A DNA stretch of 64,000 nucleotides from an uncultured Methanosarcinales archaeon (GCA_964388715.1 CAYMBN010000005.1:3434-67433); one strand, 5' to 3'; counted from the stretch's first letter, positions 1-64,000 are shown. The notes: generated by a model from the sequence alone, not told the origin. Made by a program: numbers and translations.

Positions 1-1336
1 CTGCAACAAATGTCTTAAACCATATTAATAAAGGCACATCAAATTTCAAATGTTTTCTTAGGAAATATACACTAAGACAAACCATTATAAAAAATGAGAA
101 AAACGTTGTAATAGCAGCACCAAGTATTCCTAAAAATGGAATTAAAATAAAATTAGATATTATATTAAAAATTAATGCAGCTAAAAGAATTAATGAATTC
201 AATTTAGGCTTACCAATGCCAGATAATACACTCAAGTTTATCCTAGATATTGTTACCATTATTATACCTAATGAAAGTATTCTTAAAACATTTGATGCCG
301 CAATATAATTAACTCCAAAAAATATATTTAATATAATTTCTGGAAAACAAACCATAATTAAAATAAAAGGAAATATAATAATTAGAGAATATTTATACAA
401 CATGTACATCCCATCTTTAAGTTTATCAAAACTTCCAGACGCCCAAAGCTCAGAAGACATTGGAAATATAACAGTCATCAAAGCAACACTAAAATAACCA
501 AGTATTAAAGCAGTAGGTAAAGCAACATTATACAATCCAACTGCTTCAAGCCCTTTAAAATAACTAATCATAATAGAATCAATATTTCCAAGCGCAACAA
601 CACCAACAACTGTAAACAAAGTAGGTATACTAAATGCAAACAATTTCTTTATTAAGAAAGAATCATATACTAGTTTAGATTTCCAAAATCCGATTGGCAG
701 TATCCTTCTCAAAATAATTGGAATAAATAATAAGGAAATAAACACAGGCATAAGAATATATGACATAACAGGAGCTAACACATTCAAATTTATCCTTAGC
801 ATAAAATATGCAAAAATTAAAACAAAGGTTGTTCTTGAGAAATCAAGCATTGCATAATAATTGAGCCTTTGAAAACCTTGTAGTATTGAAATTAAAATAC
901 TCATTATAGATTGTAATATAAAGTATATTGAGAATAGTTTAAGCAAAAAAGCTGAATCAGGATTATGAAAAAGTGTTAAAGATAAATAATTAGAGAAAAC
1001 AAATAATAACACTGCTAACACAATCGCAAACAAAATATTAAACAAAAAAACAAACACAACCATATTTTTCATTGAATTATATTTATTTTTAACTTGAAAC
1101 TCAGGAATAAATTTAACTAATGCTTGCCCAAGTCCAAGGTCCTTAAACACTAATAAAAAAGACACAAAAGCAAACATTGCATAAAACAAACCAAAATCAG
1201 CTTTAGTCAATTTATTTGCTAACAATAATCTAAGAAGATAACCTAAAACACCTGCAGCTATTGAAAAGACAAATATCATCCCAGTACTTCTAACAGCTTT
1301 TTTTGTGTAATTAGTTGTGTAGTCAGTCATTTTCAT
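1..1336 (-). CDS. Wzx-like oligosaccharide flippase / polysaccharide biosynthesis protein (MOP superfamily), C-terminal part cut by the window edge
   Basis: Reverse-strand translation from ATG at 1336 (MKMTDYTTNYTKKAVRSTGMIFVFSIAAGVLGYLL...) gives a continuous ORF to position 1 with about 12 predicted TM helices and a Wzx-like N-terminus. It is absent from the ORF track because it is truncated by the window edge. Confidence 0.55.
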   Translation of the reverse strand, partial: MKMTDYTTNYTKKAVRSTGMIFVFSIAAGVLGYLLRLLLANKLTKADFGLFYAMFAFVSFLLVFKDLGLGQALVKFIPEFQVKNKYNSMKNMVVFVFLFNILFAIVLAVLLFVFSNYLSLTLFHNPDSAFLLKLFSIYFILQSIMSILISILQGFQRLNYYAMLDFSRTTFVLIFAYFMLRINLNVLAPVMSYILMPVFISLLFIPIILRRILPIGFWKSKLVYDSFLIKKLFAFSIPTLFTVVGVVALGNIDSIMISYFKGLEAVGLYNVALPTALILGYFSVALMTVIFPMSSELWASGSFDKLKDGMYMLYKYSLIIIFPFILIMVCFPEIILNIFFGVNYIAASNVLRILSLGIIMVTISRINLSVLSGIGKPKLNSLILLAALIFNIISNFILIPFLGILGAAITTFFSFFIMVCLSVYFLRKHLKFDVPLLIWFKTFVA

Positions 1337-1389
1337 AATTTCCTTTTATATCTTAATAACCTTTTATAAGTTAATAAGTTTTTATAATT

Positions 1390-3297
1390 TCATAATATTT
1401 TAAACACAGTTACACCCTTATTTGAATAAGCAATATTAAAATGTTCTGAATTCTGAATCTGATTAATTCTCTCTGGTAAAAGTTCTAATGTTTTATTCTG
1501 TCCTGAAAATACAGTATGATACCTAGTTGACATCTGCCCTATAATAAGATAATCATATTTTTCCTTTTTTAATAATCCATAAAGTTGATTCGCGTCAAAA
1601 TCAAGTATATTATATCTTAAGTTAAGTGTTGTTTCACAATAACTACACATATTTTTATCATAACCAGTAACAAACTCTGGTATTGATGAGTAATCAAAAA
1701 CTTTAGTACCAATTGGTAAACTCTTTAACCAAAGATAGCCTTCAAACTCGTCTTGTGAACTCCATGCAGCACCACCTGGCCATGATGAAGTGTTTAATCT
1801 ATATTTCTGGATTCCAGCAGTCATAAACACTAAAATTATCAATATCAAAACAATTCCTAATTTCAAAAACTTACTTTTACCAAAACCTAAAATCAATGAA
1901 AATCCTAGTGAAGACAACAACACAACAGGAATTGCAAACAACATCCAAAATCTCCATGCAATCAATCCAAAAGGAAGATGAAATGTCATAGAGTTCATAC
2001 CTAAAAAAGTAAAAATAAACCAACCTAAACTAATTGTAATCCACTGATTCTTCTTCAAAACAGATTTGTATAAAACTAAAACATAAACAAGTCCTAAAAC
2101 TAATAAAATAAAAATTAACATGCCCAAACCAGGCTGATTATTAATCAAACCTTGAGACTGAGCAAAAAAATAATCTTTAAACACATAAGCTCTTGTAGCA
2201 GTTCCACCATCATAAGGAAAAGCTGTTTTCAATCTTAAAAACAAACTCTGAAAAAAACCAGTTGAAACAGCACCTTGCGAAATAGCTTCTTCTAACCTTC
2301 TTCCACCACCAGCTTTCAACATCCCACCAATTTTATTAAACCACCAAAATAATGATAAAACCAATGCACATACAAAAGCTTTTGTTTGATTAATAACTAA
2401 CTTTCGGGTATAAAAAGATTTTACAACAAGATAAATTATAATCAAACCAGACAATTTAATTGCTTGTGTTGGTTGAATAACAAAAATACTAGCCACAGAT
2501 AATAAGGCTGGTATTAACCATAATTTTTCCTTCCCACACCTTTCTAAACAATATAATGATACAAAAAATACAATTAATATTAATGAATGCGACCATATAA
2601 AATGTGTAAGAAAACATGGAACCATCAATAACAGAAATGTTGATATTAACGCTCTTTTTTTATTATTCATGAATTCTTTAGCAAAAAAATAGAAAAATAG
2701 AATTGATAGCGCAACAAAAATAGAATTAAAAAACTTCAAAGTCCACATCAAAGATCCAGATGTTTGATATAAAATTGCAAGTACAAAACTATATCCAGGA
2801 GGATAAGGATCAATATATTGATAAAGTTCTTTGCCCTCAAATGGTTCAACAAGACTTTTCTGTTCAGCTATATACTTAACACCCACTGCATATGTCCAAG
2901 GATCATCATCCTCAAAATGTGGATACAAAAATGCCCCTTTTAGACTTACGAATAAAGATATTGCAAACATTAACAAAACAATAATTATAAATATCTCACT
3001 TTTCTTTATACCTTTACCAAAAGTAACATGGTAAAAACCATTCAGAACCGATTTATAATTTTTAAAAAAATAAAAAACAGGAATAATCAAACTAATAACA
3101 AGTATTACTTTCCAATCAATAGGAATACGTAGAGAAGATAAAATAACCCCTAATATAGATAAAATACTTAATCCAATTCCAAATCGCATAATATGTTTTT
3201 CATACTTATTTTCATATATAGATTTAACAAAGAAATCAAGACTAAACCCAATCCCATAACAATACACAAAAAACAAAATTATTGTAATAATATTCAT
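1390..3297 (-). CDS. polytopic GT-C fold membrane glycosyltransferase (PMT/ArnT-like), 635 aa
   Basis: 12+ hydrophobic segments, an acidic first-loop motif (YPHFEDDDPWTYA) typical of GT-C enzymes and a C-terminal soluble domain. No WWDYG motif was found, so it is not called AglB/STT3. Confidence 0.45.
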   Translation of the reverse strand: MNIITIILFFVYCYGIGFSLDFFVKSIYENKYEKHIMRFGIGLSILSILGVILSSLRIPIDWKVILVISLIIPVFYFFKNYKSVLNGFYHVTFGKGIKKSEIFIIIVLLMFAISLFVSLKGAFLYPHFEDDDPWTYAVGVKYIAEQKSLVEPFEGKELYQYIDPYPPGYSFVLAILYQTSGSLMWTLKFFNSIFVALSILFFYFFAKEFMNNKKRALISTFLLLMVPCFLTHFIWSHSLILIVFFVSLYCLERCGKEKLWLIPALLSVASIFVIQPTQAIKLSGLIIIYLVVKSFYTRKLVINQTKAFVCALVLSLFWWFNKIGGMLKAGGGRRLEEAISQGAVSTGFFQSLFLRLKTAFPYDGGTATRAYVFKDYFFAQSQGLINNQPGLGMLIFILLVLGLVYVLVLYKSVLKKNQWITISLGWFIFTFLGMNSMTFHLPFGLIAWRFWMLFAIPVVLLSSLGFSLILGFGKSKFLKLGIVLILIILVFMTAGIQKYRLNTSSWPGGAAWSSQDEFEGYLWLKSLPIGTKVFDYSSIPEFVTGYDKNMCSYCETTLNLRYNILDFDANQLYGLLKKEKYDYLIIGQMSTRYHTVFSGQNKTLELLPERINQIQNSEHFNIAYSNKGVTVFKIL

Positions 3298-3334
3298 TTA
3301 AAGCACCTTTTATAACATATTTTATAACAATTCT

Positions 3335-4540
3335 TTATAATGAATTGTATACTTGCCTAAACCCTTTAACCATTTTGTTTTTGTTAAACCTCTTTTTTGC
3401 AAAAGAGTTATTCTCTTTTTCAAATTTGTTTGTTATATTTGAATTTTTTAATAATTTTAATATAATTGATGAAAATTTATCAACACTATAATCAACAGCC
3501 ACACCAATACCCTTAATTATTAACTCATCTAAAGGCCTAATATTACTAACTATTAAAGGTTTTCCTAGTGAAAGAGCCTCTACAAGTGCTAAAGGAACTT
3601 CTAAACGCGCTGCTGCAGCCTTCTTTGTAGGAAAAATACAAACATCACATACATTTAACAACCTTGGAAAATTATCTACAGTCCCTAAAATAATTACATT
3701 ATTTTCAATATTTCTTAGCTTAAGCTTCTCAACGAATCTTTTTTTATGTTTAATATCCTCAGGATTCCTAATTCTAAAAGGCAAGATAAATTTAACATTT
3801 GAAGATTCATTTGATACCTTCTTAATTATATCAACAAGATAATTTTCAGAATCAGATGAAACTAAAGAATTAAAATCACCAGGGAATAACACTATTTTTT
3901 CTTTTTCAATATCTAATTTCCTCCTTACATCGGAAAACTCCTGTTTAGAAAAACTAAACTCACGTGCTGCAGGATATATACATTCAACATTTTTAACTCC
4001 CTTTTTCATAAGAAATTGTTTTGAATATTCTGAAAAAACCGTAACTTTATCACCAAAAAAAAGATCCTTTATTTTTCCACCATTTCCTAGGAACTTTTTA
4101 TTTTTATAAATCAAATTATGAACCGAAGTAACTGTCTGTACTACTTTTTTTCCTTTAAAAAGTTTTTTAAAAATCCCTAAAAACCTAATTTGTGGAGTAA
4201 AAAACAAATGAACAACATCAACATTTTTCCTTAAAAAAAGACTGTTTAAGAATATAAGAAATTTATGAAAAATGCCACTTGTATGATATTTTTGATAATA
4301 AAAAGCAAGATTTACAAGCTTAAGATTTCTATTTTCTTTAGAAAAAGAAAAATCATTTTTTGCAGTAAAAAGAGTAAATTTAATATTTGGACAACCCCTC
4401 ACAACTTCATACACAATATTTTTCACACCTTCATCCAAGGGTAGCACCATAGGTAAAAGAGTAATAATAAATACTTTCTTTTTCTTCATACTTTTTGATA
4501 CTAACGTCATATCTTCCCCCTCTGCTAAAAGAGTCCTCAT
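3335..4540 (-). CDS. GT4 family (GT-B fold) glycosyltransferase
   Basis: C-terminal E-x7-E-like region (EALSLGKPLIVSNIRPLDELI) typical of 'glycosyl transferases group 1'; two-Rossmann-domain length (401 aa). Confidence 0.6.
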   Translation of the reverse strand: MRTLLAEGEDMTLVSKSMKKKKVFIITLLPMVLPLDEGVKNIVYEVVRGCPNIKFTLFTAKNDFSFSKENRNLKLVNLAFYYQKYHTSGIFHKFLIFLNSLFLRKNVDVVHLFFTPQIRFLGIFKKLFKGKKVVQTVTSVHNLIYKNKKFLGNGGKIKDLFFGDKVTVFSEYSKQFLMKKGVKNVECIYPAAREFSFSKQEFSDVRRKLDIEKEKIVLFPGDFNSLVSSDSENYLVDIIKKVSNESSNVKFILPFRIRNPEDIKHKKRFVEKLKLRNIENNVIILGTVDNFPRLLNVCDVCIFPTKKAAAARLEVPLALVEALSLGKPLIVSNIRPLDELIIKGIGVAVDYSVDKFSSIILKLLKNSNITNKFEKENNSFAKKRFNKNKMVKGFRQVYNSL

Positions 4541-4629
4541 GATTTATAAAGCTTATGTTAAAACAGAAAAGATTATAAATTCACATCCAATTATATAAAT
4601 CTAAGAAGAATAAACAAAGAATTAACAAA

Positions 4630-5817
4630 ATGATATCAAAAATAAAACCATATTACAATCTAAAGGAAATAAAACAAACACTATTTAATCTAGATAAGGA
4701 TATAATCAACAAATTTGAAGAAAAATTTGCTAAAAAAACAAATTCAAAATTTGCAATCTCAAGCGCATATGGAAGAACAAGCTTATTTTCTTTTCTCACA
4801 ACCCAAAATATCAAAAAACAAAACATAGCTATTCCAGCATTTACTTGTATTGTAGTTCCAAACACAATAATAAGATCAAATAACAACCCATTGTTTATTG
4901 ATATTTCTCTAAAAGATTATAACATGGACTTAAACAAAAACAAGGAATCACAAACAACCAAAATCATAATGGCCACACATATGTATGGTTATCCAATGAA
5001 TATAAAAAAAATAAAAGAATCATCAAAAGTAAAAGATCAAATTATTATAGAGGATGCTTGCTTAGCTCCTTTAGCAAAAGATGTTGGAAAACATAGTGAT
5101 TGTTGTTTTTATTCTCTTAACATTAACAAACATATGTGCTGCTTTGATGGAGGAATGCTTACTACAAACAATCAAGAAACATATCAAAAAGTTAAAGCTT
5201 TTCAATCAAAAAACTTCAAAAAAACTTCAATATTAAATAAACAAAGAAAAAAACTATGGTTTATTGTATCATATTGTTTTTTTAATAATATTCCTTATAG
5301 CTTAATTTACAGATTATATAATAACTCAAAAATATTTAGAAAAAAGATTAGCAATTGGAATATTGAAAAAATAAACATGCCCAAAGATTTCAAAACTTTA
5401 CTAACAAAATTCCAAGCTAGATTAGGCTTAGCTCAATTAGAAAAGCTAGAAAAAAACATAGAAAAAAGAAAAGCAATTGTAAAAGTATATGATAAAACAA
5501 TCAAAAATAACAACATTATCAAACCACCATTAATAAAAGGAGCTGTTTATTCACATTATACAATAAGAATCAAAAACAGAGAAAACCTGATAAAATATCT
5601 TGAAAAAAAAGGTATTGGAATTGGGAGAAGCTTTGATTTTGATTATTCTATACCTTCTCTTAAAATATATAATAAATACAATCAAAACAACAAAAATTAT
5701 CCAAATTCAAACATTGCAGCCAAACAAGTTGTTAACCTACCAATAAGAGCAAATCTTAAGCTAAAACAAGCTATGTTTGTATCTAATTGCCTTAATGAAT
5801 ACACTGTTTCTAATTAA
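4630..5817 (+). CDS. DegT/DnrJ/EryC1/StrS-family PLP-dependent sugar aminotransferase
   Basis: Motifs AISSAYGRTSLF, IPAFTC, ATHMYGYP, IIEDACLA and SLNINKHM (PLP lysine) match the DegT family arrangement. Confidence 0.6.
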   Translation: MISKIKPYYNLKEIKQTLFNLDKDIINKFEEKFAKKTNSKFAISSAYGRTSLFSFLTTQNIKKQNIAIPAFTCIVVPNTIIRSNNNPLFIDISLKDYNMDLNKNKESQTTKIIMATHMYGYPMNIKKIKESSKVKDQIIIEDACLAPLAKDVGKHSDCCFYSLNINKHMCCFDGGMLTTNNQETYQKVKAFQSKNFKKTSILNKQRKKLWFIVSYCFFNNIPYSLIYRLYNNSKIFRKKISNWNIEKINMPKDFKTLLTKFQARLGLAQLEKLEKNIEKRKAIVKVYDKTIKNNNIIKPPLIKGAVYSHYTIRIKNRENLIKYLEKKGIGIGRSFDFDYSIPSLKIYNKYNQNNKNYPNSNIAAKQVVNLPIRANLKLKQAMFVSNCLNEYTVSN

Positions 5818-5900
5818 ATATAACCCAATTCAAAAAAGCAAAAAATATATAAAGAGATACATAATTCTATGTATGGGGTAAAATAACAAATTAACCAAAA

Positions 5901-6230
5901 ATGAAAAACAGAACTACAATACAATTATCAGAGGACCTTAGAAAAAAGTTAAGAACATTAGCTGCAAAAAGAGATATCTCTTATCAAAAATTATTATCAG
6001 ACATGATATCTGTCTTCAAAGAGGTTGACAAAGACAAAACAATAATCTCAATTCCATCTAAACTAGCTGACAAACTTCAACAAAACATAATCAAATCGGA
6101 TTTTAACACATTAAGTGAATATGTTACATTCTTACTTAGATTACTTTTATATGAAGATACAACTTCAAAAAAAGTAAATAACGAAGAAAAAATTCGAACA
6201 AGATTAAAAAAATTGGGATATATTGGGTGA
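5901..6230 (+). CDS. small tandem ribbon-helix-helix-like protein with CysD-like C-terminal tail (…EEKIRTRLKKLGYIG)
   Basis: Two segments with the beta-strand plus two-helix RHH pattern (TTIQLSEDLRKKLRTLAAKRDISYQKLL; TIISIPSKLADKLQQNI…LSEYVTFLL); C-terminus matches the tail shared with CysD. Confidence 0.4.
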   Translation: MKNRTTIQLSEDLRKKLRTLAAKRDISYQKLLSDMISVFKEVDKDKTIISIPSKLADKLQQNIIKSDFNTLSEYVTFLLRLLLYEDTTSKKVNNEEKIRTRLKKLGYIG

Positions 6231-6234
6231 TACT

Positions 6235-7032
6235 ATGAATCATTTAGACGAACTTGAAAGCAAATCCATTTTTATAATAAGGGAAGCATATAAACAATTC
6301 AAAAAAGTAGCTTTGCTTTGGTCAATAGGCAAAGATTCAAGCTGCCTTCTTTGGCTTGTTAGAAAGGCTTTCTATGGTAAAATTCCTTTTCCAGTAGTAC
6401 ATATTGATACAAGTTACAAATTTAAATCAATGATTGAATGGAGAGATGAATATGCAAAAAAATGGAATCTAAACCTAATTGTTGGAAGAAATGAAGAAGC
6501 TATCAAAGCAGGAATGGGACCAAAAAATAAATTAGCTTGTTGTACTGCATTAAAAACAGATGCACTCAAGCAAGTTATTGAAAAATACAAATTCAGAGCA
6601 TTATTTTTAGGAATAAGAAGAGATGAACATGGAGTAAGAGCAAAGGAAAGAGTTTTCTCCCCAAGAAACATTGATTTTAAATGGGATTATAAAAATCAAC
6701 CACCAGAATTATGGGATCAATATAAAGCAAAAGCAGAGGAAGAAGAACATATAAGAGTTCATCCAATGTTACATTGGACAGAGTTAGATATTTGGTTATA
6801 CATTAGAAGAGAAAAAATACCTATTATCCCACTATATTTTTCAAAAAATGGAAAACGTTACAGAAGCATTGGATGTGAATGTTGTTGCTGCCCTATTGAT
6901 TCAGATGCTACTGATATTGACAAGGCAATCGAAGAATTAAAAACAACAAAACAAGGTGAAAGAGCTGGAAGAGCACAAGACAAAGAAGAAGCTAATGCAA
7001 TGCAAAAATTAAGAGCATTAGGTTATATGTGA
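6235..7032 (+). CDS. cysD: sulfate adenylyltransferase subunit 2 (CysD, PAPS-reductase fold)
   Basis: HLDELESKSIFIIREAYKQF…LWSIGKDSSCLLWLVRKAF…PVVHIDTSYKF is collinear with bacterial CysD; the C-terminus (…ERAGRAQDKEEANAMQKLRALGYM) resembles the E. coli CysD C-terminus as I recall it. The ORF track starts at TTG 6223; ATG 6235 is the more likely start. Confidence 0.8.
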   Translation: MNHLDELESKSIFIIREAYKQFKKVALLWSIGKDSSCLLWLVRKAFYGKIPFPVVHIDTSYKFKSMIEWRDEYAKKWNLNLIVGRNEEAIKAGMGPKNKLACCTALKTDALKQVIEKYKFRALFLGIRRDEHGVRAKERVFSPRNIDFKWDYKNQPPELWDQYKAKAEEEEHIRVHPMLHWTELDIWLYIRREKIPIIPLYFSKNGKRYRSIGCECCCCPIDSDATDIDKAIEELKTTKQGERAGRAQDKEEANAMQKLRALGYM

Positions 7033-7038
7033 TAAAAA

Positions 7039-7371
7039 GTGATTAAGACAAGAGATAAAAAAAGAAGAACCATTGTAAAAACCCTTACTTGGAGAGTAAT
7101 TGCAACACTTGTAACTATTGAAGCACTTTATTTAATTAGTGATGATATATGGATCTCAATTGTTGTTGGCCTAGCTATTAACTTTATCAAATCTATTTTA
7201 TATTTTGTCCATGAGAGATTATGGGAACATATTGGATGGGGTAGAAAAAAACATCCACTGTCAAATATATTAATAAATAATCCATTAAAAAAAGAAGATG
7301 AAAAAATTATAAAAAATAAACTTAGAGAATTAGGATATTTTGGAGGAAGTTTTCAAAATGAACCAAGATAA
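7039..7371 (+). CDS. small 2-TM membrane protein (DUF2061-like) carrying an internal/C-terminal …[13 protein letters not shown] motif
   Basis: GTG start; basic N-terminus, two hydrophobic helices ([16 protein letters not shown] / [18 protein letters not shown]), then the shared tail motif; overlaps the cysN start by 14 nt. Confidence 0.4.
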
Positions 7372-8590
7372 TTTCAAATTTGTAATAGTAGGACACATTG
7401 ACCATGGCAAATCAACATTAATAGGAAGATTACTTTTTGATACAAACTCATTACCAGAAGGAAAAATAGAAGAAATCAAAGCAATATGTACATCATTAGG
7501 AAAAGATTTAGAATTTGGTTATGTTATGGATAATCTTGAAGAAGAACGTGATCAAAACATTACAATTGATACTGCACAAATATTTTTTAGAACCAAAAAA
7601 AGAGAATATACTATTATTGATGCCCCTGGACATGTTGAGTTTGTAAAAAACATGATTACAGGTGCTTCACAAGCAGAAGCAGCAATATTAATAGTTGATG
7701 CTGATGAAGGGGTACAAGAACAAACAAGAAGACATTCTTATATCTTAAGTATGCTTGGTTTAAAACAAGTTATTGTCGTAATGAACAAAATGGACCTCAC
7801 TAATTACAATGAAGAAAGATTTCATAATGTAAAAGAAGAATTAATTAAATTTTTAGATAGTATAAACATAAAACCAACTTACATTATTCCAATATCTGCA
7901 AAACAAGGAGATTTTGTTGCAAAAAAAACAGAAAATATGCCTTGGTACAATGGCTTAACTGTATTAGAAGCACTTGATACATTTGAAGCCAATGAATCAA
8001 ACAACAAAAAACCATTAAGATTTTGTGTTCAGGATGTTTACAAATGGGATAAAAGAATCATAGCTGGTAGAGTTGAATCAGGAATACTAAAAAAAGATAG
8101 TGAGGTTACCATCTTACCATCTAATGAAAAAACAATAATAGAAAGTGTTGAAGAATTTTTAAAACAAGACATCAACGAAGCAGAATCTGGAAAATCAACT
8201 GGTATAGTTACAAAAGATAAAGTTTTTGTTGATAGAGGAAATATAATTTGTGAACCAAATAATTTACCAACAGTTACAAATCAGTTTAAAGCACATATTT
8301 TTTGGATGAGTAAAGAACCTTTGAAAAAAGGAGAAAGAGTATTTTTAAAATGTTCAACTCAAAATACAATATGTGAAATTAAAGATTTTGTAAGAATACT
8401 TAACTCCTCAACTCTGGAAGTAAAACAGAATAATAAACAAATAGAAAACAGAGAAGTAGCAGATGTAATAATTAAAACAGATAAACCAATTGTAGTAGAA
8501 AATTTTAATAAAGTTGAAGAATTAGGAAGGTTTGTATTAGAAAGACTTAACACATGTGCAGGAGGAATCATTACAGAGGTTGAAGAATGA
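7358..8590 (+). CDS. cysN: sulfate adenylyltransferase subunit 1 (CysN, EF-Tu-like GTPase)
   Basis: G1 [35 protein letters not shown] and TRRHSYI match CysN-specific motifs; GGAGG at 7342-7346 precedes ATG 7358 (the track ORF starts at an upstream TTG). Confidence 0.8.
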
Positions 8591-9333
8591 TTATTGTTTT
8601 AGCTGTTGATGCTTTAGAATTTAATAAAGTTGAAGAATTTAATTGTAGAAACCTTAAACAAGAATATTTTGGAAAAACAAACATTTCTGAATTTTCTCAA
8701 CCAAGAACAATGGTACTTTGGAGTTCATTTATGACTGGCCAAAATAAGGAAAAAGATGTCCTAAGTAATGGGAACAAAGAAATGTGGAACAAAAAATGGG
8801 ATATAAAAGAAACATTATTCTCAAACTTCCAAAACCCCATAATACTTGACCTCCCTGGATTCTCTTATAACCTAAAATCTCATGAAAAATCAAGAGAATT
8901 GCTCAAAGCTTTCTTTGAAACAGAAAATCCTGAGGAAAAACAAAAAATTAAAAATCAATATAACCAAGATGCATTTGAACATCATAAAAAAATAAAAAAA
9001 CAATTCCTTGAAACACTAAAATCAAACCAATACGACTTTGTTTTAGGTTATTTTAGTATTATTGATGTAATTGGACATTTAAACTTTGGAAACACAACCC
9101 TAATGAAAATGTTATATAAGGATATTGATGAAATTGCAGATGAAATAAGAAAAATACCAAATATTAAGCTGATTATACTATCTGATCATGGAATGAAAGC
9201 AATAGGTATGTTTGGAGATCACTCAGAATATGGCTTTTGGAGCACAAACTTTAAAAAGCTTGAGAATCCACAGATAACAGACTTTGCTAATATCATAACT
9301 GAATGTAAAAATGAAAATCAAAATCAAGGATGA
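8587..9333 (+). CDS. alkaline-phosphatase-superfamily protein, degenerate paralogue of the downstream NPP-like enzyme
   Basis: Collinear with the 9547 protein ([10 protein letters not shown] vs IIGIDGASF; LIILSDHGM vs FIISDHGF), but the metal/nucleophile positions are substituted. The ATGA overlap with the cysN stop suggests translational coupling. Confidence 0.4.
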
Positions 9334-9520
9334 AATAATAAAGAAAATACAAGATAGAATTAAAGATAATGATGAATTCAACAATGTAGAAGATTATATT
9401 AATTACATTCTTAAACAAGTTATAGAAAAATTAAACAAAAAAAACACAGACAAATCAACCTATTCAAAAAGAGATGAAGATAAAATAAAACAAAGACTAA
9501 AAAGTCTTGGTTACATGTAA
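9311..9520 (+). CDS. small RHH-like protein with CysD-like C-terminal tail (…EDKIKQRLKSLGYM)
   Basis: 69 aa; N-terminal beta-helix-helix pattern ([17 protein letters not shown]…VEDYINYILKQVIEKL) and the shared tail; overlaps the end of the previous ORF in another frame. Confidence 0.4.
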   Translation: MKIKIKDEIIKKIQDRIKDNDEFNNVEDYINYILKQVIEKLNKKNTDKSTYSKRDEDKIKQRLKSLGYM

Positions 9521-9546
9521 ATATTACATAAAAATAGGTAATCACT

Positions 9547-11079
9547 ATGGATAAAATTATAATTATTGGTATAGATGGAGCTTCTTTTAATATATTAGAT
9601 AAATGGATCAAAAAAGGATCATTACCAACATTCAAAAAATTGAAACAGAAAGGAAGCTATTGTAAATTAACCAGTACAATCCCACCTGTTACTCCACCAG
9701 CCTGGACATCTATCACAACAGGAAAAAACCCAGGCAAACATGATATCTTTGATTTCCAAAAAATTGATTCAGAACACAAATTTTCCTTAATTAACTCAAC
9801 AACAAACAAAGCAAAGGATTTCTGGGAATATACAAACAAAAAAACAATACTTATCAATTTCCCAACATACTTTCCACCAAAAAAAATAAATGGTTACATG
9901 GTGAGTGGCATGCTCACCCCAGGCATTAGTTCAAACTTCACTTATCCTAAAGAACTAAAAAAAGAAATCCTCAACATAATTCCAGATTACATCATTGAAG
10001 TTGATGAAAACCTTTACAAAGGAAGAATAAAAGAATTTTTATCTGACATTGACAAAATGACTAAACAAAGACATAAATTAATTAAACACATGCTAAAAAA
10101 AGAATGGGACATTTTTTTCACTGTAATCACTGGCTCAGATCGAATACAACATCTCGCTTGGAACAACCAAAATCTGCTAAATTATTACAAAAAAGTTGAT
10201 TCCATCTTAGATGACATAATAAAAAACCATGTTAAAGATAATGTAACCCTATTTATAATATCTGACCATGGTTTTACAGAAGTGAACAAAATATTTTACG
10301 TAAACACATTCTTAAAACAAGAACAAATTCTTTTTACAAAAGAAAAAACTAACAAAAAAATCCTAAAAAAAGTAGGTTTAACAAGAGAAACAATAATTAA
10401 TTTACTTCAAAAATTACATATTGATCTCACAAAACTAAAAATCCTTCTTCCAAACAAGATCAAAAACCTACTTCCACAAGAAGATCAAACACTTTATCAA
10501 AGTGTTAACTGGTCAAAAACAAAAGCATTTATGTTTGGTTTTGGTCAGATTTTCATTAATTCAAAAAAACGTTTTAAAAATGCTCCTTTATCTGAAAAAC
10601 AACATAATAAATTTAAAAAAGAATTAATAAAAATATTAAGTAATATTAAAGACCCACAAACAAATAAAAAAATAATAAAAAAAGTTTACACAAATGAACA
10701 AGCATACTCAGGAGATTATGCAAAAAATGGTCCTGATCTGATAATTGAACTTGAAAATGGTTATGCTTTTTCAGAAAAAATAACAAATCAACACATTGAA
10801 AAATCTGATTTTATTAATGCTGATCATGAAAAACAAGGAATTTTAATGTCTTATGGAAAACAAATTAAAGAAAATAACAATATGTCTAACAAAAATATAG
10901 TTGATTTTGCACCAACAATGTTACACATACTAAATTCAACAATTCCAAATGACATTGATGGTAAAGTTATAAAAGATATATTCAAGAAAGACTCAGAATT
11001 ATGTAAAAAAAGTGCCAAAATCAAAAAAATCACAGAAAAAGAAAATATTAGCACTGCATTGTCAGATATCAATATTTAA
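9547..11079 (+). CDS. alkaline phosphatase superfamily enzyme, type I phosphodiesterase / nucleotide pyrophosphatase (NPP)-like
   Basis: IIGIDGASFN…TSTIPPVTPPAWTSITTG (nucleophile Thr motif)…ISDHGF…DHE match PF01663-type AP-superfamily signatures. Confidence 0.55.
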   Translation: MDKIIIIGIDGASFNILDKWIKKGSLPTFKKLKQKGSYCKLTSTIPPVTPPAWTSITTGKNPGKHDIFDFQKIDSEHKFSLINSTTNKAKDFWEYTNKKTILINFPTYFPPKKINGYMVSGMLTPGISSNFTYPKELKKEILNIIPDYIIEVDENLYKGRIKEFLSDIDKMTKQRHKLIKHMLKKEWDIFFTVITGSDRIQHLAWNNQNLLNYYKKVDSILDDIIKNHVKDNVTLFIISDHGFTEVNKIFYVNTFLKQEQILFTKEKTNKKILKKVGLTRETIINLLQKLHIDLTKLKILLPNKIKNLLPQEDQTLYQSVNWSKTKAFMFGFGQIFINSKKRFKNAPLSEKQHNKFKKELIKILSNIKDPQTNKKIIKKVYTNEQAYSGDYAKNGPDLIIELENGYAFSEKITNQHIEKSDFINADHEKQGILMSYGKQIKENNNMSNKNIVDFAPTMLHILNSTIPNDIDGKVIKDIFKKDSELCKKSAKIKKITEKENISTALSDINI

Positions 11080-11117
11080 CAAATAATTTAAATAAAAAAG
11101 GGCTTTTTAACCAAAAA

Positions 11118-12521
11118 ATGCAAAAGAAAAAAGTAATCTTCATAACATGCTATATTAAAATAGCAAAAAAACAGTTTGCAATAGGTAAAAAACTACAAGC
11201 AAAAGGAATAGAAGTAATATTTGCCAACTACTCAAAAGAATGTGCAAACTTTTTCAAGAAAAATAATGCTAAATGTATATATATTCCAGACCACCTTAAC
11301 AAAATCAAACTTAAGAAACCAATAAAAGAATACCTTAAATACATTGAAAAACAATACAATACTCCTAGTTTAAACTTATTAATTGCAGGAGACATTGATT
11401 TACAAAGTATGAAACGTGAAAAAGCACTAAAGATTCTTATCAAAAATTTCCTTTTCTGGGAAAAATTCTTCAAAGAAAATAAAACAGATATCATGATTGG
11501 TGGCATAGAAAGAATATTAAATGAAGCACCAAGGTATGTTTGTAAAAAAAACAAAATAAAATACCTTGGATGGGTTAGTGCCCAGGTAAAAGACCACTTT
11601 ATGCTTAGTGAAGATCATATGGGACATTGGGATAGATTAAACAAATATTGGAACAAAAACAAAAATAGAAAATTAACAACAAAAGAAAAAAAGAAAGTAA
11701 AAGAATTCATTGACTCAATAACAAAAACAGTCAAACAAAAACATCTTGTTCAATCTATTCCAGCAACAAAACCTGCAAGAGTAAACCTTTCAAACATTAA
11801 ATTATTTTTACAAAGACTGTGGATAAACACATTTGTAGAAAAAGGAAGAAACCCTTACTCAAACATTATCAAGATAGGTTTTAAACAATTTATGAGATCA
11901 ATAAGAAAACACTTTGCTAAACACTTATATTCAAAACCAAATTATAAAGAAGATTTTATATTTTTTCCAATGCATGTTTTCTGGGATGCACAAATAATTG
12001 TTAGAGCACCACAATTCTCTAATCCAGTCTGGCTTATTGAATACATTACAAAGTGCATACCTTCTTATTATAAATTATATGTAAAAGAACATCCAAATGA
12101 CATTGGTGGCAATAAGTTAAAAACATTAAATGAAATAAGAAAAATTCCTAATGTAGTATTAATAGACCCCAATGAACCTAGTAGTAATCTCATCAAAAAA
12201 TCTAAAGCTATAGTTTGTATCAACTCAACTGTTGGTTGGGAAGGAATTTTATATGACAAAAAAGTAATCAATTTAGGCAATGTATTTTATGATATTTCAG
12301 GACTTGTATGGAAAATAAGAAATCTTTATGAACTTATTGACATTTTCAAAATAGTAGAGCAGAAAACTCTTATAACTCAAGAAAAAAAATATAGATTTAT
12401 TAACGCTGTCCTTAACTCTGTTCTTGAAGGAAGTCTTGATTTCTTTAATGACGAAAGAATTACTTTAGATGACAAACACATTACAAGTATAGCAAATGAA
12501 ATTTATAATCACTTTCTGTAA
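11118..12521 (+). CDS. capsule polysaccharide biosynthesis protein, KpsC/KpsS-like (Capsule_synth family, putative beta-Kdo-type retaining transferase)
   Basis: FFPMHVFWDAQII corresponds to the PLQVxxDSQI signature of KpsC/KpsS; C-terminal VCINSTVGWEG region also similar. Confidence 0.45.
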   Translation: MQKKKVIFITCYIKIAKKQFAIGKKLQAKGIEVIFANYSKECANFFKKNNAKCIYIPDHLNKIKLKKPIKEYLKYIEKQYNTPSLNLLIAGDIDLQSMKREKALKILIKNFLFWEKFFKENKTDIMIGGIERILNEAPRYVCKKNKIKYLGWVSAQVKDHFMLSEDHMGHWDRLNKYWNKNKNRKLTTKEKKKVKEFIDSITKTVKQKHLVQSIPATKPARVNLSNIKLFLQRLWINTFVEKGRNPYSNIIKIGFKQFMRSIRKHFAKHLYSKPNYKEDFIFFPMHVFWDAQIIVRAPQFSNPVWLIEYITKCIPSYYKLYVKEHPNDIGGNKLKTLNEIRKIPNVVLIDPNEPSSNLIKKSKAIVCINSTVGWEGILYDKKVINLGNVFYDISGLVWKIRNLYELIDIFKIVEQKTLITQEKKYRFINAVLNSVLEGSLDFFNDERITLDDKHITSIANEIYNHFL

Positions 12522-12608
12522 TAAACACTTTTATTAAACCACCTTATGAATGCACAACAAGAATAATATACAACAAGATTTATAAACCAAGAAAAAATTA
12601 GTTATTTT

Positions 12609-14057
12609 ATGAATTTAAATCAAAAAACAAATATTGTAAAAGGTGGAGTGTATTTAACAGCATCAACATTTATAGCAACAATATTGGGCTATTTATTATA
12701 CTTAATCTTAGCAAGAATTCTTGGTCCTGCAAATTTTGGAATATATGGTGTTGTAATAGGTATCTTAAGTGCAATATCAAAAATATTATTATCATCAATT
12801 CAACAAACAACATCAAAATTTGTAAGTGAAAACCAAGAAAATGCACCCAGTATAAAAAACAGATTACTTTTTATCATATTCTTAATAGGAACTTCTGTGT
12901 CAATAATTTATGCATTCTCATCAAAAATAATAGCATATTTACTCAATGACCCTTCACTAACAATACTAATTGCAATCTCAGCATTTATTATTATTCCAAA
13001 TTCACTTTATGGAGTTTTACAAGGATATCTTAATGGACAAAAACAATTTAAAAAACAAGCTTTCATAAGAGTAGTGTATGCTGTTCTAAGGGTTTCTATA
13101 ATAATTACAGCAGTATTGTTAGGTTACTCAGTAGGTGGTGCAATAGCAGGTTTCCTTATTGCTACAATACTAACTTTTCTACTAAACTATGTAATTGTTG
13201 GTGACTTTTTCGCACCTAAAAAAATCAAAATAAGAAAAAGAGATGTCCTTAAATTAGTAAGCCCTATTATAGGAACAACTGCTATCCTATACGCTCTCCC
13301 TGTAATTGGAACAGCATTTGTAAAATCCTTACTAGACGTTACCATCGCAAACACATATGCAGGGTTTTATACTGCTGCAAACTCAATTGGTCAAATACCA
13401 TTTTTAATATTAGCATCTTTACCAGTTGTACTCTTCCCAACAATAGCAAAACTAAACTATGAAAAAAATTCAGAAAAAAAAGCATTTTACGTAAAAGAAA
13501 GTTCAAGATTCACAATTATAATTTTATCTCTGTTTTGTTTCCTTATCGCTGCAACTTCAAAAAGTGTTGTAGAACTGCTTTACTCTAAACAATATTACTT
13601 AACAAGTGAAATATTGATATTCTTAATATTTGGATTTGGATTCCTTACTTTTATGAATATTGCACTAACAATATTAAATAGTGTTGGTAAACATAAAACA
13701 AGCCTTAAGATAGGTCTAACAACAATGATTATAACAATAATACTTAATTTTATTCTCATACCTAAATTTAATATAATTGGAAGTGCTTTATCATTAACAA
13801 TTGCCACATTTATAGGAGTAATATTAAGCATCCTAATCATTCAAAAAAGTATAAGTAAAGTAATGAGCATCACTAGCTTTATAAGAATCATAGCAAGTGG
13901 ATTAATTATTTTTGGAATTACAAAATTAATTGAAGTTAAAGGTCTTATGCTTATTCCTCTTTATGCAGGTATATCAATTGTTTATTTACTTCTATTAATA
14001 ATAATGAGAGAAATTAAAAAACAAGACATTCTTATTATAAAGAAAGTTTTTTCTTAA
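12609..14057 (+). CDS. polysaccharide biosynthesis protein / Wzx-like flippase (MOP superfamily), second copy
   Basis: 482 aa, about 14 TM segments, N-terminal pattern typical of Wzx/MurJ-like exporters. Confidence 0.55.
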   Translation: MNLNQKTNIVKGGVYLTASTFIATILGYLLYLILARILGPANFGIYGVVIGILSAISKILLSSIQQTTSKFVSENQENAPSIKNRLLFIIFLIGTSVSIIYAFSSKIIAYLLNDPSLTILIAISAFIIIPNSLYGVLQGYLNGQKQFKKQAFIRVVYAVLRVSIIITAVLLGYSVGGAIAGFLIATILTFLLNYVIVGDFFAPKKIKIRKRDVLKLVSPIIGTTAILYALPVIGTAFVKSLLDVTIANTYAGFYTAANSIGQIPFLILASLPVVLFPTIAKLNYEKNSEKKAFYVKESSRFTIIILSLFCFLIAATSKSVVELLYSKQYYLTSEILIFLIFGFGFLTFMNIALTILNSVGKHKTSLKIGLTTMIITIILNFILIPKFNIIGSALSLTIATFIGVILSILIIQKSISKVMSITSFIRIIASGLIIFGITKLIEVKGLMLIPLYAGISIVYLLLLIIMREIKKQDILIIKKVFS

Positions 14058-14667
14058 GATAGTTATTAATCTCCAACTGAACACTATCAAACCTTCCTTT
14101 AGTATTTATCTTCACAAAAAGACCACCTAATCTAGAATACAATCTACCAAATACTTTATCCTTAAAAATAAAATAATTAAGATTATATTCATTTGCTCTC
14201 TTAAAAGCTTGTTCTGGTTTTAGATAAAGTAAAAAAGCAACATCTGGTTTAGGCACAATACTATAAAAGAACCTTACAAATAAACTCTTCTGCTTGTTCA
14301 CCAAAAATAAATAATGTACAAGAAGATCATAAAAATATCTATCACAAACAACCACTTTCCCCGAAATCTTATTAATGAAAACAACAAAATAAAAATGTAT
14401 AATATCAAAAAACAAAGAAATCCCTCTCAAGAAATGCAACACAGATTTCAAAAATGATTTCTTTGAAACATTAAACTGTGATTTCATCACTTTTTTATAA
14501 GTTTTACTTTTTCCTTTTATCATAACTCTAGAAAAAAAGCCAAACAAAGAAAAATGTACCATATGTAATGAAGTTACTTTATAACCTTTTAACTTAAGAA
14601 AATTAATAACTTCTTTCATATGATTTGATTTCCCTGTTCCATCCACACCTGAAAAAGTAATTATCAT
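14035..14667 (-). CDS. thymidylate-kinase-like P-loop kinase
   Basis: Walker A FSGVDGTGKS, DRY motif and lid region PDVAFLLYLKPEQAFKRANE collinear with dTMP kinase. Confidence 0.45.
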   Translation of the reverse strand: MIITFSGVDGTGKSNHMKEVINFLKLKGYKVTSLHMVHFSLFGFFSRVMIKGKSKTYKKVMKSQFNVSKKSFLKSVLHFLRGISLFFDIIHFYFVVFINKISGKVVVCDRYFYDLLVHYLFLVNKQKSLFVRFFYSIVPKPDVAFLLYLKPEQAFKRANEYNLNYFIFKDKVFGRLYSRLGGLFVKINTKGRFDSVQLEINNYLKKKLSL

Positions 14668-14689
14668 TTTATTAACCTTCTAAATTTTA

Positions 14690-16201
14690 TTAACCTTTTA
14701 GTATAGCCAATGGTTTTGTCCTTGCAACTATAGATGCAAGATCATTTGATTTCATAGCTTTAATCACTTCTGAAATATCCTTAAAACAATTTGGTGCTTC
14801 TTCTTCTATTTTAGTTTTCCCTAGATGAAATAACTTGATTTTATTCTTATTCAATCTACCCATCACACTTTTCTTAGTAAATTTAACTCTTGACTTTTGT
14901 TTACTAATAACTCTACCAGATCCATGATTCACAGAATAAAATGTTTCTTTTGTACCATTTTTAGCACAACAAATAAAAGAGTTTGAACCAAACCCACCAG
15001 GAACTATAAGAGGTTGTCCGGTATATCTAAACACTTTGTGACTTTTAAAAAATGATTTAGGATAAGCAGCACTAGCCCCATTCCTATGCAAATACAACAT
15101 CTTCTTATCAATTTTTTCCTTATGTAATGAATCATGATTAACATCATATAGTAATGTAACATCATCTCTAGAAACACCTTTAATTTTTTCTAAGGACAAT
15201 CTCAAGAGATTGAACATACTTGCCCTATTTACATAACCATAATTAATTGCAGCATATTGTGAATACAAAAACATCTTTTCCAATTTTGAAGAAGATTTAA
15301 TTGATTTTATATTATTAAAATCATTTTTAAAAGAAGAATTAAATCTCCAATATAAAGTGTTAACAAAACGATTTATGAAAAAATGCATTGATTTAACCAC
15401 GTTTTTCAAAAAAGGTATTTTTTCTAACCAATCAGAATAAATTTGATAATAGGCTAATTTATAGTTATTTCTTAATGAATTGGAAAGTTTATTTGAAAAA
15501 CAATTATGAATTGATAAACCAAAAGAACCAGAATCAGAATGTATCATAAAAAGTATCTGCCCTTTCTTAATTCCTAATTTTTGTGCAATTTTCTTATCAA
15601 AAACCTTATCAACAACCTGCATTTCTAAAAAATGATTTCCAACTCCTAACACTCTTAATGAGTACTTCCCAATATTAATACAATACTTTGGAAGATAAGA
15701 AATTACTTCTTTAGCATTTCCTTTTTTATTAAACAAATTTCCATTATACTCTACATTATTTTTATAAGAACCACTAAGTCCATACTTTTTTTCAGCCCAT
15801 CCAATTCCATCTTTTATTATAGATAAAACATCATCCTTAGAAATCACAGGCTTTGCCCTTACTTTAGGAACTATATTTGATTTTAACTCTAAAAAAATAT
15901 TTTTTATATCCTTTTCTGAGATATCCTTAATATTAAGATTTGTTTTAATCAAACTCATTCCACAATTAGCATTAATAAATGAAGGAATAATAACTTTTGA
16001 AGCAACAACAACACCAGTTGGTATGTTTTTACCATACTTATAATGTAAATCAGGAAGAGCAACTATTTTTTTATGTATTAAAGGATTTTTTGCCATTCTT
16101 TTAAGAACATTAACAGAATTCTCACCAACAGGCAGCTTTTTATTTACATAAAATTCAATTTGAGCATTCATATTTTTTTCTTTTATGATTTGTAGAGCCA
16201 T
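14690..16201 (-). CDS. rtcB: RNA-splicing ligase RtcB family protein
   Basis: All RtcB metal/catalytic motifs present: ALPDLHYKYG, NANCGMS, GNHFLE, HSDSGSFG, NHGSGR (guanylylated His). Confidence 0.7.
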   Translation of the reverse strand: MALQIIKEKNMNAQIEFYVNKKLPVGENSVNVLKRMAKNPLIHKKIVALPDLHYKYGKNIPTGVVVASKVIIPSFINANCGMSLIKTNLNIKDISEKDIKNIFLELKSNIVPKVRAKPVISKDDVLSIIKDGIGWAEKKYGLSGSYKNNVEYNGNLFNKKGNAKEVISYLPKYCINIGKYSLRVLGVGNHFLEMQVVDKVFDKKIAQKLGIKKGQILFMIHSDSGSFGLSIHNCFSNKLSNSLRNNYKLAYYQIYSDWLEKIPFLKNVVKSMHFFINRFVNTLYWRFNSSFKNDFNNIKSIKSSSKLEKMFLYSQYAAINYGYVNRASMFNLLRLSLEKIKGVSRDDVTLLYDVNHDSLHKEKIDKKMLYLHRNGASAAYPKSFFKSHKVFRYTGQPLIVPGGFGSNSFICCAKNGTKETFYSVNHGSGRVISKQKSRVKFTKKSVMGRLNKNKIKLFHLGKTKIEEEAPNCFKDISEVIKAMKSNDLASIVARTKPLAILKG

Positions 16202-16204
16202 TTC

Positions 16205-17503
16205 TCATCTCCCAACACCAATATAATTAAAACCAAACTCTTTCATTTCTTTTGGATCCCACATATTTCTTCCATCAATTATATTCGGCTCTTTTAACAA
16301 AGACTTAATCCTAGCCTTGTCCAACTGCCTAAACACATTCCATTCTGTAACAAGAACCAAAGCATCAGCATTTTCAACAGCATCATAAGGATTTTCTGCA
16401 TAATTGACACCTGACAAAATCTTTTTAGCATTCTCCATTGCAATAGGATCAAAAACCTTTATTTTAGCACCAAACTTAATTAATTCATTAATAATTAACA
16501 AAGATGGTGCATCCCTTATATCATCTGTTTTAGGTTTAAACGCTAAACCCCATACTGCAATTAACTTCCCATTTAAATCAGGAACTAATTTTTGTATTTT
16601 TGGTATTAAAGATAATTTTTGTTTTTGATTTACTTCTTCAACAGCATTCAATATCTTAGCTTCACAACCATTCTTTTTTATAGTTTGTATAAGTGCCTGA
16701 ACATCCTTTGGAAAACAACTACCACCATAACCAATTCCAGCTTGTAAAAATCTTGCACCAATCCTTTGATCCAAACCAATTCCCTGGGCAACTTTTTTTA
16801 TATCAGCTCCAATCTTTTCAGATAAATGAGATAATTCATTCATAAAAGAAATTCTTGTTGCAAGCATTGCATTCGAAGCATATTTTATTAGTTCTGCACT
16901 CTTAATATCAGTATGTAATATTGGTTTACCAGTTCTTACCATTGATTTATAAATCTTATTCATCACTTTTTTTGCTTTATCAGAATCAGATCCAACAACA
17001 ACCCTATCTGGTGCCATAAAATCCTTAATTGCAGAACCTTCTCTCAAAAACTCAGGATTTGAAACAACATCAAATTCAGTTGGAACTTTTTGATTTTTTT
17101 GAATAATTTCTTTAACCATATCAGCTGTACCAACAGGCACAGTACTCTTATTTACGACAATTTTATATCCATTCATAAAAACACCAATATCTTCTGCAAC
17201 TGCCTTTACAAACCTCAAGTCGGCTTCATGATTTTCACCCATTGGTGTACCAACTGCAATAAAAATAACAGAAGAATCCTCAATTGCTTTTTTCTTATCT
17301 GTAGTAAAAATTAATCTACCTCTATTTTTGTTCCTCTTAAACAACTCATCTAAACCAGGCTCATAAATAGGAAGAACATCATTGTTAAGATTTTCTATTT
17401 TAGTTTGATTAACATCTAAGCAGATCACATCATTACCTAATTCTGCTAAGCAAACTCCAATTGTTAATCCAACATATCCTGTTCCAATTATGGCTATTTT
17501 CAT
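16205..17503 (-). CDS. UDP-glucose 6-dehydrogenase (nucleotide-sugar dehydrogenase)
   Basis: N-terminal MKIAIIGTGYVGL Rossmann, catalytic Cys region GGSCFPKD, C-terminal UDP-binding domain. Confidence 0.85.
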   Translation of the reverse strand: MKIAIIGTGYVGLTIGVCLAELGNDVICLDVNQTKIENLNNDVLPIYEPGLDELFKRNKNRGRLIFTTDKKKAIEDSSVIFIAVGTPMGENHEADLRFVKAVAEDIGVFMNGYKIVVNKSTVPVGTADMVKEIIQKNQKVPTEFDVVSNPEFLREGSAIKDFMAPDRVVVGSDSDKAKKVMNKIYKSMVRTGKPILHTDIKSAELIKYASNAMLATRISFMNELSHLSEKIGADIKKVAQGIGLDQRIGARFLQAGIGYGGSCFPKDVQALIQTIKKNGCEAKILNAVEEVNQKQKLSLIPKIQKLVPDLNGKLIAVWGLAFKPKTDDIRDAPSLLIINELIKFGAKIKVFDPIAMENAKKILSGVNYAENPYDAVENADALVLVTEWNVFRQLDKARIKSLLKEPNIIDGRNMWDPKEMKEFGFNYIGVGR

Positions 17504-17578
17504 TTTAATACCTTATTTCCCCCTTTATTTGCTCTAAAAAATCATAATATTTAAATATTACTACTTAATCTTCAGTAA

Positions 17579-17694
17579 TTGGACGGTCATAGGGGCTTGG
17601 TTCACCTGTTCCCATTTCGAACACAGAAGTTAAGCAAGCTTCCGTTCTTAGCTGTACTGTACTTATGTACGGGAAACTAAGAAAGCTGTCCACC
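17579..17694 (+). rRNA. 5S ribosomal RNA, unlinked to 16S/23S
   Basis: GGACGGTCATAGGGGCTTGGTTCACCTGTTCCCATTTCGAACACAGAAGTTAAGC… matches the universal 5S loop/helix pattern. The 5' GGACGG pairs with the 3' CTGTCC. GC-richer than its surroundings and followed by T6. Confidence 0.8.
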
Positions 17695-17700
17695 TTTTTT
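17695..17700 (+). terminator. oligo-T archaeal terminator after 5S rRNA
   Basis: TTTTTT directly after the 5S 3' helix. Confidence 0.4.
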
Positions 17701-18443
17701 TAAGATTTTTCTTGGAAAATTTTATTCACTTCTTCCAACTGTTCTTTATTACCTATATCCCACCATTTTTCACTAGAAATCATTGCATAAACATTTGTTT
17801 TATTCACAAGATACCTAATTACTTCTCCAATATTATCGGGCCTATCTTTAGAGGTTATGAAATCTTTAAACAACACTAAATCATGTTTTTTAAATATGTA
17901 ACAAAGAGTCGCAGCAAAACTAGTTTTTGGGTTTTCTGGTTTTTCTTCAAAACCAATTATTTTATTATTCTCATCAACCTCAACAACACCAAACTTTTTA
18001 GCAAGCTTTTGTTTTTCTATCAAATCATATATTGCAATAACAGAAGCATTATTTTTATTTGAGATCTCATTCAGCACAGCCAAGCTAAATTCAAACAAAT
18101 TGTCACCACCAATTATCATTAAGTCATCATTTATATCTTCTTTTTCAATAACAAAAGCCATATCACCTACAGCACCAAGTCTGTCTTCATTAGTTAAAGT
18201 ACCATCATTAATAATCTTAACCTTCTTATCAAAATTCAAATTATTCTTCCATTCTTCAAAAACACTAAAAAACTTATTATTTGTAACAATAAAGATTTCA
18301 TCAATTTCATCAACCAATTTAATTTTATCAAGAATATGTTCCATCATAGGTTTTTTACCAATCATAAGAAGAGGTTTTGGTTTATTTAATGTTAAAGGAT
18401 ACAACCTTGTTGCATAACCAGCAGCTAATATTATACATTTCAT
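17700..18443 (-). CDS. sugar-1-phosphate nucleotidyltransferase (NDP-sugar pyrophosphorylase)
   Basis: MKCIILAAGYATRLYPLTLNKPKPLL signature of the NTP_transferase family. Confidence 0.75.
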   Translation of the reverse strand: MKCIILAAGYATRLYPLTLNKPKPLLMIGKKPMMEHILDKIKLVDEIDEIFIVTNNKFFSVFEEWKNNLNFDKKVKIINDGTLTNEDRLGAVGDMAFVIEKEDINDDLMIIGGDNLFEFSLAVLNEISNKNNASVIAIYDLIEKQKLAKKFGVVEVDENNKIIGFEEKPENPKTSFAATLCYIFKKHDLVLFKDFITSKDRPDNIGEVIRYLVNKTNVYAMISSEKWWDIGNKEQLEEVNKIFQEKS

Positions 18444-19519
18444 TTTATCTCAACAATCACACTCTTTTCTTTACTATTAACTTCTTTAACAACTTCATGC
18501 TTTTTTAATTTTTCCTTAATTTCCTTAAAAGAAAACTTTTTTCTTGCTTTTTTAAGTTCTAAAAGAATTTCCTTAATGATTTGATAATTGTTATAAATAG
18601 TCTCACCTTTTTCTTTATTCTCTTTTTCAGAGTTTTTTAGTTTTTTAATGGTTTTTTCTTGATCAACAATAATCCTCTTTAATTTAGTAATTTCTTTATT
18701 TTCCATCTGAGGTTGAATTACCTGTTTTGATAAAACATAATCTAGTGCTTCATTATAACTCTTAAAAAGTTCTTTTTTTTCTTTTTCATAAACTTTTAAA
18801 TTAAAGGGAATAATATCTCCCTTAACAACTTGAGCACTAATCTTTTCTTTTGTAATTTTCTTAATTTCTTTTAATATTTTCTTAATATCCTTCACTTGTG
18901 AAGGTTTATTATTCTTATCAATATTTAATCTTAAACATATTTCTTCTGAATAAATTCCACCCAAACCTAATTCAAGGGCAAGAGATTTTACTAAATTTTC
19001 TTTATTTGATTTTCCCAACAATTCTTTTAATGTCTTTTCAGTCAATTTAAAAAAATTATATTCTCTTCTAGGAGATTTATATAACTCATTAGGTTTAATT
19101 GTTCTATCTTTCCATTTTTTATATTCAATTGCACTCAAAATCTTATTATCTTTTAATAAAATTAAGTTACCTTTTCCAAACAATTCAACAATTAAATTAA
19201 ATTTTTCATCCTTTGTTTCAATCTCAATATTAACAACCCTTTCAGAATCAATCTGCTTTACTTCTCTAATTCTTCCACTAGTAAGTTTTTTTCTTAAAAA
19301 CATACAAAAACCAGTTGGAGAATCATATTTTCCTTTCTCCTTGGTCAAATAAATAAAATTTCCAGATATTCTCAACAATTTTTTACCTTTATTAGGAACA
19401 TGCAACTGGAATAAAACATTAACTTTATCATGATAAATTTTATCTATTTTACTACCTACTAAAATCTGAAGTTCATTTACAATATAATGAATTTCAATAC
19501 TTGATAAGTTTCTTTTCAT
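18440..19519 (-). CDS. NFACT-N domain protein (truncated Rqc2/NEMF/FbpA-like) with K/E-rich coiled-coil tail
   Basis: FCMFLRKKLTSGRIREVKQIDSERVVNIEIE…LIVELFGKGNLILL matches the NFACT-N core; no NFACT-R/DUF814 region. Confidence 0.55.
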   Translation of the reverse strand: MKRNLSSIEIHYIVNELQILVGSKIDKIYHDKVNVLFQLHVPNKGKKLLRISGNFIYLTKEKGKYDSPTGFCMFLRKKLTSGRIREVKQIDSERVVNIEIETKDEKFNLIVELFGKGNLILLKDNKILSAIEYKKWKDRTIKPNELYKSPRREYNFFKLTEKTLKELLGKSNKENLVKSLALELGLGGIYSEEICLRLNIDKNNKPSQVKDIKKILKEIKKITKEKISAQVVKGDIIPFNLKVYEKEKKELFKSYNEALDYVLSKQVIQPQMENKEITKLKRIIVDQEKTIKKLKNSEKENKEKGETIYNNYQIIKEILLELKKARKKFSFKEIKEKLKKHEVVKEVNSKEKSVIVEIK

Positions 19520-19610
19520 AACAACAAAAAAAACATTATTGATATATAAATCTACTCAAATTTGAAGATAATCACATTACCTAATCTTCCTCAAAAAAAA
19601 GACCACAACC

Positions 19611-19620
19611 TTTATAAATA
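19611..19620 (+). promoter_or_regulatory. TATA box (TTTATAAATA) candidate distal promoter of the ribosomal-protein operon
   Basis: Same decamer recurs upstream of rpl34e and tyrS; would give an about 130-nt structured leader. Confidence 0.35.
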
Positions 19621-19776
19621 AGCCCCATTTTTTAGACTTAAAGTGTTTAAATATGGGGTTTGAACACGTGTAAACCAATGCCTGAAAAGAAGCTTTTCAG
19701 TACAAGTTTTTTCTATTGAGAGGCTTCAATAAAAGGTGTATTTTAAAAAAGAGGCAATACAAGGAGCTAATTTAAT

Positions 19777-20754
19777 ATGCCAACAACAAGAAGTCCAAGA
19801 AAAGGAAGTTTACAATTTTGGCCTCGTAAGAGAGCCAAAAGACATTATGCTAGAGTTAGATCTTGGATTACAAAAAAAGAGGTTAAACCACTAGGTTTTA
19901 TTGGCTATAAAGCAGGCATGACACATATTATAGCAATTGATAACAGAGCAACAACAAAAACCAAAGGCTCAGAGATTTTCATTCCAGTGACAATTATCGA
20001 ATGCCCACCAATTAAGGTGCTTGGCATCAGATTCTACAAAAAATCCTATCATGGATTACAACCTCTTTCTCAAATTCTTGCTCAAAAAAATGACAAAGAA
20101 CTTATAAGAAAAATAAAATTACCTAAATCCCAAAAATTAAAGATAGAAGATATTAAAGAATTTGACGATCTAAAAATATTAGTTTATTCACAACCTAAAT
20201 TAACTGGTATTGGAAAGAAAAAGCCAGAAATAATTGAAGTTGCACTTGGTGGTTCAAAAGAAGACAAATTAAAGTTTGCCAAAGAAAATCTTGGAAAAGA
20301 ATTACTTGTTAACAATGTTTTCAAAGAAGGACAACAAGTTGATATTCACTCAATTACAAAAGGAAAAGGGTATCAAGGCCCTGTAAAAAGATTTGGCGTT
20401 AAAATTAGATCACACAAATCAGAGAAAACAAAGCGTGGTCCAGCTAACTTAGGTGCATGGACAGGAAGTAGAACATGGACAGTTGCACACGCTGGTAAAA
20501 TGGGTTTTCATCAAAGAACTGAATATAATAAATGGTTATTAAAAATTAGTGATAAACCTGAAGAAATAAACCCAAAAGGTGGTTTTGTTAATTTTGGATT
20601 TGTAAAAAACAATTATCTTATGTTAAAAGGTTCTATTGGTGGGAGTAAGAAAAGAGCAGTCATTATTACTGATACAATAAGACCAAACAAAAAAATTTTA
20701 AACAAAGTACCTGAAATTAAATATATCAGTTTAGAATCAAAACAAGGTAAATAA
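19777..20754 (+). CDS. rpl3: ribosomal protein uL3
   Basis: Sequence and position at head of conserved archaeal cluster; AGGAG 11 nt upstream. Confidence 0.9.
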   Translation: MPTTRSPRKGSLQFWPRKRAKRHYARVRSWITKKEVKPLGFIGYKAGMTHIIAIDNRATTKTKGSEIFIPVTIIECPPIKVLGIRFYKKSYHGLQPLSQILAQKNDKELIRKIKLPKSQKLKIEDIKEFDDLKILVYSQPKLTGIGKKKPEIIEVALGGSKEDKLKFAKENLGKELLVNNVFKEGQQVDIHSITKGKGYQGPVKRFGVKIRSHKSEKTKRGPANLGAWTGSRTWTVAHAGKMGFHQRTEYNKWLLKISDKPEEINPKGGFVNFGFVKNNYLMLKGSIGGSKKRAVIITDTIRPNKKILNKVPEIKYISLESKQGK

Positions 20755-20756
20755 AG

Positions 20757-21563
20757 ATGAAAATAAGATTATTAGACATTGAAGGGAAGGAAAAAGCCAC
20801 AAAAGAATTACCTAAACAGTTTAAAGAAGATATAAGACCAAATTTAATATTAAGAGCGGTTTTAGCTATTAAAAGTCATAAAAGACAAAAGTATGGTTCT
20901 GATTCAAGAGCAGGTAAAAAAGTATCAGCACAAGTTTCCAAAAGAAGAAAAAAATACAGAGGATGTTATGGTTTTGGAATTTCAAGAGTTCCAAGAAAAA
21001 TTTTAAGTCGAAGAGGAACAAGAATGAATTGGGTTGGTGCACTTGTTCCAGGTACTGTTGGTGGTAGAAGAGCACATCCACCAAAAGCTGAAAAAAATTG
21101 GGAACAAAAAATAAACAAGAAAGAAAAAAGAAAAGCTATTAGAAGTGCAATTAGTGCAACAATTAACAAAGAATTAGTAGAAAAAAGAGGACATAAAGTT
21201 CCTAATAATTATCCATTTATAATTGATTCAAAAATTCAAGAAATTAACAAAACCAAAGAAGTAAAAAAACTTTTAGTCAAACTAGGACTAAAAGAAGAAC
21301 TTAAAAGGGCAAGTAGCAAAAAAATAAGGGCTGGAAAAGGAAAATTAAGAGGAAGAAAATATAAAAAAAAGACCGGTCCGTTAATAGTTGTGTCTGAAGA
21401 TTGTAAATTAACAAAAAGTGTCAGAAACATACCAGGTTGTAATATTATTAGTGTCAAAAATTTGAATGCAGACATATTAGCTCCTGGTGCAAATGTAGGA
21501 AGATTAACAATATTTTCAGAAGATGCTATCAATAAAATGGAAAAGGAGAAATTATTTTTATAA
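20757..21563 (+). CDS. rpl4: ribosomal protein uL4
   Basis: Conserved order and sequence. Confidence 0.85.
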
Positions 21564-21571
21564 GGTGTAAA

Positions 21572-21832
21572 ATGGATCCATACAAAATAATCAAAAACCC
21601 ACTTGCAACAGAAAAATCAATTAGATTAATGGAATCTGAAAACAAATTAATTTTTGTAGTAGATCAAAAAGCAAAAAAGAAGGATATTAAAATAGCTGTT
21701 GAAGAAATTTTTAAAGTTAAAGTAGAAAAAGTAAATACTTTTTTAACACCAAAAGGAGAAAAAAGAGCTTATGTTAAGTTTAACAAGGATAACCCTGCAA
21801 TTGACATTGCAACACAAATGGGGTTAATGTAA
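21572..21832 (+). CDS. rpl23: ribosomal protein uL23
   Basis: Conserved order; 86 aa. Confidence 0.85.
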
Positions 21833-21844
21833 CGGTGATTAAAT

Positions 21845-22561
21845 ATGGGTAAAAATTTAATACAACAAGCACGTGGAAAAGGAGGCCCAAGGTATAGGGC
21901 ACCAAGTTTTAGATATAAAGGTAAAGCAACCCATAACAAATTCACTGATAAAATAATCAAAGGTATTGTCATAGATATAATTCATTGTCAAGGTCATTCA
22001 GCACCTCTTGCAGAAATCAGGTATGAAAATAATGAAAAAATATTAATGATTGCTCCTGAAGGCATAAAAGTTGGTGACAGTGTAGAATCAGGGGGAAAGA
22101 ACATTAATAATGGTAACATTCTTGCACTAAAAGATTTACCAATTGGTACACAAATATATAATATTGAATCAAACCCTGGAGACGGTGGAAAATTCGTACG
22201 TTCTTCAGGCACATGTGCTAGAGTTATAGGAAAAATAGGAAATGAAATTAATGTAGAATTGCCTTCTAAGAAAAAGAAAATGTTTAATGAAAAATGTAGA
22301 GCATGTATTGGATTAATAGCAGGTGGTGGAAGAACAGAAAAACCATTACTAAGAGCTGGTACAATGTTCTTTAAGATGAAAGCTAAAAATAAATTATGGC
22401 CAAAAGTAAGTGGTAGTGCCATGAATGCAGTTGATCATCCATTTGGAAATGCACGTTCATCTAGAAAATCAAAAGCAAAACCTATGCCAAGAAACGCTCC
22501 ACCTGGTAGAAAAGTTGGTATGATTGCTGCAAAAAGAACCGGAAGGAGGAAGAAAAAGTAA
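21845..22561 (+). CDS. rpl2: ribosomal protein uL2
   Basis: GGKFVRSSGTCARVIGK, DHPFGNARSS motifs. Confidence 0.9.
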   Translation: MGKNLIQQARGKGGPRYRAPSFRYKGKATHNKFTDKIIKGIVIDIIHCQGHSAPLAEIRYENNEKILMIAPEGIKVGDSVESGGKNINNGNILALKDLPIGTQIYNIESNPGDGGKFVRSSGTCARVIGKIGNEINVELPSKKKKMFNEKCRACIGLIAGGGRTEKPLLRAGTMFFKMKAKNKLWPKVSGSAMNAVDHPFGNARSSRKSKAKPMPRNAPPGRKVGMIAAKRTGRRKKK

Positions 22562-22567
22562 ACTAAA

Positions 22568-22951
22568 ATGGCAAAAAAAGAATTCACATACAAAGGAAAA
22601 ACATTAGATGAATTAAAAAAGTTAAGCTTAAAAGAATTTATTGAATTAGTTCCAACAAGGATTAGAAGGACACTTAAAAGAGGTTTTACAGATCAACAAA
22701 AAATATTGATTGAAAATATAAAAAAGGGTAAAAAAACTATTAAAACACATTGTAGAACTATGATAATTTTACCATTTATGGTTGGATTAACTATTAATGT
22801 TTATAACGGAAAAGAATTTGTTCCAGTAGCAATTCAAACAGAAATGGTTGCTCATCGTTTAGGAGAATTCACATTAACAAGAAAAGGAGTTAAACATAGT
22901 GCACCTGGTATTGGAGCAACAAGATCAAGTGCAGCTATATCAGTGAGGTAA
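22568..22951 (+). CDS. rps19: ribosomal protein uS19
   Basis: [22 protein letters not shown]. Confidence 0.85.
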
Positions 22952-22953
22952 TT

Positions 22954-23526
22954 ATGACACAATACAAATATTCAACAAAAAATTATAACAAAGAGCTCAT
23001 GGCAAGAGCAGTTGGGAGAGATTTATCTATCTCAACAAAACAATCTGTTGAAATTTGTAATTTTTTAAGAAATAAAAAACTTGAAACAGCAAAGAGTATA
23101 TTACAAGGTGCAATTCAAAAAAAGAAACCCATCCCATTCAAAAGATACAATAAAGATATGGGCCATAAAAGAGGTAATATTGCAGCAGGACGTTATCCTG
23201 TAAAAGCATGTGAACAAATATTAAGTTTAATAGAAAGTGTTGAAGCAAACGCACAATTTAAAGGATTAAGCACTGGAAATCTAGTTTTAAAATTCATCAA
23301 AGCTAGTAAAGCAAGAAGACCTTGGCATTTTGGAAGAAAAAGAAGAAGAAAAATGAAAAGATCACATATTGAAGTAATTGTTGAAGAAGGAGTAGAAAAA
23401 AAGAAAGAAGTTCCAAAAAAAACAAAAGAAGAAGCACCTAAAAAAGAAACTAAGCCAACAGAACAAAAAAAAGACAATAAAACTCAAAAAACTCCTACAA
23501 AAACTAAAGAGGAAACCAAAAAATGA
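22954..23526 (+). CDS. rpl22: ribosomal protein uL22 with K/E/T-rich C-terminal extension
   Basis: Core matches L22; about 60-aa low-complexity tail. Confidence 0.8.
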   Translation: MTQYKYSTKNYNKELMARAVGRDLSISTKQSVEICNFLRNKKLETAKSILQGAIQKKKPIPFKRYNKDMGHKRGNIAAGRYPVKACEQILSLIESVEANAQFKGLSTGNLVLKFIKASKARRPWHFGRKRRRKMKRSHIEVIVEEGVEKKKEVPKKTKEEAPKKETKPTEQKKDNKTQKTPTKTKEETKK

Positions 23527-24293
23527 TCGAGCGAAACCTAGTTAAACAAAAGAAAAAGGAATTTCAAGTACATAAATTTATTTCAGATAATTTAAACAGA
23601 GTTGGTCATTCACATACTAAAGTACAAAGAACACCTCTTGGAGAAAAAATTATAATTTTCACTTCAAGACCAGGATTAGTCGTTGGAAGTAAAGGTTCTA
23701 ACATAAAAAGACTTACAGGATTACTTAAAACAAAATTTGGTTTAGAAAATCCACAAATCGAAATTGCGGAAGTTGAAAACGTTAATTTAGATGCAAATAT
23801 TGTTGCTGAAAGAATTACTAACTCACTAGAAAAATATGGCACAGGAAAATTTAAGGGTGTTGGACACAAAGTAATGGGAGATGTTATGAATTCCGGTGCT
23901 CTTGGAATAGAAATAATAATGAGTGGAAAAATTCCTGGTGCAAGAGCAAGAAGTTGGAGATTTTATACCGGTTATCTAAAAAAATGTGGTGAATTAGCAG
24001 TAAATGATGTTTTAATCGCTTACAAAACAGCACAGCTTAAAACAGGTAGTATAGGTATTAAAGTAAGTATAATGCCACCATGGATAAAAGAAAAATTACC
24101 AGATAATATTCAATTCATAGATGAAATTAAAGAAGAAGTTACTGAACAACCTAAGGAAGAAAAGGAAGTTATTAAACAAGCAAAAGATAAGAAGAAATCT
24201 TCAAAAAAACTTCCAAAAGAAGAAACACAAAAAGAAAAAAATACAAAAAAACAAAGTAAAAAGGAGCAAGAAGATGGTAATACTAAAAAGTAA
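23523..24293 (+). CDS. rps3: ribosomal protein uS3 with K/E-rich C-terminal tail
   Basis: KH domain (IIIFTSRPGLVVGSKGSNIKRL) and S3 C-domain. Confidence 0.85.
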   Translation: MIERNLVKQKKKEFQVHKFISDNLNRVGHSHTKVQRTPLGEKIIIFTSRPGLVVGSKGSNIKRLTGLLKTKFGLENPQIEIAEVENVNLDANIVAERITNSLEKYGTGKFKGVGHKVMGDVMNSGALGIEIIMSGKIPGARARSWRFYTGYLKKCGELAVNDVLIAYKTAQLKTGSIGIKVSIMPPWIKEKLPDNIQFIDEIKEEVTEQPKEEKEVIKQAKDKKKSSKKLPKEETQKEKNTKKQSKKEQEDGNTKK

Positions 24294-24474
24294 AGACATT
24301 AAAAGTATGACAAAAGAAGAATTAGAAGAAAAATTAAGAGAACTAAAAAAAGAGATTATGAAAGAAAGAGTCCAAATTTCAACAGGTACTGCTCTTAAAA
24401 GTCCTGGCCAGATTAAAGCTACAAAAAAAACAATCGCCAGAATCTTAACACATTTGAATCAAAAAAAATTATGA
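24274..24474 (+). CDS. rpl29: ribosomal protein uL29
   Basis: MVILKSKDIKSMTKEELEEKLRELKKEIMKERVQ… Start taken at ATG 24274 after AAGGAGC; the track ORF 24121-24474 is an upstream spurious extension through the S3 tail. Confidence 0.75.
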   Translation: MVILKSKDIKSMTKEELEEKLRELKKEIMKERVQISTGTALKSPGQIKATKKTIARILTHLNQKKL

Positions 24475-24482
24475 GGAGGAAT

Positions 24483-24791
24483 ATGTCAGAAATATGTACA
24501 CAATGTGGCTTACCAAAAGAACTTTGTGTTTGTGAAACAATAGCAAAAGAAAGTCAAAGGATCAAAGTAACAACAACTAAAAGAAAATTTGGAAAAATAT
24601 ATACTGAAATTGAAGGAATTGACGGAAAAGACATTAACATGAAGGATCTCACAAAAAAACTTAAGTCCAAATTTGCGTGTGGAGGGACATGGAAAGAAAA
24701 CAAAATTGAGTTACAAGGAAATCACAAAAACAAAGTAAAAGCAATTTTGATTGAAATGGGCTTTCCAGCCGAAACAATTGAAGTGAAATAA
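24483..24791 (+). CDS. translation initiation factor aSUI1 (eIF1 homologue)
   Basis: SUI1 fold motifs (KRKFGKIYTEIEGIDGKDIN…KFACGGT); GAGGAGG precedes ATG 24483. Confidence 0.75.
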   Translation: MSEICTQCGLPKELCVCETIAKESQRIKVTTTKRKFGKIYTEIEGIDGKDINMKDLTKKLKSKFACGGTWKENKIELQGNHKNKVKAILIEMGFPAETIEVK

Positions 24792-24826
24792 AAAAATTTC
24801 AAAAAAGCTTTGGTGAGCTAAAAAAA

Positions 24827-25081
24827 ATGAATATCAAAGATATCATTAAACATGAATTGATTGGATTAAACATTGAAATAATCAATTCAAAAAATAAAAG
24901 TAACATTGGAATCAAAGGAAAAATAATTGACGAAACAAAACACACATTAAAAATAAAAAAAGGTGATAAGATCAAAACAGTTTTCAAAAAAAACATTATT
25001 TTGAAAACAAAAGTTAACAATCATTCAATCAAAATTGATGGTTACAAATTAGTAAAAAGAAGCTATGAACGGGTGAAATGA
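24827..25081 (+). CDS. RNase P protein component 1 (Rpp29/Pop4)
   Basis: Conserved position between SUI1 and S17; Sm-like barrel-sized basic protein. Confidence 0.65.
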   Translation: MNIKDIIKHELIGLNIEIINSKNKSNIGIKGKIIDETKHTLKIKKGDKIKTVFKKNIILKTKVNNHSIKIDGYKLVKRSYERVK

Positions 25082-25525
25082 ATGAAAAATATTGGAATTA
25101 AAACAAATGTTCCAAAGAAAAAATGTGAAGACAAAAACTGTCCTCATCATGGTAGTTTGAGAGTTAAAGGAAATATTATTACAGGAACTGTTGTATCAGA
25201 TAAAATGCATAAAAGCATTACTGTTAAATGGGGCAGAAAAATTTTAATCCCAAAATATGAAAGATACGAGAAAAGAATTACTAAAATTAAAGCTCATAAT
25301 CCAACATGTATTAATGCAAAAGAAGGAGATATTGTAAGAATAATGTTATGTAAACCACTAAGTAAAACCAAAAATTATGTGGTAATTGATATTTTAGGTA
25401 AAGAAAAAGGATATATTGAAAGAAAAGAAGCATTAGAAGAATCAAAATTTAAAGAAAAACCTTTAATCAAAAAGGAAGAAGGGGAAAAGGAAGAAAATGC
25501 AAGCGCTAAAAGCAAAGATCAGTAA
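25082..25525 (+). CDS. rps17: ribosomal protein uS17 with K/E-rich C-terminal extension
   Basis: CPHHGSLRVKGNIITGTVVSDKMHKSITV. Confidence 0.8.
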   Translation: MKNIGIKTNVPKKKCEDKNCPHHGSLRVKGNIITGTVVSDKMHKSITVKWGRKILIPKYERYEKRITKIKAHNPTCINAKEGDIVRIMLCKPLSKTKNYVVIDILGKEKGYIERKEALEESKFKEKPLIKKEEGEKEENASAKSKDQ

Positions 25526-25898
25526 AGGACTCCAAATAGGATCATGGTTATCAACATGTGATAATTCAGGAGCTAAGATAATTAAAGTTATATCAGTTAA
25601 AGGCCAAAAAACTGTTAAAGGAAGAAAACCAAAAGCAGGAGTTGCCGATCTTATACTAGCTTCAGTAAAAAAAGGTAAACCAGAGATGAGAAAAGAAGTT
25701 GTCTTTGCTGTAATTGTGAGACAAAAAAAAGAGTATAAAAGGGCTGATGGTACAAGAATTAAGTTTGAGGATAATGCAGCAGTTGTATTAAAAGATGACA
25801 AAGGAAACCCAAAAGGAACCATATTCAAAGGTGCTATTGCAAAGGAAGCATGTGAACGATGGCCAGGCGTAGCAAAACTTGCTAATATAATTGTATAA
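25497..25898 (+). CDS. rpl14: ribosomal protein uL14
   Basis: GSWLSTCDNSGAKIIKVISV. Confidence 0.9.
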   Translation: MQALKAKISKGLQIGSWLSTCDNSGAKIIKVISVKGQKTVKGRKPKAGVADLILASVKKGKPEMRKEVVFAVIVRQKKEYKRADGTRIKFEDNAAVVLKDDKGNPKGTIFKGAIAKEACERWPGVAKLANIIV

Positions 25899-25906
25899 GT
25901 GATAAA

Positions 25907-26275
25907 ATGAGAAAAAAATTTTCAAAATCATGGGAAAAAAGTAAAAAAACAAGAAAACAAAGGAAATATTTAGAGAACGCTCCATTACATATTAAACAAA
26001 AATTTATGGGATGTCACCTTATAAAGGAACTAAGAAAAAAATATAATAAAAGATCTTTAAGTGCTAGAAAAGGAGACAAAGTTAAAATATTAAGAGGACA
26101 ATTTAAAGGACAAATTGGAAAAATTGATAGAATGGATATAAAAAAATCAAAAATATTTATCCAAGGGATTGAAATAATAAAAAAGGATGGTACTAAAACC
26201 AATTATCCAATACACCCATCAAATGTTACAATCATGGAAATTTATTTAGATGATAAAAGAAGGTTAAAAAAATGA
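25907..26275 (+). CDS. rpl24: ribosomal protein uL24 (KOW)
   Basis: KGDKVKILRGQFKGQIGKI. Confidence 0.85.
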   Translation: MRKKFSKSWEKSKKTRKQRKYLENAPLHIKQKFMGCHLIKELRKKYNKRSLSARKGDKVKILRGQFKGQIGKIDRMDIKKSKIFIQGIEIIKKDGTKTNYPIHPSNVTIMEIYLDDKRRLKK

Positions 26276-26958
26276 AACAACATATCAAAAGATTAAATAC
26301 ACCAAAAACATGGAACATTAAAAGAAAAGGTATTTGCTGGATTACAAGACCTAAACCCGGTGCACATCCCCTTAAATTTGGAATGTCCATTAATTCAGTA
26401 CTTAAAGAAATATTAAAGTTAACAAAAACAACAAAAGAAAGTAAAAGAATTATTAATAATAAAAATATTTTGATTGATGGTAAAATTATAAAGGAACATA
26501 GATTCCTTGTCGGATTTATGGATGTTATATCTCTTCCTTCAATAAAAAAATATTATAGGATAATTTTTGATAAAAAGGGTAGATTAAGTCTAATTGAAAT
26601 TGATGAAAAAGAGTCCAAAATGAAAATATGTAAAATTTTAAACAAACATACTCTTAAGGGTAAAATACAAATCAATTTTACCGACTCAAGAAATATAATC
26701 GTTGATAAAAATAGTTACAACACAAGTGATTCTTTACTTATTACCTTACCTGATCAAAAAATTAAAGATCATATAAAATTCGAAAAAAATTCAACTATTT
26801 ATTTAATTGGTGGAAAACATATTGGAATAATTGGGAAAGTTGAAGAAATAAAAGGAAATAAGTTCATATTTAAAACACAAAAAGGTGAAACATACGAAAC
26901 ACTCAAAAAATATGCCTTTGTAATTGGTAAAGATAAACCTATAATGAAACTAGAATGA
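26272..26958 (+). CDS. rps4e: ribosomal protein eS4
   Basis: MKQHIKRLNTPKTWNIKRKG…. Confidence 0.85.
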   Translation: MKQHIKRLNTPKTWNIKRKGICWITRPKPGAHPLKFGMSINSVLKEILKLTKTTKESKRIINNKNILIDGKIIKEHRFLVGFMDVISLPSIKKYYRIIFDKKGRLSLIEIDEKESKMKICKILNKHTLKGKIQINFTDSRNIIVDKNSYNTSDSLLITLPDQKIKDHIKFEKNSTIYLIGGKHIGIIGKVEEIKGNKFIFKTQKGETYETLKKYAFVIGKDKPIMKLE

Positions 26959-27467
26959 ATTCCATGAAAAAAATTAGGATTGAGAAATTAACACTAAACA
27001 TTGGTTCAGGTAAAGAACAGAATATTCTAGATAAAGGTATGAAATTAATAAAAAATATTACTGGAACAACCCCAGTAAAGACAATTACACAAAAAAGAAT
27101 CCCTGGATGGGGATTAAGACCAGGATTACCTATTGGATGTAAGCTTACTTTAAGAAGGAAAAAAGCAGAAGAACTCTTATTAAGATTACTTGACGCAAAA
27201 AGCTTTACCTTAAATGAAAAACAGTTTGATTTATTTGGTAACATCTCTTTTGGAATTCCAGAATATATTGATATTAAAGATGCAAAATATGACCCAGAGA
27301 TAGGAATTATGGGTTTACAAGCATGTGTTACTCTTGAAAGACCAGGGTTTAGAATAAGAAAAAGAAAAATCAAACAAAAAAAAGTTCCTTTAAAACATAG
27401 AATAAAAAAACAGGAAGCAATTGAATTTATGAAGAAAAAATATAATATTAAGATGGGTGATGAATAA
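26955..27467 (+). CDS. rpl5: ribosomal protein uL5
   Basis: Conserved order and sequence. Confidence 0.85.
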
Positions 27468-27699
27468 AATGAGTTATGGTAGTCACGATAAAGTTTTCAA
27501 ACAACTTAAAATAAAACCTGCAAAACTAAAGAAATACATAAAACATAATGCACCTAAAAAGAGAAGTTGTGGTAGATCATTAAGAACATGTGAAAGGTGT
27601 GGTCGTGTTAGGGGACACATTCGTAAATATGGATTAAATTTTTGCAGACAATGTTTTAGGGAAATTGCTACCAAAATAGGATTTAAACAATATTCATAG
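27457..27699 (+). CDS. rps14: ribosomal protein uS14 (zinc type)
   Basis: [25 protein letters not shown]; the N-terminus may start at a later Met. Confidence 0.8.
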
Positions 27700-27710
27700 A
27701 GGGTAAAAAA

Positions 27711-28103
27711 ATGTCAATGAACGATCCAATCGCAAATGCTTTGTCAAAAATTTTGAATATGGAAAAAGTAGGAAAACATGTATGTTTAATTAGACCTAGT
27801 TCAAAAGTATTAAACAAAATACTTGAAATTATGAAAAATAACCTTTATATTGGTGATTTTACTATTATTAAAGATTCAAAAGGAGATGTTATAAGATTAA
27901 AATTAATTGGAAGAATTAACAAATGTGGTGCAATTAAACCAAAATACAGTGTCAAAAAAGATGAATATGAAAAATTTGAAAAAAGGTACTTACTTGCTAA
28001 AGACTTTGGTTTAATGATTGTTTCAACACCAAAAGGTATTATGATTCATACAGAAGCAAAAAAGAAAAACTTAGGAGGTAGGCTTTTAGCTTATTGTTAT
28101 TAA
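27711..28103 (+). CDS. rps8: ribosomal protein uS8
   Basis: Conserved order; MSMNDPIANALSKI…. Confidence 0.85.
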   Translation: MSMNDPIANALSKILNMEKVGKHVCLIRPSSKVLNKILEIMKNNLYIGDFTIIKDSKGDVIRLKLIGRINKCGAIKPKYSVKKDEYEKFEKRYLLAKDFGLMIVSTPKGIMIHTEAKKKNLGGRLLAYCY

Positions 28104-28104
28104 G

Positions 28105-28638
28105 ATGGAAGAAAAATTAATTATTCCTGAAAAAATAGAAGTAAAATTTGAAAAGAACATCCTAATAATTAAAGGTAAAAATGGTGAAGTAACCCGTGAA
28201 TTTAGGTATCCAGGAATAAATATTAAGATTAATACAAATGAAATAAGTATCAGTTCAAAAAAAGATAAAAAAAACAATAAGAAGATTATTGGATCATTCA
28301 AAGCCCACATTAAAAATATGTTTAAAGGGGCTAGTGAGGGGCATTTATATAAATTAAAAGTATGTGCAGGTCATTTTCCAGTAAATATAAGTGTGAAAAA
28401 CAATGAATTAATTGTTAAAAACTTCCTGGGGGAAAAAGTACCCCGAGTACTTAAACTAAAACAAGGTGTAAATGTTAAAATTGATGGTGAAATTATCACT
28501 GTTGAAGGCAGTAACAAAGAATTAACAGCACAAACAGCTGCTGACATTGAATTACTTTCAAAAGTTAAAAATCGTGATTTAAGAATTTTCCAAGATGGAA
28601 TATATATTGTTCATAAGGATGGTAAAGATCTAAAATGA
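28105..28638 (+). CDS. rpl6: ribosomal protein uL6
   Basis: Conserved order; two L6 repeats. Confidence 0.85.
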   Translation: MEEKLIIPEKIEVKFEKNILIIKGKNGEVTREFRYPGINIKINTNEISISSKKDKKNNKKIIGSFKAHIKNMFKGASEGHLYKLKVCAGHFPVNISVKNNELIVKNFLGEKVPRVLKLKQGVNVKIDGEIITVEGSNKELTAQTAADIELLSKVKNRDLRIFQDGIYIVHKDGKDLK

Positions 28639-29249
28639 ATAAGTTATTAGAACACAGAAAGAAAATTAAAAGGAAAAAACCTAATTTTACTAGACAAGAC
28701 TCTCACAAGAAAGCAATGACTTCTGGATGGAGGAAACCTCGTGGTCTTCAATCAAAAATGAGAAGAGGTATTAAAGGATATAAACGAAAAGTGGAAATTG
28801 GTTGGGGTTCACCTAAAAAAATAAAAGGATTAACAAAAGAAGGGTTAAAAATAATTTATATCACAAATCAAAGTGATATTGATCAAATAACAGGAAATAA
28901 TGAATGTGTATTATTATCCTCTTCACTAGGAACAAAGAAAAAGTTAAAAATAGTTAAAAAATTAAAAGAAAAAAATATTAAGATCCTAAATATTAAAAAC
29001 ATTGAAGAATATATCAAAAAGATTGATGAAAAAATTAAAAATAAGAAAGAGAAAAAATCTAAAACTGAAAAAGAAAAAGTTAAGAAAAAAGAAGAGTTAA
29101 AGAAAAAAGCAGAAGAAAAAGCAAAAAAAGAACAAGAAGAAAATAAAAAGGAAGATGAAGAAGATTTAGCACAAAAAATAGAACAAGAAGAAGAAAAAGC
29201 TAAAGAAGAAAAAAAGGAAAAAGATAAAGTTTTAATCAAGAAAAAATGA
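28635..29249 (+). CDS. rpl32e: ribosomal protein eL32 with about 90-aa K/E-rich C-terminal extension
   Basis: L32e core followed by KEKKSKTEKEKVKKKEELKKKAEEKAKKEQEE…. Confidence 0.8.
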   Translation: MNKLLEHRKKIKRKKPNFTRQDSHKKAMTSGWRKPRGLQSKMRRGIKGYKRKVEIGWGSPKKIKGLTKEGLKIIYITNQSDIDQITGNNECVLLSSSLGTKKKLKIVKKLKEKNIKILNIKNIEEYIKKIDEKIKNKKEKKSKTEKEKVKKKEELKKKAEEKAKKEQEENKKEDEEDLAQKIEQEEEKAKEEKKEKDKVLIKKK

Positions 29250-29695
29250 AAATTAAACATCAAAAAAGACTTGCAGGACAAATATTGAAATGTTCCAAAA
29301 ATAAAATTAAATATGATTTATCTAGAATAGATGATATAAAAGAGGCTATAACTAGACAAGATATAAAATCCTTAATAAAAGAAAGAGCAATTATTCAAAA
29401 ACCAACTAAAGGAACTTCAAAATTTTGGGCAAGGAAAAAAAAGAAACAAAAAAGTAAAGGTAAAAGAAAAGGACATGGTTCAAGGAAAGGTAAATCTACT
29501 GCAAGAACCCCTAAAAAAAGAGAATGGATCAATAAAATTAGAGCACAAAGAGGATTACTTTCAGAGTTAAAAGAAAGAGAAAAAATTACTAACAAAGTAT
29601 ATAAAAATCTTTATTTAAAAGCAAAAGGTGGTTTTTTTAGAAATAAGAGACACATAAAATTATACATAAAGGAGCATGATTTACTTAAAAAATGA
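29246..29695 (+). CDS. rpl19e: ribosomal protein eL19
   Basis: MKIKHQKRLAGQILKCSKNKI…. Confidence 0.85.
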   Translation: MKIKHQKRLAGQILKCSKNKIKYDLSRIDDIKEAITRQDIKSLIKERAIIQKPTKGTSKFWARKKKKQKSKGKRKGHGSRKGKSTARTPKKREWINKIRAQRGLLSELKEREKITNKVYKNLYLKAKGGFFRNKRHIKLYIKEHDLLKK

Positions 29696-29720
29696 AAAGG
29701 ATTTATAATTTTCGAAGAAA

Positions 29721-30284
29721 ATGATAAAAAGAAAAAAATATACTATAAGGTATAAAAGAAGAAGACAAGGAAAAACAAATTATAAGAAAAGATTAAAGTT
29801 ATTACTAGCTAAAAAACCTAGATTAGTTATTAGAAAGTCACTTAATAGTATTATAATCCAAGTTATTGAGTATAACAAGAAAGGAGATATAACCAAAGTT
29901 TGTGCACATAGTAAAGAACTTAAAAAGCTTGGCTGGAAATTAAAAAACAAAAATTTACCTGCAGCATACTTAACTGGTTTAATTTTAGGTATTAAAGCAA
30001 AAAAAGCAGGTATCAAAGAGGTTATACTTGATATTGGTCTTAACACACCTGTAAAAGGATGTAAAATTTACAGTGCATTAAAAGGTGTTTTAGATGCAGG
30101 CATAGAAATTCCACATTCAAAAGAAGTACTACCTCCTGAAGAAAGAATCAAGGGAACACACATAGTAAACTATGCAAAAGAACACAATGAAAAATTTTCA
30201 GAATACTTAAAAAATAATATTGATACAAACAAAATACCAGAACATTTTGAAGAAATCAAATCAAAGGTGCTAAAGAATGGTTGA
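29721..30284 (+). CDS. rpl18: ribosomal protein uL18
   Basis: Conserved order and sequence. Confidence 0.8.
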   Translation: MIKRKKYTIRYKRRRQGKTNYKKRLKLLLAKKPRLVIRKSLNSIIIQVIEYNKKGDITKVCAHSKELKKLGWKLKNKNLPAAYLTGLILGIKAKKAGIKEVILDIGLNTPVKGCKIYSALKGVLDAGIEIPHSKEVLPPEERIKGTHIVNYAKEHNEKFSEYLKNNIDTNKIPEHFEEIKSKVLKNG

Positions 30285-31122
30285 AGACATAAAAGAGAAA
30301 GAAGAATCTAAAATTATTGAAGAACCAATTAAAAAAGAAGTTGCTGAACCAATCGAAACAGAAGAATCAACAAATGCTAAAAAAGTTGTAGAAGAAAGTA
30401 AGAAACTTAAACCAGAAATTGGAGGATGGCAACCTAAAACTAGTATTGGTAAACAAACAAAAGAAGGAAAAATAACTAAAATAGATCAAATACTTGATAA
30501 TGGTTTCAAAATAATGGAAGCAGAAATAGTTGATTTCCTTATTCCAGATCTTAATAATGATTTATTGTTAATTGGACAATCTAAAGGAAAGTTTGGTGGT
30601 GGTCAAAGAAGAGTATTTAGACAGACACAAAAAAAGACATGCGAAGGAAATAAACCCAAGTTTGCTGCTTATGCAGTAGTTGGTAACAATAATGGATATG
30701 TAGGAATTGGCTATGGAAAAAGTAAAGAAACAGTTCCTGCACGTGAAAAAGCATTCAGAAATGGTAAACTAAACCTTATCAAAATTAGACGTGGTTGTGG
30801 AAGTTGGCAATGTGGATGTGGTGAACCACACTCAATTCCTTTTTCTATTAGTGGAAAATGTGGTTCTTGTGTGATTACAATTATGCCTGCTCCAAAAGGA
30901 ACTGGCCTTTGTATTGAAAAAGAATGTGGTAAAATTTTAAAGATAGCTGGAATCAAAGATGTTTGGTCAAAAGTAAAAGGACAAACAAAAACTAAAACCA
31001 ACTTAATTAAAGCTTGTATGAAAGCTTTAAAACAATTAAGTGAGTTAAAAATTTCTGATAATGAATATAAAAATTTAGGAATAATTGATGGAGAAATAGC
31101 TAAGGTAAAAAATGAAGAATAA
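30277..31122 (+). CDS. rps5: ribosomal protein uS5 with acidic N-terminal extension
   Basis: S5 dsRBD and C-domain (GQRRVFRQTQ…GNNNGYVGIGYGKSKE). Confidence 0.85.
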   Translation: MVEDIKEKEESKIIEEPIKKEVAEPIETEESTNAKKVVEESKKLKPEIGGWQPKTSIGKQTKEGKITKIDQILDNGFKIMEAEIVDFLIPDLNNDLLLIGQSKGKFGGGQRRVFRQTQKKTCEGNKPKFAAYAVVGNNNGYVGIGYGKSKETVPAREKAFRNGKLNLIKIRRGCGSWQCGCGEPHSIPFSISGKCGSCVITIMPAPKGTGLCIEKECGKILKIAGIKDVWSKVKGQTKTKTNLIKACMKALKQLSELKISDNEYKNLGIIDGEIAKVKNEE

Positions 31123-31498
31123 AATTGCAATTATTAGGATTCGAGGAAATGTTGGACTAAATCAAGGTATAAAAGAAACCTTAAAGAGATTAAAACTTCA
31201 TAAAAAAAATTATTGTACTGTTATTGAAAATAATGTAAATAACAGTGGAATGATAAAAAAAGTTAAAGATTATGTTACATATGGTTTTATTAATGAAGAA
31301 ACTTCAAAATTACTTAAAGAAAAAAGAGGAGAAAAAACTAAAACCAAAGATGGAAAAGCAGTAGATAAAAAATTTTTCAGGTTACACCCACCAAGAAAGG
31401 GATTTGAAAGAAAAGGAATCAAAGTTTCTTTTGGTTTGGGTGGTGCTTTAGGTAATAGAAAAGAAAAAATCAATGATCTTATTAAGAGGATGTTATAA
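31112..31498 (+). CDS. rpl30: ribosomal protein uL30
   Basis: IAIIRIRGNVGLNQ…. Confidence 0.8.
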   Translation: MKNKIAIIRIRGNVGLNQGIKETLKRLKLHKKNYCTVIENNVNNSGMIKKVKDYVTYGFINEETSKLLKEKRGEKTKTKDGKAVDKKFFRLHPPRKGFERKGIKVSFGLGGALGNRKEKINDLIKRML

Positions 31499-31947
31499 TG
31501 GTATTTAGAAAACATAAAAAAGTTAAAAAGTATCGAGGATCAAAAACACATGGTTGTGGCTCTATGAAAAAGAGAAGAGGAGCAGGCAATCGTGGTGGAA
31601 GAGGTAAAGCAGGCTCTGGTAAGAGGGGGGATTGTAAAAAACCCGCTATTTGGAATAATAAAAAATATTTTGGAAAACATGGTTTCACACATTCTAAAAA
31701 GAATATTAAAATTGTAAATATTGAATTCATTAATGAAAAAATAAACAAACTAGCTGAAAAAAAAGGAGATGTTTATCATATTGATTTAGGCAAACATGGT
31801 TATAATAAATTATTAGGTAAAGGTAAAGTTATAAATAAGTTTGAGATTAAAGTAGATAGTTGTTCTGTAAAAGCTAAACAAAAAATAGAGGCTGCTGGAG
31901 GAAAAGTTAATGTCCCTTTGGAACAAAATATTAATGAATCTTCCTGA
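31498..31947 (+). CDS. rpl15: ribosomal protein uL15
   Basis: GAGNRGGRGKAGSGKRG. Confidence 0.85.
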   Translation: MVFRKHKKVKKYRGSKTHGCGSMKKRRGAGNRGGRGKAGSGKRGDCKKPAIWNNKKYFGKHGFTHSKKNIKIVNIEFINEKINKLAEKKGDVYHIDLGKHGYNKLLGKGKVINKFEIKVDSCSVKAKQKIEAAGGKVNVPLEQNINESS

Positions 31948-33304
31948 GGTTGCAGGACCTCAGCAAAGAAGATTATCATTTAAAGAAAAATTAAAGTGGA
32001 CTGGTATTATCCTTGTTTTATTCTTTGTAATGGGTCTTATTCCTTTATTTGGTCTTGGTGAAAACGCATTACAACAATTTGAGTTTTTATCTATAATTCT
32101 TGGTGCTAAATTTGGAAGTATTATTTCATTAGGTATTGGTCCTATTGTTACAGCATCCATTGTATTACAATTATTAAACGGTTCAGGTATTGTAAAGTTT
32201 GACTTAACTAGTCATGAAGGAAAAAGAAGATTTCAAGGAGTACAAAAACTATTAGCAATATTCTTTATTGTATTTGAAGCTGCAATTTATGTTTTTATGG
32301 GTGGTCTTGCACCTTCAAGTGTTTATGCTGGAACTAATTTATTTTTCCAACTACAATTGATGCTTGTTATTCAATTAACATTAGGTGGTTTGATTATTTT
32401 ATTTATGGATGAAGTTATTAGTAAATGGGGTTTTGGCTCTGGTATCAGTTTATTTATTGCAGCAGGTGTTTCAGAAAGTATGTTTATAAGAGCATTCAGC
32501 TGGTTACATCCTGCAACAAACCCAAATGCATATGTTGGTGCAATCCCAGAACTATTTAGGGCTTTAGCCCAACAAGATCCAATCACAGCTGGATTAAAGA
32601 TTGCAACTTTAGTTTCAACTGTTTTAGTATTTGTTATTGCTGTTTACACACAGGCAATGAAAATAGAAATTCCATTATCATTTGGAAGAGTACGTGGTCA
32701 TGGTATTAGATGGCCTCTTGCATTTATTTACACATCAAATATTCCAGTTATATTAGTGGCAGCATTAATGGCAAATGTACAATTATGGGCGCGATTGCTC
32801 CAAAAATGGGTTGGCCACCCTACTTTTTTAGGAGGATTTACATCGGCAGGTACACCAACAGGTTTTGTCGCTCTATTAAGTTCACCTGACATTGTAAGAA
32901 AAATCATTGATGGAACATTAATGGGTTCTGATTTAACTAATGCTGCTGTTTACATCATATTTATGATTATAGGTGCTGTTATTTTCAGTATTTTTTGGGT
33001 ACAAACAGCTGGAATGGATGCAAGATCACAAGCAAAACAAATAATGAGTTCAGGACTACAAATACCTGGTTTTAGAAAAGATCAAAGAGTACTTGAAACA
33101 TTACTTAATCGTTACATATGGCCATTAACAGTAATGGGTGCAATAACAGTTGGTTTCTTAGCAGCCCTAGCAGACCTAACAGGAGCCTTAAGTAGAGGAA
33201 CAGGTATATTACTAACAGTTATGATCGTCTACAAACTATACGAAGAAATAGCAAAACAACATATGATGGATATGCATCCTATGATGAGAAAGTTTATGGA
33301 GTAA
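31910..33304 (+). CDS. secY: protein translocase subunit SecY
   Basis: FKEKLKWTGIILVLFFVMG, 10 TM, conserved position. Confidence 0.9.
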   Translation: MSLWNKILMNLPEVAGPQQRRLSFKEKLKWTGIILVLFFVMGLIPLFGLGENALQQFEFLSIILGAKFGSIISLGIGPIVTASIVLQLLNGSGIVKFDLTSHEGKRRFQGVQKLLAIFFIVFEAAIYVFMGGLAPSSVYAGTNLFFQLQLMLVIQLTLGGLIILFMDEVISKWGFGSGISLFIAAGVSESMFIRAFSWLHPATNPNAYVGAIPELFRALAQQDPITAGLKIATLVSTVLVFVIAVYTQAMKIEIPLSFGRVRGHGIRWPLAFIYTSNIPVILVAALMANVQLWARLLQKWVGHPTFLGGFTSAGTPTGFVALLSSPDIVRKIIDGTLMGSDLTNAAVYIIFMIIGAVIFSIFWVQTAGMDARSQAKQIMSSGLQIPGFRKDQRVLETLLNRYIWPLTVMGAITVGFLAALADLTGALSRGTGILLTVMIVYKLYEEIAKQHMMDMHPMMRKFME

Positions 33305-33308
33305 AAAA

Positions 33309-34058
33309 ATGTTTGAAACACTATTAAATCCAATATTTAACCCATTATTAGAATTAGGAAACTTTTGGGCACTTATGATAATCTCATTCATCGTAGCTTT
33401 AATCATGACATTAATCTATAAATGGGCCACTGATCAAGTTAAAATGAAAGATCTCAAAGATAAAATGAAACATCATCAAAATACAATGAAAGAACATAGA
33501 CATGACAAAGACAAGATGATGAAAGCACAAAAAGATGCAATGTCACTTAACATGGAATATATGAAACATAGTATGAAACCAACCCTTTTTACATTCTTAC
33601 CAATTATAATCATCTTTGGTTGGCTCAATGCACATCTTGCATATGACCCTTTAATGATTAACACAGAGTTTAGAACAGCTATGTTATTTGAACCAGGTAC
33701 AACAGGACAAGTAACACTAAATATTGAACCAGAAGGAATAATATTCTTAAACAATCAAACTCAAATAATCACCGAAGATAAAGCAGTTTGGATTTTAAAA
33801 GGTCAAAAAGGTGAGTACATACTCAACTATCAATTCAAAGATAAAAAATATGATAAAAATATTATTATTTCAAATAAACAAGAATATGCTAATCCAATAA
33901 AACCAATAAAAAATGATGTCGTAAAAGTAATTCAAACAAATAACAAACCAATGAAAGTAATGAACTTGTTTGGTTGGCAAATAGGTTGGCTTGGTTCTTA
34001 CATTATATTCTCAATAATATTTAGTTCTATTCTAAGGAAAGTTATGAAATTACATTAA
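33309..34058 (+). CDS. DUF106 family membrane protein (archaeal Oxa1/YidC/EMC3-like insertase) with C-terminal extension
   Basis: 3 TM plus coiled-coil pattern and conserved location immediately downstream of secY, as for the MJ0480 orthologues. Confidence 0.6.
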   Translation: MFETLLNPIFNPLLELGNFWALMIISFIVALIMTLIYKWATDQVKMKDLKDKMKHHQNTMKEHRHDKDKMMKAQKDAMSLNMEYMKHSMKPTLFTFLPIIIIFGWLNAHLAYDPLMINTEFRTAMLFEPGTTGQVTLNIEPEGIIFLNNQTQIITEDKAVWILKGQKGEYILNYQFKDKKYDKNIIISNKQEYANPIKPIKNDVVKVIQTNNKPMKVMNLFGWQIGWLGSYIIFSIIFSSILRKVMKLH

Positions 34059-34185
34059 TTTTGTCCTTAATTAAGTACAAAACCGTAAAATATTGGCACA
34101 ACATTTATAAACAATTTACCATTCTTAAAAAATGAAAAACTGGTGATTTCTTTTATATTTGAATAATTAAAATGGGGGGAAAATA

Positions 34186-36438
34186 ATGAAAAATAAACTT
34201 TTATTTAGTATTGCAATTATTATAGCTTTGTTAATAACAATAAGTTCTGCTCTTAGTGACGAACCTATTCCAGCACCAGAACCAGTTCCACCAAGTTCCG
34301 GTGGAAGTGGAGGAGGTAGCTCAGGAGGAGGTTCAAGTTTTGGTATTGAAATTGAACATATGAGAATTGAATACCCAATAATCCTTAATGCTGAAAGTGA
34401 ATGTAGATTATATTTATGGAATAATAAGAATGAAGAGGTATATAATGTTACATATACAATCTATGAAGAAATTGAAAATGGAAATACAATAATTAGTAAC
34501 CAAATTGCACATGGAACTATTGAAGAAATTGAAGAACATGATGGCAAAACCGTATTATTCAATTGGATCCCACATTCAGTAAACACTAAAAAATTAATTG
34601 TTATTGTTAATATTAATGGTACAGAAAGTTCTTATGAAAGAGAAATCTATCATGTTTCAAGCGAAACAGGCTATGATTTAGATATTAGCAGTGAAATGAT
34701 ATCTGATGAAGAAGAAATATTTGTTAATCAAAATTTTTTCATGAACTTGACCATTAGAAACAGAGGTCCTGATACATCAGATTATGAAACACTTAATATA
34801 TACATACTAGAAAACATGATGCAATATTGGGGTGAAAACGAAGAAGAAATAACGTCTCACTTAGAATTTGTTGAATCAGCTAATCTAAACCAATTACAAC
34901 CATATGAAAGAGTTAGTTACACCTTATCTCCAGAATTTGATTCTCCAGGATTTCATTTAATCTATTTCAACTTATCAAATGGAAATGATTTATTTAGAGG
35001 CAATAGTGAAGAAGGAGAAGAAATTATTGTAAGAACACATGGAGCAGATGTATTAGGTTTCATAGATTTACATGGAAGACTTACAGTAGGATATGAAAAT
35101 GAAATTGAAGTTGAATTATTAAACATTGGTGACCAAGATGCTGAGAGTATTATTGTAAGTCTATATGATGGAACAACATTGATTGGAACACAAACTCTTG
35201 AAGAAATTGAAGAAATGGACCATGATGAAGTTGAATTTAGTTGGACACCTCAATCTACAGGTGAACACACATTAAGACTTATGGTAACTTGTTATAATGA
35301 TGCTTATTTAGAAGACAATGAAATGTCAATAACAGTACAAGTACAGGAACCAGAATTCCCTGTTGATGAATTTGAACCAGATAATACATGGCAACAAGCA
35401 ACAACAATATCAACAAACAATGTTGTACAAGAACATACTAATTTTCCAAACCGAGATGAAGATTACTTTAATTTTCATGCAGAACAAGGAATTACCTATA
35501 TAATGGAAACATTGGAAATTAGTGGTGATACTTATATGGAATTATTTGATACTGATGGTGAAACAAGATTAATAAGTAATGATGACTATCAAGGATTAAG
35601 ATCAAGAATTGAATGGACATGTGATCAAACAGGAATGTATTATGTAATGATTAGACAACTTGGTTCAAGGATGAACGGTGATTACAAGTTTACAATTTAT
35701 CCAATAAATTTCAACCAACCAAAAATGGATTGGTTCGATGGTGATACAACTGATTTATCACAAGCAGACTTATCTAATGTTGATAATTTAGTTTTAGAAA
35801 ACACACAAAATGGTAAAATTGACTTTTCAGGTAAATCTCTAGACTTAAGCAAAACACTTAACATAAATGATTATGTTAAAATTACCGAGGCAACAATATT
35901 TATTGATTCAAACAACATACCTGCTTTAAATCAACCAGCAAGATTAACAATGTACAATCTAAAATTTACTGAACCTAAAATCATGAAAGATGGTAAAGAA
36001 TGTAGTGAATGTTCAATCATAAGTTATGAAAATAATCAATTAATATTTGATGTACCACATTTTACAACGTACCAAGCTGTTGAAGGAAGACAAAATGTAG
36101 GAAGCTACAGCAGAAAATTTGGTCCAAAACAACATGTTAAAATGAATAAAGTAACTATGAATGATCAATTTGAACAAGGTGAAGATCTACAAGTAAGAGT
36201 AACTATGAACAATGATGGTGAAACTAAATTAAAAGACGTTTCAGTAACAATTGTAATACAAGAACTTAATGTTAGAAGGAAAATTGGACCATTTGATCTT
36301 AAGAAAGAAGAAGATATAAACCAATTAGTATTAGCAGAAATGCCAGAAAATGTTAAACCTGGAGATTATGATGTTAGAATCACAATCAGCAACGACTTTA
36401 TGAAGAGAGTTAAATATAGAACAATTACTATCATATAA
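34186..36438 (+). CDS. secreted/N-anchored surface protein with G/S-rich linker, CARDB-like beta-sandwich repeats and a PPC (pre-peptidase C-terminal)-like domain
   Basis: N-terminal hydrophobic anchor, SSGGSGGGSSGGGSS linker, repeated xNxG-type segments and an EPDNTWQQATTI…YYVMIRQLG PPC-like region. Confidence 0.5.
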   Translation: MKNKLLFSIAIIIALLITISSALSDEPIPAPEPVPPSSGGSGGGSSGGGSSFGIEIEHMRIEYPIILNAESECRLYLWNNKNEEVYNVTYTIYEEIENGNTIISNQIAHGTIEEIEEHDGKTVLFNWIPHSVNTKKLIVIVNINGTESSYEREIYHVSSETGYDLDISSEMISDEEEIFVNQNFFMNLTIRNRGPDTSDYETLNIYILENMMQYWGENEEEITSHLEFVESANLNQLQPYERVSYTLSPEFDSPGFHLIYFNLSNGNDLFRGNSEEGEEIIVRTHGADVLGFIDLHGRLTVGYENEIEVELLNIGDQDAESIIVSLYDGTTLIGTQTLEEIEEMDHDEVEFSWTPQSTGEHTLRLMVTCYNDAYLEDNEMSITVQVQEPEFPVDEFEPDNTWQQATTISTNNVVQEHTNFPNRDEDYFNFHAEQGITYIMETLEISGDTYMELFDTDGETRLISNDDYQGLRSRIEWTCDQTGMYYVMIRQLGSRMNGDYKFTIYPINFNQPKMDWFDGDTTDLSQADLSNVDNLVLENTQNGKIDFSGKSLDLSKTLNINDYVKITEATIFIDSNNIPALNQPARLTMYNLKFTEPKIMKDGKECSECSIISYENNQLIFDVPHFTTYQAVEGRQNVGSYSRKFGPKQHVKMNKVTMNDQFEQGEDLQVRVTMNNDGETKLKDVSVTIVIQELNVRRKIGPFDLKKEEDINQLVLAEMPENVKPGDYDVRITISNDFMKRVKYRTITII

Positions 36439-36448
36439 AGTGTTAAGT

Positions 36449-36491
36449 TTTAGGAAACAAAATTTCCTAAACCGTTTCGACTTTGTCGAAA
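36449..36491 (+). terminator. two consecutive hairpins after the surface-protein gene (9-bp and 7-bp stems)
   Basis: TTTAGGAAAcaaaaTTTCCTAAA and TTTCGACtttGTCGAAA; no long oligo-T, so terminator function is uncertain. Confidence 0.3.
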
Positions 36492-36493
36492 AG

Positions 36494-36503
36494 TTTATAA
36501 ATA
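36494..36503 (+). promoter_or_regulatory. TATA box (TTTATAAATA) of rpl34e-rpl14e, near-leaderless
   Basis: About 22 nt upstream of ATG 36525; identical decamer to the sites at 19611 and 52041. Confidence 0.45.
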
Positions 36504-36524
36504 CCCCAAAATTTCAGGTATAAC

Positions 36525-36779
36525 ATGGTTAGTGGAAAACATAAATCAAGAAGTTTAAGAAGAGTATATGTAAAAACACCGGGTGCTAAGGTTAAATTAC
36601 ATTACAGGAAGAAAAAACCTAAAGCAACTAGATGTGGTATGTGTAAAAAACCTTTAAAAGGTATTCCAAGAGATGTATCAAAATTACCTAAAACAAAGAA
36701 AAGACCACAAAGACCATTTGGTGGTTTATTATGTTCTAAATGTATGAGAATAACAATTAAAAAAGGTATTAAAAAATGA
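36525..36779 (+). CDS. rpl34e: ribosomal protein eL34
   Basis: CxxC…CxxC zinc ribbon (RCGMCKKP…CSKCMR). Confidence 0.75.
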   Translation: MVSGKHKSRSLRRVYVKTPGAKVKLHYRKKKPKATRCGMCKKPLKGIPRDVSKLPKTKKRPQRPFGGLLCSKCMRITIKKGIKK

Positions 36780-37147
36780 TAGAAATTGGTAGATTATGTG
36801 TAAAAATTGCAGGAAGAGACGCAGGTAAGAAAGCAATTGTGATTGATATTCTGGATAAAAACTTTGTTATGATAGATGGTGAAGTAAGAAGAAGGAAATG
36901 TAATATTACACACATAGAACCACTTAATAAAGTATTAAAAATCAAAAAGAATGCAACACCCGAAGAAGTCAAAAATGTGCTTAAAACAGAAGGTATTGAA
37001 GTAAAAACAACAAAACCAAAGAAAACACCAGCAAGACCAAGAAAAGTAAGAAAAAAGAAGATAAAACCAGTAGAAACCAAAGAAAAAAACCCACAAATAC
37101 CAAAAAAACAAGCAACAAAACAACAAGAAAAAGAAGTTAAAAAATAA
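36776..37147 (+). CDS. rpl14e: ribosomal protein eL14 (KOW) with K-rich tail
   Basis: MIEIGRLCVKIAGRDAGKKAIVIDILD…. Confidence 0.75.
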   Translation: MIEIGRLCVKIAGRDAGKKAIVIDILDKNFVMIDGEVRRRKCNITHIEPLNKVLKIKKNATPEEVKNVLKTEGIEVKTTKPKKTPARPRKVRKKKIKPVETKEKNPQIPKKQATKQQEKEVKK

Positions 37148-37150
37148 TAA

Positions 37151-38812
37151 TTATTTATTCTTGATTATTTCAAACAATTCACTTACATTTAATTCAAAAG
37201 CAGCCACAGGCATTTCCAATCCCCAATTTTCTAGAACAGCAGGATGTATTTCACCAACATAAGCAACATCTTTTCCTTCAACAGAAACTCTTGCCACTCT
37301 TCCATTAACAAATGATTTGTGCTCAACACTTTTCATTTCATATTTAATATCAAATGCACACATCAAAGCATCAAAAATTTGTTTTATTGTTGTAAAATCA
37401 ACAACAGAAGATGAAATAGTAATTCCTAATCTAAAAAATTCTTTAACATTAATTTCTTCTGAATCATCTTTCTTAAAAACAGTCGTAGTCTCAAATATCT
37501 TTTGAGGATAATCATGATGTTTATTCTTAGAAAGGACTTTAATTAAACTTGGAGTTATCCAACTTCTCAAATAATTATATTCTTCAGGAGCATTCCCTAC
37601 CTTAATTGCAGGCATATTAATAAGCATCTTATCATTTAACTCTTGTTTAGAAAGTAAGTGATATGTGTTCACTTCTTGTATTCCCAAACCTACCAAAATC
37701 TCAGAGATTTTGTTTACAAAACTATTGAATGGGGACAGTTCTGCTACTGTTGCAACATTAGGAATTATTTCTTTAAAATTTTCATAACCATAAGCAATTG
37801 CAATATCTTCTATTAAATCAACTTCATGTAAAACATCTACACGATAACCAGGGATTAAAACCTTTTTATTTTTATATCCATAACCCATTTTTTCAAGTAA
37901 CTTTTTAATATCATTCTCTTTTAATTCTAACCCTAACATCTTATTTACATGAATTATATTAATTTTCATTTCTTTTGGTTGAAGATTAGGTGCAACAACC
38001 TTCTTAAATTTATAAGAACCAGGATAAATTAAATCAATTGAATAGATTGAACCACCCATATCTGCTAAAGAAGTTACTAATATGTTAAGTGCTTTCATCA
38101 GAATATTAAGATCAGTTCCAGTAGCTTCAATAAATACATCCTTTGTTGTTGTATCAATTTTACCAACAGTGTGTGAATTAATTATTGGTGGCATTGACAT
38201 AATAATTCCTTTTGCATCAACAAAAACAGGAAATTTTTTCCAATTTTTACATATATTTGCATACTCTCTCCCTGTTGGATGTTTTGAAAGAATCTGTTTA
38301 CCAGTAATTTCCTTAGAAAATTCTAATGGTTGAAATTTAATTTTGTCTGGATCCTCTCCTTTAAATGTTACAGGGAAAGTTATTTTTTCCAACGGATATA
38401 AACCTAAACCACCTTTTTTTCTTCTTCTAAGAAGAGTCATACCTAATTTTTCTTGAATTTGGATTATCTCTCTTATTTTTTCATCATCAAACTTTAACCC
38501 TTTTACAATACATGCTACAACATAAGGCCATTCTTTAGGAAGATTTTTTACAAATATTTTATTTAAACTTTTTTTAACATCATATTTTCTTAAACCTTTT
38601 TTTAATCCTATAAACGAAGAAAATGCCCTTGCAAATCCTTGCTCAGACAACATGTCTGGTCGATTTGGAAAAATTTCTACAGTAATTTCACTTCCATCAA
38701 CCTTTTCTAAATCTGTTCCAAGCATTGAAATTCTTTCTTTCAATTTTTCAATAGGTAATTTCTTTCCAACAAGTTTTTCAAACACTTTTTTATTTAATGT
38801 TACAGTTGGCAT
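37151..38812 (-). CDS. pheT: phenylalanine-tRNA ligase beta subunit (archaeal type)
   Basis: Archaeal PheT N-terminus and B3/B4 and catalytic-like domains; adjacent to pheS. Confidence 0.8.
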   Translation of the reverse strand: MPTVTLNKKVFEKLVGKKLPIEKLKERISMLGTDLEKVDGSEITVEIFPNRPDMLSEQGFARAFSSFIGLKKGLRKYDVKKSLNKIFVKNLPKEWPYVVACIVKGLKFDDEKIREIIQIQEKLGMTLLRRRKKGGLGLYPLEKITFPVTFKGEDPDKIKFQPLEFSKEITGKQILSKHPTGREYANICKNWKKFPVFVDAKGIIMSMPPIINSHTVGKIDTTTKDVFIEATGTDLNILMKALNILVTSLADMGGSIYSIDLIYPGSYKFKKVVAPNLQPKEMKINIIHVNKMLGLELKENDIKKLLEKMGYGYKNKKVLIPGYRVDVLHEVDLIEDIAIAYGYENFKEIIPNVATVAELSPFNSFVNKISEILVGLGIQEVNTYHLLSKQELNDKMLINMPAIKVGNAPEEYNYLRSWITPSLIKVLSKNKHHDYPQKIFETTTVFKKDDSEEINVKEFFRLGITISSSVVDFTTIKQIFDALMCAFDIKYEMKSVEHKSFVNGRVARVSVEGKDVAYVGEIHPAVLENWGLEMPVAAFELNVSELFEIIKNK

Positions 38813-38813
38813 T

Positions 38814-40346
38814 TTATTTATTCCAAATCCTCATTTCTCTTAATTGTTTTAAATCATTCCTATACAAATCACGAATATCGGTTATTTTATAATACTCAGC
38901 AATAATACGTTCCATTCCTTGACCCCAAGCTAATACAGGCACATCATATCCTAACAAAGGCACCACAACTTCTGGCCTAAATATACCGGCTCCACCAAGT
39001 TCAACCCACTCATTTTTCACTGGATGTAAAACCTCCACTTCAACACTTGGTTCAGTATATGGAAAATGTGCTGGCCTTAATCTTACATCAGGATAACCCA
39101 TTTTCTTGTAAAATTCCCTTAAATAACCTTTAAGATGTTGAAAATTTGCATTAGGATCAATAACAATACCTTCAACCTGATAAAATTCAAATAGATGTTT
39201 CCAACTAAGTGTTTCATTTCTAAATACTTTTGCAACAGAAAAAAACTTTGCAGGTAAATCATCCTTCTTAAGAGCAGCAATTGTTTGTGCACTTAATACA
39301 GTTGTATGAGTTCTAAGTAAAAGTTCTTTAGCTTTTTCTTCATCAAATTTACATTGCCAACCCAAACTACCTGTCTTACCACCATTTTCATGAACATCTT
39401 TAATTTTACTGTAAAATTCTTTAGAAAACCGTCCATATTTAGGGTCAGATAAATAAAAAGTATCCTGCATATCCCTAGCAGGATGATCTTGTGGTACAAA
39501 CAAAGCATCCATATCCCAAAAAGCTGTTTGTACTAATGATCCAGTCATCTCCTTAAAACCTAAATCAAGCCATATTTGTTTAATATAATTCACAGCTTGG
39601 TTAACAAAATGTCGTTTTGCTGGATAAATTTTTGGAACATTAACACTTACATCATAGGCTCTAAATTTTTTCTTTTTCCATAAACCAGACTTAATAACTT
39701 TAGGAGTTAATCTCTCAATAACATCACCTTGTTTCATATCAAGTTTAACTAAAGTTTTACCTAGCTCAGTTAATTCAACAAATTTTTTCTTGATTAAATC
39801 AACTTTAATTATACTTCTTCTTTTCTTAAGCTCTTTTAATGCAAATTGTTCTTCTGACTTTAAATCTTTTACATCTACAGGAAAACTTTTATTAAGAAAT
39901 TGTTCTTCTAATAATTCTTTTTTCAATAATGATTCACCATAATCACTTAATTTAACCTTAATTTCTTTACCTGGTAAAACCATAACAGCAGCTTTTTTCT
40001 TTAATAAACCTAAAGAAACATTTACTTCATCTTTTTTGAGATTTGCTTTTTTTATAAGTTGTGATAATGTTAATTCTTTGTTTTTCAATGCAAGAATAAA
40101 TCTTCTCTCAGGCAATCCTTCTTTAAAATAAATTTCTCCATTTTTATCAAGTTGAACAATTTCCTTAACATTTTCTTTAATAGCAATTACTTTTTTATTT
40201 TGTAACCATTGTAATGCTCGCATAACTTCGACTTCTTTTAATTTAGTTATTTTTACTATGTCTTCAAAAGAAGAAAATTTATCTAAATGAATCAAAACAG
40301 TACGTTCCAACGGATGCAATGTTGATATTAATTTTTGTAAGTCCAT
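38814..40346 (-). CDS. pheS: phenylalanine-tRNA ligase alpha subunit
   Basis: Class II motifs (FRPEVVVPLLGYDVPVLAWGQGMERI). Confidence 0.85.
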   Translation of the reverse strand: MDLQKLISTLHPLERTVLIHLDKFSSFEDIVKITKLKEVEVMRALQWLQNKKVIAIKENVKEIVQLDKNGEIYFKEGLPERRFILALKNKELTLSQLIKKANLKKDEVNVSLGLLKKKAAVMVLPGKEIKVKLSDYGESLLKKELLEEQFLNKSFPVDVKDLKSEEQFALKELKKRRSIIKVDLIKKKFVELTELGKTLVKLDMKQGDVIERLTPKVIKSGLWKKKKFRAYDVSVNVPKIYPAKRHFVNQAVNYIKQIWLDLGFKEMTGSLVQTAFWDMDALFVPQDHPARDMQDTFYLSDPKYGRFSKEFYSKIKDVHENGGKTGSLGWQCKFDEEKAKELLLRTHTTVLSAQTIAALKKDDLPAKFFSVAKVFRNETLSWKHLFEFYQVEGIVIDPNANFQHLKGYLREFYKKMGYPDVRLRPAHFPYTEPSVEVEVLHPVKNEWVELGGAGIFRPEVVVPLLGYDVPVLAWGQGMERIIAEYYKITDIRDLYRNDLKQLREMRIWNK

Positions 40347-40397
40347 TTTAATATCTACCTAATTCATTTATTTAATAAAAAATAAAAAAGAAAAACC

Positions 40398-41204
40398 TTA
40401 TTTGGTAGGTTTCATATCTTTCCATGCTAGTTCAAACATGTTATTTAGCGCGCTGGCAAAAAATGGTGTATTTACCCATATACCTACGTCATATGTTGGA
40501 TGAACCTCTTTGTCGTCAAGCACCATAAAAAGTAATTCCTTCCCATCAACAACACAGAATCTTGCACTGATATTCTTCACGTTTCTTACTTCTGCAACAT
40601 TACCTACATCTTTAGCAGCAGCCATTGCTTCTTTTGTGACAGGAGCTGCTATTCTAATCTTAACACCACGTTTTTTTATTTTTTCAAAAGTTGGTTTCAA
40701 TCCTTCAACTTTTCTTATTAAACCTTGTGTGGTTGTCATAATGTTTACAGATTTTTCAGCATTTCTTATTGTTAATTCAAGATGATTATACAAATTATGT
40801 CTACCTCTTAATGATCCTGCTAGATCAGTTGGTTCAACAAGTTCAACACCTTGAGAATGTAAAGTATTTAATTCATTTAATACTTCAGTATCTTTTAGTT
40901 CATCTAATCTCTTTATCTTTTCATCAGCATTATTTCTCATATTCTTTTTTACTCTCTCAACAACTTCAGCAGGTGGAACAGCAATATACTTAATTGGTTT
41001 TCCAAGTTTCATTATTACAAAACCTTTTTTCTCAAGACTTTCAAGAACATCATAACTTCTTGATCTTGGAACATTTGCAATATCAGAAAGTTCACCTGCA
41101 GTTGAAACACCTCGACTTAATAATGCTGTCCAAATCTTTACTTCATACAGATTCAAAGAAAAAAATCGTCTTAATTTACTTAAAAATTCATCTTTAACTA
41201 TCAT
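40398..41204 (-). CDS. TrmB-family transcriptional regulator (wHTH plus C-terminal effector domain)
   Basis: LYEVKIWTALLSRGVSTAGELSDIANVPRSRSYDVLESLEKKG winged helix. Start placed at ATG 41204, preceded by GGGGGGAGG; the track ORF extends to 41330. Confidence 0.6.
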   Translation of the reverse strand: MIVKDEFLSKLRRFFSLNLYEVKIWTALLSRGVSTAGELSDIANVPRSRSYDVLESLEKKGFVIMKLGKPIKYIAVPPAEVVERVKKNMRNNADEKIKRLDELKDTEVLNELNTLHSQGVELVEPTDLAGSLRGRHNLYNHLELTIRNAEKSVNIMTTTQGLIRKVEGLKPTFEKIKKRGVKIRIAAPVTKEAMAAAKDVGNVAEVRNVKNISARFCVVDGKELLFMVLDDKEVHPTYDVGIWVNTPFFASALNNMFELAWKDMKPTK

Positions 41205-41465
41205 GTAATCCTCCCCCCTTTTGCTTTTAGGTGAGTTTTCACCTAAATTTTTAGTAAATATGTAGTACCACTTTAAATATGTTACGCTTTTGTATTCATC
41301 AGCAGTACTTTCATTTTTGCGGGATGACAATAAGTTTCAACTCTTGAGTTGAAACACTTACAAAATATAAACAATAACTAATATTTAAAGCTTTTGTAAG
41401 TCTAAAATATAAATTTAAAGAGTATAGAGCTTTAAAGAATTAAATTGTACACAACAGGGACAAAA

Positions 41466-42530
41466 TTAGTAATTTAATTTATATCTTAAAACAGCACCAA
41501 CCCCACCAAGGCCATCTAATTTTTTCCCAGCTTCATGATCAGAACTAATTATAAAGATGTGTCCTTTCATTTGATCAACAAGCCGCATAATATAATCAAT
41601 TTGAGCATAAGTATTTTGTTGTCTTGACTTTTGTATTAAAGTATCTGTGATCAATAATTTTTCAACAGCACCTGCATCAGCAACATTTCTTATTTGTTTT
41701 AATCCATATGCTGATTTCCCATTAACAGCAATCTGCTTAAAAAGTTCCTCAACAAGATTTACTTCCTTTGTAACTCTATCTTTTTTAAGAACTAATTGAA
41801 CTTCTGGTCTTTTAAGAACTTCATTAATTGCATTTTCTTTTACAGATGAACACGTTGCAAGTACAATTTTCTTTTTCAGTTCTTGATTTTTTAATTGTTT
41901 TATCAAATCTTCTTTAAAAAAAGCAGGACTTGCCACCACAATATTATTGGGATTATATTGTTCATTATATTTCTCAAGTAACTTAATAATTTCAGAATAA
42001 AAGGGATTCCTTATTTGTGTTTTCATTTCCTTTTTTTGCACTTCACCTTCAAAAGATGTCAAAAGTTGATAACCAAACTGTTTACTTAAAGCAAAATAAA
42101 CCTCTTCCCTATCAAGAACACATATTAATATCTTTGATTGTTTTAATGATGATGCTTCTTTTAAACGATCAATTTGATATTTCAAAAAATTATCCTTCTT
42201 CAAACCAATAACAGTATTTTCATCCAAATTAAATGTATGATAACTTGCTAAACTCACATCATCAGGTCCTTTTGTTATTTTACCAGAAACCCTCAATATA
42301 TTGGAATATTTATGAAATTCTATCTTTTCCACTTTAATTTCCAAAAAAATTGACCTCTTAGAAATAGCTGTTTTTCTATCTCCTTCTTTATTTATCTTAA
42401 TTTTTCTTATAGTTTTACCCCTAATTAAATCTCCAGGTTCAATTATATTGCTAAGGTACCATAAATCATCAAGATTAGTGATTTTAACCTTAACAACACC
42501 CTTCTTAAAATCCCTATTAATTATCTTCAT
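41466..42530 (-). CDS. pelA: Pelota/Dom34 mRNA surveillance protein
   Basis: N-terminal Sm-like domain, central domain and eRF1-like C-domain pattern (MKII…DDLWYLSNIIEPGDLI). Confidence 0.8.
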   Translation of the reverse strand: MKIINRDFKKGVVKVKITNLDDLWYLSNIIEPGDLIRGKTIRKIKINKEGDRKTAISKRSIFLEIKVEKIEFHKYSNILRVSGKITKGPDDVSLASYHTFNLDENTVIGLKKDNFLKYQIDRLKEASSLKQSKILICVLDREEVYFALSKQFGYQLLTSFEGEVQKKEMKTQIRNPFYSEIIKLLEKYNEQYNPNNIVVASPAFFKEDLIKQLKNQELKKKIVLATCSSVKENAINEVLKRPEVQLVLKKDRVTKEVNLVEELFKQIAVNGKSAYGLKQIRNVADAGAVEKLLITDTLIQKSRQQNTYAQIDYIMRLVDQMKGHIFIISSDHEAGKKLDGLGGVGAVLRYKLNY

Positions 42531-42614
42531 TTTACTCTATAAAAACAGAAACATATTTAAATATATATATTTATTCAATATTTAAGTAATATTCATACTA
42601 AAAAGGGTGATTAG

Positions 42615-43802
42615 ATGAAAAAAAAAGCTCAAGAAACAGGTGGTATGGCTGCAGCTCTTGTTGCAATAATTGCCTTATTAATTGTTTTATACATATTATT
42701 TCTTCCTCCTGAGGACAGGAGAGATATTTTAGAAGAAGGTAGTATTGATTCAGGTACAAGTAGTAGTGGTGATGACAACATTTCAATTCTACTTGAAAAA
42801 AATCCAGGAAAATTAACATATTTATCACAAAATAAAATTGAACATGACATAAACACAATCAATTTGTATAGTATGACAGAAGGCAAAATAATAAAAGAAG
42901 AATTATTAGTTAATCCACAAAGAAGTGTTTTCAACGAAATTAAAGCTGAAATTACCTTTAAATTGGATAATATTGAGAACACAGATAATGTACTTTTCAC
43001 ATTCAATGTGGACGAAGCTATCGGAAAACTTATTATTACATTAAATGGGAAACAGATTTTCAAAGAAAAGTCAGATTCTTCCACAATGGGCCCAATAAAA
43101 CTCTCAAAAGAATTATTAAATGTTGATAATACCCTTGAATTTGGAGTTTCAAGCCCAGGAATTGCATTTTGGAGAACAAATGAATACACTTTAAAAAATG
43201 TCAAAGTAATTGCTGACATAACAGATTTATCAGGATTAAAAAGTAAATCAACATTCTTTTTAACAGAAGAAGAAAAAGTTAATCTTGAAAAAGCTAGATT
43301 AAGATACTTTGCCAATTGTGAAGTTGGAAAAGTAGGTAAATTAAAAGTTTCAATAAACAGTTTCCAAATATTTAGTGGAATTCCAGATTGTGGTTCACTA
43401 AATCCAATTGAATTTTCTCCAGACTACTTAAACATACACGAAAACAATCTTGAATTTGAAGCTGACTCAGGAACCTATCTCCTTGACAGAATTCAAATAA
43501 AAACAGAATTAAAAGAATCAGTTGACTTGATATATGACTTTGATATCAACAAATCAACTTATGAAGATCTTGATGAAAATTATGTAAGAATTAAGTTTGA
43601 ATTTGCTGATGATACAGAAGATAAAGAAGCAGAAGTTATTGTCAATGGCCACAGAATGCAATTTAGTACAAGCGAGGAAAGTTACGAAAGAAACATCAAC
43701 AATTATGTTGAAGAAGATATTAACACAGTAAAAATAGTCCCAAAGAAGACAATGTACATCAGAAAGTTAATTGTTGAAGTTGTTGAAAACGACGAAGATT
43801 AA
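42615..43802 (+). CDS. N-terminally membrane-anchored hypothetical protein with S/G-rich linker and extracytoplasmic domain
   Basis: KKK…MAAALVAIIALLIVLYILFL signal-anchor, then a 330-aa domain with no recognised motifs; first gene of a five-gene same-strand cluster. Confidence 0.5.
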   Translation: MKKKAQETGGMAAALVAIIALLIVLYILFLPPEDRRDILEEGSIDSGTSSSGDDNISILLEKNPGKLTYLSQNKIEHDINTINLYSMTEGKIIKEELLVNPQRSVFNEIKAEITFKLDNIENTDNVLFTFNVDEAIGKLIITLNGKQIFKEKSDSSTMGPIKLSKELLNVDNTLEFGVSSPGIAFWRTNEYTLKNVKVIADITDLSGLKSKSTFFLTEEEKVNLEKARLRYFANCEVGKVGKLKVSINSFQIFSGIPDCGSLNPIEFSPDYLNIHENNLEFEADSGTYLLDRIQIKTELKESVDLIYDFDINKSTYEDLDENYVRIKFEFADDTEDKEAEVIVNGHRMQFSTSEESYERNINNYVEEDINTVKIVPKKTMYIRKLIVEVVENDED

Positions 43803-43838
43803 TTTTTTTTATTTTTTTGTGAAAGAAAGAGAGGGAAA

Positions 43839-46529
43839 ATGGATTTGTTTCTAAAAAGGATGGGGAAAAAGGCAGGGTTGTCTCCTAATGTTTTCTCATT
43901 TAAAAAAAAAGACAAAAACAAAAGTTTAACAGTAAAAGATATTGAAAAGTTAATAAAGTTAGCTATTTCTGAACTTGCAAAAATTCAAAAATCACATTCT
44001 AAAATAGAACAAGCACCAGCAAATATACAAAAACAATTTGATAATCTTAATAAAAGGATAACAGAACTTCAAACAATTAAATCACAACCAAATCTTCTTA
44101 ATAACAAAGCTGTTCAAAAAAATTTATCTATCTTACTCCAAGGTTTAGCTCAAAAACAAGAAAAAGAATTTGAGGAATTTGAAGAAAAAAGAGATAAAAA
44201 GATAAGAAAACAGAAACAAAAAGATGACCAAGCAAAACTAAAAGGAAAACTATCAGAAATTCATAAAGAAAGAGAACGTAGGAAAAGGGAAGGAACCTGG
44301 CAAGGTTATGGAAATGAACAAAAGGGGACTGAAGCTGTGATTAAAACATTACAAGAGAATAGAGATTTAGCATACAAATTAATGATGTTATCAAAAAAAG
44401 AAAACAAAAAAGAAGATATTAATTACTACAAAGAAAAATTTAACAAATTTCAAAGAGATTTACAAAAAAAACAAAAAGAATACAGAGATAAAGGTGGAAA
44501 AACAGGCATGCGTAAGCTAAAAGAAAAAGAACTTGAACTCGAAAAAGTTAAAATCAAAGAATTAGAAAAAGAAGGTGAATTAACAAAAGAAGAAAGTGAA
44601 GTTCTACAAAAAGAAATTGAAGAAAAAGAACAGAAAAAATCAAAATTTTGGGGTAAAGCTAAAGCATGGGCACGTATGGATGCTACTGAAGGTGTAAAAA
44701 AAGGTTCAAAAGCTTTTGGAGGTTGGCTTGGAAAAGGTATTGAAAAAGGTACTGGATTACAAGTTAATAAATGGGGCAATTATGCTGCAAACAAACTCGG
44801 AAAAGCTACAAATGCTATTAAAGGAGCTGGAAAAGCTCTTGATAAAGGAACAGATACTTATACACCAACACTTAAGAAATGGAGTAAGAACATTCTTAGT
44901 GGAATAACAGGTGCTGGGGGCCTTATGGGTGGTGTTGCACAAGAAGGTGTTAAAAACATGTTCAGTGGTGGCCATAATACACTTATATGGTTAGGATTAT
45001 TCTTATGGTGGATTGATTGGAAAGCGTATGCTTTTAGGATAGGTAATCAAGGAAGCTTTATCAAACTATTTGGTGTAAAACTATTTTGGCCAATTGGAAG
45101 TGTACAACTAGATTTCTTTGTATTAATCTTTTTAGTAGTATGGTTAGTATTAGCAGAAAGCCATTGGCAATCATTCTTTTACATTTTAACAGCATTTGCA
45201 CTAGAAGTATTCTTACCAGGATTAGGAAAACAATTTGGTTTATTAAGCACACCAATAGTTCAACACATATTTAACAATGCAATCTGGCCTTGGTGGTTGT
45301 TAATTATGGGTATTTTTTATAATAAAAGACGTGGTAATGAATCCAAATTAATAACTTTTGTTTTTGTTTCGTGGGCATTATTTTGGATATTTATAATTAT
45401 TTCATCAACATGGGTTGCAGGATTAGCAGACATGACAGAACAATTAACAATAGAAGAACAAAACGAATTACAAGATGCAATAACAGAAAGATGGTATGAT
45501 ACTTGGGGAAGTGACTTTAAAATGTTTTGGGATTGTTATATTAGTATGGATACAATAGTAGGAACCATATCAGGTGGAGAAACACCTGAACAATGTTTAA
45601 ATCGTTTGAAAAAAGAAGCAGAACAAACAGTTGAAGGTGAAGTAGACCAGGAAATAGAAGAATATGTTTCACTTAAAGTTGATTTCAAATCAGGACAAAA
45701 TACAATTTACTTTGCTAACCAACCAATCTCAGTTTTAATCCAAGGAAAAGATCCAACAGTCCAGGAAGATACAGAATCAACAGAAAAGATTCCACCTATT
45801 AAATTTGGTTGTGTATTTATTAAAGAAGGAAACAACCAAAACACAATTAATTGTAAACCTACTCCAGAAACACTTGAACTAGGAAAAGATGAAATAACAG
45901 AAACAATACTCTGCAAACCTGAAGAACCTTTAACTGATGGCAAGTACACTATAAAATTCTTTGCTAAATTAGAAAAAGTAAAAACAAATACTAATTTAAT
46001 AAGATTATTTACTGGCAAAAACAATTATGGAAAAATGACAATGGAAGAAAGAGCAAGAAAACTACTTCAAAAATTTCCTAGTACAGATTACAGTTCAAAA
46101 TCAGAACCAGAATTTGTAAGACTTAATCTAGCAACAGAAAAACCATTAATTCCTTTAGGAGAAAAAGGATTTGTATTAGAAAGTTCAGTTGAAAATATGG
46201 ATAATGGAAAAATATTAAAAATAAATGAAATTAATGTAGAATTACTCAAGTTAAAATTTAATGATCAAGAACATTCACTAGAAATCACAAATCAATGTTT
46301 ATATGAAGAACAAGATAACAGATTAGTTATAACAAACTTTGAAAGAGACTTCAGTTTGATCAAAAAAGGTAATCAAATCAAATTACCACCATGTAGATTA
46401 ACTGCAGCTAATTTTGAGGATTTAAACGTTGTAAGAGTAGTTAAGATTGATTCATTCATTAATTATGATTATGAAATCACAAAAAAACATGATTTTAATG
46501 TATTAGGAGGACAATCAGAAATAGAATGA
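43839..46529 (+). CDS. 896-aa hypothetical polytopic membrane protein: about 370-aa K/E-rich coiled-coil N-region, G/K/A-rich amphipathic segment, about 6 TM core, 370-aa C-terminal domain
   Basis: Composition and hydropathy read from the translation; no recognised catalytic motifs. Confidence 0.5.
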   Translation: MDLFLKRMGKKAGLSPNVFSFKKKDKNKSLTVKDIEKLIKLAISELAKIQKSHSKIEQAPANIQKQFDNLNKRITELQTIKSQPNLLNNKAVQKNLSILLQGLAQKQEKEFEEFEEKRDKKIRKQKQKDDQAKLKGKLSEIHKERERRKREGTWQGYGNEQKGTEAVIKTLQENRDLAYKLMMLSKKENKKEDINYYKEKFNKFQRDLQKKQKEYRDKGGKTGMRKLKEKELELEKVKIKELEKEGELTKEESEVLQKEIEEKEQKKSKFWGKAKAWARMDATEGVKKGSKAFGGWLGKGIEKGTGLQVNKWGNYAANKLGKATNAIKGAGKALDKGTDTYTPTLKKWSKNILSGITGAGGLMGGVAQEGVKNMFSGGHNTLIWLGLFLWWIDWKAYAFRIGNQGSFIKLFGVKLFWPIGSVQLDFFVLIFLVVWLVLAESHWQSFFYILTAFALEVFLPGLGKQFGLLSTPIVQHIFNNAIWPWWLLIMGIFYNKRRGNESKLITFVFVSWALFWIFIIISSTWVAGLADMTEQLTIEEQNELQDAITERWYDTWGSDFKMFWDCYISMDTIVGTISGGETPEQCLNRLKKEAEQTVEGEVDQEIEEYVSLKVDFKSGQNTIYFANQPISVLIQGKDPTVQEDTESTEKIPPIKFGCVFIKEGNNQNTINCKPTPETLELGKDEITETILCKPEEPLTDGKYTIKFFAKLEKVKTNTNLIRLFTGKNNYGKMTMEERARKLLQKFPSTDYSSKSEPEFVRLNLATEKPLIPLGEKGFVLESSVENMDNGKILKINEINVELLKLKFNDQEHSLEITNQCLYEEQDNRLVITNFERDFSLIKKGNQIKLPPCRLTAANFEDLNVVRVVKIDSFINYDYEITKKHDFNVLGGQSEIE

Positions 46530-47557
46530 AAAAAATAATATTTTTAGTTATAATTGTACTTTTAATAACTTCCTGTGGTAATTTAAAAGATTTTTATACA
46601 ACAGACAGAACAACCACCCCCACTATTACCGGTGACCAAGATATCACAAGACAAATTCCAGAAAGACCAAACTTTAGACAAGGCACTTCTGGACTTAAAC
46701 TCAACTTTGTTCAAAATAAACCAGAAAATGAAATTAAGTTTGGTGATTCATTTATCATTGCCCTTAAAATTCACAACCAAGGAGCAACAGACATAATAAA
46801 TGGAAAAATTAGTATTGAAGGATTACTTGATCAGCATGACGCAGTAAACATGGTAAAATCAGAATATGTTGACATCTATGAGTTCCAACCATTTGATGTA
46901 AAAGGAAAAAGCATGATATATTTTGATGGACAAAATATTGAATTAAAAGTCAAGGCAAAAGCAAAAAGCATTGATCCTAAAAAGGAGAAAACACCTGTGA
47001 GTTTTGAATTAATTGCAAAATATCCTTATGAAACAATAGCAGCCATCCCAATCTGTATTAATCTTGATTCAATTGAAGATAACACACATGAATGTAAAAG
47101 AAATACTATTTATACCTTATCAGGTGGTCAAGGTGCGCCTGTTGCTGTTACACAAATTGAACAAGATCTAATTGATAAAGGAGAAATCAGTGAAAAACAA
47201 AACAAAATCAATTTAAGATATACAATCACTGTTGAAGATAAAGGGAATATTGGTGAACGTATTGATGGTGATATAAATATCAAAGTATTCTTATCCAAAG
47301 ATAAAGAAATAACTCAACATTGTGAACCATTAAAAGTTAAAGAAAGAATTATACTGGATAAAGAAGGAAAACCACAAAAAGCAGAAACCAAAGTAAAAAA
47401 ATGGGTATGTGAACTTGAAGATGTTTATAATGATAAAGATATTCAAAAAACAGAATATACTTCCTTAATAAGAGTAGAATTAAAATATAATTATGTAACT
47501 ACTACCACCAAATCATTATATATTATAAAATCAAAGGATAGCACTGATACTACCTAA
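46526..47557 (+). CDS. lipobox lipoprotein, paralogue 1 of 3 (GQGAPVAVT family)
   Basis: Signal peptide plus LITSC lipobox; shares GLxxNF, CxnC…GQGAPVAVT, NxGEG, CEP and LKYNY blocks with the next two genes. Confidence 0.55.
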   Translation: MKKIIFLVIIVLLITSCGNLKDFYTTDRTTTPTITGDQDITRQIPERPNFRQGTSGLKLNFVQNKPENEIKFGDSFIIALKIHNQGATDIINGKISIEGLLDQHDAVNMVKSEYVDIYEFQPFDVKGKSMIYFDGQNIELKVKAKAKSIDPKKEKTPVSFELIAKYPYETIAAIPICINLDSIEDNTHECKRNTIYTLSGGQGAPVAVTQIEQDLIDKGEISEKQNKINLRYTITVEDKGNIGERIDGDINIKVFLSKDKEITQHCEPLKVKERIILDKEGKPQKAETKVKKWVCELEDVYNDKDIQKTEYTSLIRVELKYNYVTTTTKSLYIIKSKDSTDTT

Positions 47558-47604
47558 AGTATACCGAAAAACTTATATACTCAAAAAAAGAACACTATTG
47601 TAAA

Positions 47605-48627
47605 ATGAAACTTTTGAACAAGAGTGAAAAAGGTTTAGAAAAAAGGGATAGAAAACTTATTCTCTCTGTAATTCTTATAGCAACACTACTAATCACAGCT
47701 TGTGGCCAAATAGGAGATACTGGTGATTCCACAAGAGTAGAAGGTGCTGAAAGAGGTGGTGGCATTATTGCTGAAAAGGTTTACACAGGTACACAAGGAT
47801 TAACAATGAACTTCTTAGAAAATACTCCTCCTGATTTTATATATGAAGATGATAAAATGACTGTAGGTGTTGAAGTACGTAATTTAGGTGCACGTAAAAT
47901 TGAAAGCGAAAGTGATGGTTACCTTTACTTAAGCGGTTTTGATCAAAAATTATTTGGAGACCATAAACCAGATGGAGAAAGTTTAAGGGGTTTAGAACCA
48001 AAATCCGAATTTAATCCAGAAGGTGGATATACAGTGCGAACATTCACACTTGGTGAAGCAATACTTCCAAAAGGTGTAGATGTATATCCAGCCAAAATGA
48101 GAGTTACTTTGTGTTATAATTATCAAACAATTGCAAACCCAATTGTTTGTGTTGATCCAACAATATATGATCCAACCATTGTAAGAGCAAGTGAATGCCA
48201 AATGGGACAAGTTAATGTTGGTAATGGTCAAGGTGCACCTGTTGCTGTAACAGCTGTACAAGAAAAAATGGTTGGAAAGGATAAAGTACTATTCACAATC
48301 CAAATAAGCAATGTTGGTGAAGGAACAGTATTATTAAATCAAGGAGATTGCCAACCAGGTGCAAAAATAGATAGAGAAGATTTAAACAAATTACATGTTG
48401 ATTTTATTAGGTTCAAAGGAGTTAATATTAGGGATAATTGTGAACCAATTAAAAATATGGAAACAAAATATGAATTAAGATTAACAGATGGAACAGCAAC
48501 ATTATATTGTAATGCTGATATCGCACGAGATACATCTGCTTACACAACCCCATTAGAAATTGGATTAGGATATGCTTATACTAATTATATTGAAAAACAG
48601 GTAGAAGTAAGAAATTTACCTGAATAA
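47605..48627 (+). CDS. lipobox lipoprotein, paralogue 2 of 3
   Basis: LITAC lipobox; same conserved blocks (NGQGAPVAVTAVQEK, SNVGEGT, DNCEP, LGYAY). Confidence 0.55.
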   Translation: MKLLNKSEKGLEKRDRKLILSVILIATLLITACGQIGDTGDSTRVEGAERGGGIIAEKVYTGTQGLTMNFLENTPPDFIYEDDKMTVGVEVRNLGARKIESESDGYLYLSGFDQKLFGDHKPDGESLRGLEPKSEFNPEGGYTVRTFTLGEAILPKGVDVYPAKMRVTLCYNYQTIANPIVCVDPTIYDPTIVRASECQMGQVNVGNGQGAPVAVTAVQEKMVGKDKVLFTIQISNVGEGTVLLNQGDCQPGAKIDREDLNKLHVDFIRFKGVNIRDNCEPIKNMETKYELRLTDGTATLYCNADIARDTSAYTTPLEIGLGYAYTNYIEKQVEVRNLPE

Positions 48628-48645
48628 AAAGGAGGGTAATTTAAA

Positions 48646-49683
48646 ATGGTAAACAAAAAATTAACAATTGTTTTAACATTATTTGTATTAATTATGTTCT
48701 TAGCAGGATGTGATGGTAGTAGAGAACCAAGCGGAGATACTAGTACAAGTACTGCTTCTGGTGGACAAGGAAGATCTTTTATTGGGGGAGATGAAGGAAT
48801 TGATGTAAGATTTATGACAGGCGCACCTCCAAGAGAAGTATATGATACAGATTATTCATTTGGCATCAATGTAAGATTAGAAAATGTTGGTGAATGGGAT
48901 ATAAAAGATGCTGATGAAGATGGTAATGTTGACGCAAGAATGAAAGTTACAGGTATTGATCCATCTGACTTTGGTAAAACAAGTTCTGATTTAATTAAAT
49001 ATAGTTCAGATGAATTAATTGGTGCACATCTTGATTCAGAAGATAATGAAATTGATGGAGTAATCACAAACATAGATTTCCAAGATTTAAAATATTCAGG
49101 AGAAGTAACAGGACAAGTTGAATTCATTGTAAGAGCAGATCTCTGTTATGAATATGGTACAAAAATTAACTCAAAAGTATGTATATTAAAAGATTTAATT
49201 GGAAAAACAAGAAAAAGCGGAGAAGACCCATTCTGTGAACCTACTGAAGATAAAACAAGATTAACAGAAAATAGTGGAGCTCCTGTACATGTAACATCAT
49301 TTAAACAAAGTGTAATGGGAACAGACAAAATTTCTGTAAGATTTGACATTGAACATGTAGGAGAAGGTTATATCTACAAATCTAACACAGACTGTCAACC
49401 AACATTAGAAGATAAAAATAAAATAAAAGTAATAGTAGATGCAGGTTTACAAGATATAACATGTAGTGGATTACAAAATGGTGCTCAAGCCACCGACAAG
49501 GAGAGTTATAGCGGAGACATTAAATTACATGGTGATCAAGGAAGTGAAATAAACACAATCCTTTGTACAATTCCCTTACCAGCTGATGGTAGAGAAGACT
49601 ATGAAAAACAAATTACAATAACATTAAAATATGCATACGAAGACTTTATAGACCAGCCATTATTAGTTAAACATACTGAATAA
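48646..49683 (+). CDS. lipobox lipoprotein, paralogue 3 of 3
   Basis: FLAGC lipobox; conserved blocks (NSGAPVHVTSF, HVGEGY, DCQP, LKYAY). Confidence 0.55.
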   Translation: MVNKKLTIVLTLFVLIMFLAGCDGSREPSGDTSTSTASGGQGRSFIGGDEGIDVRFMTGAPPREVYDTDYSFGINVRLENVGEWDIKDADEDGNVDARMKVTGIDPSDFGKTSSDLIKYSSDELIGAHLDSEDNEIDGVITNIDFQDLKYSGEVTGQVEFIVRADLCYEYGTKINSKVCILKDLIGKTRKSGEDPFCEPTEDKTRLTENSGAPVHVTSFKQSVMGTDKISVRFDIEHVGEGYIYKSNTDCQPTLEDKNKIKVIVDAGLQDITCSGLQNGAQATDKESYSGDIKLHGDQGSEINTILCTIPLPADGREDYEKQITITLKYAYEDFIDQPLLVKHTE

Positions 49684-49753
49684 ACTCTTTCTTTCTTTTT
49701 TATTATTTTACTATCACTAAATATATAAATAAGTAAATATTTCTTATACCAAC

Positions 49754-50710
49754 ATGGAAAACACTATATGGACTGAAAAATACAGACCAAAAACATTCAC
49801 AGAAGTAAAAGGACAAAAAGATATAGTGAAAAGGGTTAAAGCTTTTGTTGAACAAAAAAACATGCCCCACCTTATGTTTGCAGGTCCAGCTGGTGTTGGT
49901 AAATCAACATTAGCAATAGTAATTGCAAAAAAGCTATTTGGTAGCACATGGCACAATAATTTTGTTGAGTTAAATGCTTCTGATGAACGTGGCATTGATG
50001 TTATTCGAATAAAAGTTAAAGATTTTGCAAGAACAAAAGCAATAGGAGATGTTCCTTTTAAAATTATTTTTCTTGATGAATGTGATGCCTTAACACGAGA
50101 AGCTCAACAAGCATTACGTAGAACAATGGAAAATTATACTCAAACATGTAGATTTATTTTATCATGTAATTATTCCTCAAAAATAATTGATCCAATACAA
50201 TCACGATGTGCTGTATTTAGATTTAAGTTATTAGATAAAAAAGAAATAAGATCTATTACTGAACATATTGCTAAAGAAGAAAAACTAAAAATAGATGAAC
50301 AAGCTGTTGAAGCACTCTATCAAGTTTCTGATGGAGATTGTAGAAGAGTAGAAAATATATTACAAAGTTGTGCTGCTATGGGTAAACACATTACAGAAGA
50401 ACTTGTTTATTCAATGGCATCTGTTGCACAACCAAAAGAAGTTAAAAATGTTCTTGAATTAGCACTAGAAAACAAATTTGTTGAGTCACGTAACAAATTA
50501 CTTGATACAATGCTCAATTATGGTTTAAGTGGAATTGACATAATAAAACAAATTCAAAAAGAAGTATGGAATCTCAAAATTGACAATAAAAAGAAAGTAT
50601 ATTTAATTGATAAATGTGGCGAGATCGAATTTAGAATGACAGAAGGTAGTGATGAATTTGTTCAATTAGAAGCATTATTAGCACAAGTTGTTCTAGCTGG
50701 TTCTCAATAA
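49754..50710 (+). CDS. rfcS: replication factor C small subunit
   Basis: Walker A GPAGVGKST, DECD, SRC motifs (IDPIQSRCAVFRF). Confidence 0.85.
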   Translation: MENTIWTEKYRPKTFTEVKGQKDIVKRVKAFVEQKNMPHLMFAGPAGVGKSTLAIVIAKKLFGSTWHNNFVELNASDERGIDVIRIKVKDFARTKAIGDVPFKIIFLDECDALTREAQQALRRTMENYTQTCRFILSCNYSSKIIDPIQSRCAVFRFKLLDKKEIRSITEHIAKEEKLKIDEQAVEALYQVSDGDCRRVENILQSCAAMGKHITEELVYSMASVAQPKEVKNVLELALENKFVESRNKLLDTMLNYGLSGIDIIKQIQKEVWNLKIDNKKKVYLIDKCGEIEFRMTEGSDEFVQLEALLAQVVLAGSQ

Positions 50711-50734
50711 AAATTATTAATAAAAAAATAAAAA

Positions 50735-50998
50735 TTAAACAATATCTTCTTCTGCAATAACCATAAAGTCTCCCATTGCTATTACAGCACTAAAAGGAAT
50801 CAATATATGTCCTTGTTTATCCTTTTCTAATTCAAGCTTTTCTGTGTAAGATGTTGGATTAGTAATTACTAAATGTATTAACTCACCAGAACGTGTTTCA
50901 AAAATAATATCACCAACTTCACCAAATCTTTTTCCTGTTTTGCTAACAACTACTCTTCCTAGTAATTCTCTTGCAAGTTTTTTTTCATCATCTGCCAT
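50735..50998 (-). CDS. PRC-barrel domain protein
   Basis: 87 aa; LLGRVVVSKTGKRFGEVGDIIFETRSGEL pattern typical of archaeal PRC-barrel proteins. Confidence 0.5.
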   Translation of the reverse strand: MADDEKKLARELLGRVVVSKTGKRFGEVGDIIFETRSGELIHLVITNPTSYTEKLELEKDKQGHILIPFSAVIAMGDFMVIAEEDIV

Positions 50999-51070
50999 AG
51001 TAAAACCCCTCTTTAAATTATATGTTTATAGAGAATATATTTATATTTAAATCTTTTGTTTTTAAGAGAA

Positions 51071-51931
51071 TTATTTGATGTCCTTAATTGGGGACAGATT
51101 ATCAATCTTTTCTTTCAATAATCTGTCGTCATAGCAAATCTCTTTTAATCCACAGACATTACATTTATTTTCATTAGCACAAAAGTCAGGTAAATCATGT
51201 GATAACAAAAGAGTATGCACTCTTTGCGTAGTTTCTTTTATTTCATCTTTAAGTGCAGGATTAATTATTACTTCACGTTTTTCATCTGTATCAAGATAAT
51301 GTACATAACCTTTGTTTAGCTCAAGATTAAATTTTTCATTTAACATCATAACATAAGCACCAATTTGAATTCTATGTGAAGGCCAAACACCTTCTTTAGG
51401 TATTTTACCTGTCTTTAATTCCACAGGCACACATTTATCAGGAAAAACTTCTAAACGATCAATAATCCCTCTAAGTTGTAATTCTTCTGACTGTACTGAA
51501 ACCTCTGACTTTATTTTAGGAACAAGCACTTCCCAAAGTTTATCACCAAAAATATCGTGTTTCAATATTGCATTATGAATATTAATTGCTCTCATTTTAG
51601 CTTCTCTAATAAAGTAAGGCCATGTTTTATTAAATGCATCAATTAAGGGAAGCTTTACTCTTCTTAATGCTGATTTATTTGCAATAATTGTATTACGTAA
51701 CAATCCAGAATATTTTTGAGTATAAATCCTTTCAATTTGTTCATAAGCAAGTTTAGTTTTAATTGATGTTACAATAAATTGTTCAATCTTATTTATATTA
51801 TCATAAGTTTGATGTCTTATTGAACCTTTAACAAGTGCTTCCTTTGGAATTTCAACCAATCTGAGAACTCTTTCCAAAAAGATCTTTCTCTTACAATAAA
51901 TATAAGCTGATAATAAGGTAACTGCTATCAT
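51071..51931 (-). CDS. Cas4-family PD-(D/E)xK nuclease with 4Fe-4S cluster (DUF83), stand-alone
   Basis: N-terminal YCKRK Cys, GIIDRLEV…VELKTGK (D…ExK), QIGAYVMM (QxxxY), C-terminal C-x5-C-x2-C-x5-C. Confidence 0.6.
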   Translation of the reverse strand: MIAVTLLSAYIYCKRKIFLERVLRLVEIPKEALVKGSIRHQTYDNINKIEQFIVTSIKTKLAYEQIERIYTQKYSGLLRNTIIANKSALRRVKLPLIDAFNKTWPYFIREAKMRAINIHNAILKHDIFGDKLWEVLVPKIKSEVSVQSEELQLRGIIDRLEVFPDKCVPVELKTGKIPKEGVWPSHRIQIGAYVMMLNEKFNLELNKGYVHYLDTDEKREVIINPALKDEIKETTQRVHTLLLSHDLPDFCANENKCNVCGLKEICYDDRLLKEKIDNLSPIKDIK

Positions 51932-52040
51932 AAAAACAATATAATTTTTTGATTTATTTATATTTTTAGTTAAAATATAGAAAAGTTTTAAAAATTTGAA
52001 TAATTTTTAAACCGTTTGGAAATTTTTAATTTCCAAAACT

Positions 52041-52050
52041 TTTATAAATA
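52041..52050 (+). promoter_or_regulatory. TATA box (TTTATAAATA) upstream of tyrS, preceded by an A/T-rich hairpin
   Basis: About 35 nt upstream of ATG 52085. Confidence 0.4.
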
Positions 52051-52084
52051 TCAACACTCAAAATACCATTAAAAGGTGATATTA

Positions 52085-53161
52085 ATGGATACTCAAGAAA
52101 GATTTAATCTCATAAAACAGGTTGGAGAGGAAATTATAACAGAAAAAGATTTAAAAGAACTTCTTGAAACTAAGGCACATCCTATTGCTTATGATGGTTT
52201 TGAACCTTCTGGACAGATTCATATTGCACAAGGTATTCTAAGAGCTATTAATGTTAACAAAATGATCAAAGCAGGTGTTAAGTTTAAAATGCTTAGTGCT
52301 AACTGGCATGCTTGGGCAAATAGAAAATTTGGAGGAGATTTAGATAAAATAAGGATAGCAGGTAAATACCTTATTGAAGTTTGGAAACAATGTGGTATGA
52401 AACTTGACAAAGTAGAATTTGTATGGGATGATGATATTAAAGGAGATCCTGATTATTGGAAAGAAATTATGAAATCTGCAACATCAACAACAATAAAAAG
52501 AGTATTAAGATGTTCACAAATAATGGGAAGAAAAGAAAGTGAAACACAGTATTCCTCACAAATCATTTATCCATTAATGCAATTAAATGATATATTTAGA
52601 CTAAAATGTGACATAACCCAACTTGGAATGGATCAAAGAAAAGTAAATATGTTAGCAAGGGAAATGGGTCCACAATTAGGTTATTGGAAACCCGTTGTAG
52701 TAAGTCACCATATGTTAATGGGATTAGGTAAACCAAGTTCACAGGCAAAAGATGCTGTTGAAAAAGCAATTGACCTTAAAATGTCAAAATCTAAACCAGA
52801 CACAGCTATATTTATGACTGATTCAAAAGAGGATGTTAAGAGAAAAATCAATAAGGCATACTGTCCTGAAAAAATTGTTGAAGAAAATCCAATTATGGAT
52901 TATTGTAAACATATTATCTTTGAAAAGTTTCCTATCTTGGAAATCAAACGGCCAACTAAATTCGGCGGTGATTTAAATATTGAAGGTTACGAACAACTTA
53001 CAAAAGTTTATTCAAAAGGAGACCTTCATCCAATGGACTTAAAACAGAGTGTTGCAGAAAATATTAACCAACTGATTGAACCAGTGAGAAAACATTTTGA
53101 AAAAAATAGTAAAGCAAAAAAATTACTTGAACAAGTTAAAAGTTTCAAAGTTGTAAGATAA
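52085..53161 (+). CDS. tyrS: tyrosine-tRNA ligase (archaeal type)
   Basis: GFEPSGQIHIAQG, ANWHAW, KMSKS and KKAYCP…NPIM match archaeal TyrRS; track ORF begins at GTG 52076. Confidence 0.8.
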   Translation: MDTQERFNLIKQVGEEIITEKDLKELLETKAHPIAYDGFEPSGQIHIAQGILRAINVNKMIKAGVKFKMLSANWHAWANRKFGGDLDKIRIAGKYLIEVWKQCGMKLDKVEFVWDDDIKGDPDYWKEIMKSATSTTIKRVLRCSQIMGRKESETQYSSQIIYPLMQLNDIFRLKCDITQLGMDQRKVNMLAREMGPQLGYWKPVVVSHHMLMGLGKPSSQAKDAVEKAIDLKMSKSKPDTAIFMTDSKEDVKRKINKAYCPEKIVEENPIMDYCKHIIFEKFPILEIKRPTKFGGDLNIEGYEQLTKVYSKGDLHPMDLKQSVAENINQLIEPVRKHFEKNSKAKKLLEQVKSFKVVR

Positions 53162-53162
53162 A

Positions 53163-54521
53163 ATGTTCAACAAAATCAACTCTATTCTTAAAAAAGAGTC
53201 AAAAGTAAAGTATTGGGAATATAGACAAGAAAACACACAAACTAATTCTGTTTCAGCATGGAATAATCATATCAAAGATTTAAATTATGGAAACAAAATT
53301 AGTTATTCGATAAGAATTTTATATGGGAATGCCTGGGGTTTTGTTTATAGTGATAAAGAAGATATAAAACAAATCACAAAAAAAGCATTAAACATAGCAA
53401 AAGCTCTTGATAAAGAAACCAAAATTAAAAAAAATATAACTGAATATAAAACAATAAAAGACAACAAAAAATCATTACTCAAAATAAATCCTTCAAATAT
53501 AGGAATAGAAGAAAAAAGAAATTTAGTCCTAAACCTATCAAAGCCTCAAAATAAAAAAATAAAAAGTGCATTGATAAGTTATAGTGATACAAACAAGAAA
53601 ATTATTTTTATTAATTCGGAAGGCTCAGAAATAAAACAAGAATTAATTTACACATTGTGTGGGGCACAAATAACTGCAAAAGATTCAACAATTGAAGAAT
53701 ATTCAAAAAGAATAGGGGCACAAAAAGGATATGAATTAACAAAACAATTACCAGAAGCAGTTGAATTTGCATCAAAAAAAGCAATTGATCTACTCAAAGC
53801 AAGTGTGCCAAAAGGAGGAATTTTTCCAGTAATATGTGATTCTGTTCTAACAGACGTTTTTATTCATGAAGCATTAGGTCATGCAGCAGAAGCAGATCAT
53901 GTAATAACAAAAAACAGTTGCCTTTATAATTTAGAAAAAAAGAAAATTGCAAATGATATTGTAAATGTTTATGATGATCCCACTCAAAAATATGGTTGGG
54001 GCAGTTTTTTTTACGATGATGAAGGTATTAAAACACAAAGAACACAACTAATTAAACAAGGATATCTTACTAGTTTTATGCATAGTAGGGAAACAGCTGC
54101 TTTAATGAACAAAAAACCAACTGGAAATGCAAGAGCACAAAGTGCAGCTCATATTCCATTAGTAAGGATGAGCAATACATATATACAAAAAGGGGACCAT
54201 AACAAAGAAGAAATGTTTAAGAAAATTAAAAATGGCTTTTACCTTATTGGAAGTAAAGGTGGACAAGTTGATCCTACAAAAGGTAATTTTCATTTTAATG
54301 CAGAGGAAGGATTTGTAATTAAAAATGGAAAATTAAAAGAACAACTAAAAAGTGTATCATTGTCAGGAAATACGCTTAAGATATTAAAAAATATACAAGC
54401 AATTTCTAATAAATATGAACCAGGTATGCCTGGTTATTGTGGAAAGGGTGGACAAAGTGTACATGCATTAGGGCATTGTCCATGTATTTTAATAAAAAAT
54501 GCTATTGTTGGTGGAAAATGA
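53163..54521 (+). CDS. tldD: TldD-family metalloprotease
   Basis: HEALGHAAEADH (HExxxH…E). Confidence 0.75.
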   Translation: MFNKINSILKKESKVKYWEYRQENTQTNSVSAWNNHIKDLNYGNKISYSIRILYGNAWGFVYSDKEDIKQITKKALNIAKALDKETKIKKNITEYKTIKDNKKSLLKINPSNIGIEEKRNLVLNLSKPQNKKIKSALISYSDTNKKIIFINSEGSEIKQELIYTLCGAQITAKDSTIEEYSKRIGAQKGYELTKQLPEAVEFASKKAIDLLKASVPKGGIFPVICDSVLTDVFIHEALGHAAEADHVITKNSCLYNLEKKKIANDIVNVYDDPTQKYGWGSFFYDDEGIKTQRTQLIKQGYLTSFMHSRETAALMNKKPTGNARAQSAAHIPLVRMSNTYIQKGDHNKEEMFKKIKNGFYLIGSKGGQVDPTKGNFHFNAEEGFVIKNGKLKEQLKSVSLSGNTLKILKNIQAISNKYEPGMPGYCGKGGQSVHALGHCPCILIKNAIVGGK

Positions 54522-55753
54522 TTAAGTATTTAGATAAAAATACAGATCATTATCAAGTAAATTATATTCAAACCCAACAAAAATCAATAAAAGTTAAAGA
54601 CAATAACATTGACAGCTTTGATCAAGGTAAAAAAGAATTATGTATTATTAAAGTTTGGATAAATGGAAAACAAGGCTTTGCTTATTCTAATGCTCTTAAC
54701 AAAAAAACAATTACTCAAGCAATTAAAATTGCCAAAATTAATAAAAAAAAAGAGTATTTTTATGGTCTTCCAACTAAACAAAAATATCAAAAACCTGAAT
54801 TTGATAAAAAAATTTCAAATCTCACTATCAATAATTTAATAAAATATTCCAAACAACTCATTAAAGAGTCTAAATCTAATATTACTAAATTAAATCAACT
54901 AAAAATTTCAGCAAATACAATAAACACACAAATAATAAATTCTAATGGTATTAACTGTAAAGATAAAAGTACAGAATTATCCCTTTCCCTATTAATTACA
55001 GCAAGAAAAAATAACAAAGTCTCCACTTATTGGGATTCAAAAGAGGAAAAATTTTTATTTAACATAAATGGATTAGGAGAACATACAAAAAACAAAGCAA
55101 TTGAATTCTTAAATGAAAAACAACTAAAAACAAAACCAAAAATAATTATATTTAAACCAGAACCTTTATCAGAACTATTAATGTACGGGTTAATAAGTAA
55201 TTTCAATGGGAAAAACGCTGAAAAACATAAATCATTATTCTCAGATAAGCTTGGAAAAATGATTTGTAACAAAAACATCTCTTTATTTGACAATGGAATC
55301 CTAAAAAAAGGAATTAGTTCAGCAAAAACAGATTATGAAGGAACACCTATGAAAAACACATGTTTAATTAAAAATGGAATATTAAACAATTTTATTTATG
55401 ATCATAACACTGCAATACACAATAATACCAAATCAACAGGTAATGCAACAGAAGATTCAATTGGATTCACAAATATTATGTTAGAAGCACCTTATTCAAA
55501 AGTAAAAGAAGCATTAATTGTTGAAAGTATTATTGGTGCACACACATGCAATTCCCTAACAACAGACTTTTCAGTTAAAATGGAACAAGGTTATCATTAT
55601 AAAAATAATCAAAAAACACCTGTTAAAGGAGTTATGTTATCAGGAAAAGTAATCAATATTTTAAACAACATTATTTCAATGGATAAAAGAATTATACAAA
55701 AAAATGGAGTTTATGCTGGTTCTATTGCTTGTTCTGGAGTAAATATAATTTAA
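54518..55753 (+). CDS. TldE/PmbA-family protein (TldD partner)
   Basis: Collinear PmbA/TldD fold without HExxH; ATGA overlap with the tldD stop; track ORF starts upstream at 54437. Confidence 0.65.
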   Translation: MIKYLDKNTDHYQVNYIQTQQKSIKVKDNNIDSFDQGKKELCIIKVWINGKQGFAYSNALNKKTITQAIKIAKINKKKEYFYGLPTKQKYQKPEFDKKISNLTINNLIKYSKQLIKESKSNITKLNQLKISANTINTQIINSNGINCKDKSTELSLSLLITARKNNKVSTYWDSKEEKFLFNINGLGEHTKNKAIEFLNEKQLKTKPKIIIFKPEPLSELLMYGLISNFNGKNAEKHKSLFSDKLGKMICNKNISLFDNGILKKGISSAKTDYEGTPMKNTCLIKNGILNNFIYDHNTAIHNNTKSTGNATEDSIGFTNIMLEAPYSKVKEALIVESIIGAHTCNSLTTDFSVKMEQGYHYKNNQKTPVKGVMLSGKVINILNNIISMDKRIIQKNGVYAGSIACSGVNII

Positions 55754-55987
55754 ACTTCTCCACACATTACATATTAAGTAATTAAATAATAAACAATTAA
55801 CTTATTTTTCTTCTAAAAATAAGCAATATTTATAAATGATTATTACATATTAAGTATTTACCAATAATTTTTAAGTATTGAGGAAGTAAAACTGAAAACC
55901 AGCAGAAAAAGAGGTAAAAATACAAATAATTTAGATAGAACTCCTTCTCTTTCAGAAAAACAACTTCTAAAAACAATCCATTACTTT

Positions 55988-56434
55988 GTGGATATATTAA
56001 AAAGTGATTTTGATTATTCATATGAAAAAATTCTTTCATCAATCAATCGAAAAGAAATATTAATTCCACTAAAAGTATTCAAAACAAAACTAAGTCCTGC
56101 TGAATCACTTGTTAAATACTTAAAAGAAAATTGTAATCTAAAATTATCACAAATTGCAGCATTGACTAATAGAGATCAAAGAGGAATCTGGCTCACATAT
56201 AATAATTCAGTGAAAAAACATAAACAATTATTTATTATTCAAAATCCAAAATACCTAATCCCAATTTCTATTTTTTCAAATCGTAAACTAAGCATTCTTG
56301 AAAATTTAGTATTTTACTTAATCAAAACTTATAATCTCACAATCAAACAAATTACTGAATTACTTACTAAAAAATCTAGCACTATTTGGAGTATTAAGAA
56401 TAGAATTAAAACAAAATTAAAAACAAATGAATAA
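55988..56434 (+). CDS. small protein with two tandem GerE/LuxR-type (sigma-70 region-4-like) HTH motifs
   Basis: LSPAESLVKYLKENCNLKLSQIAALTNRDQRGIWLTYNNSVKK and LSILENLVFYLIKTYNLTIKQITELLTKKSSTIWSIKNRIKTK both fit the LuxR HTH pattern; GTG start, so the start is uncertain. Confidence 0.45.
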   Translation: MDILKSDFDYSYEKILSSINRKEILIPLKVFKTKLSPAESLVKYLKENCNLKLSQIAALTNRDQRGIWLTYNNSVKKHKQLFIIQNPKYLIPISIFSNRKLSILENLVFYLIKTYNLTIKQITELLTKKSSTIWSIKNRIKTKLKTNE

Positions 56435-59400
56435 AAAATTCAAAAAACAGGATAGAGAAATAAGAGATTTACATAATAAGATTATTATTTGTAAAAAATA
56501 CAAACAAGAAATACAAGCAAATACAAACAAAATAAACAAATTATTATTTGAAAATAAAATAAGTGAACAAGAGCATAAAGATTTAATTTACAAATATTTA
56601 CAAGGAAAAACACAACAAGAATGGATCAATATATACAACAACCACATTAAAACATGTCAACAAAAAATACATGAAATAGAATTTAACAAGAGTAAATTCA
56701 AAAGCATAACACTAATAACTTTAATGTCTTTTATTTTAATATTTGGATTAATTTATAATGGTATAAATCCAATAACAGGATTAACAACATTTGAACAACA
56801 AACAATTCAAGCAGAATCATTAAGTAATAATTGGGTCATAGTTGAAAATTCAGAATATAATAATAATCAAGCAATTATGTCTGCTTTTATAGGAGACAAA
56901 TTTGAATATACTTTTAATGGAACATCAATAAGCTTGATTACACAAAACAGATATGATTTTGGTATAATTCAAATAACAATTGATAACACAGTACAAGAGA
57001 TTGATTTGTATAATAACAATACACAATTTAATATAATCCATGAACTAGCAACAGGCCTAGAAAATAAACAACATAATCTCACAATAGAAGTTTTAGAGAA
57101 CAAAAACAATAATTCAGAAAGCCATTTTGTAGTAATAGATGGATTTATAATAACATCACCAGAAGAACCAACACAACAAGAAAATATCACAAATATAACT
57201 ATAAACCAAACAATCTTTATTGAAAACACAACAAATATTACACAACCAACAGAGAACATAACCAACATTATTCAACCAACACAAAACATTACAAATATAA
57301 CAATAAATCAAACAATCCATACTGAAAATATAACTAATATTACTCTTCCACAAGAAAACACAACAACCACCGTAGAAAATACAACAAACATTACAACTCC
57401 ACAGCAAAATCAAACAAACATAACATCACAAGAAAACATTACAATAATAATCAATGAAACAACTGAAAACATTACAACACAAATCAACACAACAATCAAA
57501 GAAGAAATAACACAAGGTTTTGCAGAAATTAACAAACCAGTTAAATGGGTTAAAAAGATTGAGAATACAACAAAAACAGACTTACCAAAACAAGCATTTA
57601 ATATAAGTGTCTTTAAAACAGAAAAAAGAAAAGGATTAGGTATTGCATCAACAAAAAGAACAAAGATAAAGAAAGTAAAAATCAATGATTCAGGTGTTTT
57701 AAAAGAATTATCAGCATACAAATACAAGAAAAAAGGCATTGGAAAGATCACAGGCGCTGCAATAGGTGGTGAAATCAATGTTTTCAAACAATTCTGGTAC
57801 TGGTTATTAAGCTTAAGAAACTCAATAACAGGATACGCTGTTAGTGATGTTAATGAATTAGTTATTGAAGAAAATGAAACCAAGTTTGAAATAGAATACT
57901 TCACAGACGCACCAGTTGCAACTGAAAATGAAATCACTTATTATAAAAAACAAATAACAATCTCAAGTGAATTACATTATGAAAACATTTTAGCTTATAC
58001 AAATATCACAGAAACAAACCAAAATAACATTAAATTATATCATCTTATCAACAACACAAGAGAATTAGTAACAAATATAACTTATATTGATCAAAACAAT
58101 AACAATCTCATTGACAAAATTCAATGGATAGTTCCACACTTAAGCAATGAAAGTTATGAAATAGAAATAACAATCCTCAATGTTCAATCATATCCTACTG
58201 TTGGCGGAAACTGGACAGTAATGTTCAACACAACAGGAAAAGCTAACCTAACAATAAAAGCAATCAGAGATACAACATGGAGTAACAGTAATGAAAACCA
58301 TGATCTAAAATTCTTAGAAATCAAATGTAACAACACAATCCTTAATTACACCTGGACAAACAATTCTGTATTTATAGAAAATTATACTTGTAACCAAACA
58401 AGTTATGAAACAAGCAAAGTAATCACATCAGGAGTTCATGATTTATTATTCCAATTCGGCAATCAATCAGCAGAAGCACATAATTTTGCTTCAATCAATT
58501 TATCCAACTCAGATGCATCATGGTATGGGGAAGCACCTTCAGATGTTCTTGGACATTTTATTATGGGTTCGGGCGATATTAATAATGACAGTTTTAGTGA
58601 TCTTATAATTGGTGCTTATGCAAATGGTTATGGCGGTGGAACTTCCGGTAAAACTTATTTAATATATGGTCCAGTAAATGAAAATAATGTTAATATAAGT
58701 AATGCTAATGCATCATGGCATGGGGAAGCAGCTGGTGACAATTCAGGAATAACTGTTGCAGGAGTAGGTGATGTTAACAATGATGGATTTGGTGACATTG
58801 TAATTGGAGCTTCATCAAATGATGATGGAGGAGATTCTTCAGGTAAAATATATTTAATTTATGGGCCAACTTATGATACAAATATTAATTTAAGTAATGC
58901 TAATGCTTCTTGGTATGGAGAATCTGGAGGTGATTTCTTAGGTTGGTCACTCTCAAAAGCAGGTGATGTTAATAATGATGGGTTTGATGATATTATAGTT
59001 GGTGCTAATGGAAATGATTATGCAAGAAATGGTGCTGGTAAAGCTTACTTAATTTATGGGCAGGATTACACTGGAACATTTAACATAAGTACTGCTAATG
59101 TATCATGGCATGGAGAAGCAGATGACAAATTAGGCGATTTTGTTTCAAATGCAGATGATGTAAACAATGATGGATTTGATGATATTTTAATTGGAGCTCC
59201 TAATAATGATAATGGTGCTACCTGGACAGGAATGATATATTTAGTTTATGGGCCTGCAAATGGTGTAAATAATAATGTAAGTACAGCCAATGCTTCATGG
59301 TATGGGGAAAACACACTTGATAATGCTGGTAGTACAGGAGAAATCGCAGCAGCAGGTGATGTTAATAATGACGGATTTGATGATATTTTAATTGGAGTAA

Positions 59401-62400
59401 AAGTTAATGATGATTATGGAAATAATATTGGTAAAGTATATTTGATTTATGGACAGAATTATAATACAACAAACGTTAATTTAAGCACTGCTAATGCTTC
59501 TTGGTATGGTGAAGCTGCTGTTGATAGGTTAGGAGACGCTGTTACAGGTGCAGGTGATTTTAATAATGATGGATTTGATGATATTTTAATAGCTTCTCTC
59601 CGTAATGGCTTTGGAGGGAACCTAGCAGGCAGAATATACTTAATTTATGGGCCAGCAAGTGGAAAAAATATGAACATAAGTAATGTTACAAATATTTCAT
59701 GGTATGGAGAAAACCAAACAGATGGTGCTGGTAAAGTCCTTTCAAGTGCAGGAGATGTTGATAATGATGGTTATAATGATATTTTAATTGCTTCTGGCAA
59801 TGATATGGGTGGAACTGGTGCTGGAAAAGTATACTTAATCTATGGAAGTAGTCCATTCACAAGTCCAACATTAACAATAAACAAAAATATTACACAAGTT
59901 AATGAAAGTTATAATACAATTCAAATTAATTGGACAGCATCACACAATTCTCCTATAATAACTGCTTTATTTAACATAACTTTCCCTAATGGAAGTTTAC
60001 TTAGCAATTCAACTTTAAGTTCAGGAAATGTAAGTTTAAACCTCACCAATCTTACAGCATTAGGTACATATACAATAAATTTATGGGCAAATAATACCTA
60101 TAATTTAACTAATGTAACAAGTGACACATTCAGTGTTAATGATACAAATCCTCCAAACATCACATTAATTATACCAACAAACAATACTAAAAATTACACA
60201 CATTATAATATAAATTTTTATTATAATGTTACTGATGTTTTATCAAATGTAAACAATTGCTCATTAATTATAAATAATATAATTAATCTAACAAACATTA
60301 CAATTGATCAATCACTAAGTAGTTTACATTTTAATCAAACATTTACAGATGGACAATACAACTGGTCTATTAATTGTACTGATAATGCTAGTAATATTGG
60401 AGAAAGTAATATTTTTAATTTAACAGTTTTAATGGACACAACTTCTCCATCTGTAAATTTAGATAATCCAACAAATAATTTTAACGCAAATCAAATAAAT
60501 ATTTCTCTTAACTGTTCTGCTACTGACAATGAACAATTAAAAAATGTCACCATTTATACAAACATGACAGGATCATGGCAAGCTAATTATACAGGCAGTG
60601 TTAGTGGAATAAGTAATTCAACTAATGTAACACTCACAGGATTAGGTGATGGAACTTACTTATGGAACTGTCTTACATATGATAGTGCAGGTAACAATGC
60701 ATGGAACAATACTAATTACACATTTAATATTGATGCAACCCCACCAAACATCTCATTAATGTCGCCTGCTAATAATTCAAATTGGACAGATAATACACTT
60801 GTTGTTTTTGTTTACAATACAACTTCAACTGATGTTACCAATTGTTCATTAATCATAAACAATAAAACATACAAAACAAACTCAACAATAACACAGAACC
60901 AAATCCTAAATTTTTCTAACATAGTAAACAATGGACCAAACAATTGGAGCATTAACTGTACTGATAATTTTAGTAACACAATCAGTTCAAAAACATGGAT
61001 AATTAATGTTAATTATACAAAGAATCACACTTTGTATAAAGTTTGGGATACTGGCACAATTGATCTTTCACTTGCTTCCTTAGATATATTTGATTATTCA
61101 CAAGATAATAACAAGAATGAAATAATAGTTGGAGGATTTGGAGATTTGTTTGCTTACTATGCAAACGGAACACAAATCTGGAACAGTACTGATCCTGTTG
61201 GATTTATTCGAGACATAGAAGTATTTGATATTGGAAATGGTTTTAATGATACAATAGCTGTTGCAGATTCAACAGCAGGATTCAAAATATATGATAAAGA
61301 TGGAAACAAGTTATGTAATAATTCCTACACTTCTAGTGCAGAACAAACAATAAGTGTCGGAGATTTTGATAGAGACAATCAAAGTAGGGAAATTGTTTTA
61401 CTAAACTGGATATTACCTAACACATTCAAATTAAAAGCATTCAATTCAAGCTGTAACTTATTATGGGAATACTCATTAACATCTATAACAACAGAAACTG
61501 AAACAGGTGACTTTGATGGTGATGGTTACAAAGATGAAGTTGCCTTAATAAGTAATGGTACATTATATATATTCAATAGTACAGGTGGAGTTAGATGGAA
61601 CACAAGTTATTTAGGAGATGCAACAATGTCATTAGAAGTATTTGATATTAATAATGATACAGATGATGAAATAATCATTGGTGTAAGATATGCCAAAACA
61701 ACACACATGATAATGGCATACAATGGTTCTGGTACTGTAATGTGGAACAACACAGATGTTTCTGGTCAAATACACGAAATAAGATTTGATGATTTTGACA
61801 ATGATGGAAGAAAAGATGATATTGCTTCTGCAGACACTGATAATGCCTTAGCTGTTGTCATAGATAGTGAAGGAAATACTCTATGGAGCCATGATTTTAG
61901 TAGTGGTACAACTGTTTATTCTCTTACAACAGGAGATATCAATAATGATAATAGAACAGATATTGTAACAACAGAAGGTACAAATGCCAATATTTATGGA
62001 ATTGAGGATGGAGGAACAATTGCTACTTTCACAGATCCAACTACTAATATTGGATTAATTGACTCTGACGGAAGCATAGTAACAGCTGATTTAGATGGTG
62101 ATGATTATTTGGATATAATTGTTGCAGAAATAAGCGGAATATTATATTTACTAGAAGCAAGACCTGAAAATAATACAGCACCAAATATAACACTAAATAG
62201 TCCAACACACAATAACAACATAAGTAATTCCACAATTAACTTTAATTGGACTGTGATTGATAATTTAGATTTAAATTTACTTTGTAATCTAACAATTGAT
62301 GATATAGTAAATGCTTCAAGTATTAAATCCTTAAATAATACACCAAATAATTATACAGTTGATAACTTTAATGATGGGTCACATAACTGGAGCATGACTT

Positions 62401-64000
62401 GCTGGGATTATGATGGAAATTCTAACACATCACAAACAAATAATTTTACAATAGATTCAACACCACCAACAATAACACTCATCAACCCAAATAACAACAC
62501 AATCAACTACACAAACACAAACATTGATTTCTACTATAATGCAACAGATACACTCTCAGAAATATCTAACTGTTCATTAATCATCAACAATGTAATAAAC
62601 CAAACAAACACATCAATCAATAAATCCTTAAGCAGCTTACATTTTAATTTAACTCTAACCACTAATAATTATACTTGGTCAATTAATTGTACAGATAATA
62701 TAGGTAACCTAAACACAAGTCAAACAAGAAGTTTAAACATAATACACCTTAACATCTCACTAAACATCACTCCAAATTCAACAAATATCAATTCTATTGT
62801 TAATGTTAGTGGAAAACTTAACTTTAGCAATGGTACTAATATTGCTAATACCAACATAAGTATATTCCATGATGGAACACGTTTATGGTATAATGAAACA
62901 TTAAGAACACTAGTAAACTATGAAACACCAAATTCAACAAGAACAGATACTAACGGAAATTATAATTACAATTTTACCACTTCCACAACACTCAGCACAC
63001 ACCAAATAATAGTAAACACAACCTTCCAAAGTTTAACAGCCGAAACCACTAAAAATTATTTTATATCTCCTTTATGTGGTGATGGACTATGTAATGGTCC
63101 AGAACTATGTTCAACTTGTGAAGCAGACTGTGGAGCATGTTCCGGAGGAGATGATGGTGGTGGCGGAGGAGGTGGATTTATCTTACCAGAAGAAGATGAA
63201 TATAATGAAACACAACAAGAAGAAGTTATAAATGAAACCCAGGAAGAACCAGTTATAAATGAAACTCAAGAACAAAATGAAACAACTGAAGAAGAAACAC
63301 CAACTGAAGAAGAACCTAGTGAACAACCACAACCTGAACAAGAAATACCACAACAAGAACCAATTGAAGAACCAATTACTCCAACTCCAGAGGAAGAAGA
63401 ACCTATTGAAGAAGAACCAATCCTTCCTTCACCAGTAAAACCAAAAAATCCAATCTTATATATATCAATTCCAGATGAAATCAAAGCAAATCAAGAATTT
63501 GAAATAAAAATATTCCTAGATGATATTAAAAACTTAAATAACCTTGAATTTGATCTTGAATATGATTCATCCTACTTAAGTTTAATAAATGTAGAAAAAG
63601 GAAGTTTCATAAGAAACTTAGATTTTAGTTATTCTATTAATGAATTAGAACAAGAAACTTTTATGAGTAATATTCAAAAATATGTTACAAATACTGATTC
63701 ATACATTTCTATTCAAAGTACAGGACAACCATCAACAATATTAAGTGGTTCAGGACAAATTGCAACTATTAAATTCCAAACACTTCAACCAGGAGAAACC
63801 ATATTAAATCTTAATAAGTTAATATTCATTAATACAAGCGATGAAAAGATTGATACAGAATCAAGAGATACAAACATTGAAATTATTGGAGAAACCACAA
63901 TTGTAATTAAAAATAATAAATCTATTAATAAATACACAGAAAAAGAACTTTTCTTAATATCTGATAATAACTGGCAAAAGATATTTACATTTATACCAAT
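56427..64000 (+). CDS. giant type-II-anchored cell-surface protein (>2,524 aa, runs off the window end). Domains: cytoplasmic coiled-coil N-region, single TM, sequon-dense stalk, 7x FG-GAP propeller, Ig-like NCSLIINN repeats, second Ca-loop propeller, Cys knot, acidic linker, cohesin-like domain
   Basis: Frame (positions = 0 mod 3) verified at 56427, 58767, 58962 and 63552. No + strand ORF is reported in the track because the ORF has no stop inside the window. The start ATG overlaps the stop of the HTH gene. Confidence 0.7.
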   Translation, partial: MNKKFKKQDREIRDLHNKIIICKKYKQEIQANTNKINKLLFENKISEQEHKDLIYKYLQGKTQQEWINIYNNHIKTCQQKIHEIEFNKSKFKSITLITLMSFILIFGLIYNGINPITGLTTFEQQTIQAESLSNNWVIVENSEYNNNQAIMSAFIGDKFEYTFNGTSISLITQNRYDFGIIQITIDNTVQEIDLYNNNTQFNIIHELATGLENKQHNLTIEVLENKNNNSESHFVVIDGFIITSPEEPTQQENITNITINQTIFIENTTNITQPTENITNIIQPTQNITNITINQTIHTENITNITLPQENTTTTVENTTNITTPQQNQTNITSQENITIIINETTENITTQINTTIKEEITQGFAEINKPVKWVKKIENTTKTDLPKQAFNISVFKTEKRKGLGIASTKRTKIKKVKINDSGVLKELSAYKYKKKGIGKITGAAIGGEINVFKQFWYWLLSLRNSITGYAVSDVNELVIEENETKFEIEYFTDAPVATENEITYYKKQITISSELHYENILAYTNITETNQNNIKLYHLINNTRELVTNITYIDQNNNNLIDKIQWIVPHLSNESYEIEITILNVQSYPTVGGNWTVMFNTTGKANLTIKAIRDTTWSNSNENHDLKFLEIKCNNTILNYTWTNNSVFIENYTCNQTSYETSKVITSGVHDLLFQFGNQSAEAHNFASINLSNSDASWYGEAPSDVLGHFIMGSGDINNDSFSDLIIGAYANGYGGGTSGKTYLIYGPVNENNVNISNANASWHGEAAGDNSGITVAGVGDVNNDGFGDIVIGASSNDDGGDSSGKIYLIYGPTYDTNINLSNANASWYGESGGDFLGWSLSKAGDVNNDGFDDIIVGANGNDYARNGAGKAYLIYGQDYTGTFNISTANVSWHGEADDKLGDFVSNADDVNNDGFDDILIGAPNNDNGATWTGMIYLVYGPANGVNNNVSTANASWYGENTLDNAGSTGEIAAAGDVNNDGFDDILIGVKVNDDYGNNIGKVYLIYGQNYNTTNVNLSTANASWYGEAAVDRLGDAVTGAGDFNNDGFDDILIASLRNGFGGNLAGRIYLIYGPASGKNMNISNVTNISWYGENQTDGAGKVLSSAGDVDNDGYNDILIASGNDMGGTGAGKVYLIYGSSPFTSPTLTINKNITQVNESYNTIQINWTASHNSPIITALFNITFPNGSLLSNSTLSSGNVSLNLTNLTALGTYTINLWANNTYNLTNVTSDTFSVNDTNPPNITLIIPTNNTKNYTHYNINFYYNVTDVLSNVNNCSLIINNIINLTNITIDQSLSSLHFNQTFTDGQYNWSINCTDNASNIGESNIFNLTVLMDTTSPSVNLDNPTNNFNANQINISLNCSATDNEQLKNVTIYTNMTGSWQANYTGSVSGISNSTNVTLTGLGDGTYLWNCLTYDSAGNNAWNNTNYTFNIDATPPNISLMSPANNSNWTDNTLVVFVYNTTSTDVTNCSLIINNKTYKTNSTITQNQILNFSNIVNNGPNNWSINCTDNFSNTISSKTWIINVNYTKNHTLYKVWDTGTIDLSLASLDIFDYSQDNNKNEIIVGGFGDLFAYYANGTQIWNSTDPVGFIRDIEVFDIGNGFNDTIAVADSTAGFKIYDKDGNKLCNNSYTSSAEQTISVGDFDRDNQSREIVLLNWILPNTFKLKAFNSSCNLLWEYSLTSITTETETGDFDGDGYKDEVALISNGTLYIFNSTGGVRWNTSYLGDATMSLEVFDINNDTDDEIIIGVRYAKTTHMIMAYNGSGTVMWNNTDVSGQIHEIRFDDFDNDGRKDDIASADTDNALAVVIDSEGNTLWSHDFSSGTTVYSLTTGDINNDNRTDIVTTEGTNANIYGIEDGGTIATFTDPTTNIGLIDSDGSIVTADLDGDDYLDIIVAEISGILYLLEARPENNTAPNITLNSPTHNNNISNSTINFNWTVIDNLDLNLLCNLTIDDIVNASSIKSLNNTPNNYTVDNFNDGSHNWSMTCWDYDGNSNTSQTNNFTIDSTPPTITLINPNNNTINYTNTNIDFYYNATDTLSEISNCSLIINNVINQTNTSINKSLSSLHFNLTLTTNNYTWSINCTDNIGNLNTSQTRSLNIIHLNISLNITPNSTNINSIVNVSGKLNFSNGTNIANTNISIFHDGTRLWYNETLRTLVNYETPNSTRTDTNGNYNYNFTTSTTLSTHQIIVNTTFQSLTAETTKNYFISPLCGDGLCNGPELCSTCEADCGACSGGDDGGGGGGGFILPEEDEYNETQQEEVINETQEEPVINETQEQNETTEEETPTEEEPSEQPQPEQEIPQQEPIEEPITPTPEEEEPIEEEPILPSPVKPKNPILYISIPDEIKANQEFEIKIFLDDIKNLNNLEFDLEYDSSYLSLINVEKGSFIRNLDFSYSINELEQETFMSNIQKYVTNTDSYISIQSTGQPSTILSGSGQIATIKFQTLQPGETILNLNKLIFINTSDEKIDTESRDTNIEIIGETTIVIKNNKSINKYTEKELFLISDNNWQKIFTFIP

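What the first reader, a model, noticed from the sequence alone, without database searches (positions are those of the whole stretch)
56427..64000. Giant multidomain surface protein (>2,500 aa, incomplete)
A single uninterrupted ORF runs from 56427 to the window end, starting at an ATG overlapping the stop of the HTH gene. From N- to C-terminus it contains:
- cytoplasmic coiled-coil N-region and one TM helix (type II topology)
- hyper-glycosylatable stalk
- 7-bladed FG-GAP propeller
- three Ig-like NCSLIINN…NWSINCTDN repeats
- a second propeller with DxDxDG Ca loops
- a Cys knot
- a poly-Gly/acidic E-P-Q linker
- a cohesin-like domain
This combination of integrin-like propellers and cohesin is typical of adhesins. 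It is a prime candidate for host attachment in an episymbiotic archaeon.
Basis: partly seen in the sequence, partly recalled or inferred. Interest (0 to 1): 0.65.

Follow-up and report, generated by a model that had tools for sequence, protein, structure and literature searches.

The report
HTH-coupled giant DPANN surface protein
The open reading frame is real and encodes most of a 2,800-residue membrane-anchored, adhesin-like surface protein of a tiny DPANN archaeon; the unexpected part is that the small DNA-binding (HTH) gene overlapping its start belongs to a family that is linked or fused to such surface-protein genes across this group of archaea.

Summary
**Observation: confirmed.**
- Bases 56427-64000 are one open frame of 2,524 codons. 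The other two frames carry 222 and 369 stops.
- The complete gene, found on a public contig, encodes 2,800 aa.
- Tools confirm:
  - one N-terminal membrane helix;
  - a stalk rich in N-glycosylation sequons;
  - a 7-blade integrin-type FG-GAP propeller;
  - a second FG-GAP-like propeller;
  - a six-Cys module and an acidic linker;
  - a cohesin domain above Pfam's threshold.
It could not see the C-terminal tip, which resembles the pre-catalytic part of C25 peptidases but lacks the catalytic residues.

**Interpretation: partly supported.** The gene context is archaeal and the homologues are DPANN. The architecture looks like an adhesin. Host attachment remains inference, and no dockerin partner was found on the contig.

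**New result.**
- The upstream 148-aa gene is a tandem σ70-region-4-like HTH, in a family of about 1,900 clusters.
- In 78 loci from other DPANN genomes, the HTH is either fused to the cytoplasmic C-terminus of a giant protein or sits directly upstream of a large membrane-anchored ORF.
- 17 of 56 downstream neighbours are ≥1,000 aa, against 12 of 492 background genes (p≈3e-11).
- In syntenic relatives the gene behind the HTH is swapped for a different one.

The parts
55988..56434 (+). 148-aa tandem HTH protein with two σ70-region-4-like units. It is the conserved partner gene; its stop overlaps the giant ORF's start by 8 nt.
   Evidence: 26 of 30 family members hit Pfam Sigma70_r4_2 (best E 3.8e-10). 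The same module sits at the C-terminus of homologous giants (E 1e-18 to 1e-28).
56427..64000 (+). Giant ORF: the first 2,524 of 2,800 codons. The gene continues about 830 nt beyond the window.
56427..56696 (+). Cytoplasmic K/E-rich N-terminal region (aa 1-90), conserved in homologous giants.
   Evidence: Alignment consensus; 20 K+R residues. Coiled coil not tested.
56697..56765 (+). Single transmembrane helix (aa 91-113, signal anchor, N-terminus inside), followed by the motif 'NPITG'.
   Evidence: It is the only hydrophobic segment. The post-anchor [ILVM]TG motif is enriched in related surface proteins.
56856..57155 (+). CE2_N-like β-sandwich (aa 144-243).
   Evidence: PF17996 at 28.1 bits against a cut-off of 27.9. 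Homologous segments occur in L046 and L071.
57162..57491 (+). N-x-T sequon-rich low-complexity stalk (aa 246-355), encoded by degenerate tandem DNA repeats.
   Evidence: 24 sequons in aa 200-400. Tandem repeats of period 102, 51 and 30 nt at 57175-57417.
57492..58526 (+). Conserved module of tandem β-sandwiches (aa 356-700), shared by many of these DPANN giants. No Pfam or NCBIfam model covers it.
   Evidence: 72 homologues, none with a Pfam domain in this region. AlphaFold2 pLDDT 84.6. Only generic Ig-like adhesin fold matches. No NCBIfam hit.
58527..59921 (+). Seven-blade integrin-α-type FG-GAP β-propeller with GDVNNDGFDD calcium-type loops (aa 701-1165).
59940..61025 (+). Ig-like block A: one Cys-less unit plus three Cys-paired units (aa 1172-1533).
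   Evidence: Big_13 and Big_7 below threshold; internal repeat analysis.
61026..62171 (+). Second β-propeller of FG-GAP_3 / λ-carrageenase-propeller type, with D-x-D-x-D loops (aa 1534-1915).
62172..63068 (+). Ig-like block B: two Cys-paired units plus one Cys-less β unit (aa 1916-2214).
63075..63140 (+). Six-cysteine mini-module CGDGLCNGPELCSTCEADCGAC (aa 2217-2238).
   Evidence: Cys positions. Not found in any of the 78 related loci.
63141..63461 (+). Poly-Gly and acidic E/P/Q/T linker (aa 2239-2345).
   Evidence: Translation. Tandem repeat at 63204-63269.
63477..63881 (+). Cohesin domain (aa 2351-2485).
   Evidence: PF00963 at 36.1 bits against 24.1. The five best PDB sequence matches are all cellulosomal cohesins, though weak (E 0.026-0.37).
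63894..64000 (+). Start of the distal C-terminal α/β domain (aa ~2490-2800, mostly beyond the window). It is related to the region preceding a Peptidase_C25 core but stops before the catalytic His and Cys.

Best explanation
This is a genuine 2,800-aa type-II (N-terminus inside) membrane-anchored surface protein of a Woesearchaeota-like DPANN archaeon. It is one member of a family of mosaic giant surface proteins.

**Architecture (shown).** A conserved base carries a variable outer 'payload'.
- Base:
  - a cytoplasmic N-terminal region;
  - one TM helix with a post-anchor ITG motif;
  - a sequon-rich stalk;
  - a conserved tandem β-sandwich module.
- Payload here, in order:
  - an integrin-type 7-blade propeller;
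  - Cys-paired Ig spacers;
  - a second propeller, then more Ig units;
  - a cohesin;
  - a non-catalytic C25-prodomain-like tip.

**Mechanism (inferred).** The protein projects these binding modules away from the cell to capture a ligand on another cell or polymer. The cohesin may dock a partner protein.

**Genetic coupling (shown).** The gene is coupled to the overlapping upstream gene for a cytoplasmic tandem σ70-region-4-like HTH protein. In other DPANN genomes the same HTH is fused to the giant's C-terminus, behind a second membrane pass. In related genomes the gene behind the HTH is exchanged for a different one.

**Role of the HTH (inferred).** It regulates this surface-protein operon, or relays surface events to transcription.
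For: - **ORF and orthologue.** The ORF is intact and the full length is known. An orthologue ends at the same point.
- **Domains.**
- **Topology.** One TM helix, and a positive-inside charge bias.
- **Sequons.** 159 against 65±7 in shuffles, with a glycan-biosynthesis cluster in the same window.
- **Conserved module.** It is shared with 72 proteins and its model is confident.
- **Mosaic payload.**
- **HTH family.**
  - 1,911 cluster representatives, 1,435 of them at E≤1e-10.
  - 26 of 30 members hit Sigma70_r4_2.
  - The module is fused to the C-terminus of 6 of 8 aligned homologous giants and of 20 of the top 150 hits.
- **Fusion junction.** 11 of 14 fused loci show 'YST..GxW', then a hydrophobic 13-mer, then 4-8 Lys/Arg, before the HTH.
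- **Synteny across 78 loci.**
  - 14 loci have the HTH fused to a giant.
  - 37 loci have it paired with a downstream ORF that is ≥500 aa or truncated by the contig end.
  - Stop/start overlaps of 4 to 14 nt between the paired genes are typical.
- **Control.** Downstream neighbours ≥1,000 aa number 17 of 56, against 12 of 492 background genes (Fisher p 2.7e-11) and 0 of 51 upstream neighbours.
- **Variable slot.** Flanking genes are conserved in L004, L005 and L059 (RFC 70-74% identical), but the gene behind the HTH differs: 406 aa, ≥3,325 aa, or 2,800 aa here.
Against: - There is no experimental or expression evidence of any kind.
- No ligand, host or dockerin partner was identified.
- No dockerin is on the 76.6-kb contig. 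The rest of the genome was not available.
- Neither DNA binding by the HTH nor any interaction with the giant protein has been shown.
- Roughly half of the paired downstream ORFs in other genomes lack the long cytoplasmic N-region. A direct HTH-to-N-region contact therefore cannot be universal.
- 22 of the 78 loci pair the HTH with a smaller protein of 100-490 aa. The link is to membrane-anchored or secreted proteins in general, not only to giants.
- The tip domain could not be modelled (pLDDT 38).
Confidence: 0.7

Rival explanations
1. Scaffoldin-like nutrient-capture platform. The cohesin recruits dockerin-tagged enzymes, and the propellers and CE2_N-like module bind polysaccharide. The protein would then organise extracellular polymer degradation or scavenging rather than attachment to a host cell.
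For: - Cohesin above Pfam's threshold.
- The five best PDB sequence matches are all cellulosomal cohesins.
- The CE2_N-like module sits at threshold, and propeller 2 matches the λ-carrageenase propeller family at 36.5 bits against a cut-off of 26.8.
Against: - No dockerin was found by Pfam lists or by a motif sweep of the contig.
- The protein has no catalytic domain.
- There is a single cohesin, not an array.
- The cohesin is not shared by any related giant.
Confidence: 0.15
2. Contact sensor. The giant ectodomain is the input of a transmembrane signalling device, and the HTH is its output. The HTH is tethered in the fused forms and sequestered or co-assembled in the split form, and it is released or activated on ligand binding, force or proteolysis. 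This would be analogous to ToxR/CadC-type regulators or σ/anti-σ pairs.
For: - Recurrent fusion of the HTH behind a second membrane pass.
- Overlapping stop and start codons typical of co-produced partners.
- Castelle et al. 2021 (PMC8204110) reported σ70-like genes in Woesearchaeota with no anti-σ partner and an unknown means of control.
Against: - No evidence of release, cleavage sites or DNA targets.
- The HTH also pairs with small secreted proteins.
- A plain autoregulator encoded at the head of an operon would explain the adjacency, though not the fusions.
Confidence: 0.25
3. Passive envelope or glycocalyx component. The protein would be a heavily glycosylated structural protein that spaces or protects the cell surface, with no specific ligand.
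For: - Extreme sequon density.
- Many Ig-like spacer units.
- A glycan-biosynthesis cluster in the window.
Against: - Two calcium-loop propellers and a cohesin are binding modules.
- The payload is hypervariable between syntenic relatives. That fits an interaction surface under diversifying pressure better than a structural coat.
Confidence: 0.1
4. Pseudogene or chimeric assembly.
For: - Five base differences between the window and the ENA contig cluster within 74 nt of one FG-GAP blade.
- The gene ends just where a C25 catalytic core would be expected.
Against: - There are no stops in 2,800 codons, where other frames average one per 7-11 codons.
- The same protein end occurs in an orthologue from another sample.
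- A clean TAA, a GGAGG motif and the ATG of the next gene follow the ORF.
Confidence: 0.03

Closest known systems
Giant surface ('SPEARE') proteins of Nanohaloarchaeota (Hamm et al. 2019; PMC10266531)
   Same: They are DPANN archaeal, membrane-bound, Ig-domain-rich giant ectodomain proteins. They vary between genomes and are proposed to mediate host interaction.
   Different: - SPEARE proteins are 5,000-9,400 aa, start with a Sec signal peptide and carry a VirB4/TraG-like ATPase domain.
- This protein has an internal signal anchor, two FG-GAP propellers, a cohesin and no ATPase.
- It has an HTH partner that the SPEARE paper read here does not mention.
- No sequence relationship was detected or tested directly.
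Large Woese-/Pacearchaeota-specific extracellular proteins (fam00969, Castelle et al. 2021, PMC8204110)
   Same: Same lineages, sizes up to ~3,000 aa, and proposed to attach to other cells.
   Different: Those proteins are defined by a murein lytic-transglycosylase domain, which is absent here.
Integrin α-subunit β-propeller and its prokaryotic FG-GAP relatives (PMC3192720)
   Same: Seven FG-GAP blades with calcium-type D-x-N-x-D-G loops. Integrin αV, α4 and α5 are the best solved matches (E 1.6e-13).
   Different: There is no β-subunit partner, no thigh or calf domains and no αI domain. Here the propeller is one module in a mosaic archaeal protein.
Cellulosomal scaffoldin cohesins and non-cellulosomal archaeal cohesins
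   Same: The Pfam Cohesin match covers positions 10-138 of the 139-position model.
   Different: There is a single copy, no dockerin found nearby, and only weak similarity to any solved cohesin (E ≥0.026).
Bacterial membrane-tethered transcription regulators (ToxR/CadC) and ECF σ / anti-σ pairs
   Same: A σ70-region-4-type HTH is genetically coupled, or covalently tethered, to a single-pass membrane protein with a large extracytoplasmic part.
   Different: - The HTH protein has two region-4-like units and no region 2, so it is not a σ factor.
- Archaea use TBP, TFB and TFE to start transcription.
- The membrane partner is a giant adhesin-like protein, not a small anti-σ factor.
- No signalling has been shown.
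Peptidase C25 (gingipain) family
   Same: The C-terminal ~280 aa are 41% identical to the region that precedes a C25 core in P0295.
   Different: The protein ends before the catalytic His and Cys, so it cannot be an active C25 peptidase.

Membership tests
FG-GAP / integrin-α-type β-propeller | Seven FG-GAP repeats scoring above the Pfam gathering threshold | tested here: met
   PF01839 at 154 bits against a cut-off of 22.1, with 7 stretches. Seven regular ~65-aa units start at aa 707-1100.
FG-GAP / integrin-α-type β-propeller | Calcium-binding D-x-[DN]-x-D-G-x-x-D loops in the blades | tested here: met
   GD[VIF][ND]NDGF[DG]D occurs in blades 2-7 and GDINNDSFSD in blade 1. Metal binding itself was not testable.
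FG-GAP / integrin-α-type β-propeller | Closed seven-blade propeller fold | not tested
The fold is inferred from homology to integrin αV, α4 and α5 propellers (E 1.6e-13).
Cohesin (PF00963) | Sequence match above the curated threshold over the whole domain | tested here: met
   36.1 bits against 24.1, covering model positions 10-138 of 139.
Cohesin (PF00963) | A cognate dockerin-bearing partner protein | tested here: inconclusive
   None was found on the 76.6-kb contig by precomputed Pfam lists, by 17 further ORFs scanned, or by a motif sweep. The rest of the genome was not available.
Peptidase C25 (gingipain-like) | Catalytic His-Cys dyad within a C25 core | tested here: not met
   The relative P0295 continues into the core (His in 'YNDHGG', Cys in 'MACLTC'; PF01364 at 36.4 bits). 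This protein stops about 110 residues earlier.
Cell-wall-binding repeat 2 (CWB2, PF04122) | Match above the gathering threshold | tested here: not met
   14.2 bits against 24.9 (E 0.06-0.07).
σ70 family sigma factor (for the upstream HTH gene) | Region 2 (binds the -10 element and core polymerase) together with region 4 | tested here: not met
   Only region-4-type matches were found: Sigma70_r4_2 in 26 of 30 members. NCBIfam σ models align only at positions ~100-165 of 165, at 12-23 bits against cut-offs of 43-323. At 148 aa the protein holds two HTH units and nothing else.
HTH-coupled DPANN giant surface proteins (family proposed here) | Tandem region-4-like HTH module encoded directly upstream or fused to the C-terminus | tested here: met
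   8-nt overlap with the HTH gene; family-wide linkage.
HTH-coupled DPANN giant surface proteins (family proposed here) | N-terminal signal anchor with a post-anchor [ILVM]TG motif, plus the conserved β-sandwich module (aa 356-700) | tested here: met
   TM helix at aa 91-113 followed by 'NPITG'. The motif occurs in 19 of 41 anchored ORFs ≥800 aa, against ~3% expected. The module is shared at E down to 1e-78.
Nanohaloarchaeal SPEARE giant proteins | VirB4/TraG-like ATPase domain and an N-terminal Sec signal peptide (as described in PMC10266531) | tested here: not met
   No ATPase family appears in the Pfam or NCBIfam scans. The hydrophobic segment lies at aa 91-113, not at the N-terminus.
N-glycosylated archaeal surface protein | Enrichment of N-x-S/T sequons beyond what composition predicts | tested here: met
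   159 observed against 65±7 in 200 shuffles.
N-glycosylated archaeal surface protein | Actual glycan attachment | not testable with these tools
   This needs glycoproteomics. The window does hold a glycan-synthesis cluster, but no AglB/STT3 was seen on the contig.

The most novel reading that the evidence does not exclude
The HTH-giant cassette may be an archaeal outside-in signalling device. A giant adhesin would serve as the extracellular sensor, and a σ70-region-4-like HTH, either membrane-tethered or co-produced, would be the transcriptional output. If so, it would explain the orphan 'σ70-like' genes reported in Woesearchaeota, for which no anti-σ factor is known. It would also give ultra-small symbionts a direct way to couple host contact to gene expression, with the sensor gene sitting in a rapidly exchanged genomic slot.
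Probability: 0.25. Interest if true: 0.8.

Novelty: new variant of a known kind. Interest (0 to 1): 0.6.

Why it matters
DPANN archaea are thought to live attached to other cells, yet for the large Woese-/Pacearchaeota groups almost nothing is known about how they attach or sense a partner.

This locus gives a concrete candidate with a defined domain map. More generally, it gives a recognisable genomic signature: a tandem HTH followed by an anchored surface-protein gene, sometimes fused to it. That signature flags such genes in hundreds of genomes. It also shows they occupy a hypervariable slot, as expected for molecules at a host interface.

It offers a testable answer to an open point raised in 2021: what the σ70-like genes of Woesearchaeota are for, and what controls them. 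Whether the family described in that paper (fam00359) is the same as this HTH family still has to be checked.

Tried and rejected
- **Alignment of all 71 giant homologues.** The tool failed. I used 8 of them instead.
- **C-terminal tip model.** AlphaFold2 with only 3 sequences failed (pLDDT 38). I did not use it for fold search.
- **PDB sequence searches.** Nothing significant for the HTH profile or for the C-terminal tip.
- **Dockerin hunt.** Nothing found by Pfam on 17 further ORFs, by the precomputed lists or by a regex sweep.
- **Cys-rich module.** It is not found in any of the 78 related loci, so it is not a family feature.
- **Upstream genes.** The 896-aa ORF and the three ~340-aa lipoprotein paralogues are not related to the giant. 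They are also not related to the ~300-350-aa family that follows fused giants, and that family has no counterpart on this contig.
- **Readings rejected.**
  - S-layer protein: the anchor is N-terminal and the payload is made of binding modules.
  - Active C25 peptidase: there is no catalytic dyad.
  - True σ factor for the HTH: there is no region 2.
  - Assembly chimera: an orthologue has the same end.


Full report
**1.
- Translating 56427-64000 gives 2,524 sense codons. The other two forward frames contain 222 and 369 stops, in DNA of about 28% GC. An open frame of this length cannot be chance.
- The ATG at 56427 overlaps the stop of the upstream ORF (55988-56434) in the sequence ATGAATAA.
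- A database search found the complete protein, P0001: 2,800 aa on a 76.6-kb ENA metagenome scaffold. I fetched that scaffold as locus L001.
- The window and that scaffold are identical over 17,574 compared bases except for five substitutions. All five lie within 74 nt of FG-GAP blade 5 and change four residues.

**2. The organism.**
- The window and its contig carry an archaeal ribosomal-protein operon (L5, S14, S8, L6, L19e, L18, S5, L30, L15), SecY, L34e, eRF1 and Pelota, RFC, and an archaeal histone.
- Every named homologue of the giant protein and of its neighbour comes from Woesearchaeota, Pacearchaeota or Nanoarchaeota.
- 'DPANN archaeon' is therefore supported. 'Episymbiotic' is an inference from what is known of the group.

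**3. Anatomy, from the membrane outward.**
- **aa 1-90:** a K/E-rich region conserved in homologues, with 20 K+R residues.
- **aa 91-113:** the only hydrophobic helix in the protein. No K or R occurs in the next 30 residues. That indicates an N-in signal anchor, which is an inference from the positive-inside rule.
- **aa 144-243:** a CE2_N-like β-sandwich, right at Pfam's threshold.
- **aa 246-355:** an N-x-T stalk encoded by degenerate tandem repeats. Over the whole protein there are 159 sequons, against 65±7 expected.
- **aa 356-700:** a conserved module with no Pfam or NCBIfam model. AlphaFold2 predicts tandem β-sandwiches with confidence (pLDDT 84.6). The only PDB fold matches are generic Ig-like domains of Gram-positive adhesins.
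- **aa 701-1165:** seven regular FG-GAP blades with GDVNNDGFDD loops. The best solved relatives are integrin αV, α4 and α5 propellers.
- **aa 1172-1533:** four β-sandwich units.
- **aa 1534-1915:** a second propeller of FG-GAP_3 and λ-carrageenase-propeller type.
- **aa 1916-2214:** three more β-sandwich units.
- Five of the seven units share a Cys pair.
- **aa 2217-2238:** a six-Cys module.
- **aa 2239-2345:** a Gly and acidic linker.
- **aa 2351-2485:** a cohesin (36.1 bits against a cut-off of 24.1).

**4. The distal tip (aa ~2490-2800, mostly outside the window).**
- It has only two relatives in 5.8 billion proteins.
- One relative, in L082, is an orthologue fragment. It ends within three residues of the same point and is followed by an unrelated gene.
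- The other, P0295, is 41% identical and continues into a Peptidase_C25 core with His and Cys motifs.
- Here the ORF ends with TAA, followed by GGAGG and the ATG of an M24 peptidase gene.
- The tip is therefore a non-catalytic α/β domain related to the region preceding C25 cores. Its fold could not be modelled.

**5. A family with a conserved base and a shuffled payload.**
- Homologues cover at most 27% of the protein.
- Against 78 related loci, only the conserved module (≥50% covered in 7 loci) and the Ig units (6 loci) recur. Propeller 1 recurs once. Propeller 2, the cohesin and the tip never recur.
- Precomputed Pfam lists for other family members show different payloads, including laminin-G, β-helix, CARDB, pentaxin and DUF2341.

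**6. The HTH partner is the main new finding.**
- **What it is.**
  - The upstream 148-aa protein consists of two copies of an 'IPxSIF…LSPLExLVKYLKEN…LNRDxRTIW…Y..A.KK' unit.
  - 26 of 30 family members hit Pfam Sigma70_r4_2, and many also hit HTH_23 or HTH_38.
  - NCBIfam σ models align only over their region-4 end and far below their cut-offs. It is not a sigma factor.
- **Size of the family.** An exhaustive HMMER search found 1,911 cluster representatives. Of the top 150, 20 are proteins of 1,000-5,900 aa with the HTH at the extreme C-terminus.
- **Fusion.**
  - In 6 of 8 aligned homologues of the giant, the same module is the C-terminal end (E 1e-18 to 1e-28).
  - It is preceded by a short hydrophobic segment and a poly-Lys/Arg run.
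  - 11 of 14 fused genomic loci share the junction 'YST..GxW', then 13 hydrophobic residues, then 4-8 K/R.
- **Side of the membrane.** Free-standing HTH proteins have no signal peptide. The module is therefore cytoplasmic, and the fused giants must cross the membrane twice. This is an inference.
- **Synteny.**
  - A scan of one genome per GTDB species returned 78 loci.
  - In 14 of them the HTH is fused to an ORF of ≥600 aa.
  - In 18 it is free-standing and directly followed by an ORF of ≥1,000 aa.
  - In 11 the downstream ORF runs off the contig end, and in 8 it is 500-999 aa.
  - In 22 it is smaller, and mostly still carries an N-terminal anchor. Five loci have no room downstream.
  - Stop/start overlaps of 4 to 14 nt between the two genes are typical.
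- **Control.**
  - 17 of 56 downstream neighbours are ≥1,000 aa.
  - The background is 12 of 492 genes in the same loci (Fisher p 2.7e-11).
  - None of 51 upstream neighbours reaches that size.
- **Caveat.** The loci are related genomes, so the p-value overstates independence. The pattern does span Woese-, Pace- and Nanoarchaeota assemblies from many sites.

**7. A hypervariable slot.**
- L004, L005 and L059 share the gene order lipoprotein×3, RFC, PRC, Cas4-like, aaRS, TldD, PmbA, HTH with the window (RFC 70-74% identical).
- What follows the HTH differs. It is a 406-aa ORF and then an AAA ATPase in L005. It is a ≥3,325-aa giant sharing only Ig units in L059. It is the 2,800-aa protein here.

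**8. Mechanism.**
- *Shown:* an intact gene; a single N-terminal anchor; a modular ectodomain of binding-type folds; sequon enrichment; genetic coupling to an HTH gene; payload turnover.
- *Inferred:* the protein projects from the cell and binds a ligand on another cell or polymer. The cohesin may dock a partner. The HTH regulates the operon, or relays surface events to transcription.
- The scaffoldin-like and passive-coat readings cannot be excluded. The pseudogene reading is essentially excluded.

**9. Comparison with what is known.**
- Giant surface proteins are established in Nanohaloarchaeota. Those have a Sec signal peptide and a VirB4-like ATPase.
- Large extracellular proteins bearing a lytic-transglycosylase domain are described in Woese- and Pacearchaeota.
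- This protein is neither of those.
- The same 2021 paper reported σ70-like genes prevalent in Woesearchaeota, with no anti-σ factor and an unclear means of control.
- The linkage found here may concern that family, but I could not verify the identity.
- Five full-text searches and the three papers I read turned up no description of an HTH-giant linkage. The library is incomplete, so this is absence of evidence only.

**10. Verdict.**
- The protein alone is a new member of a known kind.
- Taken together, the conserved base module, the HTH coupling and fusion, and the variable slot make it a new variant of a known kind.
- The signalling reading deserves experimental follow-up.

Noticed in passing
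window 59293-59366: Five substitutions between the window and the otherwise identical ENA scaffold (L001) cluster within 74 nt of FG-GAP blade 5. They change A956D, G968C, G971V and N980K, and the window version is the more consensus-like. The cause could be strain variation, gene conversion between blades, or assembly error in a repeat.
   Followed up: partly
window 1390-18443: A glycan-biosynthesis cluster. It holds a PMT_2-type GT-C glycosyltransferase, a GT4, a DegT aminotransferase, a PAPS-reductase-like gene with an EF-Tu-like GTPase (CysD/CysN-like sulfate activation), a phosphodiesterase/sulfatase-type enzyme, Capsule_synth, a flippase, UDP-glucose dehydrogenase and a nucleotidyl transferase. 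This hints at sulfated glycans on surface proteins.
   Followed up: partly
window 43839-49683: An 896-aa ORF with no family match is followed by three tandem, diverged lipoprotein-like paralogues of 343, 340 and 345 aa (23-26% identical to each other). The lipoprotein trio is conserved at the same relative position in L004, L005 and L059.
   Followed up: partly
window 56766-56780 (aa 114-118 'NPITG'); L010, L012, L015, L018, L024, L026, L027, L039 and others: A motif, (R/K)P.[IL]TG[FH]VV, lies just after the N-terminal hydrophobic anchor. It occurs in 70 of 285 anchored ORFs in the related loci, and in 19 of 41 of those ≥800 aa, against ~3% expected from composition. It may be a lineage-specific sorting or processing signal.
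   Followed up: partly
L011, L012, L024, L028, L032, L049, L061, L069, L073, L076, L077, about 10.4-11.9 kb: Giants with a fused C-terminal HTH are consistently followed by a secreted protein, ~300-350 aa in ten of the eleven loci (593 aa in L011). These proteins belong to one family (45 of 55 pairs at E<1e-5) and start with a signal peptide followed by 'GKITGKAT'. The family has no counterpart on this contig.
   Followed up: partly
window 55766-55780 and 55842-55856: An exact 15-nt direct repeat, ATTACATATTAAGTA, occurs twice, 76 nt apart, in the 234-nt intergenic region upstream of the HTH gene. It is a candidate operator, but it could be chance in such AT-rich DNA.
   Followed up: no
L083 1-4238: A distant relative of the C-terminal tip lies on a contig where a papain-like (C1) segment, the tip domain, a C25 core and further pieces are called as separate overlapping genes. 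This is probably one large protease-bearing surface gene broken by frameshifts or sequencing errors.
   Followed up: no
window 34186-36438: A 750-aa CARDB-domain protein with a signal peptide sits directly after the ribosomal-protein, SecY and EMC3-like block. CARDB-like segments also lie downstream of several fused giants (L011, L024, L061, L069, L073, L076, L077).
   Followed up: no
window 51071-51931 (- strand): A solo Cas4 / PD-(D/E)XK nuclease gene with no CRISPR-cas context in the window. It is conserved in L004 and L005 at 50-51% identity.
   Followed up: no
window 56969-57937 (- strand): Antisense ORFs of 99, 85 and 175 aa lie inside the A-rich stalk-coding region. They are almost certainly artefacts of the skewed composition, not genes.
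   Followed up: no
L026, L027, L031, L033, L040, L044, L046, L054, L058, L059, L064-L067, L071, L074, L076, L078, L081: Many contigs carrying this DPANN-type cassette are labelled 'uncultured Methanosarcinales archaeon', and one is labelled 'Bacillota bacterium', in third-party assemblies. L059 shares the window's gene order (RFC 70% identical), so that label at least looks wrong, and the others carry the same cassette.
   Followed up: no
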